Assembly (NCBI GenBank): GCA_963666735.1
Contig: OY762926.1
Coordinates: forward strand, 192,001-256,000
Source of the DNA: Gemmatimonadota bacterium
Lineage (GTDB): Bacteria > Gemmatimonadota > Gemmatimonadetes > Palauibacterales > Palauibacteraceae
Reading direction: 5' to 3'
DNA: 64,000 nucleotides
Part shown: positions 1-64,000 of the stretch, piece by piece
Layout of the letters: every line of letters begins with the position of its first letter
Position numbering within the stretch: position 1 is the stretch's first letter
Program-made: the position numbers and the translations under genes
Notes under the pieces: generated by a model
What the model saw: only the letters and a program-made list of their open reading frames with translations
Told to the model about the DNA's origin: nothing
Databases searched by the model: none

Positions 1-1494
1 ACCCGGCTCGGCAGCCGGATCGCCGAGGTCCACAACGGAAGCTCGCTGTTCACCGGATCGGCGGGTCAGGGCGAGAGCAACATCCGGCGGTGGATCATCG
101 AGAACGACTGGCTGGAGGCCATCGTTGCCCTGCCGCTCAACATGTTCTACAACACCGGCATCGCCACCTACGTCTGGGTGCTCACGAACCGCAAGCCCGA
201 GCACCGGCGGGGCAAGGTGCAGCTGATTGACGCGACCCGGTGGTTTCGACCGCTCAGGAAGAACCTGGGGAAGAAGAACTGCGAACTCGGGCCGGAGGAC
301 ATCGAGCGGATCTGCCGGACGTTCCTCAACTTCGAGGAGACGGAGGAGAGCCGGGTCTTCGACAACGAGGCGTTCGGATACTGGAGGGTGACGGTCGAGC
401 GGCCGCTACGGCTCAGGGTGGACCTGTCGACCGAGCGCCGCGCCGGGTTCTCCGTGGCGTGTCGTGATGCCGGGGAGGAGCCGCTCGCGAACGCCGTCGC
501 GCGGGCGGCCAAGACACTCGGCTCAGGGCCTCACTTCAACTCCAACATTTTTCTTGAGGCACTCAAGGCCGATATGTCCGGTCGTCGCGCGAAGCTCACG
601 GCCAAGCGCAAGAAGCTGTTGCAGACCGTGCTGGCCGAGCGGGACGAGGCGGCGGAGCCGGTGGTCAAGAGGGTCCACCGGCGAGGCACCGCGCCTGACC
701 CGATCCGGGGACTGTTCGAGTCTCGCGACGGCTCGAAGACTCGCGTCGTCGAGTACGAACCTGACACGGCGCTGAGGGACACCGAGCAGATCCCGCTCAC
801 GGAAGAGGGCGGAATTGAAGGGTTCCTGCGGCGCGAAGTGCTTCCCTACGCCGGGGATGCGTGGTACGTCGCGACGAGCGTGAAGATCGGCTACGAGATC
901 AGCTTCAACCGGTACTTCCACAAGCCCGAGCCGATGCGGACACTCGCTGAGATCGGGGACGAGATTCTGGCGGTCGAGCGAGAGACGGAGGGGCTGCTGG
1001 GGGAATTGCTGGGACGCGCGAGGAGTCTCGTTCCCACCAAGCCCCGCGTCTACGTCGACACATCAGTAATCGGAGGCTGCGAGGATGCGGAGTTCCGTGA
1101 ACCCTCTCGTCGGCTGATCGAGCGATGTCAAGACGGGGAAGTGACGCTCGTGGTTTCGGCTGTCACGGCGGGCGAGCTGCGGCAGGCTCCTTCCCCCGTG
1201 CGTCGGGTGCTGCCGTCCATCGGCCCGGAACACTTGGAGAGGGTGGAGGTCACGCGCGAAGTCGAGACTCTGGCGAACGGGTATATTGAGAGCGGAGCGC
1301 TTGGCGAGGGGATGCGCGCCGACGCCCTGCACATTGCTGCCGCGACTGTGGCCGAGGTGGACGTGCTGGCAAGCTGGAACTTCCGGCACATGGTGAACCT
1401 GCGCCGGATCCGTCAATACAACGAGGTGAACCGGATGTTGGGCTACCCTCCGGTGGACATTCGCACCCCCAGGGAGCTTGAAGATGACGAGTGA
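1..1494 (+). CDS. hsdM: Type I R-M methyltransferase HsdM (5' end outside window) with in-frame C-terminal PIN domain
   Basis: Frame 1 is open from base 1: HNGSSLFTG..GESNIRRWIIENDWLEAIVALPLNMFYNTGIATY, later LRDTEQIPL..KIGYEISFNRYF, typical of the HsdM C-half. After ..ETEGLLGELLG it reads on without a stop into RVYVDTSVIGG..E..DALHIAAA..SWNFRH (PIN fold). Confidence 0.92.
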   Translation, partial: TRLGSRIAEVHNGSSLFTGSAGQGESNIRRWIIENDWLEAIVALPLNMFYNTGIATYVWVLTNRKPEHRRGKVQLIDATRWFRPLRKNLGKKNCELGPEDIERICRTFLNFEETEESRVFDNEAFGYWRVTVERPLRLRVDLSTERRAGFSVACRDAGEEPLANAVARAAKTLGSGPHFNSNIFLEALKADMSGRRAKLTAKRKKLLQTVLAERDEAAEPVVKRVHRRGTAPDPIRGLFESRDGSKTRVVEYEPDTALRDTEQIPLTEEGGIEGFLRREVLPYAGDAWYVATSVKIGYEISFNRYFHKPEPMRTLAEIGDEILAVERETEGLLGELLGRARSLVPTKPRVYVDTSVIGGCEDAEFREPSRRLIERCQDGEVTLVVSAVTAGELRQAPSPVRRVLPSIGPEHLERVEVTREVETLANGYIESGALGEGMRADALHIAAATVAEVDVLASWNFRHMVNLRRIRQYNEVNRMLGYPPVDIRTPRELEDDE

Positions 1495-1738
1495 GACCGA
1501 ACGGAAGCCGTTCGACTGCGTGAAGTCGATGCGCGAGATCAGGAATCGAATCAGCGGCGAGATCGCCGACATGTCGTATGCCGAGCTTTCGCGATGGCTC
1601 GAAAGGCGGGTGCGCGAGGACTCCTTCTTCGCACGCATCCCGAAAGCCCGGAACCCATCACGACCGGCTGGGGGGCGAGGTGGGATGCGTGAGCCCGGTT
1701 CTTCGAGCGCAGCAATTGGAGACGGACCCCAAGGCTGA
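1484..1738 (+). CDS. Small hypothetical protein, putative antitoxin for the PIN domain
   Basis: ATG at 1484 with GGAG at 1473-1476; overlaps the hsdM-PIN 3' end; [15 protein letters not shown] resembles small ORFs that follow PIN toxins; TGATG overlap with the next gene. Confidence 0.6.
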
Positions 1739-3537
1739 TGGCAACCCAGCGCTATTCGGTAACTCCACACCCGATCGAATCCCTGCTGACCTGGGTGAAG
1801 TCGGGCGCAATCGCGATCCCTGAAATACAGCGCCCCTTCGTCTGGCCCGCGGTCAAGGTGCGCAATCTGCTTGACTCCCTCTACAACGGCTACCCGGTTG
1901 GCTATCTGATCTCCTGGCGCAACCCGACGATCAAGCTGAAGGACGGAAGCTTGTCCTCCGGGAAGCGTATCCTGATCGACGGGCAGCAACGCGTCACGGC
2001 GCTGATGGCAGCGCTGCTGGGGCACGAGGTGCTGACCAAGGACTACCGCACGGTTCGGATCCGAATCGCCTTTCATCCGCAGCATGAGCGCTTCGAGGTC
2101 CGCAACCCGGCCATCGCCAAGGACGGAGCCTGGATCGACGACATCGCCAAGATTTTCCACCCGGACGCCGACCTCTTCGAGTTCATGGACGACTACGCGT
2201 CGCGCAATCCGGGTGTTGATCGCAGGGTCGTCGGCAAGACGCTCCAGAGAGTCGGTAAGATCGTCAACAACCATGTCGGGGTCATCGAGTTGGCCGAGGA
2301 TCTCGACATCGAGACCGTCACCGAAATCTTCATCCGCGTCAACTCCGAGGGCACGCCGCTTTCCCAAGCCGATTTTGCCATGTCGAAGATCGCCGTCAAC
2401 GAGTCCTACGGCGGCAACCTACTGCGCAAGGCCATCGATTACTTCTGTCACCTCGCGGTGGCGCCGGAGTTCTTCTCGAAGATCGAGAAGGGAGACCCGG
2501 ATTTCACGGCTTCGCCGTTCTGGCCGAGAATGACGTGGCTCAAGGGTGTGAACGACGACCTCTACGATCCCACCTACACGGACATGCTGCGAGTGGCGTT
2601 CACCTCGAAGTTCGAGCGCGGCAGGTTGCAGGATCTGGTCGCGCTTCTCTCCGGGCGGAACTTCGAGACGCGCGAATACGAGGAGGTCATCGCCGAGGAC
2701 GCCTTCGCCCGTTTGCAGGAGGGCGTTCACGCCTTCATGAAGAAGACCCACTTCGACCGGCTGACCATGATCCTGCGCTCCTCGGGGTTCCTTACGTCGC
2801 GCATGATCCGCAGCCAGAACGCGGTCAACTTCGCGTTCATCCTGTACCTGCGGGGCCGCGACGAGCGGCTCGACGCCCATGAGCTCGAACGCCTCGTGCG
2901 GCGCTGGTACGTCATGTCGATCCTGACACGGCGTTACTCGGGAAGTCCCGAAACCGCGTTCGACCGTGACATCCGCCAGATCGCTGCGCAAGGACTGCGG
3001 CCATACGCCGAATCCGTCATTGAGAACGAACTGCCCGGCAGCTATTGGACGGGCATGTTGCCCCAACTCATGGACACATCGTTCTCGACGAGCCCCTACT
3101 TCATCGCATACCAAGCGGCCCAGGCCTACTTGGGCGACAAGGGATTCCTCTCCACCACAATCCGCGTGAGCGATCTTCTGCTCAATCGGGGTGATCGCCA
3201 TCACGTGTTCCCGCGCAAGAATCTGAAGGACAAGGGGCTCACGCGCGGGCGCTACAACCAAATCGCGAACTACGTGATCGCCCAGAGCGAGATCAACATC
3301 GCCATTGGCGACACTCCACCGGAGACCTACTTCGCAAGACTCGCCGAGCAGGTGAGCGGTGGGAAGAGGCGATATGGCGGAATCGTTGATCGCGCCGAGT
3401 TGGAGGAGAACCTCGCCAAGAATTGCGTCCCGCTGAGCCTGCTCGACGGGGAGATTCCCGACTACGACGACTTTCTGGCCGCCCGCCGTAAGCTGATGGC
3501 ACTGAGGATCAGGGCTTGGTTCGAGGCGCTGTCGTGA
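1738..3537 (+). CDS. GmrSD-like DUF262 protein (putative Type IV restriction endonuclease)
   Basis: DUF262 motifs [17 protein letters not shown] and IFIRVNS; C-terminal DRHHVFPR...QIANY..N HNH-like segment. Confidence 0.85.
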
Positions 3538-5003
3538 GAGGTCATCTTCGGCCATACCCCGAGATGCGAGACTCGGGGATGGAGTTGCTGGGGAAGGTGC
3601 CCGAGCACTGGGAGGTGCGGCGGCTGAAGTACGCGGTGTCCTTCACGGGAGGCGGTACTCCTTCGAAGACCAATGCTTCGTTCTGGAGGGGTCGGATACC
3701 TTGGGTATCGCCTAAGGATATGACCCGCAACCGACTCAGCGATACCGCCGACCACATTACCGAAGCTGCTGTGGCAGCGAGTGCGGCAAGCATCGTTGCG
3801 GCTGGTGCCGTGCTTGTAGTCGTCAGGTCTGGGATCCTGCGCAGGAAGATTCCAGTGGCGATCAACACGGTGCCGATGGCCGTCAACCAAGACATGAAGG
3901 CCATGCGTCCTCGGAAGGGGATCATGAGTGAGTATCTTCGCGGGTTGATCCAAGGCAACCAGTCGTTCTGGCTGAGCGAGTGGACGAAGCAAGGCGCTAC
4001 GGTGGAGAGCATTGAGCATCGCCTGCTGGCCAACTCGCGAATACCGATCCCTCCACCCTCCGAGCAGACCGCTATCGCCCGTTTCCTGGACGCCGCCGAC
4101 CGGCGCATCCGGCGCTACATCCGTGCGAAGGAGCGGCTGGTCGAGCTATTGGAGGAGCGGAAGCGGGCGCTGATCCACGAGGCCGTTACGGGCCGGATCG
4201 ATGTCCGAACCAGCCAGCCCTATCCGGCCCACAAGGACTCCGGCGTCGAGTGGCTGGGGAAGGTGCCGGAGCATTGGGTGCGATGTCGATTGAGGAACGT
4301 CGTGTCCGAGGTGACGACGGGTTCTCGGGGCTGGTCATCATATGCTGCGGACGACGGACCTCTGTTCGTGCGCGTCGCCAACCTGAGTCGTGGCTCACTT
4401 GAGTTGCGGTTGGAAGATGCTGTGCGACTCGATCTGCCAGCAACCTCTGAAGCAGCCCGAACGCGGATCGCCGAAGGTGATCTACTGCTTTCGGTAACAG
4501 CCTATATCGGATCGGTGGGAGTCGCCCCGGAAGGATTGGGAGAAGCTTATGTGAGCCAACATGTGGCGCGCTGTAGACCGTCCCCTGCGGTCGCCTCCAA
4601 GTGGCTCGGGTACGTGCTTCTCTCGTCGCTGGGGCAGACCTATGGTCAAACGCGGCTGTACGGCGGCACGAAGGACGGGTTATCACTTGACGATGTGCGG
4701 AACTATCCGATTCTGTTACCGTCCCGGGGCGAGCAGCGCGGGTTGGTGCGATGGATTGAGCGACGACTATCCCTGCTCGGAGAGCTGCGGGACGCAACCG
4801 AAAGCCAGATCGAACTCCTCCGCGAGTACCGTACCCGCTTGATCGCCGATGTCGTGACGGGCAAGCTCGATGTGCGCGAGGCGTCGGCGAGGCTACCGGG
4901 GGCGGACCCGCTCGCTGGCGACCGCGACCGAACCGACACCATCCCCACCGAATCGAACCTACATTCAACCGCACACGACACGTTGAAGGAGGCCGTACCA
5001 TGA
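3534..5003 (+). CDS. hsdS: Type I R-M specificity subunit HsdS
   Basis: Two [12 protein letters not shown] repeats flank two TRDs; [14 protein letters not shown] and [16 protein letters not shown] at 3534 overlaps the previous stop (GTGA). Confidence 0.93.
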
Positions 5004-5227
5004 CGAACTGGAACGAGTGCCCAGCCGTCGAGCGGACACCGGGCAGGGTGAGCGGAGCCTGGGTCTTTTCGGGCACACGGATTCCGCTCTTCGCGCTCTA
5101 CGAGAACCTGGCCAGCGGGGCCACCGTCGAAGAGTTCGTCGAGTGGTTTCCGGGGGTCGAGGAACGGCAGGTGAGAGCGGTACTCGAACACGAGGCGAAG
5201 ACGCTGAGAACGGCGTTGGCCTTTTGA
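5000..5227 (+). CDS. DUF433 protein (VapB45-like antitoxin)
   Basis: PGRVSGAWVFSGTRIP..LFALYENLASGATVEEFVEWFP; ATGA overlap with hsdS. Confidence 0.85.
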   Translation: MTNWNECPAVERTPGRVSGAWVFSGTRIPLFALYENLASGATVEEFVEWFPGVEERQVRAVLEHEAKTLRTALAF

Positions 5228-5553
5228 AGCTGCTGTTCGACCAGGGCACGCCCGCGCCGTTGCGGAGACGCCTGCCCGGACACTCCGTGGACACGTTGGC
5301 CGAGAAGGGCTGGTCCGAGAAGAGCAACGGCGAGTTGCTCGATCTGGCGGAGCGAGAGGGATACACGGTTCTGGTGACGACCGACCAGAGCTTGGCCCAC
5401 CAACAGAACCTGCCTCGGTGGCGAGTCGGGCTCGTCGTTTTGCTGTCCACGGACTGGTCTCAGGTTCGCCTGCGCACCGAAGAGATCGCCGAGGCCATCG
5501 AGGCGGTGCGTCCGGGCCAAGCCGTCGAAGTGCCGATCCCACATCGCGGCTGA
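5224..5553 (+). CDS. DUF5615 PIN-like protein (VapC45-like toxin)
   Basis: TTG start overlaps the DUF433 stop; MKLLFDQGTP..GW..KSNGELL..VLVTTDQSLAHQQNL. Confidence 0.82.
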   Translation: MKLLFDQGTPAPLRRRLPGHSVDTLAEKGWSEKSNGELLDLAEREGYTVLVTTDQSLAHQQNLPRWRVGLVVLLSTDWSQVRLRTEEIAEAIEAVRPGQAVEVPIPHRG

Positions 5554-5554
5554 C

Positions 5555-8554
5555 ATGACCACGGACACTTCCGAACGGGGCCTTGAACGCCTGATCTGCG
5601 AGGCGCTGACGGGCGACCCCTGCGATCCGCCGCCGCGCGGCACGGTTAGCGAACCCGCCCCCGGATACGGCGGCGTCGGCTGGTCTCCCGGCAACGGTCG
5701 CGACTACGACCGGGAGTACTGCGTCGATCTCGTCCAACTCCGGGCGTTCCTAGAGGGCACGCAACCCGAGTCCGCCGCCGCGCTCCGGCTCGCCGAGGAC
5801 CGCCCGACGCGCCGCAAGTTCCTGGCGCGGTTGCAGGGCGAGATCAACAAGCGCGGCACCATCGACGTGCTGTGCCACGGCGTCAGGCACGGTCCCCACC
5901 ACTTGGAGCTCTTCCACGGCACGCCATCGGCGGGCAACGAGACGGCCCGGAGGCTATTCGAGTTGAACCGCTTCACCGTCACCCGCCAGCTTCGCTACAG
6001 CCGGGACGAGACTCAGCGCGCGCTCGACATCGGACTGTTCATCAACGGCCTTCCCGTCTTCACTTTCGAACTCAAGAACAACCTCACGAAGCAGACGGTC
6101 CACGATGCCGTCGGGCAGTACAAAAAAGACCGCAACCCGCGGGAGCCGCTCTTTCGGCTCGGGCGCTGCGTGGCGCACTTCGCGGTGGATGAGAGCGAGG
6201 TCCGATTCTGCACCCACCTTGAGGGCAAGTCCTCGTGGTTCCTTCCCTTCAACCGTGGCTGGAACCAGGGCGCGGGCAACCCGCCCAACCCGGACGGCCT
6301 CAAGACCGAGTATCTGTGGCGCGAGGTGCTGCCCCGCGAGAGCCTGACCGACATCCTCGAGAACTACGCCCAGTTGCTGGCAGAGAAGGACACGAAGACC
6401 GGCAGGAAGAAGAGGAAGCAGGTTTGGCCCCGGTACCAGCAACTCGACGTGGTGCGCCGCCTTCTGGAGGACGCGGCGACGCACGGTGCCGGGAAGCGAT
6501 ACCTGATCCAGCACTCGGCGGGCAGCGGCAAGAGTTTCTCGATCGCGTGGCTCGCGCACCGGATGATCCCGCTCAAGAAGGACGGCAAGACCGTCTTCGA
6601 CTCGATCATTGTGGTCACAGACCGCCGGATCCTGGACAAACAAATCAAGGACACGATCCGGCAGTACCAGCAGGTGAAGGCCACCGTGGGGCACGCCGAG
6701 CGGTCGGGCGACCTGAGGAGGTTCATCGAGCAGGGGAAGCAGATCATCATCACGACGATCCAGAAGTTCCCCTTCATCCGCGACGAGATCGGGAGCGGGC
6801 ACCGCGACCGCGCCTTCGCGATCATTATCGACGAGGCGCATTCGAGCCAGGGCGGGAAGACCAGTTCGGCAGTGTCGGCTGTTCTGGGCGAGTCGGACGA
6901 CGTGGGCGAAGACGAACCGTACGACGAGAGGCTCCGGCGCCTGATGGCATCGCGCAAGCTGCTCCCCAACGCCAGCTACTTCGCCTTCACCGCGACGCCG
7001 AAGAACAAGACGCTGGAGCTCTTCGGCGAGCCGGACCCGCAGAGCGACGGCACGGTCCGGCACCTTCCGTTCCACACCTACAGCATGAAGCAGGCGATCC
7101 AGGAGGGGTTCATTCTGGACGTGCTCGAACACTACACGCCGGTCGAGAGCTACTACAGGCTCGCCAAGACGGTCGAGGAGGACCCGGAGTACGATGTCCG
7201 GAAGGCCGGGAAGAAGCTCCGGCGCTACGTTGAGAGCCACGAACACGCGATCCGGCTCAAGGCCGAGATCATGGTGGACCACTTCCACGAACAGGTGCTG
7301 GCGCAGCACAGGATCGGCGGCAAGGCGCGTGCGATGGTCGTCACGAATGGAATCGAGCGCGCGATCCAGTACTTCCACGCCATCCGCGACTACCTGAAGG
7401 AGCGCAAGAGTCCCCACGAGGCGCTCGTCGCGTTCTCGGGCAAGCACGAATACAAGGGAAGCCGGGTGAGCGAGGCCAGCCTGAATGGCCTGCCCTCGAA
7501 GAAGATCGCCGAGAGGTTCCGGGAGGACCCGCACCGGTTCCTCGTATGCGCGGACAAGTTCCAGACTGGCTACGACGAGCCTCTGCTGCACACGATGTAC
7601 GTGGACAAGACGCTTGCGGGGATCCGGGCGGTCCAGACGCTGTCACGGCTCAACCGGTCGCACCCGGAGAAGCGGGACGTGTTCGTGCTCGACTTCCTGA
7701 ACGACACGGAGACCATCACGAAGGCGTTTTCGGACTACTACAGGACCACGGTCCTGTCCGACGAGACCGACCCCAACCGGCTCCATGACTTGCAGGCCGA
7801 CCTCGACGGGGCGCAGGTCTACGCTCCCGATCTGGTCCGGGCGTTCGTGAAGCTGTACTTGGACGGCGCCGAGCGCGGACGGCTCGACCCCATCCTCGAC
7901 CGGTGCGTGGCGGCATACCTCGGGGACCTGGACGAGGACGAGCAGGTCCGGTTCAAGGGCAGCGCCAAGGCGTTCACACGCGCCTACGCGTTCCTGTCCT
8001 CGATCCTTCCCTACAACAACCTGGACTGGGAGGAGCGCTCGATCTTCCTGAACTTCCTGATCCCGAAGCTGCCCGCGCCGGAGGAGCCCGATCTGTCGAA
8101 GGGCATCCTCGAAAGGATCGACATGGACAGCTACCGCGTCGAGAAGCACAAGGTCCGGGAGATCATCCTTCAGGATGAGGACGCGGAGATCGACTCGATC
8201 AGGACGGGCGAGGGCGGAGGCAAGGGCGAGATCGAGACCGACCGGCTGTCGGCGATCATCGACGAGTTCAACGACCTGTTCGGCGGAATCGAGTGGGGGG
8301 ACCCCGACCGGGTCATCAGGACGGCCACGGAGGACATCCCCGCTGCGGTGGCGAAGGACGCTAGGTTCAAGAACGCGCGGCAGAACTCCGACAGGGAGAA
8401 CGCCCGCGTCGAATCCGACCAGGCGACGAAGCGGGCAGTAATCGGGATGGTGCGGGACAACACGCAACTCTACAAACTTTTCGCCGACAACCCGGACTTC
8501 AAGCGGTGGATGTCGGACATCGTGTTCCGGCTGGCCTACAAAGCGGCTGGCTGA
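5555..8554 (+). CDS. hsdR: Type I R-M restriction subunit HsdR
   Basis: Nuclease motif D.GLFINGLPVFTFELK; helicase motifs QHSAGSGKS, DEAH, FTATPK, FQTGYDEP and QTLSRLNR. Confidence 0.95.
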   Translation: MTTDTSERGLERLICEALTGDPCDPPPRGTVSEPAPGYGGVGWSPGNGRDYDREYCVDLVQLRAFLEGTQPESAAALRLAEDRPTRRKFLARLQGEINKRGTIDVLCHGVRHGPHHLELFHGTPSAGNETARRLFELNRFTVTRQLRYSRDETQRALDIGLFINGLPVFTFELKNNLTKQTVHDAVGQYKKDRNPREPLFRLGRCVAHFAVDESEVRFCTHLEGKSSWFLPFNRGWNQGAGNPPNPDGLKTEYLWREVLPRESLTDILENYAQLLAEKDTKTGRKKRKQVWPRYQQLDVVRRLLEDAATHGAGKRYLIQHSAGSGKSFSIAWLAHRMIPLKKDGKTVFDSIIVVTDRRILDKQIKDTIRQYQQVKATVGHAERSGDLRRFIEQGKQIIITTIQKFPFIRDEIGSGHRDRAFAIIIDEAHSSQGGKTSSAVSAVLGESDDVGEDEPYDERLRRLMASRKLLPNASYFAFTATPKNKTLELFGEPDPQSDGTVRHLPFHTYSMKQAIQEGFILDVLEHYTPVESYYRLAKTVEEDPEYDVRKAGKKLRRYVESHEHAIRLKAEIMVDHFHEQVLAQHRIGGKARAMVVTNGIERAIQYFHAIRDYLKERKSPHEALVAFSGKHEYKGSRVSEASLNGLPSKKIAERFREDPHRFLVCADKFQTGYDEPLLHTMYVDKTLAGIRAVQTLSRLNRSHPEKRDVFVLDFLNDTETITKAFSDYYRTTVLSDETDPNRLHDLQADLDGAQVYAPDLVRAFVKLYLDGAERGRLDPILDRCVAAYLGDLDEDEQVRFKGSAKAFTRAYAFLSSILPYNNLDWEERSIFLNFLIPKLPAPEEPDLSKGILERIDMDSYRVEKHKVREIILQDEDAEIDSIRTGEGGGKGEIETDRLSAIIDEFNDLFGGIEWGDPDRVIRTATEDIPAAVAKDARFKNARQNSDRENARVESDQATKRAVIGMVRDNTQLYKLFADNPDFKRWMSDIVFRLAYKAAG

Positions 8555-9319
8555 GGAGCGCGGGCGGCCTGTCGAGACGTTACGGGGGTGTTTTCCCCGC
8601 CCCGTTGGCGACGACCGCCGTCGGCTACTCGACGTTATTGGACCTCCTCATACGTTATCGACCAATAGGAGATTCCGGGCGGGTTGACTTGCTGGCGGGT
8701 GGCTACTCAGCGTTCAAGGCATGGAGACGCGGAAGCACCGGTTCAGCACGCGGGTAGGCACTTCCCTCGGGGACCCCGACGCGCGGTCCCCGACAGCTTT
8801 GGTAATGAAGCCCCAGAACGTCTCGAACCTCTGGATGGACGGTAAGCGGGACGGACATCAAGGCGCGATTGGCGGCGCGTGGCCGGACCCCGATGCTGCA
8901 ACGCGTTGCCTCGGCGCGACGTGGGAAATTGGCCTATTTCCCACCCTCTTGCACGACTTGCCGACTCCATGTTCGCCTTCATGCCATGGAGATTGAGAGG
9001 AGGCGGTTCGCGGCGGTCGAGGGGAGGGTTCGGGCCGGATGCCATCCCCACGACGGACTTTCGCGCCGTCACGGCGCGGACGCCCGAGCCTGGCTGGCGG
9101 TCACTCGCCCGAGGGGACGCGAGAAGGCGCTGAAGCCCTTTGGCTGGCTGCATCGCCGGGACAGCACTGCCCGGCATCCGGGGACCGCCCGAGTCTAGCG
9201 GCATCCATGCCCGAAACCCTTGCCCGGCGCGGGCGCGGTGAGCCCGTGGAGGACGCCGATGCGGCGGGTTGAACCGGACCGTTCACGGGCGCGGCCCACG
9301 GGCTCGTTGGACGCTGCTA

Positions 9320-9412
9320 TTTCAGACAAGCCAGCATACCCCTTGGGGCCACACTCCGTGAGTCCCCTGCGGAGGCTGGCGGGGGGCCTTGCCCCCTGTG
9401 ACCCCCGCAACG
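9320..9412. other. Putative ColE1/pBR322-bom-like oriT
   Basis: AAGCCAGCATAC(N)CACACTCCG at 9328-9358 resembles the bom/nic sequence AAGCCAGTATACACTCCG; a GC-rich GGGGGCCTTGCCCCC hairpin follows, immediately upstream of mobC. Confidence 0.6.
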
Positions 9413-9425
9413 GAAACGGCGCGCC

Positions 9426-9764
9426 ATGAGCGCCGGACGCGCCGTTTGGGTGAAGGTTCGCGCCAGCGAGGCGGAGCGTGCCGAGTGGCACGCCAAGGCG
9501 CGCGCCGCGGGCCTCACGCTGTCGGATCTGGTGCGCCGGTCGGTGGGCCGGACGCGCACATGGACCGTGGCGCACGCCGAGGTCGAGCGCGAGCGCAGCC
9601 GCCAAGTGGCGCGCGTCGGGAACAACCTCAACCAGATCGCTCGGTGGGCAAACACCCACCGGGGGGCCATCGAGGCGGTCGAGGTGATCGGCCACCTCGT
9701 CGCCATCAGGCGGGCGCTCGCGGCACTGTCCCCCGCCGAAGGCCCGGAGTGGGATGCTGATTAA
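9426..9764 (+). CDS. mobC: Relaxosome accessory protein MobC/MbeC (RHH)
   Basis: VKVRASEAE..KARAAGLTLSDLVR and ARVGNNLNQIAR motifs; overlaps the relaxase start. Confidence 0.9.
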   Translation: MSAGRAVWVKVRASEAERAEWHAKARAAGLTLSDLVRRSVGRTRTWTVAHAEVERERSRQVARVGNNLNQIARWANTHRGAIEAVEVIGHLVAIRRALAALSPAEGPEWDAD

Positions 9765-11355
9765 GTTCCTGGCGCACGGGACCGGATCGGCCGGCAAGGC
9801 GGCCGGCTACCTCCTCGGCGAGCGGGACGCCGCTGGGAAGCCGCGCGAGGGCGTCGAGGTCCTTCGAGGCGATCCGAACCAGGTGGCCGCCGTCGCCGAC
9901 ACGCTTGCGTTCGAGCACAGGTACACATCCGGCGTGATCGCGTGGGCACCGGAGGACGAACCGGCCGACGCCGAGATCGAGGCGGTCGTGGACGCCTTCG
10001 AGGACACGGCCTGGGCGGGACTGGAGCCCGACCGATACGCCTGGACCGCCGTGCTGCACCGCGAGCGCGGCGGCGGCGCGCACGTCCACGTCCTCGCCGC
10101 GCGGTGCGACCTGGAGACCGGCCGGAGCCTCAACATCGCCCCGCCGGGCTGGGAGAAGACCTTCGGCCCGCTCCGGGACGCCTTCAATTCCGAACACGGC
10201 TGGGCTCGCCCGGACGACCCGGCTCGGGCCAGGGTGCAGCAACCCGGCCACCGCGCCTACATCGAAGCGACCCGACTGCGGGCCGGGCTCCGGCTCGAAG
10301 CCTCCCCCCGCGACCTGATCCGGGACTACCTGCTCCAGCGCGTCGAGCACGGCACGGCGCGGAACCGGGCCGATGTCGTCGCCGCACTTCGGGAGGCGGG
10401 CCTGGAAGTGCCGCGCCGGGGCAAGGACTACCTCACCGCGCTGGACCCCGAGACCGGCGACCGCTGGCGGCTGAAAGGAGAACTGTATGGAGAGAACTTC
10501 GACCGCGAACGATTTGACCGAGCGGCTGCGGAAGAGGCTGGAGAGCGAGAGACGGGAGATCGAGGAGCTGACCGCGAGCGAGCTCGAAAGGCTCGGCGAG
10601 AACTCGCGGCGCGCCGCGAGGAACGCGCTGCGTTCCATCGAGCGCGATACGGAGGAGGCGGCCGGGAGGATGCGCGAGCTGCTGGCAAGGGCTTGGCAAC
10701 GGCCCCTGATCGTAGGCCTGAGCCTTTGGCTCGGTTTCTTCGGCGGAAGCTGGGCGACGATGCAGTGGTTGTCGAGGAGCATCCAGAACCGGATCGAGAT
10801 CCGCGCCGAACTGGGCCGGGACATCGAGGACGCCCGGCGGACGCTGGCCCAAATGGAGGAGGACACCTGGGGGCTCGTGTTCCGCGAGATCGAGGGCGAG
10901 CGGTTCGTGGTGGTGCCGGACGAGGTGCTGGCCGATCCGCCCTGGTGGAAGGTGGACGGAGACCTTCCGGCGTTGAAGCTGTTGAGAGAGTGAGGGAGCT
11001 GTATGAGCGAGTTGGAACGGCAGTTGACGGAGGCCTTGAAGAAGTTGTCCGCGCAGTACGTGACGGAGCAGCGGCGGCACTCCGGGCAGGTCGAAGGCTT
11101 GAGGCAGCACGTCGAAGCCTTGCGGCAGCGCGTCGAGCGGCAAAGCGCGGAGAACGACGCCTTGCGGCAGCACGTCGAGCGGCAGAGCGGGGAGAGCGAA
11201 GCCTTGCGGAGGCGAATCGAGTGGCTGAACGAGGACTTTACACGCTTAACCGAGTCGTACGGCGCGCTCGCCGCAACCTTACGATGATGGTCACGGCGAT
11301 GCGCCTGCGCGGGCTGGGGCGCGATCGCGATCGCGATTACGGTCCGAGCCGCTGA
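9754..11355 (+). CDS. mbeA: MOBP5 (ColE1 MbeA-like) relaxase
   Basis: MLIKF..G.G...AAGYLLG..D (motif I Tyr), YTSGVIAW, H......HVH..DLETGRSLN, and RLKG.LY. Confidence 0.85.
   Translation: MLIKFLAHGTGSAGKAAGYLLGERDAAGKPREGVEVLRGDPNQVAAVADTLAFEHRYTSGVIAWAPEDEPADAEIEAVVDAFEDTAWAGLEPDRYAWTAVLHRERGGGAHVHVLAARCDLETGRSLNIAPPGWEKTFGPLRDAFNSEHGWARPDDPARARVQQPGHRAYIEATRLRAGLRLEASPRDLIRDYLLQRVEHGTARNRADVVAALREAGLEVPRRGKDYLTALDPETGDRWRLKGELYGENFDRERFDRAAAEEAGERETGDRGADRERARKARRELAARREERAAFHRARYGGGGREDARAAGKGLATAPDRRPEPLARFLRRKLGDDAVVVEEHPEPDRDPRRTGPGHRGRPADAGPNGGGHLGARVPRDRGRAVRGGAGRGAGRSALVEGGRRPSGVEAVERVRELYERVGTAVDGGLEEVVRAVRDGAAAALRAGRRLEAARRSLAAARRAAKRGERRLAAARRAAERGERSLAEANRVAERGLYTLNRVVRRARRNLTMMVTAMRLRGLGRDRDRDYGPSR
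10487..10993 (+). CDS. mbeB: MbeB-like mobilisation protein nested in the relaxase gene in another frame
   Basis: AAGGAG Shine-Dalgarno before ATG 10487, right after the relaxase RLKG motif as in ColE1; coiled coil plus one hydrophobic segment (LIVGLSLWLGFFGGSW) and TWG. Confidence 0.75.
   Translation: MERTSTANDLTERLRKRLESERREIEELTASELERLGENSRRAARNALRSIERDTEEAAGRMRELLARAWQRPLIVGLSLWLGFFGGSWATMQWLSRSIQNRIEIRAELGRDIEDARRTLAQMEEDTWGLVFREIEGERFVVVPDEVLADPPWWKVDGDLPALKLLRE
11003..11287 (+). CDS. mbeD: MbeD-like protein nested in the relaxase gene
   Basis: GGGAG Shine-Dalgarno; MSELERQLTEALKKL N-terminus typical of MbeD/MobD; heptad-repeat coiled coil. Confidence 0.78.
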   Translation: MSELERQLTEALKKLSAQYVTEQRRHSGQVEGLRQHVEALRQRVERQSAENDALRQHVERQSGESEALRRRIEWLNEDFTRLTESYGALAATLR

Positions 11356-12656
11356 TGAGCGGGAAATCTGGCGCGGACGGCCTCCCGCAGCGAGCTTTCA
11401 GGAGCGCAGATCGTGCGGTCCATCGCGAGAGGAATCGAATGATGGCACGCACGAAGCGGGACCGGCGCAGCTACAGCGCCGGCGAGTGGGGCCGGAACCG
11501 GGTGAGGGTGTTTGCCGACCCGAAGACCGGCGTTTTCCAGATTGAGTGGCGAGAGAACGGGCGAAGGCTCACCCGGTCCCTGAAACACCGGGACTGGGCT
11601 CGGGCCAAGCGGCAGGCCGACGAGGCCGCCGCAGGCCTTGCGATGTACGCGCCCAACGGCAGGGCCGAAGCCGAGTCCGAGCCGCTCACCTTGGAAGGGC
11701 TTTTTGAAATCTACGGTGAGGAGGTGGTCCCGACGAAGCACCGGCGGACCCAGCACCAGAACAGGGCCACGATGCGGATGTTTCTGGACTTCCTCGGGCG
11801 CGACCGAAGACCCGAGACGCTTTCCCGGCGCGACTGGGACCGGTTCATCCGGGAGCGGCGGGCAGGCAGGGTCGGACCCAGCGGCAAGCCCGCAGCCGAC
11901 CGTACCATCGTGTGCGACCTGAAAGTCCTGCTCGCGATCCTAAACTGGGCCGCCAAGTCGAGAGACGAGCACGGCCGCTTGCTCCTCGACAGGAATCCCC
12001 TCAAGGGACTCAGGGTGCCGAAGGTGAAGAACACCACCCGGGTCGTGCTCTCCGACGAGGAATACGAGGCGCTTCTGAGGGTCTCCGGACAGGTGGGTTG
12101 GCGCTTCCGGGCCGCCCTCGTGCTCGCGCACGAGACGGGGCACCGAATCGGAGCCATCCGGAAGCTGAGGTGGGCGGACATCGACTTCGAGGACAGGATC
12201 ATCGTTTGGCGGGCCGAGCATGAGAAAACCGGATACGAGCACCGGACGCCCGCGACCGACGAGGCGATCTCCGCCTTGGAGGAGGCGCAGAGGCACGCTG
12301 GCGGGACCGGAGACGCGCCGGTTCTGCCCGCGCCGCGGGATCCGTCGACGTGCGTGAGCCGTACGCTGGTGGGCACTTGGTGGAAGACCGCCGAGAGGCG
12401 GGCGGGGTTGGAGCCCAAGCGCGGGAGAGGCTGGCACTCGCTCAGGCGGAAGTTCGCTTCAGACCTCATCGGGCTGCCGCTCAAGGTGCTATGCGATCTC
12501 GGCGGCTGGAGGGAAGCCAAGACCGTCCTGCGCTGCTATCAGCACACCGACGACGTACAACTCAGGACGGCTCTGGACAGCCGTCCCCGGAACGGTCGGC
12601 ACCCGATCCAATCGGCGGGAACCGAACAGCGGGAATCGGATCACCGAATCCCGTAA
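11355..12656 (+). CDS. Tyrosine recombinase/integrase (start may be 11439 or 11442)
   Basis: ETGHR..I..L.W.DID, WHSLRR and LGGW...TV..CY give catalytic R, HxxR, W and Y; N-terminal arm-binding-like region. Confidence 0.9.
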   Translation: MSGKSGADGLPQRAFRSADRAVHRERNRMMARTKRDRRSYSAGEWGRNRVRVFADPKTGVFQIEWRENGRRLTRSLKHRDWARAKRQADEAAAGLAMYAPNGRAEAESEPLTLEGLFEIYGEEVVPTKHRRTQHQNRATMRMFLDFLGRDRRPETLSRRDWDRFIRERRAGRVGPSGKPAADRTIVCDLKVLLAILNWAAKSRDEHGRLLLDRNPLKGLRVPKVKNTTRVVLSDEEYEALLRVSGQVGWRFRAALVLAHETGHRIGAIRKLRWADIDFEDRIIVWRAEHEKTGYEHRTPATDEAISALEEAQRHAGGTGDAPVLPAPRDPSTCVSRTLVGTWWKTAERRAGLEPKRGRGWHSLRRKFASDLIGLPLKVLCDLGGWREAKTVLRCYQHTDDVQLRTALDSRPRNGRHPIQSAGTEQRESDHRIP

Positions 12657-12833
12657 GTGACGCGCCCGCAACAGAATCGGCAATCAAGGATTTCTGTCGA
12701 TTCGATGGACTGCACGATCTGCGCGTTTGAAACCTCGCGCAGGGCTCGTCCGTCGTCCAGAGTTGGCGGCCCGGCCGGCTCTGGCGCGGGCGCGCCACGG
12801 GGGCGCTGGTTTCTGCGGTCTGTTGAAGAGATG

Positions 12834-12886
12834 GGTTAACGCTTCACGTTAACCTCTGGCCGGGGGATGCCCCCGGACCCCCGAAC
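12834..12886. other. Putative second oriT/operator
   Basis: Perfect inverted repeat GGTTAACG-cttca-CGTTAACC (12834-12854), then CTGGC and a GGGGGATGCCCCC hairpin upstream of the second mobC. Confidence 0.4.
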
Positions 12887-12920
12887 GACATTCCGTGCGC
12901 CACCAAGGAGGCCGCCCGAC

Positions 12921-13265
12921 ATGGCCCGTCCCCGGAAGCCCGAGGCCGAGCGCAGGACCCGCACGATCGGCGTGCGCGTCACGACCACGGAGGCCGCAGA
13001 GATCGCCCAGCGGGCCGGAGCGGCCCGCATGACGAAGGGCGGCTACATGCGCCGCAGGGCGCTGGGGCAGCCGGTCCGCGAGGCAGCCGTTCACCGTCTC
13101 GGCACCAGAGAGCGCGTCGAACTCCACCGGATCGGCGTGAACCTCAACCAGATCGCGCGCGCCCTGAACTCCGGGGTCTCGGCACCCGACGGGACGCTGG
13201 AGGCGGTGGAGCGGGTGGGCGAGCTTGCGGCCGATCTGCTGAGCGGCGAGGCGCTGGACCGATGA
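12921..13265 (+). CDS. mobC: Second MobC relaxosome protein
   Basis: AAGGAGG Shine-Dalgarno; MARPRK..IGVRVT..ELHRIGVNLNQIAR. Confidence 0.88.
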   Translation: MARPRKPEAERRTRTIGVRVTTTEAAEIAQRAGAARMTKGGYMRRRALGQPVREAAVHRLGTRERVELHRIGVNLNQIARALNSGVSAPDGTLEAVERVGELAADLLSGEALDR

Positions 13266-14467
13266 TCCCGAAGATCAACAGTCTGGGGCGCTCGTTCGCC
13301 GGTGCCGCGGCGTACTGTCTGCACGATTCCCCGACGCCGGACGACCGGAGTCCGGAGACTTCGGAGCGGGTCGCGTGGGCCGACACCCGTAACCTCGCGA
13401 CGTTTCGGCCGGAGCGGGCCGCGCGGCTGATGGCCGCGACCGCGAAGGCGGCGCCCGACCTCAAACGGCTGGCGGGCGCGGCGCCAGGGGGGCGCAAGCT
13501 GGCGAAGCCGGTGCTGCACTACTCGCTCAGCTGGGCGCAGGACGAGACGCCGGACAAGCGGGAGATGAGCCGCGCGGTGGACGGGAGCCTGGAGGCGCTG
13601 GGTCTGGAGGGCCACGAGGCGCTGGTCGTCGCGCACGACGACACCCGGCATCCCCATGTCCATGTGGTCGCCAACCGTGTCGATCCGGAGACCGGGAAGG
13701 CGGCGAAGCTGGGCAACAGCAAGCTCCGGCTGTCGCGCTGGGCCGAGGGTTACGAGCGGGAGCAGGGACGGATCCGCTGCGAGGAGCGGGTCAGGAACAA
13801 CGAGCGGCGGCGGGCGGGCCAGGCGGTGGTTCGAGGTCTGTCGAACCGGCCGCGCCACTGGGCGCGCGTCCGCCGCGAGGGGTTGCAGCCCGGGCGGGCG
13901 AGGCGGGCAAGGGGGCCGCGCGATGAGGAGCGCGTCGACATGGAGGCATGGCGGCGCGCCGAGGCTGAGGCTTGGGAGACGGTCGCGGGCGGGCGCGAGA
14001 GGGGCCTCCAGCACCTCGAGAGCCGGGCGCGCAAGGAATGGGCCGAACTGCTCAAGCGGCAGGAGGAGATGCGGCAGCGGCTCGACCGGGAGAGCCGCAC
14101 CGTGCTCGGGCGGCTCCGGATCTGGCGGCGCGATCGCTCACTCGGGGAACTGGCCGGGGCAATCCGGGGCCGGGAGGATCTGGTCGAGGGCTGGCGCGAG
14201 GATCTCGACCGGTACCACAGGGACGAGCGGGCCGAGTTGGGCAAGGCACACGGCGAGAGAGCCCGGGAGATCGAGCGCCGTGGGCACAAGTTCTATCGAA
14301 GTAGGCTGGTGGACGCGGAGCGGAACGCATGGGCGGTGCGGGAGACGATGAGGGAGCGCGAACAGACACGGGAGCGGGCGCGCGGCCAGACCATCACCCG
14401 CATCGTTGTACCGCCCCCACCCCGGCCCAGAGGCCCCGAGCGTGGCGGGGGAGGGTTCGAGCGATGA
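13262..14467 (+). CDS. MOBP (VirD2-like) relaxase
   Basis: MIPKI...GRSF.G...Y..HD, VLHYSLSW and HDDTRHPHVHVVANR (3H motif). Confidence 0.88.
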   Translation: MIPKINSLGRSFAGAAAYCLHDSPTPDDRSPETSERVAWADTRNLATFRPERAARLMAATAKAAPDLKRLAGAAPGGRKLAKPVLHYSLSWAQDETPDKREMSRAVDGSLEALGLEGHEALVVAHDDTRHPHVHVVANRVDPETGKAAKLGNSKLRLSRWAEGYEREQGRIRCEERVRNNERRRAGQAVVRGLSNRPRHWARVRREGLQPGRARRARGPRDEERVDMEAWRRAEAEAWETVAGGRERGLQHLESRARKEWAELLKRQEEMRQRLDRESRTVLGRLRIWRRDRSLGELAGAIRGREDLVEGWREDLDRYHRDERAELGKAHGERAREIERRGHKFYRSRLVDAERNAWAVRETMREREQTRERARGQTITRIVVPPPPRPRGPERGGGGFER

Positions 14468-14757
14468 GCCTTGCCTCGGTCATCGCCAAGCGGATCGCCC
14501 GGAAACGGCTGATCAGGAACGGTCTTGGGTACGCTACGCGCTCTGGAGGTCGACCTTGGTGTTCTGATACCGTAATCACCTGACAGTCTGCCCCCAAAAG
14601 GGAGACGGTGGCCACCCGCCACCGAGACAATGAGCTACGCATCGGGGACGCCCTTCGTTGCGGTCTCGTAGTTCTTGCGTTCCAGCCATTCCTCTAGCGT
14701 GGAGTTGCCCCGCTTTGACGGACACCTATCCATTGGGGTCAAGCAAGGAGGTGTTCC

Positions 14758-15072
14758 ATGGCGGGCCGGAAGGGGCGGTATCCATCCGAGTACAGGGAGC
14801 GGCTGGTGGAACTGGTGAGGGGCGGGCGTAGTGCCGCGTCACTCGCCCGGAAGTTCGAGCCGTCGGAGCAGACGATCCGGAACTGGGTCCGGCAGGCGGA
14901 TGTGGACGAGGGGTTCCGTAGCGACGGGCTGACAACGGAGGCGCGCAGCGAGCTGCGGCGCCTGGAGCGGGAGAACAAGCGGCTCAGGATGGAGCGCGAC
15001 ATCCTAAAAAAAGCCGCGGCCTGGTTCGCGAGGGAGAGCGGATCGATCCCCGGCGGGGGTATGCGTTCATGA
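14758..15072 (+). CDS. IS3 transposase OrfA
   Basis: HTH plus leucine zipper (ELRRLERENKRLRMERDILKKAAAWF); AAAAAAAG slippery run at ~15006. Confidence 0.9.
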   Translation: MAGRKGRYPSEYRERLVELVRGGRSAASLARKFEPSEQTIRNWVRQADVDEGFRSDGLTTEARSELRRLERENKRLRMERDILKKAAAWFARESGSIPGGGMRS

Positions 15073-15917
15073 GGGCGCACCGGGCCGAGTTCCCGCTTCG
15101 GGCCATGTGCCGGGTGCTGGGTCTCTCCCCCAGCGGCTACTACGACTGGTTGAGGCGTCCTCCCTCGGACCGCGCGCGTCGGGACGCGGAACTGGAGGCG
15201 CGGATCGCGAAGATATGGACCGGCAGCGGCGAGACGTACGGCCGTCCGCGGATCCACGCGGCGCTCAGGGCCGAGGGCGAGCGGGTGGGGCAGAAGCGCG
15301 TGGGGCGGCTGATGAGGGGGCTGGAGATCGAGGGCGCGACCAGGCGGCGCTTCAAGACGGCGACGACGAAGAGGGATGCCGAGGCCCGCCCCGCGCCGGA
15401 CCTGGTGGACCGTGACTTCTCGGCCTCGGGGCCCGACGAGCTGTGGGTGGCCGACATCACCTACGTCCCCACGTGGGCTGGCTGGCTGTATCTGGCCGTC
15501 GTGCTCGACGTCTGGAGCCGCCGCGTCGTCGGCTGGGCCATGGCGACGCACATGCGGACCGAGCTCGTCGAGACCGCGCTGGCGATGGCTCTCGCAAGGC
15601 GTCGTCCCGAGGGTCGTGTCGTGCATCATTCCGACAGGGGCTCGCAGTACACCTCGCTCGCCTTCGGGGAGCGCTGCCGCGAGTCGGGCATCGCCCAGTC
15701 CATGGGCTCGGCGGGCGATGCGTACGACAACGCCATGTGCGAGAGCTTCTTCGCCACCCTCGAGTGCGAGCTGATCTGGAAGCGCTCGTTCCGCACGGCG
15801 GACGAGGCGCGACGGGAGGTCTTCGGCTTCATCGAGGGCTTCTACAACACCCGGCGGCTGCACTCGGCACTCGGCTACGAGTCGCCGGCCGACTACGAGA
15901 GCAACCATGCGGCCTGA
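15069..15917 (+). CDS. IS3 transposase OrfB (DDE integrase core)
   Basis: WVADITY, HHSDRGSQY and DNAMCESFF; -1 frame relative to orfA with ATGA overlap. Confidence 0.92.
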   Translation: MRAHRAEFPLRAMCRVLGLSPSGYYDWLRRPPSDRARRDAELEARIAKIWTGSGETYGRPRIHAALRAEGERVGQKRVGRLMRGLEIEGATRRRFKTATTKRDAEARPAPDLVDRDFSASGPDELWVADITYVPTWAGWLYLAVVLDVWSRRVVGWAMATHMRTELVETALAMALARRRPEGRVVHHSDRGSQYTSLAFGERCRESGIAQSMGSAGDAYDNAMCESFFATLECELIWKRSFRTADEARREVFGFIEGFYNTRRLHSALGYESPADYESNHAA

Positions 15918-16035
15918 GGCGCACCCGCGGCGCACACCGACATCCTCTCCCGAGCGCCTGAGGGAGGCTGAAAGGAGAAGAACCGGAGGCGATCAACCAC
16001 AGAAACTAACCGTCCGTGAAAGCGGGACAGCTCCA

Positions 16036-16860
16036 CAGATCTCCAGGGCCGGGCTTCTTGAAGAACCTGCCCTTGTGCGCGGAGCGGCAGGCCGGACAAT
16101 GGTATTCGATCGCAAACATGCGGTGTTCGAGCGGCCCGTTCGCCGTTTGTGGAAACTTGTTCTTGGCACCGCAGCCGGGGCAGTCGACGGTCGCGCGTCT
16201 GGCGGGTCCTTGCAGGCGGAGCGGGCTCCTGCAGGCTGAGCAACCGCCGGGTGCGTGCCGATCCGCGACTTCGTTCAACTCTCCACAGGCGCCGCACACA
16301 AGCACCGAAGACGGGTGGCGAGCGTTAGTTGCCAGCAGGTAGCCGGGGAAGAGGTCGATATCCTGGGCGCAGGTCTCGCAGGGCTGCGTCTTCACCCACA
16401 GGAAATACTTGACCGGAACTGCTCGGTCGCACGCCGAACATTCCGTTTCATACTGAGAACCCAGTTCCGCTCGTAGCTGGCTGACCAATGCGCTTCCGGC
16501 CTCAGCGTACTCGTCGAGGTCGAGGCTTTCCAGCTCCCGTCCCACGATCCACCAAGCCATCGGATTGATGTCCAAGCCCGCGACATCGGCCCCGAGACGG
16601 TTCGCCTCGATGAGGGGAGTACCCCCACCCATGAAGGGATCGGCAATGCGCTTCCCGCGCAGTTGGTGCGAGACGAAGAAGCTCTCGGAAAGGGCGGCAT
16701 CCACGAACTCGGCGAGGAGCAGGCCGCGAAACAGCGTGCCCGGCCGTCGCGCAAACCATTTGTGCACCGCAATGATGGGCCGGTAGTTTTGCTGGATGGC
16801 CTTCTCGCGCAAGGCCAGCGCGGAAATCAGCGGCACATCGAAGCGATCTTCCAACCTCAT
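16036..16860 (-). pseudogene. DUF1156-type adenine DNA methyltransferase with Zn-ribbon, truncated by IS3
   Basis: HKWFARRPG, DPFMGGGT..EA.RLG..DINP and many CxxC pairs; the frame runs into the IS3 right IR after ~275 codons. Confidence 0.82.
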
Positions 16861-17281
16861 CCGGTGCGTCCAGGTTGTGTGCAGGTCGAGTACGGCTCCA
16901 CTCCTGATCCGAAGGTAAGGGTGCCGGGCCCGCCGGACACCCGGCGGTGCAGACGCCGCAATCGCGACACCCGACTCGAGCATGGCTCCGGTTCTCAACG
17001 CACGATCATCTGAAGAGTCGGAGAAACGGACGAATCCTCCCCTCAGAGGGGCTTCGTTGCCTTGCGGGTCCTCGACTTGACTTGCTTCGCACCATGCGAG
17101 CCTGGCTCGAAAACCCGCACCCCTTTCCAGCAGATGGTTGATTCCATGAACCGCTTCCGGCTCATCCGCTTCGCGGACCAAGGTCATCGGCCGGCAGGAT
17201 ACGCAGAGCGGATGAATCGCCGCATCGATGCCCTACGAAGCCAGTAGCCGCTCCTGGCGAAGAGATCACGGCCTTGCAACG

Positions 17282-17297
17282 CGTTCCCGCGGGAACG
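17282..17297. promoter_or_regulatory. 16-bp palindrome CGTTCCCGCGGGAACG (copy 1)
   Basis: Perfect palindrome between TTGCAA (17274-17279) and TACTAT (17300-17305). Confidence 0.55.
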
Positions 17298-17345
17298 TCT
17301 ACTATCCCTCCCGACCCGGGGATTGCGCGCAGACGGAGATACCGG

Positions 17346-18404
17346 TTGGCAACGCTCGCACCTGTCACAGCCACGCACGCCTTCGACGAGCGGCGGCTCG
17401 CGGACTACCTGTGCGCTTGCGGAGTGCCCGAGTTCGCGGGCGGGCTGACGGCGCTCCAGTATCAGGGCGGCCAGTCGAACCCCACCTACCGGCTCGAAGC
17501 GGGCGGCCGATACTTCGTCCTGAGGAAGAAGCCGCCGGGCGACCTCCTGCCTTCCGCGCACCTCGTCGAACGCGAGTACCGCGTGATGCAGGCGCTCGCG
17601 GACACCGACGTTCCGGTGCCGAAGATGATCCACCTGTGCGAGAACCCCGGCGTGATCGGGCAGGCGTTCTTCGTCATGGAGCATGTGGAGGGACGCGTGC
17701 CCTCGGCGCCGGGGCTGCCCGAGATCGACTCTCCCGGCGAACGGGCGGCGATCTACGACGCGATGAACGAGTGTCTGGCCCGGCTCCACTCGGTGGATTG
17801 GGCTTCGGCCGGTCTCGGAGACTACGGAAAACCATCGGACTACGTCGCGCGGCAGATCTCCGTCTGGACGAGACAGTACGCGGCGGCCCGGACCGATCCG
17901 ATCCCGGCCATGGAGGCGCTCGTCGAGTGGCTGCCCGCGCACATCCCGGCCAGCGACGCGTCCGGGGAGGAGACGACGATCGCGCACGGCGACTACCGGC
18001 TCGACAACATGATCCTGCACCCGGCGGAGCCGCGGGTGCTGGCCATCGTGGACTGGGAGCTGTCGACGCTCGGCCATCCGCTGGCCGATCTCGCCTACAA
18101 CTGCATGACGTATCACCTGCCCGAGGGTCCCCTGTGGAAGGGGTTGGGGGAGACCGACTGCGGGTCGCTGGGGATTCCGCCGGAGGAGGACTACGTCGCC
18201 GCCTACTGTCGGCGGACGGGGCGCGGCGGGGTGCCGGACTGGGAGTTCTTCATGGCCTTCGGCCTCTTTCGGCTCGCCTCGATCTGCCAGGGGGTGTACG
18301 CGCGGGCGATCCAGGGCAACGCGAGTTCGCGGAACGCGCTGGAAGTCGGCGCCAAAGCGCCGATCTTGGCCGAAGCGGGCTGGAGTTTCGCCCGCCGCGC
18401 CTGA
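17346..18404 (+). CDS. APH-like phosphotransferase (LvaA/ACAD10-11 kinase-like)
   Basis: GGQSNPTY, LRKKPPG.LLPSAH..EREY, HGDYRLDN and DWELSTLG; TTG start with GGAG upstream. Confidence 0.88.
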   Translation: MATLAPVTATHAFDERRLADYLCACGVPEFAGGLTALQYQGGQSNPTYRLEAGGRYFVLRKKPPGDLLPSAHLVEREYRVMQALADTDVPVPKMIHLCENPGVIGQAFFVMEHVEGRVPSAPGLPEIDSPGERAAIYDAMNECLARLHSVDWASAGLGDYGKPSDYVARQISVWTRQYAAARTDPIPAMEALVEWLPAHIPASDASGEETTIAHGDYRLDNMILHPAEPRVLAIVDWELSTLGHPLADLAYNCMTYHLPEGPLWKGLGETDCGSLGIPPEEDYVAAYCRRTGRGGVPDWEFFMAFGLFRLASICQGVYARAIQGNASSRNALEVGAKAPILAEAGWSFARRA

Positions 18405-18429
18405 GGTCCGCCCGCGCCTCGGCGTGCCC

Positions 18430-19710
18430 CTACGAGGGGCGTGACCCCCGCAGTTCGAGTGTGGCGAGGGCGTCGAGGTGAACCTCGTCCGGGCCGTCGG
18501 CCAGGCGCAGCGTCCGCGAGTGCGCGTAGGCGGCCGCGAGCCAGGTGTCGGGGCTCACGCCGAGGGCGCCGTGGACCTGGATCGCCTGGTCGAGGACGCG
18601 GCAGGCCATGCGGGGGGCGACGACCTTGATCATGGCGATCTCCCGGCGCGCGGCCTTGTTGCCGACGGTGTCCATCATGTGGGCGGCGTGCAGGGTGAGA
18701 AGCCGGGCCTGATCCACGGCGATGCGGCACTCCGCGAGTGCGTGGCGGAGTGCGCCCTTCTCGGCGAGGGGGCCGGAGAAGGCGACGCGGGTCCTCGCCC
18801 GCTCGGCCATGTCCTCGATCGCGCGCTCGGCGACCCCGGCGAGGCGCATGCAGTGGTGGATGCGGCCGGGACCGAGGCGGCCCTGCGCGATCTCGAACCC
18901 GCGGCCCGGGCCGAGGAGCATGTTGCCGGCGGGCACGCGCACGTCGGTGAAGCGCACCTCGCCGTGGCCGACCGGGGCGCTGTCGTAGCCGAACACGCCG
19001 AGCGGACGCACGACCTCGATCCCCGGAGCATCGCGCGCCACGAGGACCATCGATTGCTGCCGGTGGCGCGGTGCGCCGGCGTCCGTCTTGCCCATGAAGA
19101 TGAACAGCCGGCACTCCGCCCGTGGGGCCTGCGTCGCCCACCACTTGTGGCCGTTGATGACCCATTCGTCTCCCTCCCGCACGATGGACGAGCGGATGTT
19201 CGTCGCGTCCGACGACGCCACGTCAGGCTCCGTCATCGCAAAGGAGGAACGGATCTCCCCGGCCAGCAGCGGCTCCAGCCACTCCTTCCGCTGTGCCCGC
19301 GTTCCGTAGCGGGCCAGCGTCTCCATGTTGCCGGTGTCGGGCGCGTTGCAGTTGAAGACCTCGGGCGCCCATTCCACGCGTCCCATGATCTCGCAGATGA
19401 GCGCGTACTCGAGGTTCGACAACCGCGCCCCGCAGCGTCCGCCGGGATCGTCTCCCGGTGCGTCCGCCGAATCGTCCGCCGGATCGTCCGGGGGCTGCGC
19501 GTCGGGCGGGAGGAAGAGGTTCCACAGCCCCTCGTCGCGTGCCCGCGCCTTCAGCGTCTCGAGGATCGGCGGCGTGGAGAACCGGTTCTCCGCCGCTTCG
19601 ATCTCCCGGTGGAAGGTCGCCTCGTTGGGGTGGACGTGCGCCTCCATGAACTCGCGCACGCGCGCCTGCAGTTCGAGAGACCGTTTGGAGAAGAGGGCTG
19701 GGGCGTTCAC
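18430..19710 (-). CDS. Acyl-CoA dehydrogenase (ACAD10/11, LvaC-like)
   Basis: [40 protein letters not shown] and [10 protein letters not shown]. Confidence 0.92.
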
Positions 19711-19865
19711 TCGCGTTCCGCCGGGGTGTCGGGGTCGAGGGTGACATTGTCGGGGTGGGCCCCAAGATTAGCGGGCCCTCCGGCGGAAACAACGGGCGCC
19801 GCCGGCAGCACCGCTACCGACAGGGCGGCCGGCACGGGCCGCCTCCACCTTTTGGGGACTCGGGG

Positions 19866-22139
19866 ATGAGCGAACGGCATCTGGGACTCTATGGCGCGAC
19901 GGCGCTCGGAGTCGGCGCGATCGTGGGGGGCGGGATCCTCGCGCTCGCCGGCGTCGCCTTCGCCACGGCCGGTCCCGCCGCGATCCTCGCCTTCGGCCTC
20001 AACGGGGGGATCGCGTTCCTCACCGCGATGAGCTTCGCGCGCCTCGCCCGGCGGTTCCCGGAATCCGGCGGCATCTACACCTACGCGAAGAAGGTGCTCT
20101 CGATCGAGGTCGCGTTCGTGGTGGGATGGGTGGTGTGGTTCGCCTCCATCGTGGCCGGCGTCCTCTACGCGCTCGGCTTCGCCGCCTTCCTCGTCGAAGG
20201 CTTGGAGCGCCTGGGCCCCGTGCTTGGCGAGTCGTGGGACTGGGTCGGACACGGCCGCACCCAGATCGGCTTTGCGATCGGCGCCGTGGCCGTCTACGCG
20301 CTGATTCTCGTGCAGCGCACCGCGGGAGGGGGCAACGCGGCCACGATCGGCAAAGTCGTCGTTTTCGCGGTGCTCATCGCCGGTGGTTTCGTCGCGTGGA
20401 TCGTGGGCGACTCCGGGGAGGCGCTGCAGCGGCTGAGCCCATTCGCACCCGAGGGCTCGCTCGGCCTGCTGCAGGCCATGGGCTACACCTTCATCGCCCT
20501 GCAGGGATTCGACCTCATCGCCGCGGTGGGCGGAGAAGTTCGGGACTCCCGCCACACGGTGCCCCGTGCGATGTATCTGTCGCTCGGGATCGCGCTCGTC
20601 GTCTACATCCCCCTTCTCGTCATCGTCGCGACGGTCGGCGCGCCTCCCGAGGGGATCCAGGCCGCGGCGCAGGCGCACCCGGAGGGGCTCGTGGCCGAGG
20701 CGGCCGAGCGCTTCATGGGGCCGGCGGGTTACTGGCTGGTCATCGGCGCCGGACTCCTGTCCATGCTGTCGGCGCTGCAGGCGAACCTGTTCGGCGCCTC
20801 GCGCGTCGCGTTCTCGATGGCGCGAGACCGGACGCTGCCGCACCACATCGGGGAGATGCGGGGGCGAACGGGGACGCCCGCCGTCGCCGTCGTCGCGACG
20901 GGCGGGATGATGACGCTGATCGCGGTCGCGGTGGGAAACGTCGCCTCCGCGGGCGCCGCGTCCAGTCTCATCTTTCTCATCTCGTTTGCGATGGTCCATT
21001 GGGCCGCGATGCTCGCGCGGATGCGTTCAGGCGACCCGCGCCCGGCGACGCTCCCGGCCGTCGGCGCGGCCCTCTGCCTGGGGCTGGCGATCTTCCAGGC
21101 CATCGCCGTACCCGAGGCGGGGCGAGTGGTCGCCCTGTGGCTCGGCCTCGGCGTGGCGCTCTACCTGATACTGCTCGCGCCCGGCGCCCGTCTCGCCGAC
21201 GCGAGCGCCCAGGCGCGTGACCCCGATCTCGCCCGCCTGCGCGGCCGCAGCCCGCTCGTGCTCGTGCCGATCGGCAATCCCGCCAGCGCCGCGAGCCTCG
21301 TCGACGTGGCGACGACCGTTCGCGCGCCGGGTGTCGGCCGGATCCTGCTGCTGTCGGTGATTCCGAGGGAGGGGCGGCCGGCGCTCTCCGGCGACGCGGT
21401 GGTGCGGGACGCCAAGGACATCCTGGGCGACTCGGTGCGGCGCGGCCTCGAGGACTCGATTCTGCCGGAGACGCTGTTCACGATCGCGTCGGACGTGTGG
21501 GGGGAGATTGCTCGCGTGGCCAACAGCCAGCCGTGCGAAACCGTGCTCGTGGGGCTGCCGCGACTCACCGAACCCGGCGTCGAGACTCGGCTTGAGGGTC
21601 TCATCTCCAGGGTCGGCGCGGACGTGGTCATCGTGCGGGCGCCGCCGCGCTGGCGGATCGAGGAGGCGCGGCGCATTCTCGTGCCGGTGAAGGGACGACG
21701 CGACCACAGCGAACTGCGCGCCCGGCTGCTTGGGAGCCTGGCGCGATCCTCCGAGCGGTCCGTCACGTTTCTGCGTACGCTCCCGTCCGACGCGTCTCCC
21801 GACCGGCGACGAAGAGTCAAGCGCACCGTCCGGCAGCTCGCCAGGGATGAGGCCGCGGGTCCGCATGACGTCGCCTTCGAACACACGGACGACCCGGCGG
21901 AACCGGTCGCCCGCCTGGGACAGGAGAACGATCTCGTAGTGATGGGGATGGAACGCCGCGGCTGGGGCGAACCCGCGATCGGCGCCTTCGCCCTCGAAGT
22001 GGCCCGGCGGACGGACATGCCCCTCATCCTCCTCGGCCGGCGGCGCCACGCCGGGACGCTGACCGCGCGAGGCCTCGCGCAGGCGGTGTCGACGATCCAG
22101 AGGTCGGGAGAGAGGTCGGGAGAGAGGTCGGAACAGTGA
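19866..22139 (+). CDS. APC-family amino-acid permease with C-terminal USP-like domains
   Basis: GVGAIVGGGI, PESGGIYTY and ~12 TM segments; VLVPIGNP and ILVPVKG USP-like strands. Confidence 0.85.
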   Translation: MSERHLGLYGATALGVGAIVGGGILALAGVAFATAGPAAILAFGLNGGIAFLTAMSFARLARRFPESGGIYTYAKKVLSIEVAFVVGWVVWFASIVAGVLYALGFAAFLVEGLERLGPVLGESWDWVGHGRTQIGFAIGAVAVYALILVQRTAGGGNAATIGKVVVFAVLIAGGFVAWIVGDSGEALQRLSPFAPEGSLGLLQAMGYTFIALQGFDLIAAVGGEVRDSRHTVPRAMYLSLGIALVVYIPLLVIVATVGAPPEGIQAAAQAHPEGLVAEAAERFMGPAGYWLVIGAGLLSMLSALQANLFGASRVAFSMARDRTLPHHIGEMRGRTGTPAVAVVATGGMMTLIAVAVGNVASAGAASSLIFLISFAMVHWAAMLARMRSGDPRPATLPAVGAALCLGLAIFQAIAVPEAGRVVALWLGLGVALYLILLAPGARLADASAQARDPDLARLRGRSPLVLVPIGNPASAASLVDVATTVRAPGVGRILLLSVIPREGRPALSGDAVVRDAKDILGDSVRRGLEDSILPETLFTIASDVWGEIARVANSQPCETVLVGLPRLTEPGVETRLEGLISRVGADVVIVRAPPRWRIEEARRILVPVKGRRDHSELRARLLGSLARSSERSVTFLRTLPSDASPDRRRRVKRTVRQLARDEAAGPHDVAFEHTDDPAEPVARLGQENDLVVMGMERRGWGEPAIGAFALEVARRTDMPLILLGRRRHAGTLTARGLAQAVSTIQRSGERSGERSEQ

Positions 22140-24505
22140 CGGCCGACGTCATCATCGTCCTCGCCATTGTCGCGGTGGCTGTCGTCCTCTTCGTCACGGA
22201 ATGGGTACGCTACGACGGCGTGGCGCTCATGGTGCTCCTCTCCCTGGCGATCTCCGGCGTCATCCCCATGGCCCGCGCCATCGATGGGTTCGCCAACCCC
22301 GCCGTGGTCACGATCGCGGCCGTGCTCGTGCTGAGCGGCGGGCTTTACAAGACCGGCGTCGCGAACCTCGTCGGCGCCCAGGTGCTGCGGCTGGCGGGTG
22401 ATTCTCAGGTGCGGGTCACGGCGCTGCTGATGCTCACGTCCGGGATCATGTCGGGGGTGATGAACAACACGGCGGCGGTCGCGCTCCTCATCCCGGTCGT
22501 GATCCAAATCTCCCGCCGTCTCGGCATGCGTCCCTCCCGGCTGCTGATCCCGCTCTCCTTCGCCGCGCTACTCGGCGGCATGACGACCCTCATCGGGACG
22601 GGGCCCAACATCCTCCTCTCGAGCATACTCGAGCGCATGGGGCAGGGGGGGTTCGGCTTCTTCGCGTTTACGCCCGTCGGCGCGACCGCGCTCGCCATGG
22701 GGGTCCTGTACGTGGTCCTCGCGGGGAGGCACTTCCTGCCGGACCGCTCCGCGGGGGACGAAGACGGGGGGGGCGAAGGGGGCGACGAGATCGACCTGGC
22801 CGGCCGCTACCGCCTCGCCGAGTCGCTGCTCTCGCTCCGGATTCCGTCGGATTCCGCGCTCGACGGGTGTTCTCTCGTCGAGGCGCGGCTCGGGCAGGCG
22901 CTGGGGTACGACCTGCTGGCCGTGCGTCGCAAGGGGCAGCTGGTGCGGGCTCCGGAGCGGGATTTTCAGCTGCGGAGCGACGACGTGCTCATCGTCGAGG
23001 GGCGGCTCGGGGCGCTCGACCGCCTGCGCGCCTGGGGTCACCTCGCCAGACACAGGGAGTCGGAAGGCGCCCTGGGGCGTCTCGTGAAGGATGCGACGGT
23101 GCTGGCCGAGGTCGAGATCGCCGAGAAGTCGGACCTCGTCGACAGCACGGTGCGCAGTATCGATTTCCGCAACCGTTTCCAGGCCCACGTCGTCGCCATC
23201 CGGCGCGGCGGCGGGGTCCTGAGCGGCTCGTTCCAGAGGGTCAATCTCGAGACCGGCGATGCGCTCCTCCTGCTGGGTCGCGAGGACCAACTCCAGCAAC
23301 TCCGTTATGCGGCGGAGTTCTCGTCCGTCGGATGGACGGACATCGGTTCCGCCACCGAGGCGTACGAGTTGCACCGATGGCTGATGCGCCTCCACATCCC
23401 CGACGGATCCTGGCTGGACGGACGGACCCTGGAGGCCTCGCGGCTCCGGCGCGCCTTCGACCTCACGGTGCTGGAGATCGAGCGCGAGGACGGCGACATC
23501 GCCCTGCCGCACGCGTCGGCGAGGATGCGGGCCGGCGATCACCTCATCGTCGAGGGGGCCCCGGCTTCCTTCGCCGTGCTGGAGGCGCTCCAGGCGCTCG
23601 TGCCGGCGGACGAACGACCCTCCGTGGGCGAACTGGAGTCGGAGGACGTGGGGTTCGCCGAGGTCACCCTGGCCCCGAGTTCCGACCTGGTCGGGAAGAC
23701 GCTGCGCGAGGTCCTCTTCCGCGAATCGTACGGACTGAACCTGATCTCGATCTTCCGGGGGGGGCGGGCCTTTCACTCGAACATCCGCATCGCGCGGACG
23801 GCGCTCGAGTTCGGGGACGCTCTCCTCGTCTACGGCAACCGGAAGAAGATCGCGCTCCTTGCCCGCGACCCGCGATTCCTGGTCCTCCACGGCCAACTCC
23901 ATGAGGTCTTCCGCGTCGACAAGGCGTGGATGGCCAGCGCGATCATGGTGGGCTTCATCCTCGCGGCATCCCTCAACCTGCTCCCCGTGTACATCGCGGC
24001 GCTGCTCGGCGCGCTCCTGATGGTGTGCGCCGGGTGCGTGAAGGGGAACGAGGTCTACACCTTCGTCGAATGGCGGGTCGTCATGCTCCTCGGGGGGATG
24101 CTGGCGCTCGGTCTCGCGATGGAGGATTCCGGCACGGCGGAACTCATCGCCCGCGAAGTCGTGGGGCGGGCGGCGGAGATGGGACCGCGGATCCTCATCG
24201 CGAGCATTTTCCTCATCTGCGCGCTCGCGGCGCAGTTCGTCCCCACCTCGGCGGTCGCCGTGCTTGTCGCGCCGGTCGCGCTCAGCGCCGCGTCCGAACT
24301 GGACCTTTCGGCACGGGCGCTGCTCATGGTCGTGGCGGTGGGCTCCTCCTGCGCGTTCCTAAGCCCCTTCGGCCACCCGGTCAACCTGCTCGTGATGGGC
24401 GTGGGCGGCTACAAGGTCGTCGACTACACGAGAGTGGGCGCGCCGCTCTTCCTGCTCCTGCTGCTGATGGTTGTCTTCTTCCTCCCCATCGTCTGGCCTC
24501 TCTAG
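22136..24505 (+). CDS. SLC13/DASS permease with TrkA-C repeats
   Basis: SGVMNNTA, LGGMTTLIGTGPN, four TrkA-C-like repeats and FLSPFGHPVN. Confidence 0.88.
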   Translation: MTADVIIVLAIVAVAVVLFVTEWVRYDGVALMVLLSLAISGVIPMARAIDGFANPAVVTIAAVLVLSGGLYKTGVANLVGAQVLRLAGDSQVRVTALLMLTSGIMSGVMNNTAAVALLIPVVIQISRRLGMRPSRLLIPLSFAALLGGMTTLIGTGPNILLSSILERMGQGGFGFFAFTPVGATALAMGVLYVVLAGRHFLPDRSAGDEDGGGEGGDEIDLAGRYRLAESLLSLRIPSDSALDGCSLVEARLGQALGYDLLAVRRKGQLVRAPERDFQLRSDDVLIVEGRLGALDRLRAWGHLARHRESEGALGRLVKDATVLAEVEIAEKSDLVDSTVRSIDFRNRFQAHVVAIRRGGGVLSGSFQRVNLETGDALLLLGREDQLQQLRYAAEFSSVGWTDIGSATEAYELHRWLMRLHIPDGSWLDGRTLEASRLRRAFDLTVLEIEREDGDIALPHASARMRAGDHLIVEGAPASFAVLEALQALVPADERPSVGELESEDVGFAEVTLAPSSDLVGKTLREVLFRESYGLNLISIFRGGRAFHSNIRIARTALEFGDALLVYGNRKKIALLARDPRFLVLHGQLHEVFRVDKAWMASAIMVGFILAASLNLLPVYIAALLGALLMVCAGCVKGNEVYTFVEWRVVMLLGGMLALGLAMEDSGTAELIAREVVGRAAEMGPRILIASIFLICALAAQFVPTSAVAVLVAPVALSAASELDLSARALLMVVAVGSSCAFLSPFGHPVNLLVMGVGGYKVVDYTRVGAPLFLLLLLMVVFFLPIVWPL

Positions 24506-24530
24506 TCGCCGTTCTCCGGCCGGTGGGCGT

Positions 24531-26540
24531 CTACTCGCGGCGCGCGACTTCGGTCTCGATCTCTTCCCAGGTTCTCATCAATTCGTCGAGTTCCCCCGTC
24601 CGGGACGCGCGTTCGGCCTCGAGCCTGCGGACCTCTTCGCCGGGTGTCTCGGCGTAGAACGCCGAATCGGCGAAGGTCTCGTCGATCTCGTCGAGTCGGG
24701 CCTCGGCGGCTTCGATCCGGCGGGTGATGTCGTTCAGCTTCTTCCGCAGCGAGCCGCCCCGGTAGCGGTTCCGGCTTCCCTTCGCGGTACTCGGCCGGGC
24801 GCGGCGTGGCGGTGAGGCGTCGTCCGTAGGGTTGCCGGCGGAGAGCTTGTCGGCGGCGCGAGTTTCGGCGGCGGCGACGCGGGCGGCGCGCTTCTCTTTC
24901 CGGGCCCTGAGGACGACGGTGTCGACATCGAGGTGGTCGTCTCCGCAGTAGTGGACGTACTCGTCGTAGCTGCCCTTGAAGTCGCGGATGCCGTCCTCGG
25001 AGATCTCGACGATGCGGGTCGCGAGCTGCGAGACGAACCAGCGGTCGTGCGAGACGAGGATGAGCGTGCCGTCGTAGCTCCGGAGCGCCCCGACCAGCGA
25101 CTCGATGGATTCGAGGTCAAGGTGGTTCGTGGGTTCGTCGAGAACGAGCACGTTGGGCCGCTCGATCGCCATCCGGCAGAAGACGAGTCGGGCGGCCTCG
25201 CCCCCGGAAAGGTTGCCGACCCGCTTCTTCGCGTCGTCGCCGGAGAAGAGCACGCGCCCCATCTCGCCGCGCACGAAACCGAGGGTCCGTCCGGGACAGA
25301 AGCCCGCGATCCAGTCCTCGGCCGTCTGACCCGGCGACTCGAAGCGGGCCTCCTGGTCCTGCGCGAAGTAGCTCGGGTGCGTCTCGTAGCCCCACCTGAC
25401 CCCGCCGGCGTCGGATTCCAGCTCGCCCATGACGATCTTGAGCAGGGTCGACTTCCCGATCCCGTTGGGGCCCATGATAGCCATGCGGTCCCCGCGCTCG
25501 AGCGTGAGATCGACGCCGTGCAGGACCTCATTCAGTTCCGCGCCGCCGCCGTACGCCTTCTTCACGCCCTCCATTCCGAGGACGGTGCGTCCGCTCGGAC
25601 GGCGGGATTCGAAGCGGAAGTTCGGATAGCGGCGGGAGGAGGCCGGGAGGGGCTGCAGGGCCTCGGCCCTCTTCTCTATGAGGCGCAGCTTGCTCTGGGC
25701 CTGTCGCGCCTTGCTCGCCTTGGCCCGGAAGCGATCGACGAACTGTTGGTGGTGGGCGATCTCCCGCTCCCGCTTGGCGAGTTCCTTCTCGCGCCTCTCC
25801 TGATCCTCTCTCTTGCGGACGAGATAGTCGTCATAGTTGCCTTTGTATGTAGTGACGGTCTCATAGTCGATGTCGATAATGTGCGTGGCGATATTGTCGA
25901 GGAACCGGTGGTCGTGGGAGATGACGACGATCGCTCCATTGAACTCCCGCAGGAACTTCTCTAGCCACCGGATGGAGAGGATGTCGAGGTGGTTCGTCGG
26001 CTCGTCGAGGAGGAGGACGTCGGGCGCGCCGGCGAGCGCCTGGGCGAGCAGCACGCGGAGCTTGAACCCGCCGGAGAGGGTGGAGAGCGGACGGCGGTGA
26101 ATGTCGCTCGGGAAGCCGAGGCCCTCGAGGATCTCGCCCGCGCGAGCCTCCGCTGTGTAGCCGTCGTGGCGCTGGAAGATCTCCTCGAGTTCGGAGAAGC
26201 GGTCGGCGTCGAAGTCTCCGTCCTCCGCCTCGATCAGGGCCTCCCGCTCGACCATGGCGCGCCACAGATCGGGGTTCCCCATGAGCGTGGCGCCGAGGAT
26301 TTCCTCTTCGTCGTGGAGGAAGTGGTCCTGGCGAAGAACGCCGAGTTGAAGCCGGCGGGGGACGGTGACGGATCCCTCCGTCGGGTCCTCGGTGCCCCCG
26401 AGGATGTTGAGGAGCGTCGTCTTGCCGGATCCGTTCGCGCCCACGAGGCCGTAGCACTCGCCGGGGTTGAGGAGGAAGGTCGCGTCGCGGAACAGGACCT
26501 GGCCGCCGAAGACCTTTCCGAGGCCTGAGACAGTGATCAT
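24531..26540 (-). CDS. ABC-F family ATPase
   Basis: Two ABC cassettes (GANGSGKT, GPNGIGKS, LSGG, LDEPTNHLD) and no TM segments. Confidence 0.93.
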   Translation of the reverse strand: MITVSGLGKVFGGQVLFRDATFLLNPGECYGLVGANGSGKTTLLNILGGTEDPTEGSVTVPRRLQLGVLRQDHFLHDEEEILGATLMGNPDLWRAMVEREALIEAEDGDFDADRFSELEEIFQRHDGYTAEARAGEILEGLGFPSDIHRRPLSTLSGGFKLRVLLAQALAGAPDVLLLDEPTNHLDILSIRWLEKFLREFNGAIVVISHDHRFLDNIATHIIDIDYETVTTYKGNYDDYLVRKREDQERREKELAKREREIAHHQQFVDRFRAKASKARQAQSKLRLIEKRAEALQPLPASSRRYPNFRFESRRPSGRTVLGMEGVKKAYGGGAELNEVLHGVDLTLERGDRMAIMGPNGIGKSTLLKIVMGELESDAGGVRWGYETHPSYFAQDQEARFESPGQTAEDWIAGFCPGRTLGFVRGEMGRVLFSGDDAKKRVGNLSGGEAARLVFCRMAIERPNVLVLDEPTNHLDLESIESLVGALRSYDGTLILVSHDRWFVSQLATRIVEISEDGIRDFKGSYDEYVHYCGDDHLDVDTVVLRARKEKRAARVAAAETRAADKLSAGNPTDDASPPRRARPSTAKGSRNRYRGGSLRKKLNDITRRIEAAEARLDEIDETFADSAFYAETPGEEVRRLEAERASRTGELDELMRTWEEIETEVARRE

Positions 26541-26598
26541 GGGTCTATCTGCGCGCGGCGCGGCCTGTTGTCATGGGGTTGCGGGGGAAGGACGCGGG

Positions 26599-28389
26599 TC
26601 AGCAGGACACGCAGTTGTGGCTGTTCTTCGAGCCGAGGCTCTCAAGCAGGGCCACGGCCTCCGGGAAGGGTTGCGTGCGCTGGTAGGGGCCGTTCGCCAT
26701 GTCCGCGGTCGTCTGGCCCACGCGACTGACGGCCGTGACGTCCGCGCCGTGCTCGACGAGGAAGCGGATGACCTCCAGATCGCCGCGCGAGGCCGCGTTG
26801 TGGAGCGGGGTATAGCCCTCTTCGTCGCGCCGGTTCACGTCCGCGCCCAACTCTTCCACCAGGTAGCGGACGGCCGGCAGCCAGCCGTCCGGGACGTACC
26901 GGTGGGCGTTGCTGGGGAAGCCCTGGCCGTAGCCGATGCCGGTCGCGGCGTGGATCGGGTAATCGGCGGGGCCGCCCACGGGCACGGGGGGAACCCCGGA
27001 CAGATCTCGCTTCTCGCGGTCCCACGCCGGGAGCCGCCGCGAGGGCACCTTGATGGTGGCGAGGTGGGGGCCGGCGCCGTACTCGACGAGGAGCCTCATC
27101 GCCTCCACGTCCAGGGAGTACGCGGCGCGCCAGAAGGGGGTCGCGCCCTTCAGGTCGATCTGCAGGAGGTCGAAGTTGTACGACACCCACCACAGGTGCT
27201 TCCCGAGACGCGCGTTGGGATCCACGCCCGCGTCGAGCAGACGGCGCATGACGTCGAGATAACTGTGCCGCTGCTGCCCGTGGGCGTGTTGCTGCGGGTA
27301 GCGCGATTTCGGCGCCCAGTGGGCGTTGAGGGCGGCGAAGAGCGGTGTCGCGCCGGCGGCGGAGGCGAGTTGCGGGTCGGCGCCGGCCTCGAGCAGTTCC
27401 ATGGCGAGGTCGAAGTGGCCGTTGATCATCGCGATGAGCATGGGGCTCGTGTGGTCGCCGCCGCTCACCTGGTTGACGTCCGCCCCGGCCTCGATGAGCG
27501 CGCGCACGGTGCCTGCGTGCCCCTCGCGGGCGGCGTGGAGCAGGGCGGTGAGACCGCCGTGGCCGCCGATGAGGTCGCCGTAGCCGAGCGGCTCGGGCTC
27601 CTCGATCGGACGGTCGTAATCCTCCTCGTCCTCGGCCGCGGGACGGCCCGCCGGGGCGTCGGGAGCCGCGGCCAGCGGCGCATCGGATGGGGCGGGCTGG
27701 GGCGGCACCGGCGGTTCGGGTTCTCCGCGCATCCGCGCCGCGCGGGCCCGGCGGTCGGCTTGCGACCACCCGGCCAACGCTGTGATGTCGGTCACCCAGG
27801 TGGCAAGAGCGGGGTCCGCACCGCCCTCGAGCAGCGCCCGCACGGCGGCTTCCCGGCCGCGGGCCGCCGCGTACATGACCGCCGTCTGGCCCCAGCGCGC
27901 TTCGCGGGCGTCGGCATCCCCGCCGTGCTCCAGGAGCAGGCGGACGGCCTCCGCGTCGCCCGCGCCCGCGGCGAGGTGCAGCGGCGTCGCGCCGCCCACG
28001 TCATCGGTGGTGGCCGTCTGTTCCGCACCGCCGGCGAGCAGGAGGCGCACGACGTGTGCGCTGCCGACTTCGCTCGCGAGGAGCAGCGGCGTATAGGCCC
28101 CGATGCGGGTGACGGCGCCGACGTCCGCGCCCGCCTCGAGGAGCAAGCCCGCCAGGGCGGCGTTCGCGGAGCGGGCGGCCCAGTGGAGTGCGGTCATCCC
28201 GTCGCCCTGCGGCGCGTTCACGTCGGCGCCAGCGGACAGCAGCGCGCGCACGGAGGCGACATCGCCCGTCATCGCCGCGTCCGCCACCGGCGAATCGGGC
28301 GACAACGCGCCGCTCAGAAGGACCGCCAGCAGCGCGACCGCCGGCGGCTTCAGGGCCGTGACCATCCGGAGGTGCCCGTCCCGCTTCAC
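26599..28389 (-). CDS. Secreted ankyrin-repeat protein
   Basis: Signal-like N-terminus; many G.T.LH.AA..G and GADVN repeats; C-terminal CVSC. Confidence 0.9.
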   Translation of the reverse strand: MKRDGHLRMVTALKPPAVALLAVLLSGALSPDSPVADAAMTGDVASVRALLSAGADVNAPQGDGMTALHWAARSANAALAGLLLEAGADVGAVTRIGAYTPLLLASEVGSAHVVRLLLAGGAEQTATTDDVGGATPLHLAAGAGDAEAVRLLLEHGGDADAREARWGQTAVMYAAARGREAAVRALLEGGADPALATWVTDITALAGWSQADRRARAARMRGEPEPPVPPQPAPSDAPLAAAPDAPAGRPAAEDEEDYDRPIEEPEPLGYGDLIGGHGGLTALLHAAREGHAGTVRALIEAGADVNQVSGGDHTSPMLIAMINGHFDLAMELLEAGADPQLASAAGATPLFAALNAHWAPKSRYPQQHAHGQQRHSYLDVMRRLLDAGVDPNARLGKHLWWVSYNFDLLQIDLKGATPFWRAAYSLDVEAMRLLVEYGAGPHLATIKVPSRRLPAWDREKRDLSGVPPVPVGGPADYPIHAATGIGYGQGFPSNAHRYVPDGWLPAVRYLVEELGADVNRRDEEGYTPLHNAASRGDLEVIRFLVEHGADVTAVSRVGQTTADMANGPYQRTQPFPEAVALLESLGSKNSHNCVSC

Positions 28390-29795
28390 GAGCCGGCCGC
28401 GTTGGCGCCGGGGGCCGCCAGCGAAAGTGCGCCCGTGCTGTCGCCGAACTGTTCGATGTCCTCCAGCCCGAGCGCGTGCATGAGGGAGAGCATCGCGTTC
28501 GCCATCGGCGTGCCCGCCGGCGCCCGCACGTGGACTCCGCCGTCCAGCTTTCCGTTCGCGCCGCCGGCCACGAACAGTGGGCAGCGCTTGTGGTTGTGCA
28601 CGTTGGGGTCGCCCATGGGCGAGCCGTAGATGACCATCGTCTTCTCGAGCAGGTCGGTCTCACCGTCCATCGTGTTCCGCAGCCGCTCGAGCAGGTACGG
28701 GACCATCGACACGTGGAACCGGTTGATCTGCGCGAAGTCGTCGATGTTCCCTTCGTCGGCGCCGTGGTGCGAGGCCGGGTGGAACGGCTTGTCGACGCCG
28801 CTCTCCGGGAAGACCCGGGCCGACGAGTCGCGCCCCAGCTTGAACGAGAACACCCGCGTCATGTCGGACTCGAACGCGAGCGCCTGGAGGTCGAACATCA
28901 ACCGCACGTGCTCGACGAAGGAGTCGGGCACGCCGGCCGGCGCCTCGGGCAGCGCCCGCTCCTCGCCGCTCCGGTTCTGCGTCTCGACACGCTCGATGCG
29001 CCGCTCGATCTCCCGCACGTTGTCGAGGTAGCGGTCGAGCCGGCGGACATCGACGGGTCCAAGTTCCCGGCGGAGTTCGCCGATGCGGCCCGCGATGAAG
29101 TCGAGCACGCTCCGGTTCGCCCGGCGGCGGGCGGCGCGTTCCTCCGCGCTTCCCCCGGCGCCGAACAGCTGGTCGAAGGCGACCCTTGGATCGCGGATCA
29201 TGGGGAGCGGTTCCGTCGGCGATTTCCAGCTGATCGTGTCCGTGTAGACGCACGCGTAGCCGTACGCGCAGCCGCCGGACTGGTCCACGTTCTCGATGCA
29301 GAGCTGCATGGAGGGGATCGGCGTGTTCTGCCCGAAGCGCTGGGCGTAGATCTGATCCATCGACGTCCCGGCGCGGATGTCCGAGCCTTCGGTCTGTCGC
29401 GGATGGGAGTGCGTGAGGAAGGTCGCGCTGGAGCGGAAGTGATCGCCGCCGATCTCCTTCGGAATCCTCGCCTCGGCCGCCGCGATATCGGTGTCGCTGA
29501 TGATCGTGAGCCGGTCCCGGAACGGTTCGAGAGAGGCGAGCGCCCCGGCGCCGAGGTCGAAGTCACGGCCCGTCTGCAGGGGCGACCAGTAGCCGCGCGA
29601 CGCTCCGTACGCGGTCGAGCCCGCCGCGCCGTGCACCATCTCGATCGCGATGAGCCGCGTCGGATCCGCGGGGCGGATCGATCCCCAGAGCCGTCCGGCG
29701 GGCACCATGGCGTCCAGCATCGGAAGCGCCACGGCGGCCCCCGCCCCACGGAGGAAGGTGCGGCGTGGAATGTACTTTCCCGTGATGATGTCCAT
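28386..29795 (-). CDS. DUF1552 protein (Tat-like signal)
   Basis: PRRTFLRGAGAAVALPMLDAM, SMDQ, MFDLQALAF and HPASHH. Confidence 0.85.
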   Translation of the reverse strand: MDIITGKYIPRRTFLRGAGAAVALPMLDAMVPAGRLWGSIRPADPTRLIAIEMVHGAAGSTAYGASRGYWSPLQTGRDFDLGAGALASLEPFRDRLTIISDTDIAAAEARIPKEIGGDHFRSSATFLTHSHPRQTEGSDIRAGTSMDQIYAQRFGQNTPIPSMQLCIENVDQSGGCAYGYACVYTDTISWKSPTEPLPMIRDPRVAFDQLFGAGGSAEERAARRRANRSVLDFIAGRIGELRRELGPVDVRRLDRYLDNVREIERRIERVETQNRSGEERALPEAPAGVPDSFVEHVRLMFDLQALAFESDMTRVFSFKLGRDSSARVFPESGVDKPFHPASHHGADEGNIDDFAQINRFHVSMVPYLLERLRNTMDGETDLLEKTMVIYGSPMGDPNVHNHKRCPLFVAGGANGKLDGGVHVRAPAGTPMANAMLSLMHALGLEDIEQFGDSTGALSLAAPGANAAGS

Positions 29796-29800
29796 CTGGA

Positions 29801-32320
29801 TCACGTCCCCTGGTTGGTTCCCCGGTTCGTCGCCTGGTCGGTCCCCTGGTGCGAGCCGGCTTCGTCCCCCTGTTCGACGATGGCCCCGCCGCGGCTCATG
29901 AGGAAGGCCGGGCTCTCCGCCACACCGAGGATGAAGGCGGACATGCGGTAGCCCTCCGCCTCCGCGCGACGCGTGATCCGGCGGACGGTCGGCATATCGA
30001 AGTACTCGACGCGGCGTCCGAGCGCGTAGGCCATGAGGTTCTCGGTGAACGTCCTCGCCAGCGACTCGCGCCGCGAGAGAAGGGCGGTCCGCAGGTCGGC
30101 CGGCCCCGCGAGCGGCGTCCCGTCGTACAGGTCGCCGCTGGGATCGACCGTGCGCCCCTGGTCCCTGATCCGGTAGGCGCCCGTCACGTCGAAGTTCTCG
30201 AGCGCGAGCCCCAGCGGATCGATGACGCGGTGGCAGGAACGGCAGGCGGGACTCGCCCGGTGCATCTCCAGCCGCTCGCGCACCGTCAGGAAGCGGCCCT
30301 CCTCGGCTTCGTCGATCGCCTCGAGATCGGGCACGTCCGGGGGCGGAGGGGGCGGCGGCGTCCCGAACAGTACCTCCATGATCCACTTGCCCCGCAGCAC
30401 CGGTGAGGTCCGGTTCGCGTGCGAGGTCGAGGTGAGAATGCTCCCGTGCGCCAGCACGCCGCGGCGGATGCCGTCGGGATAGTCGACCCTCCGGAAGTGG
30501 GTGCCGGCCACGCCGGAGATGCCGTAGTGCCGCGCGAGCCGCTCGTTCACGAAGGTGTAGTCCGCCGTCAGCAACTCGAAGAAGCTGCGGTCCTCCCGCA
30601 CGACGTGCTCGAACAGAAGCTCCGTCTCGCGTCGCATGTCGCGGGCGAGTTGCTCGTAGAAGTCGGGGAAGCGGAGCGCATCCGGGTGGACGTTGTCGAG
30701 GTCCTGCAGCCTCAGCCACTGCGCGGCGAAGCGCGTCGCGAGCCCCTCGGCGTTCGGGTGCGCGAGCATGCGGCGGACTTGGGTCGCCACTCCGCCGCCG
30801 TCGTCGAGCCCGCCCGTCCGCGCGGCTTCGATGAGTGCCTCGTCCGGCGGCATCCCCCACAGGAAGAAGGCGAGGCGCGAGGCGAGATCGAGCGGCGCAA
30901 TGCGGTACGGGCCCTCGGTGCCGGCCCCGGCTGCACCGGCGGGCGGTTCCTCAAAGCGGAAGATGAAGTCCGGGCTGGCGAGGATGCCCTGAAGCGCCGT
31001 CCGGACTCCGATCTCGAAGCTGTCCTCGAAGCCGTCGTCGAAGCCGTCCTCCGCCGCGCCGGCGTCGTACAGGGCGAGGAGCGGGTCGATGTCCGCCGCG
31101 TCCACCGGCCGCCGGTAGGCCCGCGCCGCCAGGCGCTCCACGATCTCCCGCGCGCAGCGGCGCTCCGCCGCCTCATCCCCGGTTTCGGGCCGGCACGTCA
31201 GCACGCGGGCCCGGGTCGGCGTCTCCGACACGCCCGACACGCCGAACGGCCCCCGGATCGTGAGGTCGCGGAGGTGGGCGACGACCGTGATCCCGTGCGA
31301 ATAGCCGATCTTCTTGTCGGCGAGACTCCATTCGTGCGGCGACACCAGGTCTTCGATCGGTCCGTCGAAGCGCTTGATGAAGGCGGCGGACACCCGGTGC
31401 GCCCCGGCCGTCACGTGAATCGGCTGCGTCTCGACCTGGACCCCGTCGGGATCCTGGCGGTGCATCCAGCGGTCGATGTCGATGAGCGCCCGCCGTTCCC
31501 CGTCCACGGAGAGTTCGACCTGCTCGTCGAAGGGCGTCGTCTGCCCGAAGAAGTTCCCGGTCGATTCGTGTTGGAAGGCGAGCCGGAAGATGTAGTCGCC
31601 GTCCGCCGCAAAGTTGTGGACGACGGAGATCCCGCCGCGCGTGCCGATCGGGGTTCCCGGCACATGCTGTCGCTGCTCGGCGTAGCGGGACACCTCGTAT
31701 TCCGTCTCGCTGGGCGTCACGGTCGGGTCCCCGAGCGCGAGCCGGCTGATTTCGCTCGCCGCGGTCAGGTATCCCTCGAGCAGGGTCGCGGAGAGGTTCT
31801 GGACGTCCGCGATGTTGTCGAAGCCCGCGCTGATCGTCTCGTTCGGCAGGTAGGCGGAGGCGTCGATATCGAGTCCGAGCAGCGCCCGGATCGAGCGCTC
31901 GTACTCCGCCCGGTTCAGCCGCTGGAAGGAGCGGACGCCGGGGTCGGGCCGATCGGCCGCGACGGCATCGACACGCGCTTCGAGCGTCTCGGCGAGCTCG
32001 AGCAGGTCTTCAGGCGGAGGGCGCCGTATCCCGGGTGGCGGCATCATCCCGGCGCGCAGCTTCCGGATCATCTTCTCCGCCGTCTCCGCCTCGAGGTGCG
32101 CCATCGCCACCTCGAAACGCTCCAGCGAGAGGTTCCCCAGCACCCGCGTGTCGTTGTGGCAGTTCGTGCAGACCTGGCTCACGATCCTCTGCGGGATCGT
32201 GTCCGGGGCGAATCCGGAGGCCCGGGCGGGGGGAGGGGCGGAGAGGGACGAGCCGCCGGGGAGCGCGGAAATCGGCCCCCAGAGGGCGATACAGGACAGC
32301 GCAACCGCGAGTCTCTTCAT
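29801..32320 (-). CDS. DUF1587/1595/1592/1588/1585 protein with two CxxCH motifs
   Basis: CTNCH, RLNRAEYE, LASRLAFFLW, TSPVLRGKWI and CRSCH..IDPLG.ALENFD. Confidence 0.88.
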   Translation of the reverse strand: MKRLAVALSCIALWGPISALPGGSSLSAPPPARASGFAPDTIPQRIVSQVCTNCHNDTRVLGNLSLERFEVAMAHLEAETAEKMIRKLRAGMMPPPGIRRPPPEDLLELAETLEARVDAVAADRPDPGVRSFQRLNRAEYERSIRALLGLDIDASAYLPNETISAGFDNIADVQNLSATLLEGYLTAASEISRLALGDPTVTPSETEYEVSRYAEQRQHVPGTPIGTRGGISVVHNFAADGDYIFRLAFQHESTGNFFGQTTPFDEQVELSVDGERRALIDIDRWMHRQDPDGVQVETQPIHVTAGAHRVSAAFIKRFDGPIEDLVSPHEWSLADKKIGYSHGITVVAHLRDLTIRGPFGVSGVSETPTRARVLTCRPETGDEAAERRCAREIVERLAARAYRRPVDAADIDPLLALYDAGAAEDGFDDGFEDSFEIGVRTALQGILASPDFIFRFEEPPAGAAGAGTEGPYRIAPLDLASRLAFFLWGMPPDEALIEAARTGGLDDGGGVATQVRRMLAHPNAEGLATRFAAQWLRLQDLDNVHPDALRFPDFYEQLARDMRRETELLFEHVVREDRSFFELLTADYTFVNERLARHYGISGVAGTHFRRVDYPDGIRRGVLAHGSILTSTSHANRTSPVLRGKWIMEVLFGTPPPPPPPDVPDLEAIDEAEEGRFLTVRERLEMHRASPACRSCHRVIDPLGLALENFDVTGAYRIRDQGRTVDPSGDLYDGTPLAGPADLRTALLSRRESLARTFTENLMAYALGRRVEYFDMPTVRRITRRAEAEGYRMSAFILGVAESPAFLMSRGGAIVEQGDEAGSHQGTDQATNRGTNQGT

Positions 32321-32440
32321 GGAATCGCCCGTCCTCCGCGACGGTAGTGCGATCTGACTCTTCGAACCTACTCCTGTCTAACCCTTCAATATAGGGACGC
32401 CGACCCGATTTCGCCCTACGCTCGCCCGCGTTCGGCCTAG

Positions 32441-34085
32441 GAGCCTGCGCCGTAGAAACCGATGGTGCGGCGCGTTTCGGGTGGTTATGGTGATGGCGTG
32501 CTGTGACGGGTTCAAGTTCGGCGCGGGGAGTTGGCGATGAGTGCGAGGTCTCTACCGTACGATCCGGAGAGGATGCGGACGAGGTTCCGCCCGTACGATC
32601 CGGACCAGCGGTTGCTGCTGCCGCAGGATCTTCGCGAGTGGGTGCCGGCGGGGCATCTGGCGCACCACGTGAGCGATCTGGTGGACGCGCTGGACCTGTC
32701 GGCGTTCTACGCGCGGTACGAGGGGGACGGACGCCGTCGGAGCCCGTACGATCCGCGGATGATGGTGAAGGTTCTGCTGTACGGTTACGCGACGGGGGTG
32801 TTCTCGTCTCGGAAGCTGGCGCGGAAGCTGGAGGAGGACGTGCCGCTCAGGATGCTGGCGGCGGGGAACTTTCCGGCGCACCGGACGCTGTGCGAGTTCC
32901 GGAAGAAGAACCTGAGGGCGTTCGGTGCGTTGTTCGCCGAGGCGGTGCTTCTGGCGCGGGAGCTGGGTCTGGCGGGGCTGGGCCGGGTGGCGGTGGACGG
33001 GACGAAGGTTCGGGCGAACGCGAGCAAGCGGAAGGCGATGAGCTACGGGCGGATGGGTCCGGAGGAGGCGCGCCTGGAGGCGGAGATCGCGGAGTTGCTG
33101 GCGCGTGCGGAGGCGGCCGACGCGGAGGAGGACGAGCGGCACGGGGAGGACGTTCGGGGCGACGAGCTGCCGGAGGAGCTGAAGCGGCGGGAGGACCGGC
33201 TGGCGGCGATCCGGGCGGCGCGGGCTCGTCTGGAGGCGGAGGCGCGGGAGCGCGACGACGCGCGGGGCCGGGAGCCGGAGTGGGACCGCAACCCGAAGGG
33301 GGGGTCGCCGTACAAGCTGGCCTACGGGGAGCCGGAGGCGGACTCGCAGACGAACTTCACGGATCCGGAGAGCCGGATCATGCGGACGAGCACGGAGGGC
33401 TACCAGCAGTGCTACAACGCGCAGGCGGTGGTCGACGGCGAGAGCCAGCTGGTGCTGGGGGCGGAGGTGACCGACAACGCGAGCGACCAGGGGCAGCTGG
33501 TGGAGCGGGTGGACGAGGTGTCCGGGCGGTTGGGGGAGACGCCGGGCGAGGTGCTGGCCGACGCGGGCTACTCGAACGAGGAGGATCTGGCGGCTCTGGA
33601 TGCGCGGGGGATCGACGGCTACGTGGCGCTGGGCCGGGAGGGCAAGGGGGCCGGCAAGCCCGACCCGAAGAAGCTCCCGGCGACGGCGCGCATGGCGAAG
33701 AAGCTGGAGACTCCCCAGGGCCGGGCGGTGTATGCCAAGCGCAAGTGGATCGCCGAAGCGCCCATCGGGTGGGTCAAGGAGGCGATGGGGTTCAGGAGGT
33801 TCAGCCTCAGGGGCTTGGAGAACGTGCGCGGCGAGTGGGATCTGGTGTGTCTGGCGCTCAACGCGCGGCGCCTCCACGTCCTTCGGGCCGCGTGAGGGGC
33901 GAAATCTTCGCGCCGGAGGGCCTCCGGGGCCCGAAACGCGGCCGGATCCACCCGGAAACGGCGCCGGCGCGGCGGCTTCGCCCGCGCGACGGCGGCTCCC
34001 GCCGACAACCGGCGCCCCTCAGCCTCCGGGCGGCCGCGCTTCCCGGGATCCGCCGCCCTTCGCGACCGTTCTACCGCGCAAGCTC
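32441..34085 (+). mobile_element. IS1182-family insertion sequence (1645 bp)
   Basis: IRs GAGCCTGCGCCGTAGAA and (reverse complement) GAGCTTGCGCGGTAGAA match at 15/17; flanked by a CTAG duplication (32437-32440, 34086-34089). Confidence 0.92.
32537..33895 (+). CDS. IS1182-family transposase
   Basis: YDPRMMVKVLLYGY..G..SSRK, VDGTK..ANAS, TDPESR, YNAQ, ADAGY and FRRFSLRGL. Confidence 0.92.
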   Translation: MSARSLPYDPERMRTRFRPYDPDQRLLLPQDLREWVPAGHLAHHVSDLVDALDLSAFYARYEGDGRRRSPYDPRMMVKVLLYGYATGVFSSRKLARKLEEDVPLRMLAAGNFPAHRTLCEFRKKNLRAFGALFAEAVLLARELGLAGLGRVAVDGTKVRANASKRKAMSYGRMGPEEARLEAEIAELLARAEAADAEEDERHGEDVRGDELPEELKRREDRLAAIRAARARLEAEARERDDARGREPEWDRNPKGGSPYKLAYGEPEADSQTNFTDPESRIMRTSTEGYQQCYNAQAVVDGESQLVLGAEVTDNASDQGQLVERVDEVSGRLGETPGEVLADAGYSNEEDLAALDARGIDGYVALGREGKGAGKPDPKKLPATARMAKKLETPQGRAVYAKRKWIAEAPIGWVKEAMGFRRFSLRGLENVRGEWDLVCLALNARRLHVLRAA

Positions 34086-34921
34086 CTAGGCGGATCCTCC
34101 GCGCCCCCCGGCTCCGGCCCGGTGCAGCTTGTACATCCCGATGGTCAGCAGCGGCAGCACGAAGATGAAGAGAAACACCCAGCTCAGGGCGCCGAATCCG
34201 GTGGCGATGAGATCGATGATTCCGAATCGCTGGAACGCGATCTGGAACCCGCGACCCGAGCAGCTCGATCAGATGGTTGGCGGGCACGGGCCGCTGCAGG
34301 ATGTCGGGGTACTGGCTCGCCATCGCCACGAGGAAGAGGATGCCCGGGATCATCGCGACCGGACCCGTCAACGCGCCGGCCCACAGCGCTTCCCGCCGCC
34401 GCCGGATGTGGCGGGTCGCGAACAGCATCGCCGGCACGAGCGAGAGCTGCAGGACTCCGTAGCGGAACCCCGACAGCGCCCAGCCGCCGCGTACTTCTCC
34501 CGACGCGAGCGCCGCCCCGATGCCATCGCCGAAGCGGGCGATCGACCAGGCGAAGAAGACGATGTAGGCGCCGTACAGGAGGAAGGACCAGCCGGAGAAG
34601 AACCGCTCGATCGTCCCCGTCCCCTTGAAGACGAGGAAGCCGATGGCGGCGAGGAGCCCGATCACCCCGACCGCGTACGGGAGACCGAACGTCTCCAGCA
34701 GGAACGTCCCCGCCGCCGATCCGATCACGGCCAGAATCAGGAGGACGGCGCACGGGAAGCCGATCTCGTACACGAACCAGGCGCGGCCCAGCAGCCCGCC
34801 CAGCGGTCCGAACCGGAGGAAGAACTCCACGAGTTCGCGCCCCGTCCCGTACCCACCCGCGATGATGATGGACTGGAAGACGAACCCCGGCAGCAGATTA
34901 CCGCCGAAACCACGAACTCAT
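34086..34921 (-). pseudogene. YkvI-like membrane protein, multiply disrupted
   Basis: MSSWFRR then TAA at 34898-34900 (one extra base); the shifted frame gives LLPGFVFQSIIIAGGYGTGRELVEFF; another frame change near 34250; the final TAG is the IS CTAG duplication. Confidence 0.75.
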
Positions 34922-36849
34922 CGGCTCCTCCCGACGCGCTGACCCTGGCAGCGGGGATGCACCGGCGCTTCACGAGGAGACGCGAGCGGTTCACGCCGAT
35001 ACTCGACCAGCGCCGACCGGCCGACGATCTTGAGTATCCGGATCCAGCACTCGCTCCCGGCGTCGTCCCCGGCGTCGTCCTCCACGTGAAGCAGGGGAGA
35101 CTCAAGACCCGGCCGAATGTACACTGGCCGCTCCGGCTCGCCGGTCATCTCGCCGGCCATCTCGCCGGTCATCTCGCCATTGATGGCGATATTCTCCGCC
35201 CGGATGTGTGCCGTGTCGAACGTCTGGCCGAACGGTGACAGGTAGTCGCCGGCGGTGACGGTCACACGCCCCGCGAGGCCCGGAATGCTGCCCCAACCCT
35301 GCGGGAAGATGACGCCACCGCCGCCCGGAAGGCGGGCGAGTTCGATCGCGACCGTCCGCTCCGCCGGGATCCATTCGCGCTCCAGCCATGCCTCGAAGCC
35401 GGGAGCGGCTACGAACAGCGTAAGTGGCAGCGTGAGCGGCAGACTCGGTGACGGACTCGGTGAACGGTTCGCTGACGGCGGACGAGCGGCCAGGTCGAGG
35501 ATCGCCTCGCCGCGCGCGTCGGTCCTCGCGGACTTCCACCTCACATTCGGATGAATCGGAGACACCACAAGGACATTCGCACCGGCGACCGGCCGCCCTC
35601 CCGAGAGTACTTGCACGACGCCGGCTCCATCACGCAGGGCCGCGTCGCGGACCATCCGCCACGGCAGAACTTCGCCGTCCCTCCACGCCTGGCGCTCATC
35701 GCCGCCGTACACGACGACGGGATCGCCAGCGAGCGGCTCCGGGAAGTGATTTCGCACGCGCCGGATCGTGCGCAACATGTCTGACGAGAGCGAGCCCGAG
35801 GATCTTGCCTCGACCAGGGTCCGTCTCGGCGTTCGGCCCGGCGTCCGGCCGCTCGCGTGGTCGATCACCAGGTCCGCCTCGACGCCGTTCCGGTCTCGAT
35901 AGAAGGTCAAGCCCAGCTGTCCCAGACCCAGGTTGGACCGGTTCTTCAACACTTCCGAGACCACCCAGGTCTCGAAGATGGGGCCGCGCAGCGGGTGGGA
36001 ACCCAGCTGGCGCAGTTCGTGGATGCCCAGGAGCCAGCAGGCCAGGCCGGTGTCGCAGAAGTAGAGTTTCGGTGTTTTCACGAGCCGCTTGCGGAGGTTG
36101 CCGCGGAACGCGGGCAGGCGGAACGCAATGCAACTTGCCTCGAGGACATCGACCCACTTCTTGGCCGTCGGCCGGGAAATACCACAGTCGTTGGCCAGCG
36201 ACGAGTAGTTGAGGAGTTGGCCCGTGCGGCTCGCACACGACTCAAGGAATCGCTGGAACGTCGCGAGGTCGCCGACGTTCAGGATCGTTCGAACGTCGCG
36301 TTCCAGATACCTGTCGATGTACGCGCGGAGCCAGGCAGTCGGATCGAGTGCATGATCGAGGATTCGCGGATAGCCCCCGGTGAAGATCGCTTCGTCGAGA
36401 CTGACTGGGGGGTGGGCGAAGCGTCGGATTTCTCCCCATGTCAGCGGCAGCAGTTCGTGTAGTTCGGCGCGCCCGGCCAGCGATCGGCTGATGGACTCCG
36501 GGAGGAGCGGATTCCGGGAGCCGACGAGGATCCAGCGGCCGGGCGCCGGGTCGTCGTCAACGGTGCCCCGCAGGTAATGCAGCAACGCGGGCGCGCGTTG
36601 GATCTCATCGATGACGACCCCTTCCGCACCGTCCGGTTCCGCACCGTCCGGGAGTTCTGCGAGGAAGCCGCATGGATCGCCGAGCGCGAAGGCTCGCGCG
36701 TCCGGCGCTTCGAGCGTCCGGTAGACGTGCGTAGGGAACAGGGCCCGGCACAGCGTCGTCTTCCCACTCTGCCTGGGCCCCGTGAGCGTCACGACGGGCA
36801 TGGTCGCCGCGGCCCGTCTGAGCAACGGTGCAAGATCTCGCGCGATCAT
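34918..36849 (-). CDS. AAA_14/DUF4143 ATPase with a long C-terminal extension
   Basis: GPRQSGKTT, IDEIQ, GGYP, YLERDV, KLYFCDTGL, FETWV and YRDRNG.EAD; about 240 extra residues follow. Confidence 0.85.
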   Translation of the reverse strand: MIARDLAPLLRRAAATMPVVTLTGPRQSGKTTLCRALFPTHVYRTLEAPDARAFALGDPCGFLAELPDGAEPDGAEGVVIDEIQRAPALLHYLRGTVDDDPAPGRWILVGSRNPLLPESISRSLAGRAELHELLPLTWGEIRRFAHPPVSLDEAIFTGGYPRILDHALDPTAWLRAYIDRYLERDVRTILNVGDLATFQRFLESCASRTGQLLNYSSLANDCGISRPTAKKWVDVLEASCIAFRLPAFRGNLRKRLVKTPKLYFCDTGLACWLLGIHELRQLGSHPLRGPIFETWVVSEVLKNRSNLGLGQLGLTFYRDRNGVEADLVIDHASGRTPGRTPRRTLVEARSSGSLSSDMLRTIRRVRNHFPEPLAGDPVVVYGGDERQAWRDGEVLPWRMVRDAALRDGAGVVQVLSGGRPVAGANVLVVSPIHPNVRWKSARTDARGEAILDLAARPPSANRSPSPSPSLPLTLPLTLFVAAPGFEAWLEREWIPAERTVAIELARLPGGGGVIFPQGWGSIPGLAGRVTVTAGDYLSPFGQTFDTAHIRAENIAINGEMTGEMAGEMTGEPERPVYIRPGLESPLLHVEDDAGDDAGSECWIRILKIVGRSALVEYRREPLASPREAPVHPRCQGQRVGRSR

Positions 36850-36874
36850 CGGTGGATTGGCACCCCTGTGTCGG

Positions 36875-36913
36875 CTTATGCCAATTGCAAGTCTGACCTT
36901 CAATTGGCATAAG
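36875..36913. promoter_or_regulatory. Inverted repeat, putative operator
   Basis: CTTATGCCAATTG-N13-CAATTGGCATAAG, perfect AT-rich 13-bp arms 25 bp upstream of the ATPase start. Confidence 0.55.
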
Positions 36914-37005
36914 GCGGTACAGGAAGATCACGCAACCACCACCTGCAGGAACCAGAGATCGGCATTCCCTCGGAGTTGCCCCTCTGGTTGCCGGGCGCGG
37001 CGGGG

Positions 37006-38220
37006 CTAGCCCGGGGCTGGGGGCTCGATTCCGTCACGCCAGGTGGCGAGCGGGATTGGGCTCGGCCGGCGCTCGCGTATCGAGGAGGACAGCACCTCCA
37101 GCACGCGCATCGAGATGCCGCCGAGGCGCTCGCGCCAGCGCTGGCGCCGCTCTTTCGTCGGCTCCCGGGAGCGCGCGAGGTCGGGCTCGAGTATGCGCTC
37201 TCCGATCTCGCGGACGAGACCGGGGGCGCTCGTGATGAGCACGATTTCCGGCTGCATGCGAAAGCTCACGTAGTCGAAGTTCGCCGAACCGAGGACGACC
37301 GAATCGTCGATCCGCATGACCTTGGCGTGGGTCATGGGTCCGGGGAGAATGAGAACCTCGAACCCTTCGCGGCGCGACGCATCGAGCGTGCCCCATTTCA
37401 TCACGGCCCGGTTGTGCGCCTCCGGCATCATCACGGTGACGTGCGCGCCGCGGCGGTGCGCTCGGCCGAGGGCGCTCCAGAACGGCTCGCTGACGTACGG
37501 GCACTGGACGATGATCCGGCGTGTGGCCCGGTCGAGTGCGCGGGAGACGGCAGCGCGCAGCCCGGCGTTGCCCCGGCCGTCGCCGACCACGATCTCGTCG
37601 CCATCGATCTCCGCGGCGGCCGCCTGGTCGTTCCCCCGCCACGTGTGCTCGAAGTCCTCGCGCAGGAACGCCGCAATCCCCGGGCTTTCGATCCGGACCA
37701 TGAAGTCGTGCCAGGCGAAGTTGTGGTCGCTGAAGTTGATCCCGCCCAGGTAGGCGACCCGATCGTCGATCGTGATGAGCTTCTTGTGGTTGCGGGCAAT
37801 GAGTCGGTGAAACCGCCGTCCCACGGGCCACGCGAACCTCACGGGCACCTTCGCTCGCTCCAGCCGGTCGCACATGTCTCCGGTGGCCGCGACCTCCCGC
37901 TGGAGCCCGGCGTCGCGCCGCGCCGCCGGCAGGCCGATGAAGCGGTCGTTGATCAGGTACTTCGTCACGGCGTCCACGACGATGCGCTTCCGGGGCGCCT
38001 CGCAGGCCAGCAGGGCCTCGGCCAGGCCGAGCCCGGCCGCGTCGCCCTCGAACGAGAGCGTCTGGACGTAGACGTAATCGCGCGCCCCACCGATGTCCCG
38101 CTCAAGGTGCTCCCAGAACTCGGCCCCCCCGAGGCAGAGTCGCATCGGAGCGGACGCGGGGTGGCGCGTCCGGGGCGCTCGCGCATCCGTCGCGGGCGTC
38201 CACGCCCCGGTCACGTTCAC
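37006..38220 (-). CDS. Phospholipase D/cardiolipin synthase family protein
   Basis: Two HKD motifs: HKKLITID..GGIN and HAKVMRID..GSAN. Confidence 0.88.
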   Translation of the reverse strand: MNVTGAWTPATDARAPRTRHPASAPMRLCLGGAEFWEHLERDIGGARDYVYVQTLSFEGDAAGLGLAEALLACEAPRKRIVVDAVTKYLINDRFIGLPAARRDAGLQREVAATGDMCDRLERAKVPVRFAWPVGRRFHRLIARNHKKLITIDDRVAYLGGINFSDHNFAWHDFMVRIESPGIAAFLREDFEHTWRGNDQAAAAEIDGDEIVVGDGRGNAGLRAAVSRALDRATRRIIVQCPYVSEPFWSALGRAHRRGAHVTVMMPEAHNRAVMKWGTLDASRREGFEVLILPGPMTHAKVMRIDDSVVLGSANFDYVSFRMQPEIVLITSAPGLVREIGERILEPDLARSREPTKERRQRWRERLGGISMRVLEVLSSSIRERRPSPIPLATWRDGIEPPAPG

Positions 38221-39341
38221 GCCGCCCCACTCCGCGCGTCGCCACGGACGTTGCCCCCCGCGTCGCCCCCCGCGTCGCCCCGGACGTCGCCGACGTGTCG
38301 TCGTGCCTCGGCGACCATGACGAACGCTCCCAGGATCGTCCCGAAGAACGTCGTGAGCAGCCGCCAGCCCACGACCCACAGCACCGTCACCTCGGCGAGC
38401 AGCACCCGGTTCATCATCAGCCCCGTCGAGGCCTCGGCGACGCCGGAGGCGCCCGGCGTGGGCGCGAAGTAGAGGAGGATGTGCTGCAGAAGCTGGAGTC
38501 CGATGAAGGAGAAGTCGACCTGCCCCTGGAGCGCCGCCGCGAGGACGTAGCCCATGAAGTACTTGTTGAGGTAGAGGACGGCGGTCGCGGCGCACACCCA
38601 GACGAGCGTCACCTTTCCGCGCGAGGCCACCGCCCGGACCCCCGCGGCCAGCCGTTCGATCTCACGGCTCAGCAGGCGCCGTCCCGCCGCGGCCCAGCGC
38701 CGGACCCGCGTCCCCCGTCTCGATACCGCGTTGAGCAAGCGTCGGAGCAGCCGAACGGTTTGCCGCCGGGCCGCGACCGCCGAAATCAGCAGCCCGGCCA
38801 GCAGCGCAATGACCGCCACCGCGACGGCAAGCGCGACCAGCACTCCCCGGGACAACGCCCCGCCCGGCAGAAACCCCAGGGCGGCGAGGCCGCCCAGCGC
38901 GAAGAAAAGCAGCGTGGCCACGAACGTCAGCAGCGAGCAGAGGATCGCCTCGGACAACCGCGCCCCGCGCCGGCACAGCACGTAGAGCTGCGCGGCGCCG
39001 CCGCCGGTCTGTGCCGGGGTGATCGCGCCCAGCAGCATGTTCGCCCAGTTCGCCCGCATGCAGTGCCACAGCGAAACGCGCGAGAAGACGCGGCCGTCGA
39101 GGAGCAGTCGATAGCGCACGCCGCCCAGCGTGAAGTCGAGCGCGAGCAGCGCCAGCAGGGCGATGGCGAAGGTTGGCGTGATGCGAGCGAGGATGCTGTC
39201 GAGTTCCGAAGGCGGGCGCCACCGGATGAGCGCCAGGAGTCCCAGCACGGTGAGCCCGCCGAACGCGAGCGCGCCGATGATGAGCTTGCTTCGCGCGGGT
39301 ACGGGGGAACTCGGCAGGGAACTCGGTTGGGGACTCGCCAC
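38217..39341 (-). CDS. Lysylphosphatidylglycerol-synthase TM (UPF0104) flippase-like protein
   Basis: ITPAQTGG, APTPGASGVAE and WRLLT motifs; multiple TM segments. Confidence 0.82.
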   Translation of the reverse strand: MASPQPSSLPSSPVPARSKLIIGALAFGGLTVLGLLALIRWRPPSELDSILARITPTFAIALLALLALDFTLGGVRYRLLLDGRVFSRVSLWHCMRANWANMLLGAITPAQTGGGAAQLYVLCRRGARLSEAILCSLLTFVATLLFFALGGLAALGFLPGGALSRGVLVALAVAVAVIALLAGLLISAVAARRQTVRLLRRLLNAVSRRGTRVRRWAAAGRRLLSREIERLAAGVRAVASRGKVTLVWVCAATAVLYLNKYFMGYVLAAALQGQVDFSFIGLQLLQHILLYFAPTPGASGVAEASTGLMMNRVLLAEVTVLWVVGWRLLTTFFGTILGAFVMVAEARRHVGDVRGDAGGDAGGNVRGDARSGAA

Positions 39342-39503
39342 TCGTCCTGTTTTCCTTGGGCCGGAGTACTCGCGCGCACAACGTATCGGCGGGAGAACGA
39401 AAGGGTCTACTACACCTCGCCTACGCCTCGCGGCGGCCGGTGAGATTCAGCGAGCCCGCGCGGACCGTGAGCCGCGCGGGGCGCATGGCGGGGAAGTGGG
39501 GCG

Positions 39504-40418
39504 CTACCTGCCGGTGTTGGCGATGGATTCGCGGATCTTCTCTACGGTGAGCGCGGTCCGGTAGGCCTGGAGCTTGCGGCCGATCTCGATCGTCTTCTCC
39601 TTCGGCGCGATCGGGACGCCGTTGATCTTCGCCAGCCCCGCCTTCACGCGCTGGTCGTAGCGGACCACGGTGGGGTCGACGGTCATCATCAGGCTCGTGA
39701 TCCCGAAGCTGTCGTGGATGCCGTCGTTCTCCGTCTCCACGATCCCGAGTTCGGACTCGAGGAAGTCTCCGCCTCCGTAGCGGTAGTACTCGGGGATGTG
39801 GTGCGCGTGGGCGTCGCCCCAGCGCTCGTTGAGGCGCGCTGCGACGTTTGCCATGCCCTGCACGTTTCCGCCGCTGTCGCCGATGAAGACGATGTGCTCG
39901 AAGCCGTGGGCCCGGAGGCTCGAAGCGACGTCATCGAGGACCGCTTCGAACGTCTCCTGGCGGAGCGAGATCGTGCCGGGATAGCGCATGTGGCCGGACG
40001 GTTCGTCGATGTCGCCCTCGGGGACGAGCTTCATGATCGGCGCGCAGAGGGCATTGCCCAGTTCGCGGGCGATCGCCTCGCACGTCCCCTGCAGCACGTA
40101 GTTGTGTTTGCCGGTCGCAACGTAGGGGCCGTTCTGCTCGATCCCGCCCGTGGAGACGATCGCGATGCCGTATCCGTCGGCCATCATGTCGCGGACTTCC
40201 ATCCAGGTGAGCTCCTCGATCCAGATCGAGTCGAACATCTCGATCGGGCGCTCCGAGACGAGTTCGGCGTCGATCCGGGCCTCGTACTCGGCCATGAGGC
40301 GGGTGCGCTCCTCAGGCGTCATCTCCTGGTTCTGGCCGGTGGCTCCGGCGGGGACCGCGAGGGGGATCGCCGCAAATGCGACCAGCGCGGTCAGAGTCGA
40401 GCGGGCGTGCATCATCAT
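39504..40418 (-). CDS. Creatininase-family amidohydrolase with signal peptide
   Basis: EELTW.E, GGIEQNGP..GKH, PGTISL and GDSGGN; AGGAGG Shine-Dalgarno. Confidence 0.85.
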   Translation of the reverse strand: MMMHARSTLTALVAFAAIPLAVPAGATGQNQEMTPEERTRLMAEYEARIDAELVSERPIEMFDSIWIEELTWMEVRDMMADGYGIAIVSTGGIEQNGPYVATGKHNYVLQGTCEAIARELGNALCAPIMKLVPEGDIDEPSGHMRYPGTISLRQETFEAVLDDVASSLRAHGFEHIVFIGDSGGNVQGMANVAARLNERWGDAHAHHIPEYYRYGGGDFLESELGIVETENDGIHDSFGITSLMMTVDPTVVRYDQRVKAGLAKINGVPIAPKEKTIEIGRKLQAYRTALTVEKIRESIANTGR

Positions 40419-40550
40419 CTTCCTCCTGTTTCCTTGTGCAACCGCGTGGTATTTCACGTCATATTTCGGATGACATTTCACGGTCGAACAAGTGTCGTAG
40501 CTGCACAAGTGTCTGGTCCGGGGAAGCCGGACGGCAAGGGGATCAACACC

Positions 40551-43500
40551 ATGGCAGATCGAAGCGGTCGGCGGGCGGAGCCGATCGCGATCATCGGGAT
40601 GGCGTGCCGTTTCCCGGGTGCGGAGGACCTGGCCGCCTTTTGGCGGATGCTGGATGCGGGCGGGAGCGGGGTCATCGAAGGGGTTCCCGGCTCCGGCGTC
40701 GGGCGCGTCGGCGAACTGTTTTCCGAGAGCGAGGGAAAGAGGCCGGCCTGCCGATTCGGTGCCTATCTGGACGGGCTCGACCAGTTCGACGCGGCCTTCT
40801 TCCGCATCTCGCCCGTGGAGGCGCAACTGCTCGATCCCCAGCAGCGGCTGATGCTGGAGACGTGCTGGCGGGCGGTGGAGGACGCGGGCATGGCCCCCGA
40901 CCGCCTGAAGGGCAGCCGCACCGGCGTGTACGCGGGGATCAGCAACAACGAGTATCGCGGGCTCATTCTGGACACCCTTCCCCCGGACGAGCCCGCCGTC
41001 AGCCTCTATTCCGTCACCGGAACCTCCTTCAACACCGCCATCGGCCGGGTTGCCTTCGCCCTCGGGCTTGAAGGTCCGGCGCTGGCATTGGATACCGCCT
41101 GCTCTTCCTCGCTCGTCGCGATCCATGCGGCAGCGACCGGCCTCCAGCGGGGCGAGGCGGACCTGGCGCTTGCCGGTGGCGTGCATGCGATCCTCTCGGG
41201 CCGCCTCCTGGAGATGCGGGCCAACGCCGGAATGCTGTCGCCGGACGGGCGTTGCGCCACCTTCGATGCGGCGGCGAACGGCTATGTCCGCGGTGAAGGC
41301 TGCGGGATCGTTGTGCTCAAGCGCCTCGCCGAGGCGGAAGCCGATGGCGACCGCATCTGGGCCGTGGTGCGCGGCTCGGCGCTCAACCAGGATGGTGCCA
41401 GCCCCGGATTGACCGTGCCGAGCGGGCCCGCGCAGGAGAAGGTCATCCAGGCCGCACTGCAGCAGGCAGGCCTCGATCCCGCCCAGGTGGACTACGTCGA
41501 GGCACACGGCACGGGTACGGAAGTCGGCGATCCGATCGAGGCCCAGGCGACCGGTAGCGCGTACGCCCGCGGCCGGGACCCCGGGCGGCCGCTGCTCATC
41601 GGCTCGGTCAAGACCAACATCGGTCATCTCGAAGCGGCGGCCGGGGTCGCCGGCGTGATCAAGACCGTGCTCGCCATGAGGCGGGGCGTCATCCCGAGAC
41701 ACCTGCACTTCCGGGACCCAAGTCCGGAAATCCCCTGGGAGCGTCTGCCGCTGCAAGTGACGGCGACACCCACGGACTGGCCCGACAGGTCCGGGGCGCC
41801 GCCGCGGGCGGGGGTGAGCGGCTTCGGCTGGTCGGGGACCAACGCCCATCTCGTGCTGGAGGGGTACGGCGACCGGGAGGGCTTCGCCGCACAGGTCCCA
41901 GGGTCCTGGACCGACGGCTCGCCACGGTCCATCGCCGTCTCGCTGCCGGTCTCTTTCAATGGAGCCACGCCGGTCGCGGAGACCCTCGCGCCGAGGGGCA
42001 AGCGCTTTCTACCGCTTGCCGCGCGCACGGATCAAGCCCTCCGTGACCTCGCGGGACGATACCGGTCGTGGATGGACGACCGCGCCGGGGGACTCGCCGC
42101 CGATGAGGCCGCCAGCGCACGGTTGCTCGCCGACATGGCGTGGTCGGCTGCCATCGGACGCACCCATTTCGAGCACCGCGCGGGCGTCGTGTTCCACGAT
42201 GCCGATTCCCTGCACGAATCTCTCCGCGCGCTCCAGGAGGCGGACGAGACGCCGGCGTCGCGCGCCGCGAAGCGGGTGGCCTTCGTATGTACGGGACAGG
42301 CGAGCCAGTGGCCGGGCATGGGCGCGGCGCTCTATGCGAGCGAACCCGTGGTGCGCGCGGTGCTGGACCGCTGCGATGCCTTGCTTGCGGAGGAGCGGGG
42401 CGCTTCGCTCCTGGACGTGATGTTCGATCGAACGGGTGTCGGCGCCGGCGACCTGGACGATCCGCGATGGAAGCAGCCTGCGATCTACGCACTGGAGTGC
42501 GCGCTCGCGGCTCTGTGGGAGAGTGTGGGCGTGCGGCCGGACGTCGTCCTCGGCCACAGTCTGGGCGAAATTGCGGCGGCGCACACCGCCGGCGTGTTCA
42601 GCCTGGAGGAGGGTCTGCGTTTCGCCGCGGCGAGGGGCGCGCTGATCGGGGCGCTCCCCGGCGACGGCGCCATGGCGGTGGTCTTTGCTCCGCCCTCCCG
42701 CGTCGAGGAGGCGCTGGACGAACACAACGCGACCTCCGATGGCATCGGCCTCTGTGTCGCGGCGGACAACGGCGCCCATCAGGCGATCAGCGGCCCGGCG
42801 GTGGAGATCGAGGAGATCCTGGAGCGCTTCGAGGCGGCCGGAGTGCGCGTCGCGCGGCTGCGGAAGAGCCCGGCCTATCACAGCGCGATGGTCGATCCGG
42901 CCCTGGACGACCTCGAGGCCGCCTTGGCCGAGACCGCCTTCGCGCCGCCTTCCCTCACCTTCGTCAGCAACCTGACGGGCCGCGCGCTGGGGGCCGGCCA
43001 GGCGCCCGATGCCGCGTATTGGCGGCGTCAGGCGCGCGAGCCGGTGGCCTTCCGGGCCGGCGTCGAAACCCTGGCGGAGATCGGCGTGGACGCGGTAATC
43101 GAGGTCGGACCCCATGCCGTGCTGGGGCCGATGACGACCATGGCCTGGCCGGAGGCCTCCGGAACCGCGCCACCGGTGGCCCTCTCGAGCCTCCTGCGAC
43201 CGGCGAAGGGCGAGGAGGCGCCAGCGGCGGGCGCGGGCGGCGGCTTCGTGGAGGCGGTTGCCGGCGCCTGGGAGGCGGGGCTGCCGGTGTCCTTCCCGGG
43301 ACTCTTCGCGGGAGAGGCTCGTCGCCGGATCGCGTTGCCGGATTATCCCTTCCAACGCGAGAGCTATTGGATCGAGGCGCCCCGGCGGCGGCGCTCGGAT
43401 GCCGGCCACCCCCTTCTTGGCGCGCGCCACGAGTCCGCGAGCGGGGAGATTGCTTTCGACACGGAGGTCTTCCCTTCGGACCCGGCGTGGCTCAGCGACC

Positions 43501-46500
43501 ATCGGGTCTTTGGCCGCCTGATCGCGCCGGGCGCGCTGTATGGCGCCATGGCCGCCTCGGCCGGCCGCGCCGGGGGAAGCGAAGCGGTGGTCATAGAAGA
43601 CTTCCAGATCCGGAGCGCCCTGGTCTTCCCCAACCAGGACGGCCAGGAGGGCGCCGGCGAGACGGCGCGTCGGGTGCAGGTGCTCCTCGACTTCCCCGAG
43701 GACGAACCGTCTCGCCGGGTCCGTGTCCTGAGCCGGGCCGAGGGCGAGGAGGGGTGGACGCTGCACGCCGAGGGTCGGATCGGGGCGGGCGTGGCCGGTG
43801 GCCTCCAGGGGGCGGCGCTCGACGTCGAAGCGGCGAAGACCGAACTCTCTCCGGTGGACCTTGGGGGCTACTATCGCGCGAAGGCTTCGGTGGGAATCGA
43901 TCTCGGCCCGGCCTTCCGCACCGTGGAGGCGCTTTGGTCCAGCCCCGGCGAGGCCATCGCCGAAGTGAGGCTCGATCCCGGCTTCGAGCGGACGCCGCTC
44001 GACGTACACCCCCTCGTGCTGGACGGCTGCTTCCAGGCCTTCGGTGCGGCGCGCAACCCCGACGGCGCCGCCGAAGGCATCACCTATCTCCCCTTCGCGT
44101 GGGAACGCTTGTGGCTGGCTGGCCGTTTGCCGGATCGGCTCGTATGCCATGTGCGGATGCGCGAGGGGCCGGATCGCGCGGTCGCGGACGCGCGCGATGA
44201 CGAACTCCGCGAGGTTCAGGTAGCCGACCTCCGGCTCTACGACCCCGACGGGACGCCGGTCGGAGAACTCGCCGGGTTCACCGTGAAGCGGGCGACACGG
44301 GCGGCGCTCCTCTCGGCCGTCGAAGGAGTCGACGAGCTTCTCTACGAGGTGACCTGGCGGGACCGCGCTCTCGAGGCCGGCATCGCGCCCGCCGATTTCC
44401 TGACGAGTCCGTCGGAGGTCGCCGCGACGACCAGTCTCTTCACCGGCTACCTGGAGAATGAGGGGGTCGGCGCCGAGGACCGGGCGGCGCTGTTGGCGGA
44501 CCTGGAGCAGCTGTCCCGGGCGTACGCTCTCCAGACTCTGGATGCGCTGGGCTGGCGACGCGTGAGCGGAGAATCCGTCGATTCCGCCGAGCTGCGGGAG
44601 CGCTTGGGCGTTGGTTCGGAGCACGAGCGGCTGTTCCGGCGGATGCTCGAGATGCAGGTCCGCGCCGGGGTGCTCGAGCAGGCGGGCGATGGTTTCGTCG
44701 TGACCGTGGCGTCCGGCGAGCCGCTGCCGGAGGGGCTTTCCGGCGACCCCGATGCGGTGGCGGAGCAGATGGCGGCGCGGTACTCGCACGGCACGACGGA
44801 GATCGGTCTGTTCCGGCGCAGCGCCGGCGCCCTGGCCGAGGTGCTCCAGGGTCGCATGGATCCGTTGACGCTGCTCTTCAGCAGCGGCGAGCCGACGGCC
44901 GCCGATCTTTATATGAAGGCGCCGGTGGCCCGCGCGGCGAACCGTCTGTTGGCGGATGCGACGGCGGCGCTCCTGAGCGCGATGCCTGCCGGGCGCAGGC
45001 TGCGCGTGCTGGAGGTCGGCGCCGGCACCGGGTCGGGGACGGCGGCCGTGCTCCCGGAACTGCCGGAGGGAAGCTACGACTACACATACACCGACATCTC
45101 GGCCGGCTTCTTCTCGGAGGCGGAATCCCGCTTCGGCGCCGCCGAGGCGTCGATCGACTACCGGGCGCTCGATATCGAGAAGGACCCCGTGGCGCAGGGG
45201 GTCGATCGCCACGGCTACGACCTGGTCATCGCCTCCAACGTCCTCCACGCGACGCGTTATCTGAACGAGACGCTGGAACACTGCCTCGCGGCGCTCTCCC
45301 CGTCGGGGCAGCTGATTGCGCTCGAGAATCTGCGCGGGCAGGGGTGGCTCGACCTAACGTTCGGGCAGCTGGACGGCTGGTGGCGGTTCGCCGACCATTA
45401 CCGCCCGCACCACGCGCTCGCGACCCCCGCCGTCTGGCGACAGGCGCTCGCAGACGCCGGCTTCGAAGACATCGCGATCCTCGGCTTCGACGAGTCGGAC
45501 CCGAATGCGAACCCGGACCGGGGCGTGATCGTGGCGCAGGGTCCGGCGGAAGTCACGAGAGAGCCCGGGACGTGGGTTCTGGCCGCCGACCGGGGTGACG
45601 TTGCGGCTGAACTCGCGAACACGCTCGCGGCGCACAACCAGACGGCCGTGCTCGCCGGCGCGGCGACGGGCTCCGGCGAGCTTTCCGAGGCGGCCGGCGC
45701 GGGCGTCGTCGATGCGTCCGTGGAAGCCGAGCGGCGCGAATCCTGGGCCGCGCTGCTCGATGGCCTGCCCTCCGATCCGCCGCTCGCGGGCGTCGTGCAC
45801 CTGGGAGGACTGGATGGCCACGGCGCCACGGCGACCACCGACGAATTGGCGGAGGATGCGCGCCGCGCTGCGGCGAGTGCCCTCGCCCTGACGCAGGCGT
45901 TGGCGGAGAGCGAGGTGCTCCCGTCAAAGGGTCTCTGGTTCCTGACGCGCGGCGGCCAGATGGTGGAACGCGAGCGCGGTGGCGAGCTGGTCGGCGCCAC
46001 GTTGTGGGGCTTCGGCAAGGTCGCCGCCCGGGAGGCGCCCCAGCTTCAGCCGAGGATGCTGGATCTCGATCCCGCCGATGAGGCGCTCACGCCCGACCTC
46101 GTGAACGAGCTTCTAAATCCGGATGCGGAAACCCACATCGCCTATCGCTTCGGCCGCCGCCAGGGTGCGCGGCTGGTTCGCGCCGCGACCGTCCCGGATC
46201 GGTTGTCGCTGCCGGAGGAGCCGGGATGGGAGCTGCAGCCCGATCCGGGTGGGTCCCTCGAAGCCCTCGGGGTGATGTCGGTGCCCGAAAGCTTGCTGGC
46301 GCCCGGAGAGATCCGCGCCGCGATCGAGGCTTTCGGGCTCAACTTCCGCGACGTGTTCATCGCGGTCGGACTCGTCGATGATTTCATGGGCGGGGAGTTC
46401 TGCGGCCGGGTGCTCGAAGTCGGGGAGGGCGTCACGAGCGTCGCGGTCGGAGACCGCGTCGTCGGCATGACGTTCCGGAACTATGGCGCCGAGACCATAA

Positions 46501-49500
46501 CCCTCGAAGCGATGGTCGTGCCCGCGCCACCGGGCTTCTCGGTTACGGAACTGGCGACCATCCCGACGGCGTTCGTGTCGGCGGCGCTCTCATTCGAGCT
46601 CTCGGGACTCGACGCCGGCGACTGCGTGCTCATCCACGCCGGCGCGGGCGGAGTCGGTCTCGCGGCGATCCAGCTGGCCCGGGCGGCGGGTGCCGAGGTC
46701 TTCGCCACGGCGAGCGCGCGCAAGCGCGACTTCGTGCGCTCGCTCGGGGTGAAGCATGTGTTCGACAGCCGCACGACGGCCTTCGGCGCGGAGATCCTCG
46801 CGGCCACGGGCGGGACGGGTGTCGACATGGTGCTCAACAGCCTGACGGGCGAGGGCTTCATCGAGGCGAGCCTCTCCTGCCTCGCCGAAGGCGGCCGCTT
46901 CGTGGAAATGGGTCGGGTCGACATCCTGAGCGAAGAGGAGATGGCGGCGGTACGCCCCGACGTGCAGTACGCCATCCTCATGATCGACGTCCTCAAGGAA
47001 GAAGAACCCGCCAGGGCCGGAGAGCTCCTGCGCGGCGTCATGGAGCGGATGGTGGCCGGCGAACTGACGCCGCTCATCCACGCCCGGTGGCCGGTGGCCG
47101 AGACGGGCGCGGCGATGAAGTGCATGCAGGGCGCGCGGCATGTCGGCAAGATCGTGCTCGCCAACTCACCGCTCGCGCGGGGGACGTTGCGCGAAGACCG
47201 CACCTACCTGGTGACGGGAGGCCTGGGCGGCCTCGGCGTGGTCGTGGCGGGCTGGCTGGCCGATCGCGGCGCCGGCGCCATCGTGCTCAACGGCCGCCGC
47301 CCGCCCGCCCCGGAGGTCAGCGAGGCGATCGAAGCGCTGCGGGGGCGCGGGGCCACCGTAGGGGTGGAGCTCGCCGATGTGACGGACGACGCCGCGCTGG
47401 ACGCCATGCTGGCTCGCATGGATGCGGATCTCCCGCCGCTCGCGGGCGTGATCCACAGCGTCGGCGTGCTGTCGGACGCCACGATCGGGAACCAGAGCTG
47501 GGAGACGTTCGAGCGGGTTCTGTGGCCGAAGATGTTGGGGGCCTGGCACCTGCACCGGGCGACCGCGGGGCGCGACCTCGACATGTTCGTGCTCTTCTCC
47601 AGCGTCGCGGGCATCCTGGGCAACCCGGGCCAGGCGAACCACGCGGCGGCCAACGCATACCTCGACCAGCTCGCCGGCTATCGCCGGTCGCAGGGGCTCC
47701 CGGGCCAGGCCATCGCCTGGGGCGCGTGGTCGGATATCGGCGAAGCCGAGGAACAGCGGGAACGGTTCGACCGGCAGCGGTCGGCGCTGGGAGGTCGCTG
47801 GTTCACGCCGCGGCAGGGGTTGAGGGCGCTCGACCGGCTCGTGCGGCAGGACGCCACCACGTCCGTCGTCATGGCGATGGACTGGGACGTGTTCGAGGAG
47901 GCCGTGGAGGAGCCACCGCGCCTGGTCGAGGATCTGCTGTCCGCGGCCGCCGAGGCGGGGGCGGATGACGCGGAAGGGGCCGAAGATATCCTCACGCGCG
48001 TCGGCGGGACGCCCGCAGCTGAACGGGAGGCGCTCCTCGCGTCGTTCGTGCAGGCGGAAGTGCGGGCGGTGCTGCGATTGCCCTCGGCCCCGGCCCCCAC
48101 GGTCGGCTTCTTCGATCTCGGGATGGACTCGCTCATGGCCGTGGAGCTGCGGAACCGGTTGAACCGGGCCCTGTCCGGGGCCTACAGCGCGCCCAACACG
48201 CTCGTGTTCGACTACCCCAACATTACGGAACTGGCCGCGCACCTGGCGAAGGAACTCGACGATGGGGGCGCTTCGCCCGCGGGCGCGCCGGAGCTTGCCT
48301 CGGAGGTCCGGGACCAGGCGTCGCAGCGCGACGAGGAGGGGGACGGTGGCGTCGCGATCGTCGGCATGGCATGCCGCTTCCCCGGCGCGCCGGACCTCGC
48401 CGCCTTCTGGCGCCAGCTGGAGGCTCGGACCGACGCGGTGACGGACGGACGCCGGGATGCCGGGCCCTGGACGGGCGTGGCCGGCGATCCCGCCTCCGAC
48501 GATGACTACTCGCGCCACGGCGCGTTCCTTGAGGACATCGACAAGTTCGACGCGCGCTTCTTCGGGATCAGGCCGATCGAGGCCCGGATGATGGACCCGC
48601 GTCAGCGCCTGCTGCTCGAGACGACGTGGCACGCTCTGGAGGACGCGGGTCTGGATCCGGTGCAGCTCAAGGGCACGAGCACCGGCGTCTACACCGGCGT
48701 GACCACCGGAGATTACCGGGATCTCGCCGTGGCCAGCGGCGAAGGACCCGGCTACCTCGGGACGACGATGAGCGTGACCGCGGGCCGGATCTCGTTCGCC
48801 CTCGGCCTTACCGGTCCCGCTGTGCCTCTGGACCTGGCCTGTGCTTCCTCGCTCGTGGCCGTACATCAGGCCGCCGCCGCACTTCGACAGGGCGAGGTGG
48901 GAGTCGCGCTCGCGGGAGGCGTCAACGCGATCCTGTGGCCGGGGACGACGGAGTTGATGAAGGAAGTCGGGTTGCTCTCCGCGAGTGGGCGTTGCCATAG
49001 CTTCGACGCGGCGGCGGACGGGTTTGTGCGTGGTGAAGGCTGCGGCATGGTCGTCCTCAAGCGGCTCGCCGATGCCAGGGCGGACGGCGACCGAGTCTGG
49101 GGGGTAATCCGCGGTTCGGCCGTCAACCAGAACGGGGCGAGCGCGGGGCTCACCGTCCCGAACGGCCCGGCCCAGGAGCGTGTGATCGAGGATGCGCTCG
49201 CCCAGGCGGGCGTCTCGCCGGCCGAGGTGGACTATCTGGAGGCGCACGCCGCGGGGTCCGATCTCGGAGATCCGATCGAGGTGCAGGCGGCCGCGACGGT
49301 CTACGGCCGGGGACGGGACGCGGACCGGCCGCTCCTCATTGGTTCCGTGAAGACGAATATCGGCCATCTCGAGTGCGCGGCCGGGATCGCCAGCCTCATC
49401 AAGGCGGTGCTCGCCATGAACGAGGGCCGGATCCCGCCGCAACTGCACTTCCACGAGCCGAACCCCCATCTGGCGTGGGGTCAGCTCCCCGTGCGGGTCG

Positions 49501-50897
49501 CGGCCGAGCCCACCGCGTGGCCGTCCGACGGTGATCGGCCACCGCGCGCGGGCGTAAGTTCGTTCGGCATTTCGGGGACGAACGCGCACGTCGTGGTCGA
49601 GGGGAGCGGGAGCGCGGACCAGGCGTTGATCGAGAACGGCGCGCGGATGCCCGCCGGCGCATCGGTCACGGTTCCGGTCGCTCTGCCGGAGACGGAGGGC
49701 GCGCCGTCGCCCGTGGACGCTGTCGCTCCCCGGAATACGCGTCTCCTGCCGCTATCCGCAAAGTCGCCGGAGGCGCTGCGGGAGCTGGCGAAGCTCTATC
49801 TCGAGTGGTTGGAGAAACACGGCGGAGCGCCGTCCGGCGGCGATGGCGCCGCGTCCTCATCGCTCGCGGACATGGCGTGGACCGCCGGCGTGGGGCGGAG
49901 TCACTTTCCCCACCGGGCCGGCATCGTGTTCGGCGACGGTGCGTCGCTTCGAGATGAACTGAGCGTCCTCGCCGAACGGCCTGTCGAGGGAGGATCTCAC
50001 GGGAACCGCGAAGCCGACACCCCCCCGAGGGTGGCCTTCGTCTACACGGGAGAAGGCGGCGCGAGCGAGGGGGCGGGGCAGGGGCTCTACGATCGCGAGC
50101 CAGTCGTGCGCGCGATCCTGGACCGCTGCGACCAGGCGTTGAGGAAGGCGCGGGACGGCGCGTCGCTGCTCGACGTGATGTTCGGGCGGGAGAACGCCCG
50201 GGGGACGCTGAGTGACCCCGAGTGGGCGCAGCCCGCCGTCTACGCGCTGGGTTGCGCGCTCACCGCGCTGTGGGTGAGCGCCGGCGTCCGCCCCGGCGCG
50301 GTGGCGGGAGAGGACGTGGGCGAACTGACCGCGGCCTGGGCCGCCGGCGTCTTCAGTCTGGAGGACGGACTGAGACTCGCCGCGACGAGGGGCGCCGCGA
50401 TGGCCAGACCGAAACAGCGCTTGGCGGCCGCGATGCCCGTCGACGAAATGGACGGTGCCGGACGGGATCCGCTGGATGACCTGGAGGCCGCTGCGCAGGA
50501 CATCGACGTCTCACCGCCTTCAGTTGCGATGATCAGTCAGGTGACCGGCCGAAGGATGGATCCCCGGCAGGCGCCCGACGCCACCTATTGGCGCGAGCAG
50601 GCGCGAGCGTCGCGGAGTCGCCGGCGTCTTTCCGCCGCCTTGGCGGATCTGGGCGTGGACCTCGTGCTCGACGTCGGCCCGGCCGCCGTGGGGCCGACGG
50701 CGCTTGCCGACTGGCCGGGCGGCACGGAGGGCGCGGACGGTCCCGATGACGCGTTCGCGTTCTCAGTGGCGCGGGCGTACGAGACCGGCCTGCCGGTCTC
50801 CTTCGCAGGGCTGTTCGCCGGCGAAGCGCGGCGCCGGATCCCGCTTCCGGGCTACCCGTTCCAGCGCAGGCGCCACTGGATCGAGACGAGCGCTTGA
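40551..50897 (+). CDS. supA: SupA-like type I PKS: KS-AT-DH-cMT-ER-KR-ACP-KS-AT(degenerate), 3448 aa
   Basis: DTACSSS/HGTGT/NIGHLE; GHSLG; HRVFG...[34 protein letters not shown]; second KS DLACASS/HAAGS; second AT GEDVG; no TE domain. The domain order matches sponge-symbiont SupA. Confidence 0.88.
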
Positions 50898-52660
50898 GCG
50901 CCGCTCCGGCGGACGGCCGGTCCGGCATCCGCTACCAGCCCGACGAGAAGCCCGCGCCGACCCTGACCGTCGGCGTCGGGCTCCAGCTCGCGGTGCTCAA
51001 CATCGCGGCGATCGTGTTGATCCCGCTTGTCGTCATGCGGGCCGCGGGGGTCGGCGAGGAGTATCTCTCCTGGGCGGTGCTCGCGTCCGTCGCGGCTTGC
51101 GGCTTGGCGACGATGTTGCAGGCAGTCCGCGCGGGGCGCTTCGGCGCGGGACACGTCCTCCTGATGGGCACCTCCGGTGCCTTCATTCCGGCGAGCATCA
51201 TGGCGCTCGCCGAGGGTGGCCCGGCTCTCCTCGCCACCCTCGTTGTGGTCGCCGCGCTCATCCCACTCCTGCTCTCCTGGCGGCTGTCGCTCTTCCAGCG
51301 GATCCTGACCCCGGTCGTCTCCGGCACGGTGATCATGTTGATCCCGGTGACGGTGCTGCCTTTCGTGTCGGGACTCCTTGCCGGCGGACCTGAAAGCGGC
51401 GCGCCTCCCGGCGTCCCCCTCAGCTTCGGTGTCACGGCGCTCCTGATCGGATGCATCGCGCTGCGCGGGACGGGAGCGCTCCGCCTGTGGGCCCCGGTCA
51501 TCGGCGTGATCGCCGGTACCGCGATCGCCGGCTTTCACGGCCTCCATGACGTGGGGCTGGTAGCGGACGCGGCCTGGATCGCCCTTCCGCGCCCGCGCCC
51601 GCCGGGCTTCGATCTCGAATTCGGACCGGCCTTCTGGGCCCTCCTGCCCTCGTTCCTGCTCGTGTCGGTGATCGCGAGCATTCGCACGATGAGCAGCGCC
51701 GTCGCGATTCAGCGGGTGTCATGGCGGCGCGCGAGTCGCGCAACCGACTTCCGGTCCGTGCAGGGCGCGGTGGCCGTGGACGGCGTTGGCAACCTGCTTG
51801 CCGGCCTCGCCGGTACCGTGCCCGGTAGCGCCACTACGACGAGCGTGCCTCTCACGCAACTCACCGGCGTGGCGGCCCGAGGCGTGGGGTTGGCGGCGGG
51901 TGGCGCCTTCATCGCCTTCGCCTTCCTGCCCAAGGCGTTCGCGGTCGTGCTCGCGATCCCGGATCCGGTGTTCGCGGGTTACTTGGCCGTCCTGCTCGCG
52001 ATGCTGTTCGCGATCGGGCTCAAGATCGTCCTCCGGGGCGGACTCGATTATCGCAACGGCATCGTCGTCGGCTTCGCCTTCCTCACCGGCGTCAGCTTCC
52101 AGTACGGACTCATCCTCCCCGAGCAGGTGTCCGCTTTCGCCGGCGGTCTGCTGGCCAACGGGATGAACGCCGGCGGCTTCACCGCCATCGGCCTGACGCT
52201 CTTTCTGCGCCTGACCGAACCCCGCCGAGCGCGCATCGAAACGGAGTTCGGCCCATCGGCGCTGCCGCGGCTCCGGGAGTTTCTCGGGACCTTCGCCTCG
52301 AGATCCGGTCTGGACGGGGAGGTGGCGGATCGCCTGGGCGCCGCCGCCGAGGAGGCCGTCCTCTCGCTCACCGCACCGGACCCGTCCGGAGAGGGTCCCT
52401 CCCGGCGGCGACTCGTCATGGCCGCGCACCGCGACCAGGGGGAGGTGGCGCTCGAATTCGTGGTCGCCCCGCAGGGCGAGAACCTCCAGGATCGCCTCGC
52501 GCTGGTGAGCGCAGAGGTCGAGGAGACTTCCGCGGAGAGCGAAGTCTCGCTGCGTCTCCTGCGGCACATCGCTTCGTCGGTCCGCCATCGGCAGTACCAC
52601 GACACCGACATCGTCACCGTTCGGGTAGCCGTCTCCGCCGCCCCGGGCGGAGTCTCATAG
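50894..52660 (+). CDS. NCS2 (xanthine/uracil)-like permease with a C-terminal soluble domain; sup-associated
   Basis: YQPDEKP, GLQ, GAGH.L.MGTS.AF and PVVSGTVIML; start overlaps the PKS stop. Confidence 0.8.
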   Translation: MSAAPADGRSGIRYQPDEKPAPTLTVGVGLQLAVLNIAAIVLIPLVVMRAAGVGEEYLSWAVLASVAACGLATMLQAVRAGRFGAGHVLLMGTSGAFIPASIMALAEGGPALLATLVVVAALIPLLLSWRLSLFQRILTPVVSGTVIMLIPVTVLPFVSGLLAGGPESGAPPGVPLSFGVTALLIGCIALRGTGALRLWAPVIGVIAGTAIAGFHGLHDVGLVADAAWIALPRPRPPGFDLEFGPAFWALLPSFLLVSVIASIRTMSSAVAIQRVSWRRASRATDFRSVQGAVAVDGVGNLLAGLAGTVPGSATTTSVPLTQLTGVAARGVGLAAGGAFIAFAFLPKAFAVVLAIPDPVFAGYLAVLLAMLFAIGLKIVLRGGLDYRNGIVVGFAFLTGVSFQYGLILPEQVSAFAGGLLANGMNAGGFTAIGLTLFLRLTEPRRARIETEFGPSALPRLREFLGTFASRSGLDGEVADRLGAAAEEAVLSLTAPDPSGEGPSRRRLVMAAHRDQGEVALEFVVAPQGENLQDRLALVSAEVEETSAESEVSLRLLRHIASSVRHRQYHDTDIVTVRVAVSAAPGGVS

Positions 52661-52690
52661 CGATGGTCCCGTGAGGCGGGTCGCCGGGCC

Positions 52691-53605
52691 CTACAACAGG
52701 CCGCGGTCCTCGAGGAACTCGCACATCAACTCGACGCACTCCCCCGGTTGCTCCACCTGAAGAAAATGCGTGGTATCCGGTATGAAGTCGTAGTCGACCG
52801 TGTTGATGTGACTGAGGTTGAAGGACGGCATGTACGAGAACGTCAGCGTGGGATCCGACCCGATGACCTTGGTCGGACACGCAAGGTCCCCCAGATCCAC
52901 CATGAACGCGTAGGTGCGCGCGTAGGAGAAGATCTGCGCTTCGTATTCGCGGGGACACCGAAGCTCGACGCTCTTCCCGTCCGCCGATCCGCGCAACACG
53001 GTGCTGGCCATCAGGTCCGCCGCTCCGGGAACCGCCCGGGACAGCACCAGGTGGTGGAGGAGTTCCGAGAACTCGGACTCCTCGCGGAACCGGTCCGCGC
53101 GCCGCCGCGCGAGTTCCGCCGACCGGTCGGCCGACTTGTCGAACTCGGCCTCGCCCAGCCTCGGCTTGTAGAGAGGCGGATCGAAGAGGATCCAAGCGGC
53201 AAGATCGCCCACGCGACCCGCGCCGAGCGAGTCCGAGAGGAGTGCCGTCAGCGCCGAAAGGGAGTGGAAGACCCCGATCGTGGGCGTTCGGCCGCACCGG
53301 GCGGCGATGGCATCCACGACCTGTTCCTGGTCCCGGATCATGTTTGGGACATTATGTCCGCTGCGCGGGCCGGTGGCGTTCCACCCGTGATTTCTCAGGT
53401 CGTAGACGAACACATCGAAGTCGTCGAGCAACCGCGACCAGAACGGATAGTACAGGTCGACCGCGAGACCGTTGCCGTGGCCCACGAGCAAACGACGCCC
53501 ACGGTGGTTCCCGTGTCGCCGCACTCTGGTGACGCTGCCGTCATCGTGCCGGACGTCGTGCACCGAATGCGGTTCCGGAATCTTCCAAACAGCGCCGGAA
53601 GTCAT
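52691..53605 (-). CDS. Alpha/beta hydrolase, putative PKS thioesterase/transferase
   Basis: HGNG, YDLRNHG, nucleophile elbow FHSLS and THFLQ.E.P. Confidence 0.82.
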   Translation of the reverse strand: MTSGAVWKIPEPHSVHDVRHDDGSVTRVRRHGNHRGRRLLVGHGNGLAVDLYYPFWSRLLDDFDVFVYDLRNHGWNATGPRSGHNVPNMIRDQEQVVDAIAARCGRTPTIGVFHSLSALTALLSDSLGAGRVGDLAAWILFDPPLYKPRLGEAEFDKSADRSAELARRRADRFREESEFSELLHHLVLSRAVPGAADLMASTVLRGSADGKSVELRCPREYEAQIFSYARTYAFMVDLGDLACPTKVIGSDPTLTFSYMPSFNLSHINTVDYDFIPDTTHFLQVEQPGECVELMCEFLEDRGLL

Positions 53606-53664
53606 GTCACGCCGCGTCCCCCCGAGCCGTCAAGCCCGGGGGGGTCGAAGTCGGTGAGGTGCGT

Positions 53665-53883
53665 TCAGCCGGCTTGGGAGTCGATGTACGCGGCCAGCTT
53701 GCGAAGCGTGTCGAAGCACTCGGGGGGGATCGAAATGCCGAACTCCCTCTCGACGACCTTCTTGAACGCGACGGCGTCGAGGGACGAAACGCCCGAATCC
53801 GCGAGCCCGCCATCCCACTGGAGTTCGCGGTCGAGATCGAGGTTTTCCTTGACAAGTTCCCCAAGGCGAGCTGTACACGACAT
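53665..53883 (-). CDS. Free-standing acyl carrier protein
   Basis: 72 aa, acidic; LADSGVSSLD..F...VEREFGISI..TLRKLAAYI; GGAAGG Shine-Dalgarno. Confidence 0.82.
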   Translation of the reverse strand: MSCTARLGELVKENLDLDRELQWDGGLADSGVSSLDAVAFKKVVEREFGISIPPECFDTLRKLAAYIDSQAG

Positions 53884-54031
53884 GGTGTTGACCTTCCGTT
53901 GAGTGAGCGATCCGATCTTCCAATCGACAACGGGCGTAGAGTCCCTTTACGCCCGCACGGGATATGCCAGCTTGCGATCTGACCCGTCAACCCATGACCA
54001 CGACGCCGGCACGCCCGGAATCAGGTGCAGA

Positions 54032-54047
54032 CGTTGCCGCGGCAACG
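54032..54047. promoter_or_regulatory. 16-bp palindrome CGTTGCCGCGGCAACG (copy 2, variant)
   Basis: Perfect intergenic palindrome; differs from copies 1 and 3 by a symmetric C/G swap. Confidence 0.5.
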
Positions 54048-54061
54048 CCACGGCCTGCTAG

Positions 54062-54437
54062 GAGCTTGCGCGGTAGAACGGTCGCGAAGGGCGGCGGATC
54101 CCGGGAAGCGCGGCCGCCCGGAGGCTGAGGGGCGCCGGTTGTCGGCGGGAGCCGCCGTCGCGCGGGCGAAGCCGCCGCGCCGGCGCCGTTTCCGGGTGGA
54201 TCCGGCCGCGTTTCGGGCCCCGGAGGCCCTCCGGCGCGAAGATTTCGCCCCTCACGCGGCCCGAAGGACGTGGAGGCGCCGCGCGTTGAGCGCCAGACAC
54301 ACCAGATCCCACTCGCCGCGCACGTTCTCCAAGCCCCTCATCGCCAACTCCCCGCGCCGAACTTGAACCCGTCACAGCACGCCATCACCATAACCACCCG
54401 AAACGCGCCGCACCATCGGTTTCTACGGCGCAGGCTC
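54062..54437 (-). mobile_element. Non-autonomous 376-bp deletion derivative (MITE-like) of the IS1182
   Basis: Matches IS 32441-32541 joined to 33811-34085; has its own CTAG duplication (54058-54061, 54438-54441). Confidence 0.93.
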
Positions 54438-54443
54438 CTAGCG

Positions 54444-55352
54444 CTAGCGATCAAGGATCAGGTCGAAGGCGCCGAGGGGAGCGACGAACCGGTCCGCCAG
54501 CGCGTCGGCGAGCGCCGCTGGGGTGAAGTCGTGCTCCGAACGGGCCTCGGCCGCGATGCGCGGGACCTCCAGGACGCGGACTCGCCGCCCGGACACATGG
54601 AAGATCTGGTCACGGGCCGGGCAGTCGGCCTCCGCGAGCCACGCCGCGAGGACGGCGACGTGCCCGGGCCCGAAGGGGTCGTAGCCGGTCTCGTCCGGTG
54701 CGCCCAGTTGATCGGCGCCGGTCATGTCGGCGACCATGCGGGTCCGCGCCGAGGGAGAGATCACGTTCGAGCGGACGCCGTAGGGAGCTCCCTCGATGGA
54801 CAGCACCTTCGAGAGGCCGACGATGCCCATCTTCGCGGCCCCGTAGTTCGCCTGCCCGAAGTTGCCGCACAGGCCGGAGGAAGAGGTCGTGTGGATGACG
54901 GAGGCGGCGCGGGGGCGGCCGGCCTTCGCCTCGGTGCGCCACCAGGCGAGCGAGTGGCGGCTGGGAGCCGCGTGGCCCTTGAGGTGGACGGCCACGACCG
55001 CATCCCACTCGCCCTCGGACATGTTGAAGAAGGCGCGGTCGCGGAGGATGCCGGCGTTGTTCACGAGGATGTCGAGCCCGCCGAAAGCGTCGACCGCGTG
55101 CGCGATCAGCTGCCCGGCTTCGTTCCAGTTCGAGACGTCGTGTCCGCTCGGGACGGCTTGGCCGCCGCCGGCCCGGATCTCGGCGCAGACGGATTCGGCC
55201 GGCCCGCCATCGGCGCCGTCGCCGTGAACGCCCGTGCCGAGGTCGTTGACGACGACGCTCGCCCCGCCGGCCGCCAGAGCGAGCGCGTGGGCCCGGCCAA
55301 TCCCGCGCCCGGCGCCCGTCACTATCGCGACGCGTCCGGCGAGGCGGCTCAC
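54444..55352 (-). CDS. SDR oxidoreductase
   Basis: TGAGRGIG, NNAGILRD and YGAAK. Confidence 0.92.
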   Translation of the reverse strand: MSRLAGRVAIVTGAGRGIGRAHALALAAGGASVVVNDLGTGVHGDGADGGPAESVCAEIRAGGGQAVPSGHDVSNWNEAGQLIAHAVDAFGGLDILVNNAGILRDRAFFNMSEGEWDAVVAVHLKGHAAPSRHSLAWWRTEAKAGRPRAASVIHTTSSSGLCGNFGQANYGAAKMGIVGLSKVLSIEGAPYGVRSNVISPSARTRMVADMTGADQLGAPDETGYDPFGPGHVAVLAAWLAEADCPARDQIFHVSGRRVRVLEVPRIAAEARSEHDFTPAALADALADRFVAPLGAFDLILDR

Positions 55353-55377
55353 GCCCGGACGCCCCCCGTCGGCTGGG

Positions 55378-56733
55378 TCAGCCGTCGATCCGCCGGCAGG
55401 CGGCCGCGAGGCGGCGGATGCCCTCCTCCATTTCGTCTTCCGCGATGAGGAGCGACGGTCCGATCCGGATCACGTGCCCGTTCAGCCCGCCACGCCCGAT
55501 GAGCAGGCGCTCCTTGCGCGCCGCCTCGAGCAGCGCCCCGGCCCGCCCGCCGTCCGGCGCTCTCCCGTCGCGGTCCTCGACCATCTCGACGCCCTGCATC
55601 AGACCCATGCCGCGCACCTCGCCGATCCAGTCGTGCGCGCGCCGCAGTTCTTCGAGCCCGGCGCGAAGCTGCGCGCCCCGCTCGGCGGCGCGGGCCGGCA
55701 CGTTCTCGCCCTTCATCACGCCCAGCGTGGCCCCCATCGCCGCCATCGAGATCGAGTTGCCTCCGTACGTGGAGATCGACGGCCCCTGCCAGGCCTCGGC
55801 GATCTCCGGCCGCGTGACGGTCGCCCCCACGGGGAATCCGTTCGCAATCCCCTTGGCCATCACCATGATGTCCGGCTCGACGCCCCAGTGTTCGATCCCG
55901 AACCAGCGGTCCCCCGTCCGTCCGAATCCCGCTTGGACCTCGTCGATGATGAACAGCCCGCCGTAACTCCGGATCACCTCCGCCGCGCGCCGGAAGTAGT
56001 CCGGGGGCGGCACGATGACGCCGGCCACGCCCTGGATCGTCTCCGCGAAGAAGGCGGCCGGCTTCCCGCCCGTCGTCGTCTCGATGACTTCCACGAGGTC
56101 GTCGATGAAGAAGTCCGTCGCCTCGGGACCCGCGCCGACTGGAGAGCGGTAGAGGTACGGCGACCGGGCGTGGACGATCCCGTCGACGCCCCCACCGGGC
56201 AGACGCCAGGCGCCCTGCGCCGTCATGTGGCTCGTGAGCGTGCTCCTGCCGGAATAGGAGAGTCGCAGCGCCACGATCTCGTGCCGCCCGGTGTACAGGC
56301 GCGCCGTCGCCACCGCGGATTCCACCGCCTCCGTGCCGCTATTCGTGAAGCAGGTCGTGCGGAGGGCGCCGGGCGTGATCTCCGCCAGGGAGCGTGCGGC
56401 CTCGATCTGGCCTTCCGTCACGTAGAGGGCCGAAGTGTGCCCGAGCCGCTCCATCTGAGTGCGCGCCGCCTCGACGACCGCCGGGTTGCAGTGGCCGACC
56501 GAGGTCGTGAGGATGCCCGCGAACAGATCCAGATACTCCTCGCCGTCGACATCACTGAGCCAGACGCCCTCGCCCCGGGCGAGCGCGAGAGGCTCGTCGT
56601 AGTAGGGGCGGACCCAGGGATAGAGGTAGCCGCTCTGAGCCGCGGTCAGCGTCCGCGTGCGGGATGCCGCCGCCGGCGCGGCACCCGCGGCGCCGGCCGA
56701 GGATGTGTGCGGGGCGGTCTGTACGTTGCTCAC
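55378..56733 (-). CDS. Class III PLP aminotransferase
   Basis: NSGTEA, DEVQAGFGRTG, MAKGIANG and STYGGN. Confidence 0.92.
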   Translation of the reverse strand: MSNVQTAPHTSSAGAAGAAPAAASRTRTLTAAQSGYLYPWVRPYYDEPLALARGEGVWLSDVDGEEYLDLFAGILTTSVGHCNPAVVEAARTQMERLGHTSALYVTEGQIEAARSLAEITPGALRTTCFTNSGTEAVESAVATARLYTGRHEIVALRLSYSGRSTLTSHMTAQGAWRLPGGGVDGIVHARSPYLYRSPVGAGPEATDFFIDDLVEVIETTTGGKPAAFFAETIQGVAGVIVPPPDYFRRAAEVIRSYGGLFIIDEVQAGFGRTGDRWFGIEHWGVEPDIMVMAKGIANGFPVGATVTRPEIAEAWQGPSISTYGGNSISMAAMGATLGVMKGENVPARAAERGAQLRAGLEELRRAHDWIGEVRGMGLMQGVEMVEDRDGRAPDGGRAGALLEAARKERLLIGRGGLNGHVIRIGPSLLIAEDEMEEGIRRLAAACRRIDG

Positions 56734-56755
56734 GAGTGTCTCCTGATTCCAGGCG

Positions 56756-57613
56756 TCAGTCCCAGCGGTAGAAGCCGCGTCCGCTCTTCCGGCCGAGGCG
56801 GCCCGCCGCCACCATCCGCTCGAGCAGGGCGGGGGGTTCGAACACCGGCGACCCCAGCGCCTCGTGCAGGTAGCGGGCGATGTCGAGCCGGACGTCGAGT
56901 CCGACGAGATCTCCCAGTTTCAACGGTCCCATGGGGTGGCGATAGCCGAGCATCATCGCGGTGTCGATGTCCTCGGGGCTCGCGACGCCTTCCTCCACCA
57001 TGCGGATCGCCTCCAGCCCGAGGGCAAGTCCGAGCCGCGAGGAGGCGAACCCGGGCGAATCCGCGATGACGATCGGCGTCTTGCCCAGCCGTTCAGCGAC
57101 CTCGCGGGCCTTCGCCACGGTTTCGTCGGACGTCTCCGCCCCGCGCACGATCTCGACGAGCGCCATGATGTGGACGGGGTTGAAGAAGTGCATCCCGATC
57201 ACCCGGTCGCGCGCCGGAAGCCCCTCCGCGAGCGCGGTGATGGACAGGGAAGAGGTGTTGGTGGCGAGCAGGGCGCGGTCGGCGGCCGCTTCTCCGCACC
57301 TTGCGAGGATCTTCTGCTTGAGATCGAGCTTCTCGGGCACGGCTTCGATCGCGATCCCGACGCCGTCGGCCGCCTCGCCCAGGTACCGGCTGTAGGACAA
57401 CCCGTCGAGCGCACGGTCGCGCTCTTCGGACGTGACCTTCCCGCGCTGGATCCCCTTGCGGAGGTTGGTTTCGATGCGCTCGCGCGCCGTGTCCAGCGCC
57501 TCGGGCATGGCGTCGAAGAGCCGGGTGTCGTAGCCGGCCATCGCCGCGACCTGGGCGATCCCGTGTCCCATCGTGCCGGCTCCGAGCACGGCCAGAGGAG
57601 GACGAGCCGTCAT
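56756..57613 (-). CDS. 3-hydroxyacyl-CoA dehydrogenase
   Basis: GAGTMGHGIA, EAVPE, NTSS, GMHFFNP and HPMGP. Confidence 0.92.
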   Translation of the reverse strand: MTARPPLAVLGAGTMGHGIAQVAAMAGYDTRLFDAMPEALDTARERIETNLRKGIQRGKVTSEERDRALDGLSYSRYLGEAADGVGIAIEAVPEKLDLKQKILARCGEAAADRALLATNTSSLSITALAEGLPARDRVIGMHFFNPVHIMALVEIVRGAETSDETVAKAREVAERLGKTPIVIADSPGFASSRLGLALGLEAIRMVEEGVASPEDIDTAMMLGYRHPMGPLKLGDLVGLDVRLDIARYLHEALGSPVFEPPALLERMVAAGRLGRKSGRGFYRWD

Positions 57614-58128
57614 TTGAGCCAGTCCTCCGGGTTCATCTCCGGTTCGGGGCGGAGCGAGTACCGGCGCACGACTTCGATGGCCTCGAAACCGAGGTCGTCG
57701 GCGAGCGCGTTCGCGATCAGGTTGTCCGCCCCGGTGAAGAGACGCACCTCGTGGATGTCCCAGTCCGCCGCCCACTCGAAGGCGGCGCGCAGCAGGCGGC
57801 GCAGGTTCCCCTTGCGCCGCTCTTCCCGCCTCACGAACGGCGTCTGGATGCGCACGTAGCGCGGCGGGTCGAACAAGGGTTCGTTCTCCTCCACGAAGCA
57901 GACGAGCATGCCGTCGAGGCCGCCGTCATCCGCCTCCAGCACGAAGACGACGCTCGTCGCCTCTTCGATGTGACGGCGGAACATCCCCGCGCGCGTCTCG
58001 ATGGCGTCCGTGCGGAGCCGCCGGTAGGCGGGGTTGAGGGCGTGAATCCGCATGTACCGCGTCCACATCGCGACGAGTCCATCGATATCGCCGACGTCGG
58101 CCTGTCGAACCGTGACTGTCTCAGGCAT
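57610..58128 (-). CDS. GNAT-family acetyltransferase
   Basis: FVR...RRKG..RRLL and N......LGF motifs; overlaps both neighbours. Confidence 0.75.
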   Translation of the reverse strand: MPETVTVRQADVGDIDGLVAMWTRYMRIHALNPAYRRLRTDAIETRAGMFRRHIEEATSVVFVLEADDGGLDGMLVCFVEENEPLFDPPRYVRIQTPFVRREERRKGNLRRLLRAAFEWAADWDIHEVRLFTGADNLIANALADDLGFEAIEVVRRYSLRPEPEMNPEDWLK

Positions 58129-58978
58129 GGGGACCCGCCTCCGTCGCTGCCGGGTTTTCGGTTTCGCCGCGCCTCCCGAACCGGGGCCGGCGCTTCTCGA
58201 CGAACGCCCGGACGCCTTCGAGGGCGTCGGCGGACTCGAAGCAGGCCTTCTGCGCCGCCTTCTCGTAGTCGAGCATCTCCTCGAAACTGGAGGAGAGGGA
58301 GCGCTGCACCGCTTCCTTCGCGAGCCGGAGGGGCAGCGTCGGCTTGCGCGCCAGCGTGCGCGCCCAGTCGCGGGCGAGCGGCATGAGTTCGTTCGCGGCG
58401 ACCACGCGGTTCACGAGGCCGATCCGCTCGCACTCGGCGGCCGGAATCATCTCCGCGAAGAAGAAAAGCTCCGCGGCGCGCGCCGGACCCACGAGGCGGG
58501 GCACGGCGTAGGTCCCGCCCCAGTCCGGATGGAGGCCGATGCGGTTGAAGGTCTGGCCGATGGACGCCGTGTCGGAGGCGAGCCGGAGGTCGCAGGCGAG
58601 GGCGAGGTTCGCGCCGCCTCCCGCCGCCGCCCCGTTGATCGCGGCGATCACCGGTTTGGGCATCCCCCGGATGGCTCCCGCGACCCGGCGCCCCGCTTCG
58701 ACCAGCGCAACGGCCTCCTCGATGGCCTGCGTTTCGATGAGGCGGGTGAGGTAGTTGACGTCCGCGCCGGCGCAGAACGCGCGCCCGGTTCCGGTGACGA
58801 TGACGGCGCGCACCCCGTCGTCCGCGCCGAGCGCTTCGATCCCGCGCGCGATCTCGCTCCGCATCTCCCCGATGAAGGCGTTGAGCTTTTCCGGCCGATT
58901 GAGCGTGAGCGTGCCCACGCCGTTCTCGATTTCGATCAGGACGTGGGCCTCGCTCCTGCCCGAACCTGTCCGCCTCAT
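58121..58978 (-). CDS. Enoyl-CoA hydratase/isomerase (PaaG-like)
   Basis: [29 protein letters not shown] and IGLHPDWGG. Confidence 0.9.
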
Positions 58979-60195
58979 GCCGCCTCCGCGCCCCGGTGCA
59001 CGAGCAGCGCAATCCCCTGGCCGACGCCGATGCACATCGTGACGAGCCCATGGGACGCGTCACGCCGCCGCATCTCGTGGACGAGCGTCGTGAGGAGCTT
59101 GGCGCCGGTGCAACCGAGGGGATGGCCGAGCGCGATCGCGCCGCCGTTCACGTTCACGCGGTCCGGATCGAGGCCAAGCTCGGCGATGCAGGGCAGCGCC
59201 TGCGCCGCGAACGCCTCGTTGAGTTCAATCAGGTCGAGGTCATTGATCGTAAGTCCCTCTCTTCGAAGGGCTTTACGGGTGGCGGGCACAGGTCCGATGC
59301 CCATCCGCTGCGGCTCCACGCCGGCGACTGCGGAGGCTCCCACGGTCGCCAGAGGCTCGAGGCCAAGCTCGTCCGCGACGGCCTGGCTCGCGATGAGGAC
59401 GGCCGCCGCCCCGTCGTTGATGCCGGAGGCGTTCCCCGCCGTCACCGTGCCGCCGGCCCGGAAGGCGGCGCGCAGGCGGGCGAGTTGCCCGGCCGTCGTC
59501 CCCGGCCTCGGGTGCTCATCTCCCTCCACGCACACCGGGTCGCCCTTCCGCCGGGGAACCTCGAAGGGAACGATCTCGCCGGCGAAACGGCCCGCCTCGA
59601 TGGCGGCGGCGGCGCGACGCTGGCTCTCCACCGCGAAGGCGTCCTGCTCCGCTCGCCCGACGCCGTGGTCTTCCGCCACTACTTCGGCGGTCTCGGCGAG
59701 CGGGATCGTCCACGGCTCGGGCATGGCCGGGTTGGCGAAGCGCCAGCCGACCGTCGTGTCCGCGACCCGCGGCGGGACGCGCGAGAAGGCCCGGTCCGTC
59801 TTGAGCATGACCCACGGCGCCCGGGACATGCTCTCGACTCCGCCCGCGATGAAGGCGTCGCCTTCGCCGGCCCGGATCGCGTGCGCCGCCGTGACGACCG
59901 CCTGCAGCCCCGATCCGCACAGCCGGTTCACCGTCTGGCCCGCGACCTCGACGGGGAGCCCGGCCAGCAGTCCGGCCATCCGGGCCACGTTGCGGTTGTC
60001 CTCGCCCGCCTGGTTCGTGCATCCCGCGATCACGTCCTCGACGCGGCCGGGCGGCACCCCGGTCCGCTCGACGAGGGCGCGGATCGCGTGCGCCAGGAGG
60101 TCGTCGGCCCGGATCGACGAGAGCGCGCCGCCCGCGCGTCCCACCGGCGTCCGGACGGCGTCGATGATCACCGGGGTGCGATCCGCCCCGCTCAC
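58975..60195 (-). CDS. Thiolase (PcaF/PaaJ-like)
   Basis: NRLCGSG, NEAFA, GHPLG and CIGVGQG. Confidence 0.93.
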
Positions 60196-60241
60196 TGCGT
60201 CTCTCCCCGTGCCCGTCGTCTCGGCCCGATCCGCCCGCGTC

Positions 60242-61048
60242 CTAGCGGCCGGCGAACTCGGGCGCCCGCCGCTCGACGTAGGCCGCGAGACCCTCGCGCG
60301 CGTCGTCGCCCTGGAAGAGGAGCTGCTGCAGTTCGCGCTCGATCGCGAGACCCTCGGAGAAGGGCACCTCGACCCCGCTGCACACCGACCGCTTGATGCG
60401 CCCCACGGCGCGCGACGCCTTGCGAGGCGGTGTGAACTGACGCGCGTACTCCATCACCTGGGCGTGGAACTCCGCGTCATCTCCCTCGAACACCTTGTTC
60501 ACGAGCCCCAGTCCGAGCGCCTCCTTGAAGCCGAACGTGCGGCCCTCCGCCATCAACTCGATCGCCTTCGGCTTGCCGAGCAACCGGCCGAGCCGCTGCG
60601 TCCCGCCCGTCCCGGGCAGGACGCCGAGGTTCACCTCCGGCAGTCCGATCTTCCCCGCGTCCTTTCGGGCGATCCGGATGTCGCAGGCGAGCGCGATCTC
60701 GAGTCCGCCGCCGACCGTGTGTCCGTTGAGGGCGCCGATCACGAGCTTCGGCGTCTGCTCGAGCCGCGTCAGCGTCTCGTTCGCGTGGAGACAGAAGAAG
60801 TACTTGAAGTAGGGGTCCGAGGTCTGGAGCATCTTGATGTTCGCCCCGGCGGAGAAGAACCTGTCTCCCTCGCCCCGGATGACGATGACGTGGACGTTCT
60901 CGTCGAAACGCGCGCGCAGGATCGCGTCGTCCAGGTCTCGCATCATCTCGTAGGTGTACGTGTTCGCGGGCGGGTCGTCGATCGTGAAGACCGCGACGCC
61001 GTCCTCGGCCGCATATCGAATCAGCGTGTCAGGTCGTGTATCAGCCAT
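60242..61048 (-). CDS. Enoyl-CoA hydratase/isomerase
   Basis: FSAGAN, GGGLE and PEVNLG..PG.GGTQRL. Confidence 0.9.
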
Positions 61049-61337
61049 GGGAGTCCTTCCTCTTGAGAACCGCTCGAAAGATGATGTGCGAGAGGCCGCC
61101 GCGCCGGGGCTTTCCCCAGCCTCCGGCGGACGGTCAAACTATCCCGGCCGCCGCGCGGCGTACAGTGAGTTATCGCCGGGTTGTCCCGCGTCGCGCGGGC
61201 GCGATTCGGAGCGCAACGCGGAGTTGGCCCGGGGTGTCGTGACCAGAGTGTTCTCGCGACGACGGGAGGGCGACGGGGAGGAGAGGAGTCCGGCTTGGAG
61301 CACAGGATGAAGACCTTGCCCGCATGCTGAGGCCCGC

Positions 61338-62603
61338 ATGCTGAGACGCGCCGGCCTCGGCGTCCTGTTCGGGACGGTGATGGTGGACATGATGGGCTTC
61401 GGCATCGTCCTCCCGCTGCTCCCGTTCTACGCCGAAGAAATGGGCGCCTCGCCGCGCTGGGTCACCCTCATCATCGCCTCGTTCTCCATCACGCAGCTCC
61501 TGTCGGCTCCGATCTGGGGACGGTTCTCCGACCGGCTGGGACGCCGGCGCCTCCTCCTCATCGGGCTCTTCGCCTCGGCGCTCTCGTACCTTCTGTTCGC
61601 GCTCGCCGACAACCTGTGGCTGCTGCTCGTCTCGCGCGCGACGGCGGGCGCCGCGGGAGGGACGCTCGGCATCGCCCAGGCCTATGTCGCCGACTCCACG
61701 GAAGGCGAGGAACGGGCCCGCGGGCTCGGTTTCATCGGGGCGGCGTCCGGTCTGGGCATCATGCTCGGTCCGGCGATCGGCGGATTCTTCAGCCGGTTCG
61801 GGCTGGGCGTGCCGGGCTACGTGGCCGCGGGGCTGTGCCTGCTCAATCTGATGGCGGCCGTGGTGTTCCTCCCGGAATCGCGGCACTTCCGCTCCGGCAA
61901 GGCCGACGCGTCGAAGGGGGAGGCGGCGACGATCCTCCTCTGGGCGAAGTCCCTCTTCAGGTTTCCGCTGCGCGTGCTCCTCCTCGTATACGTGCTGACC
62001 ATCGGTTGCTTCACCTCGATGACATCGGTCCTGGCTCTGTATGCCGAGCGCGTGTTCGCGATGACGGCGGCCGACATGGGCTTCGTGTTCACGCTGGCGG
62101 GAGGCGTCACCGTCATCGTCCGCGGCGGGCTGGTGGGCCGGATCGTGAAGCGGTTCGGCGAACCGAACACCGTGCGTGCCGGGTGCGCGTTGCTTGCCCT
62201 GGGCGTCGGCGCCATCCCGTTCCTGGCCGACCGCTGGCAACTCTGGCTCCTCGTGCCGAGTTGGGCGGCGGCGACGGGACTCATCTTCCCATCGCTCCAC
62301 GCCCTGATCTCGCGGAACACGGACGAGCACTCACAGGGTTCGGTGCTCGGCGGAAGCCAGGTGGCCGGGGGGCTGGGCCGCGTGGCCGCGCCGCTGGCGG
62401 CGGGCTGGCTGTTCGAGTTGTACTCGATCAAGAGCCCCTTCCTGGTCGGGGCCGCGGCATCCGCCGTCGCTCTCTGGCTGGCGCTCCGGATCCCGGCGCC
62501 GCGCGATCCCAAGGCAAACGAAGAGCTCGATCCCACCGACCGGTGGACGGGCCCGGTCGCCGCGCACGAACCCCGCGACCTGCCGGACACGAAGTCGCCA
62601 TGA
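61338..62603 (+). CDS. MFS transporter (TetA/DHA1-like)
   Basis: GRFSDRLGRR (motif A), G..LGPAIGG (motif C) and ~12 TM segments. Confidence 0.9.
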   Translation: MLRRAGLGVLFGTVMVDMMGFGIVLPLLPFYAEEMGASPRWVTLIIASFSITQLLSAPIWGRFSDRLGRRRLLLIGLFASALSYLLFALADNLWLLLVSRATAGAAGGTLGIAQAYVADSTEGEERARGLGFIGAASGLGIMLGPAIGGFFSRFGLGVPGYVAAGLCLLNLMAAVVFLPESRHFRSGKADASKGEAATILLWAKSLFRFPLRVLLLVYVLTIGCFTSMTSVLALYAERVFAMTAADMGFVFTLAGGVTVIVRGGLVGRIVKRFGEPNTVRAGCALLALGVGAIPFLADRWQLWLLVPSWAAATGLIFPSLHALISRNTDEHSQGSVLGGSQVAGGLGRVAAPLAAGWLFELYSIKSPFLVGAAASAVALWLALRIPAPRDPKANEELDPTDRWTGPVAAHEPRDLPDTKSP

Positions 62604-62616
62604 CCCCGGTGGCGGC

Positions 62617-63381
62617 GTGAGCTCGCGGCCCCCCCGCGCCGCCGCCGAGGTGGGGGCGACGAACCGCTTCGCCGAACAGGCGCAGTTCGTGTCGCTGCGG
62701 TGGGGCGAGGTGTCGGCCCTGCTCGTCCGTCCTCCCGACGCGCGGGCGATGCTCGCCTTCGCGCACGGCGCGGGGGCGGGAATCGAGCACCCGTTCATGT
62801 CGGACATGGCGCAGCGGCTGGCGGGGGAGGGGATCGCATCGTTCCGCTACCACTTCCCCTACATGGAGGCGCGGGCGCTTTCCGGGCGCCGCCGCCCTCC
62901 CGACCGTCCGCCGGTCCTCGTCGAAACGGTCCGGGCCGCGGTCGCGACGGCTGCCGTTTTGGCAGATGGACTGCCCCTGTTCGCAGGCGGCAAGTCGATG
63001 GGTGGGCGCATGACGTCGACCGCCGCCGCCGAGGCGCCTCTGCCGGGCGTGGGCGGTCTCGTCTTCTTCGGATTTCCGCTCCACGCGCCCGGGCGTCCGG
63101 AGCGCGCGGCCGAACGATCGGCTCACCTGAGCGACGTCTCCGTCCCCATGCTCTTCCTGCAGGGAACCCGCGACGCGCTCGCCCGGTGGGACCTGGTCGA
63201 AGAGACGTGCGCCGCGCTCGGGTCGCTCGCCACGCTCCACAAGCTGGAGGGCGCCGACCACTCGTTTCGCGTACTCAAGCGCAGCGGCCGCACGAACGAG
63301 AAGGTTGCCGACGGCGTCGCGGCCCGCGTGTCCGCCTGGCTCGCCAGCTCGGCCCGGAGGAATAGCGGGACGGCGCTCTAA
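62617..63381 (+). CDS. Alpha/beta hydrolase
   Basis: [20 protein letters not shown] and ADHSF. Confidence 0.85.
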
Positions 63382-63683
63382 TCCCCGAGAGCGCGTACGA
63401 CCGCCTCCGGTTCGCGGTCGATGACGGTGAGCAGGACGCGGGCCGTGCGGCTCGGTACCCGCCTCCCCTGCTCCCATTCCTGCACCGCCCGGACATCGAG
63501 CCCGAGGCGATCCGCGAACTTCTTGCGGCTCAGCTTCAATCGTTTGCGGAGCGCCACGATGTGCTCGGCAGCGGGGTCATCGACGATGCGGCAGGGAAGC
63601 GGCGTCGTGCCGCGCACATGAGCGGGCACTTCGCCGAGAGCCGCTTCCACCTCGCGCCCCACCTCCGTTTGCCGGGTCGTCAT
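63378..63683 (-). CDS. XRE-family HTH antitoxin (HigA-like)
   Basis: [15 protein letters not shown]......WEQGRR.P; AGGAGG Shine-Dalgarno before ATG 63683. Confidence 0.85.
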
Positions 63684-63926
63684 CGGTCTCGTTCCTCCTC
63701 CTTGATCGCGTCCGGACCCGCTTGACGGAAATAGATCGTGCGGATTCCACCCCGCCTGCCTCGGGCCCGAGCCCGCCCAGCGCAACTTGCGAAGCCCTCC
63801 GGTTCCTCGGATGATGGGCGCGGCTGCCGGGTTGGCGACCACAGCCGCCTCCATCGCCCGCCGGTCCGCCTCTCGCAAGAGTTTGCGGACGGCGCGCTCG
63901 TAGGTTCGCGTAGTGAAGATTCGCAT
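63680..63926 (-). pseudogene. RelE/HigB-like toxin, frameshifted
   Basis: [14 protein letters not shown] lies in one frame and [12 protein letters not shown] in another (shift near 63763-63765); the C-terminal part looks shortened. Confidence 0.78.
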
Positions 63927-63984
63927 CGGCGAATGTGCGGCACTGCCGCACGGCTTGTAAGCAGGAATATGACCTGCGCGATGA

Positions 63985-64000
63985 CGTTCCCGCGGGAACG
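63985..64000. promoter_or_regulatory. 16-bp palindrome CGTTCCCGCGGGAACG (copy 3)
   Basis: Identical to 17282-17297; upstream of the TA pair, at the window edge. Confidence 0.5.

Follow-up and report, generated by a model that had tools for sequence, protein, structure and literature searches.

In a stretch of Gemmatimonadota DNA of 64,000 nucleotides (hereafter the window), the gene for the methyltransferase subunit HsdM of a Type I restriction system runs in frame into a VapC-fold PIN domain, and a small gene overlaps the 3′ end of the fusion. The comparisons below document the fusion, how widely it is spread and that it is selected, the fold of its tail with the acidic residues, the obligate nature of the partner gene, and the exchange of the cassette. 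Judged from the sequences, the fusion is genuine, of old standing and maintained by selection. A new observation is that the PIN domain and its partner are swapped together, as a cassette that different hsdM alleles receive where their C-terminal helix ends.

The Fused Protein

The features of the locus are as follows, all on the forward (+) strand:

1..1008, +, 3′ part of hsdM, residues 372-707 of 868 (HsdM_N, N6_Mtase and PDLC03029 over residues 4-708; terminal helix 686-707)
998..1008, +, branch point of fused and unfused alleles (contigs of runs X1, X6 and X7 diverge after 998; in-frame TTG at 1006-1008)
1009..1044, +, linker, residues 708-719, about 12 amino acids, flexible (model pLDDT <50 at residues 703-716; variable in relatives)
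1045..1494, +, VapC-fold PIN domain, residues 720-868 (structure matches, weak Pfam match, conservation, dN/dS), with D724 at 1057, E763 at 1174, D812 at 1321 and S-W-N831 at 1372-1380
1471..1476, +, Shine-Dalgarno-like AGGGAG, 7 nt 5′ of the ATG of the 84-aa ORF
1484..1738, +, 84-aa basic helical protein, candidate cognate antitoxin (conserved core at about residues 1-60, KxFDxVxxMRxxRD)
1738..3537, +, GmrSD_N (DUF262) protein, Type IV restriction-like cargo
3516..5003, +, hsdS
5000..5553, +, DUF433 and DUF5615/PIN_10-like gene pair, a separate second toxin-antitoxin-like module
5555..8554, +, hsdR, intact, 999 aa
9426..12656, +, MobC, relaxase-like gene and tyrosine integrase adjoining the operon, a mobile-element context

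Frame +1 contains no stop codon from before the start of the window until 1492-1494. In the single-contig genome the start codon lies 1113 nt 5′ of the window, and the product of 868 amino acids bears out the initial annotation, made from the window alone, in which the HsdM frame was read as continuing without a stop into a PIN domain. The N-terminal half is a Type I M subunit with PF12161 (HsdM_N), PF02384 (N6_Mtase) and the motifs DGACGTGG (I) and NPPY (IV), and the PADLOC profile for Type I methyltransferases, PDLC03029, matches residues 4-708 with an E-value of 1e-246. In the full-length model, which had a pTM of 0.38 with low confidence in the methyltransferase half and was taken for the helix-linker-PIN layout only, the helix at residues 686-707 leads through a low-confidence linker into the PIN domain.

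The tail has a weak match to the Pfam PIN family (residues 721-820, E 0.0017, 19.4 bits, under the cut-off of 23.6), which is also matched by 49 of 70 family members at E<=0.01. Modelled alone, the tail reached a pLDDT of 95.5, and its top Foldseek and structural matches were VapC toxins (Z 13.1, rmsd 2.4, 127 residues aligned), while a sequence search of the PDB with the PIN profile gave 0 matches. The acidic residues had been described as kept, and D724, E763, D812 and S-W-N831 are indeed all present. We take the first three to be the active-site acidic residues of the PIN fold, assigned by position, and the fourth acidic position of many PIN domains presumably corresponds, by alignment, to the Asn of S-W-N. 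One detail had been misread: the junction was thought to be devoid of ATG, GTG and TTG codons, but an in-frame TTG at 1006-1008 (L707) lies 13 codons 5′ of the R in RVYVD, without a well-spaced Shine-Dalgarno sequence.

A REPxxxY-like motif is frequent in the linkers of relatives; in the form REPxxxY or AEPxxxY it recurs in linkers (at 1009-1044 in the window and in relatives) and in the leaders of related PIN proteins. In two further proteins, P0153 and P0219, an HsdS-like N terminus runs into the PIN domain, which suggests recombination among repeated hsd segments.

Spread of the Fusion and Selection on the PIN Domain

The combination of N6_Mtase and PIN, which the initial annotation had suggested looking for across genomes, was found in 120 of the 120 matches listed among the 205 that were returned for query residues 690-868 against proteins of 477-1519 aa. 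Identities ranged from 55 to 92%; in all 120 the PIN domain is preceded by N6_Mtase and by the C-terminal motif of HsdM, and 118 contain NPPY. The fusions span three named phyla plus the lineage of the window. Ten of 80 GTDB loci were fused, of which seven belong to the Acidobacteriota, two to the Pseudomonadota and one to Ca. Latescibacterota, and in two of these loci a broken hsdM lies upstream. In the lineage of the window, fusions occur in genomes G107, G109 and G111, and in another family in G183, G232 and G331; the nearest named HsdM proteins of the window are from Ca. Palauibacter and Gemmatimonadetes. The hsdM gene is frameshifted in some relatives (G109, L019, L038). No fusion was flagged in 80 JGI loci, many of them on short contigs, and none was found on plasmids, where three Leptospira matches were PIN-only. 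Nine viral loci matched at a distance (26-57%).

Contigs that cover the junction were examined from 4 of 23 listed sequencing runs, at least three of the listed runs being labelled sponge metagenome. Two studies contributed contigs that match the window across the junction with 0 differences, one from X1 (912-1139), which may be the source sample, and one from X7 (912-1245); a contig of X2 (917-1059) spans it with 3 differences. The stretch at about 1010-1035, where a check had been advised, is thereby covered. The RNA runs contained only 4-5% of the sequence words. Other contigs of X1, X6 and X7 diverge from the window and end in ...LEILGRSG followed by a stop, as unfused HsdM proteins do.

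All of the 108 full-length fusions that were aligned, after 13 partial or non-matching rows had been left out, share D724, S726, D733, E763, D812, H815 and S-W-N831. The dN/dS ratio of the PIN domain was 0.08-0.46 in the 96 unsaturated of 105 pairs and that of the methyltransferase end was 0.12-0.33; in the pair closest to the window it was 0.13 for the PIN domain. Because these sets were assembled by similarity, their conservation is overstated, whereas the dN/dS of close pairs is not inflated in this way. Across 120 proteins, the distance from the last HsdM motif to the PIN domain falls into 11 length classes, between 50 and 78 residues. The suggestion that a stop codon had recently been lost by accident is thus refuted, given the fusion in all 120 matches listed, the junction in contigs of other runs and selection on the PIN domain; nor do the close homologs all keep hsdM and PIN as separate genes, since fused homologs are widespread.

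A Dedicated Partner Gene

The 84-aa ORF overlaps the stop codon of hsdM-PIN by 11 nt, in agreement with the overlap first noticed. A partner ORF was located directly 3′ of the PIN sequence in 80 of 80 GTDB loci, 70 of which had supplied the sequences of the profile. The same holds for 77 of 79 JGI loci that had no part in the profile, and in the other two the PIN sequence lies at a contig end. Matches to the partner profile at a distance of over 1.5 kb from the main PIN numbered only five in 1.6 Mb. In 15 loci, the identity of the partner correlated with that of the PIN domain (partial r 0.60) and not with that of the methyltransferase (0.005). By this comparison the partner gene tracks the PIN domain rather than the methyltransferase, and the small protein, earlier put forward as a candidate antitoxin, behaves as a cognate partner in that it adjoins the PIN domain in nearly all loci and its identity follows that of the PIN domain. 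The predicted net charges of the two are opposite, +4 for the partner and -7 for the PIN domain. Searches of Pfam, NCBIfam, PADLOC, PHROGs, PDB sequences and the ESM Atlas with the 84-aa protein returned nothing usable, and 70 members of the partner family gave no consistent Pfam match, with a single weak FitA-like RHH match (E 0.002).

Free PIN proteins of about 152 aa from the same family form 1393 clusters in Bacteroidota, Planctomycetota, Acidobacteriota, archaea and others. Because the partner follows the free PIN genes and is rare elsewhere, the PIN domain and the 84-aa ORF appear to constitute a toxin-first cassette that is widespread and uncharacterised. In one Leptospira plasmid (NZ_CP092989.1; L211:210-2131) a free PIN and small-gene cassette lies directly 3′ of the plasmid replication gene, a site typical of addiction modules, and the NCBI names are VapC-family toxin for the PIN protein and hypothetical for the partner. 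The VapBC-1 system of Leptospira was also considered as the same cassette and rejected, as it is antitoxin-first.

Exchange of the Cassette and Origin of the Fusion

Methyltransferase and PIN identities were unrelated among the 108 fusions (rho -0.01), some pairs having 95% identity in the methyltransferase and 55% in the PIN domain; in a smaller set of 15 loci the correlation was 0.33. Between the window and G107, dS was 1.07 for the PIN domain and 0.32 for the methyltransferase. In that part of the HsdM tree from which both kinds of allele were sampled, fused and unfused sequences are intermixed. Because the start of the PIN domain is present in only 22 of the 120 nearest HsdM proteins, and is missing from the nearest of all (92%), the PIN tail is by all appearances dispensable. 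In the genus, this HsdM is present in 9 of 36 genomes, fused in four, split in two (G110 and G112, with a separate and translationally coupled PIN gene) and without PIN in three. A remnant of the linker is retained in P0292, from which the PIN domain is absent.

Two or more divergent partner copies within 1.5 kb were observed in 6 of 9 fused loci, as compared with 2 of 59 and 2 of 43 free loci, counts that are descriptive in that related loci are not independent; the locus of the window has one copy. At three loci there are second PIN genes that are fused to the partner and have altered conserved residues. PIN domains fused at the C terminus to the partner were observed behind hsdM-PIN at L017:10778-11440, L026:11174-11833, L038:10761-11426 and L007:1219-2103, as well as in P0177 and P0399; several of the PIN-partner fusions have altered conserved residues, and the order is reversed, partner then PIN, in P0133 and P0346. 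Possibly, PIN-partner fusions are self-silenced or decoy copies.

In unfused relatives the stop codon of hsdM abuts hsdS, and the cassette therefore sits at the hsdM-hsdS joint. All 136 fused PIN domains fell into one clade of 175 sequences in a FastTree analysis (support 0.965). In an IQ-TREE analysis with more distant sequences, 42 of 43 were placed in a clade of support 83 that contained five free rows, and up to nine changes were needed. A single origin as a firm claim was dropped on account of this mixed clade, and we limit our claim to one or a few fusion events, as estimated from the trees. The separate PIN gene of G112 arises from inside the fused clade, with a long branch of its own, and split PIN genes therefore look secondary to the fusion.

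The Operon and Its Surroundings

The locus contains both hsdS and hsdR, and the operon is predicted from its genes to be a complete Type I restriction-modification set. Among the 17 hsdM-PIN loci that were mapped with their flanks, hsdS is next in all 17 and hsdR sequence is present in every one. In related operons many other defence genes lie in the interval from hsdM to hsdR, including GmrSD, Mrr, HEPN, Fic and additional PIN genes (50/73 ORFs scanned), which makes it a cargo hotspot. A cargo-rich hsd interval fits the defence-rich sponge symbionts portrayed in the available text of PMC5649159. At the locus, no promoter or terminator consensus and no nearby tRNA was seen.

Integrase DNA similar to that at 9426-12656 is also present on the far side of hsdM. 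Together with the MobC-relaxase-integrase module, a second relaxase and an rve-type transposase gene were observed across 9426-12656 and 13262-15914 of the window and 188503-189750 of the genome. Similar modules recur at several other genomic sites, and upstream of hsdM there is a broken copy of the integrase. The same genome contains a decayed remnant (G000:C1:3370070-3370772, L003) with DNA like that upstream of hsdM, a PIN fragment interrupted by a stop, the first part of a partner gene and a DUF433 copy, and L012:2205-2463 is a remnant similar to that of L003. There are two further Type I loci, at G000:C1:269669-283081 (L201) and 1088915-1095608, and in the former hsdM and hsdS are separated by about 7 kb of cargo, in which there are an AbiEi/AbiEii pair and several ORFs that match no Pfam family.

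Other genes of the window include a type I PKS of 3727 aa (39714-50894, +; KS-AT-DH-MT-ER-KR-ACP-KS-AT), which we take to resemble the Sup-type PKS of sponge symbionts, a set of DUF1585/1587/1588/1592/1595 and DUF1552 genes followed by a gene for an ankyrin-repeat protein (26602-32320, -), and an open frame of 1004 aa (58052-61063, +) without a Pfam match at E 1e-5 and with overlapping frames on the opposite strand.

Comparison With Known Systems

The fusion shares with VapBC the VapC-like PIN fold (Z 13.1), the acidic triad and a small, overlapping and co-inherited partner gene. It differs in that the toxin comes first, is fused to a methylase of 708 aa and has S-W-N at the last site, and in that the partner has no family match in Pfam, NCBIfam, PADLOC or the PDB. 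Furthermore, the antitoxin gene is upstream in canonical VapBC, whereas the partner is downstream here in 80/80 and 77/79 loci. Canonical VapBC antitoxins carry an RHH, AbrB, Phd or HTH DNA-binding domain, and of these only the single weak FitA-like RHH match was seen in the partner family.

The PrrC protein of the Type IC system EcoPrrI, an ABC-ATPase/HEPN anticodon nuclease, is likewise an RNase toxin within a Type I hsd operon, but here a PIN RNase with its own partner gene is joined covalently to the M subunit, and no ABC-ATPase/HEPN anticodon nuclease of the PrrC type was found in the operon of the window. As described in the text available of PMC12707154, PrrC is a separate protein that is activated when Stp inhibits EcoPrrI. 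The Ronin system (HsdMS and RonA) also ties a toxin to HsdM and HsdS; according to the portion available of the preprint, it has no hsdR and its toxin is a separate membrane protein of 61 aa that is suppressed by HsdMS (bioRxiv 2023.04.06.535777), whereas here hsdR is intact and the toxin would be a fused nuclease.

Co-transcription of PIN genes with Type I subunits, in arrangements that are not conserved, was reported by Matelska et al. (2017), who, in the accessible part of the article, describe a direct interaction between PIN-type toxin-antitoxin and restriction-modification systems as not demonstrated (PMC5499597), and PIN-GNAT-EVE genes near hsd operons were reported, in the available text, by Bell et al. 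(2020; PMC7641849). As far as the available text of these studies goes, they share with our locus the co-transcription with hsd genes as well as DUF433-PIN_10 and GmrSD; the PIN genes are described there as neighbors, and a fusion to HsdM is not mentioned. We found no description of an HsdM-PIN fusion in the full-text literature as far as it was covered, most subscription journals being outside this coverage.

Polymorphic toxin systems combine a conserved N-terminal carrier with an exchangeable C-terminal toxin, a cognate immunity gene behind it and orphan immunity-like copies. The fusions share a variable C-terminal toxin-like domain on a conserved carrier, with the cognate gene downstream, and spare partner copies behind the fusions (in 6 of 9 fused loci, with none in the window). 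However, the carrier is a cytoplasmic methylase without an export or delivery domain, its N-terminal 708 residues being wholly HsdM, and what is exchanged at its C terminus are alleles from a single PIN family, within which all the variation falls, rather than distinct toxin folds. By analogy, the system probably works like a VapBC-type toxin-antitoxin module welded to a Type I methyltransferase, and it is not a canonical VapBC, PrrC or Ronin.

Function of the Fusion

Our leading hypothesis, on which we are evenly divided, is that the PIN domain is an antitoxin-controlled RNase tethered to the methyltransferase, by which the restriction locus is stabilised and, through abortive infection, given a backup. 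A free, toxin-first cassette would have been inserted between hsdM and hsdS and, once or a few times, would have lost its own start and become the tail of hsdM. Each M2S complex would then bear two PIN domains, which the small protein would bind and silence, following the logic of type II toxin-antitoxin systems. If synthesis of the antitoxin stopped, because a phage shuts off host expression or because the locus is lost or replaced, the PIN domain would be freed, cut tRNA or rRNA and halt translation, which would make the restriction locus addictive and provide an abortive backup. The conserved hsdM could provide the homology for cassette swaps, and a cell with spare partner genes would be protected from the other PIN alleles that circulate in its community, although the spare partners may also be mere duplication debris. 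The VapC toxins covered in the available text of PMC11356721 cut tRNA or rRNA. Some VapC proteins are, by the same text, weakly toxic, which we count against a toxin reading, as we do the Asn at the fourth acidic site and the apparent dispensability of the tail.

We also considered the possibility, raised in the initial annotation, that the fusion is a built-in guard. A DNA-mimic anti-restriction protein (Ocr, ArdA) or another inhibitor, bound to M2S or R2M2S, would change the complex and displace the small protein or let the two PIN domains dimerise, and the cell would arrest. There is precedent in PrrC with EcoPrrI (PMC12707154, available text) and in Ronin, where HsdMS cages the toxin and ArdA or Ocr release it (bioRxiv 2023.04.06.535777, available portion). 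The fusion has also stayed in frame despite many linker indels, HsdM was the sole large Pfam-family partner in the 30 long matches scanned (best 150 of a 50%-cluster search), and hsdS and hsdR accompany hsdM-PIN in all 17 mapped loci. Yet a guard of this kind is unlikely, given that a dedicated partner is always kept and follows the PIN domain rather than the methyltransferase, that the linker is unconserved in length and sequence and of low confidence in the model, and that PIN domains are freely exchanged among methyltransferases, with PIN domains of 55% identity on methyltransferases of 95%. Moreover, the tail helix of the M subunit of PacII lies in a bundle in both the open and the closed states, according to the text available of PMC9613975, and the same role may be supposed for the helix of this HsdM. 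A similarly unlikely extension is an allele-swapping RNase guard, in which the two PIN domains of each M2S would fire when a DNA mimic from a phage or conjugative element blocks restriction, PIN-antitoxin cassettes would be exchanged at the 3′ end of hsdM across phyla in sponge communities, and spare antitoxins would be collected, which would amount to an intracellular polymorphic-toxin system on a methylase.

Another explanation is that the fusion is incidental and that a PIN-only protein made from an internal start in the linker is the working toxin. A TTG at codon -13 is present in 7 of 8 loci of the nearest clade, in an operon where TTG accounts for about 6% of Leu codons; an ATG at -12 occurs in four other loci, a Met occupies the corresponding position in 27 of 121 fused proteins but only 6 of 98 unfused ones, and the PIN gene of G110 and G112 is separate and translationally coupled. 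On the other hand, L013 and L019 have no ATG, GTG or TTG in the 30-36 codons before the PIN domain, the candidate codons vary in place, lack a well-spaced Shine-Dalgarno sequence and are shared among kin, the Met of the free PIN proteins (MKPRIY) is replaced in the fusions, and the split PIN gene of G112 is derived, being nested in the fused clade on a long branch. We therefore consider an internal start quite unlikely.

It is also quite unlikely that the PIN domain, rather than poisoning the cell, serves the restriction complex as an accessory nuclease or is a passenger that is tolerated and was trapped by the loss of its own start. PIN genes near Type I subunits have been noted, with a role as restriction module described as unshown in the accessible part of PMC5499597, and the tail is patchy among close HsdM proteins, with only a linker remnant left in P0292. 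But purifying selection on the PIN domain equals that on the methyltransferase, the cognate partner is always kept and diversifies together with the PIN domain, and hsdR is intact. Finally, a one-off read-through or assembly error is virtually impossible: although the nearest HsdM relatives stop at the junction and hsdM frameshifts occur in G109, L019 and L038, it is refuted by the 120 of 120 homologous clusters listed that are fused, by the identical junction in contigs of two studies, and by selection on the tail.

Implications

Links between restriction-modification and toxin-antitoxin systems have so far mostly been neighborhoods, whereas here the two are combined in one polypeptide that has been selected across phyla. 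The fusion escapes routine annotation because PADLOC labels the 868-aa protein MTase_I only. As a single polypeptide, it makes the hypothesis of a toxin that backs up or stabilises a Type I system testable with point mutants and a single plasmid. It also brings to light a large and uncharacterised family of putative toxin-first PIN cassettes (1393 clusters) with a partner that belongs to no known family, the swapping of which resembles that of polymorphic toxins, but inside a cytoplasmic defence enzyme.
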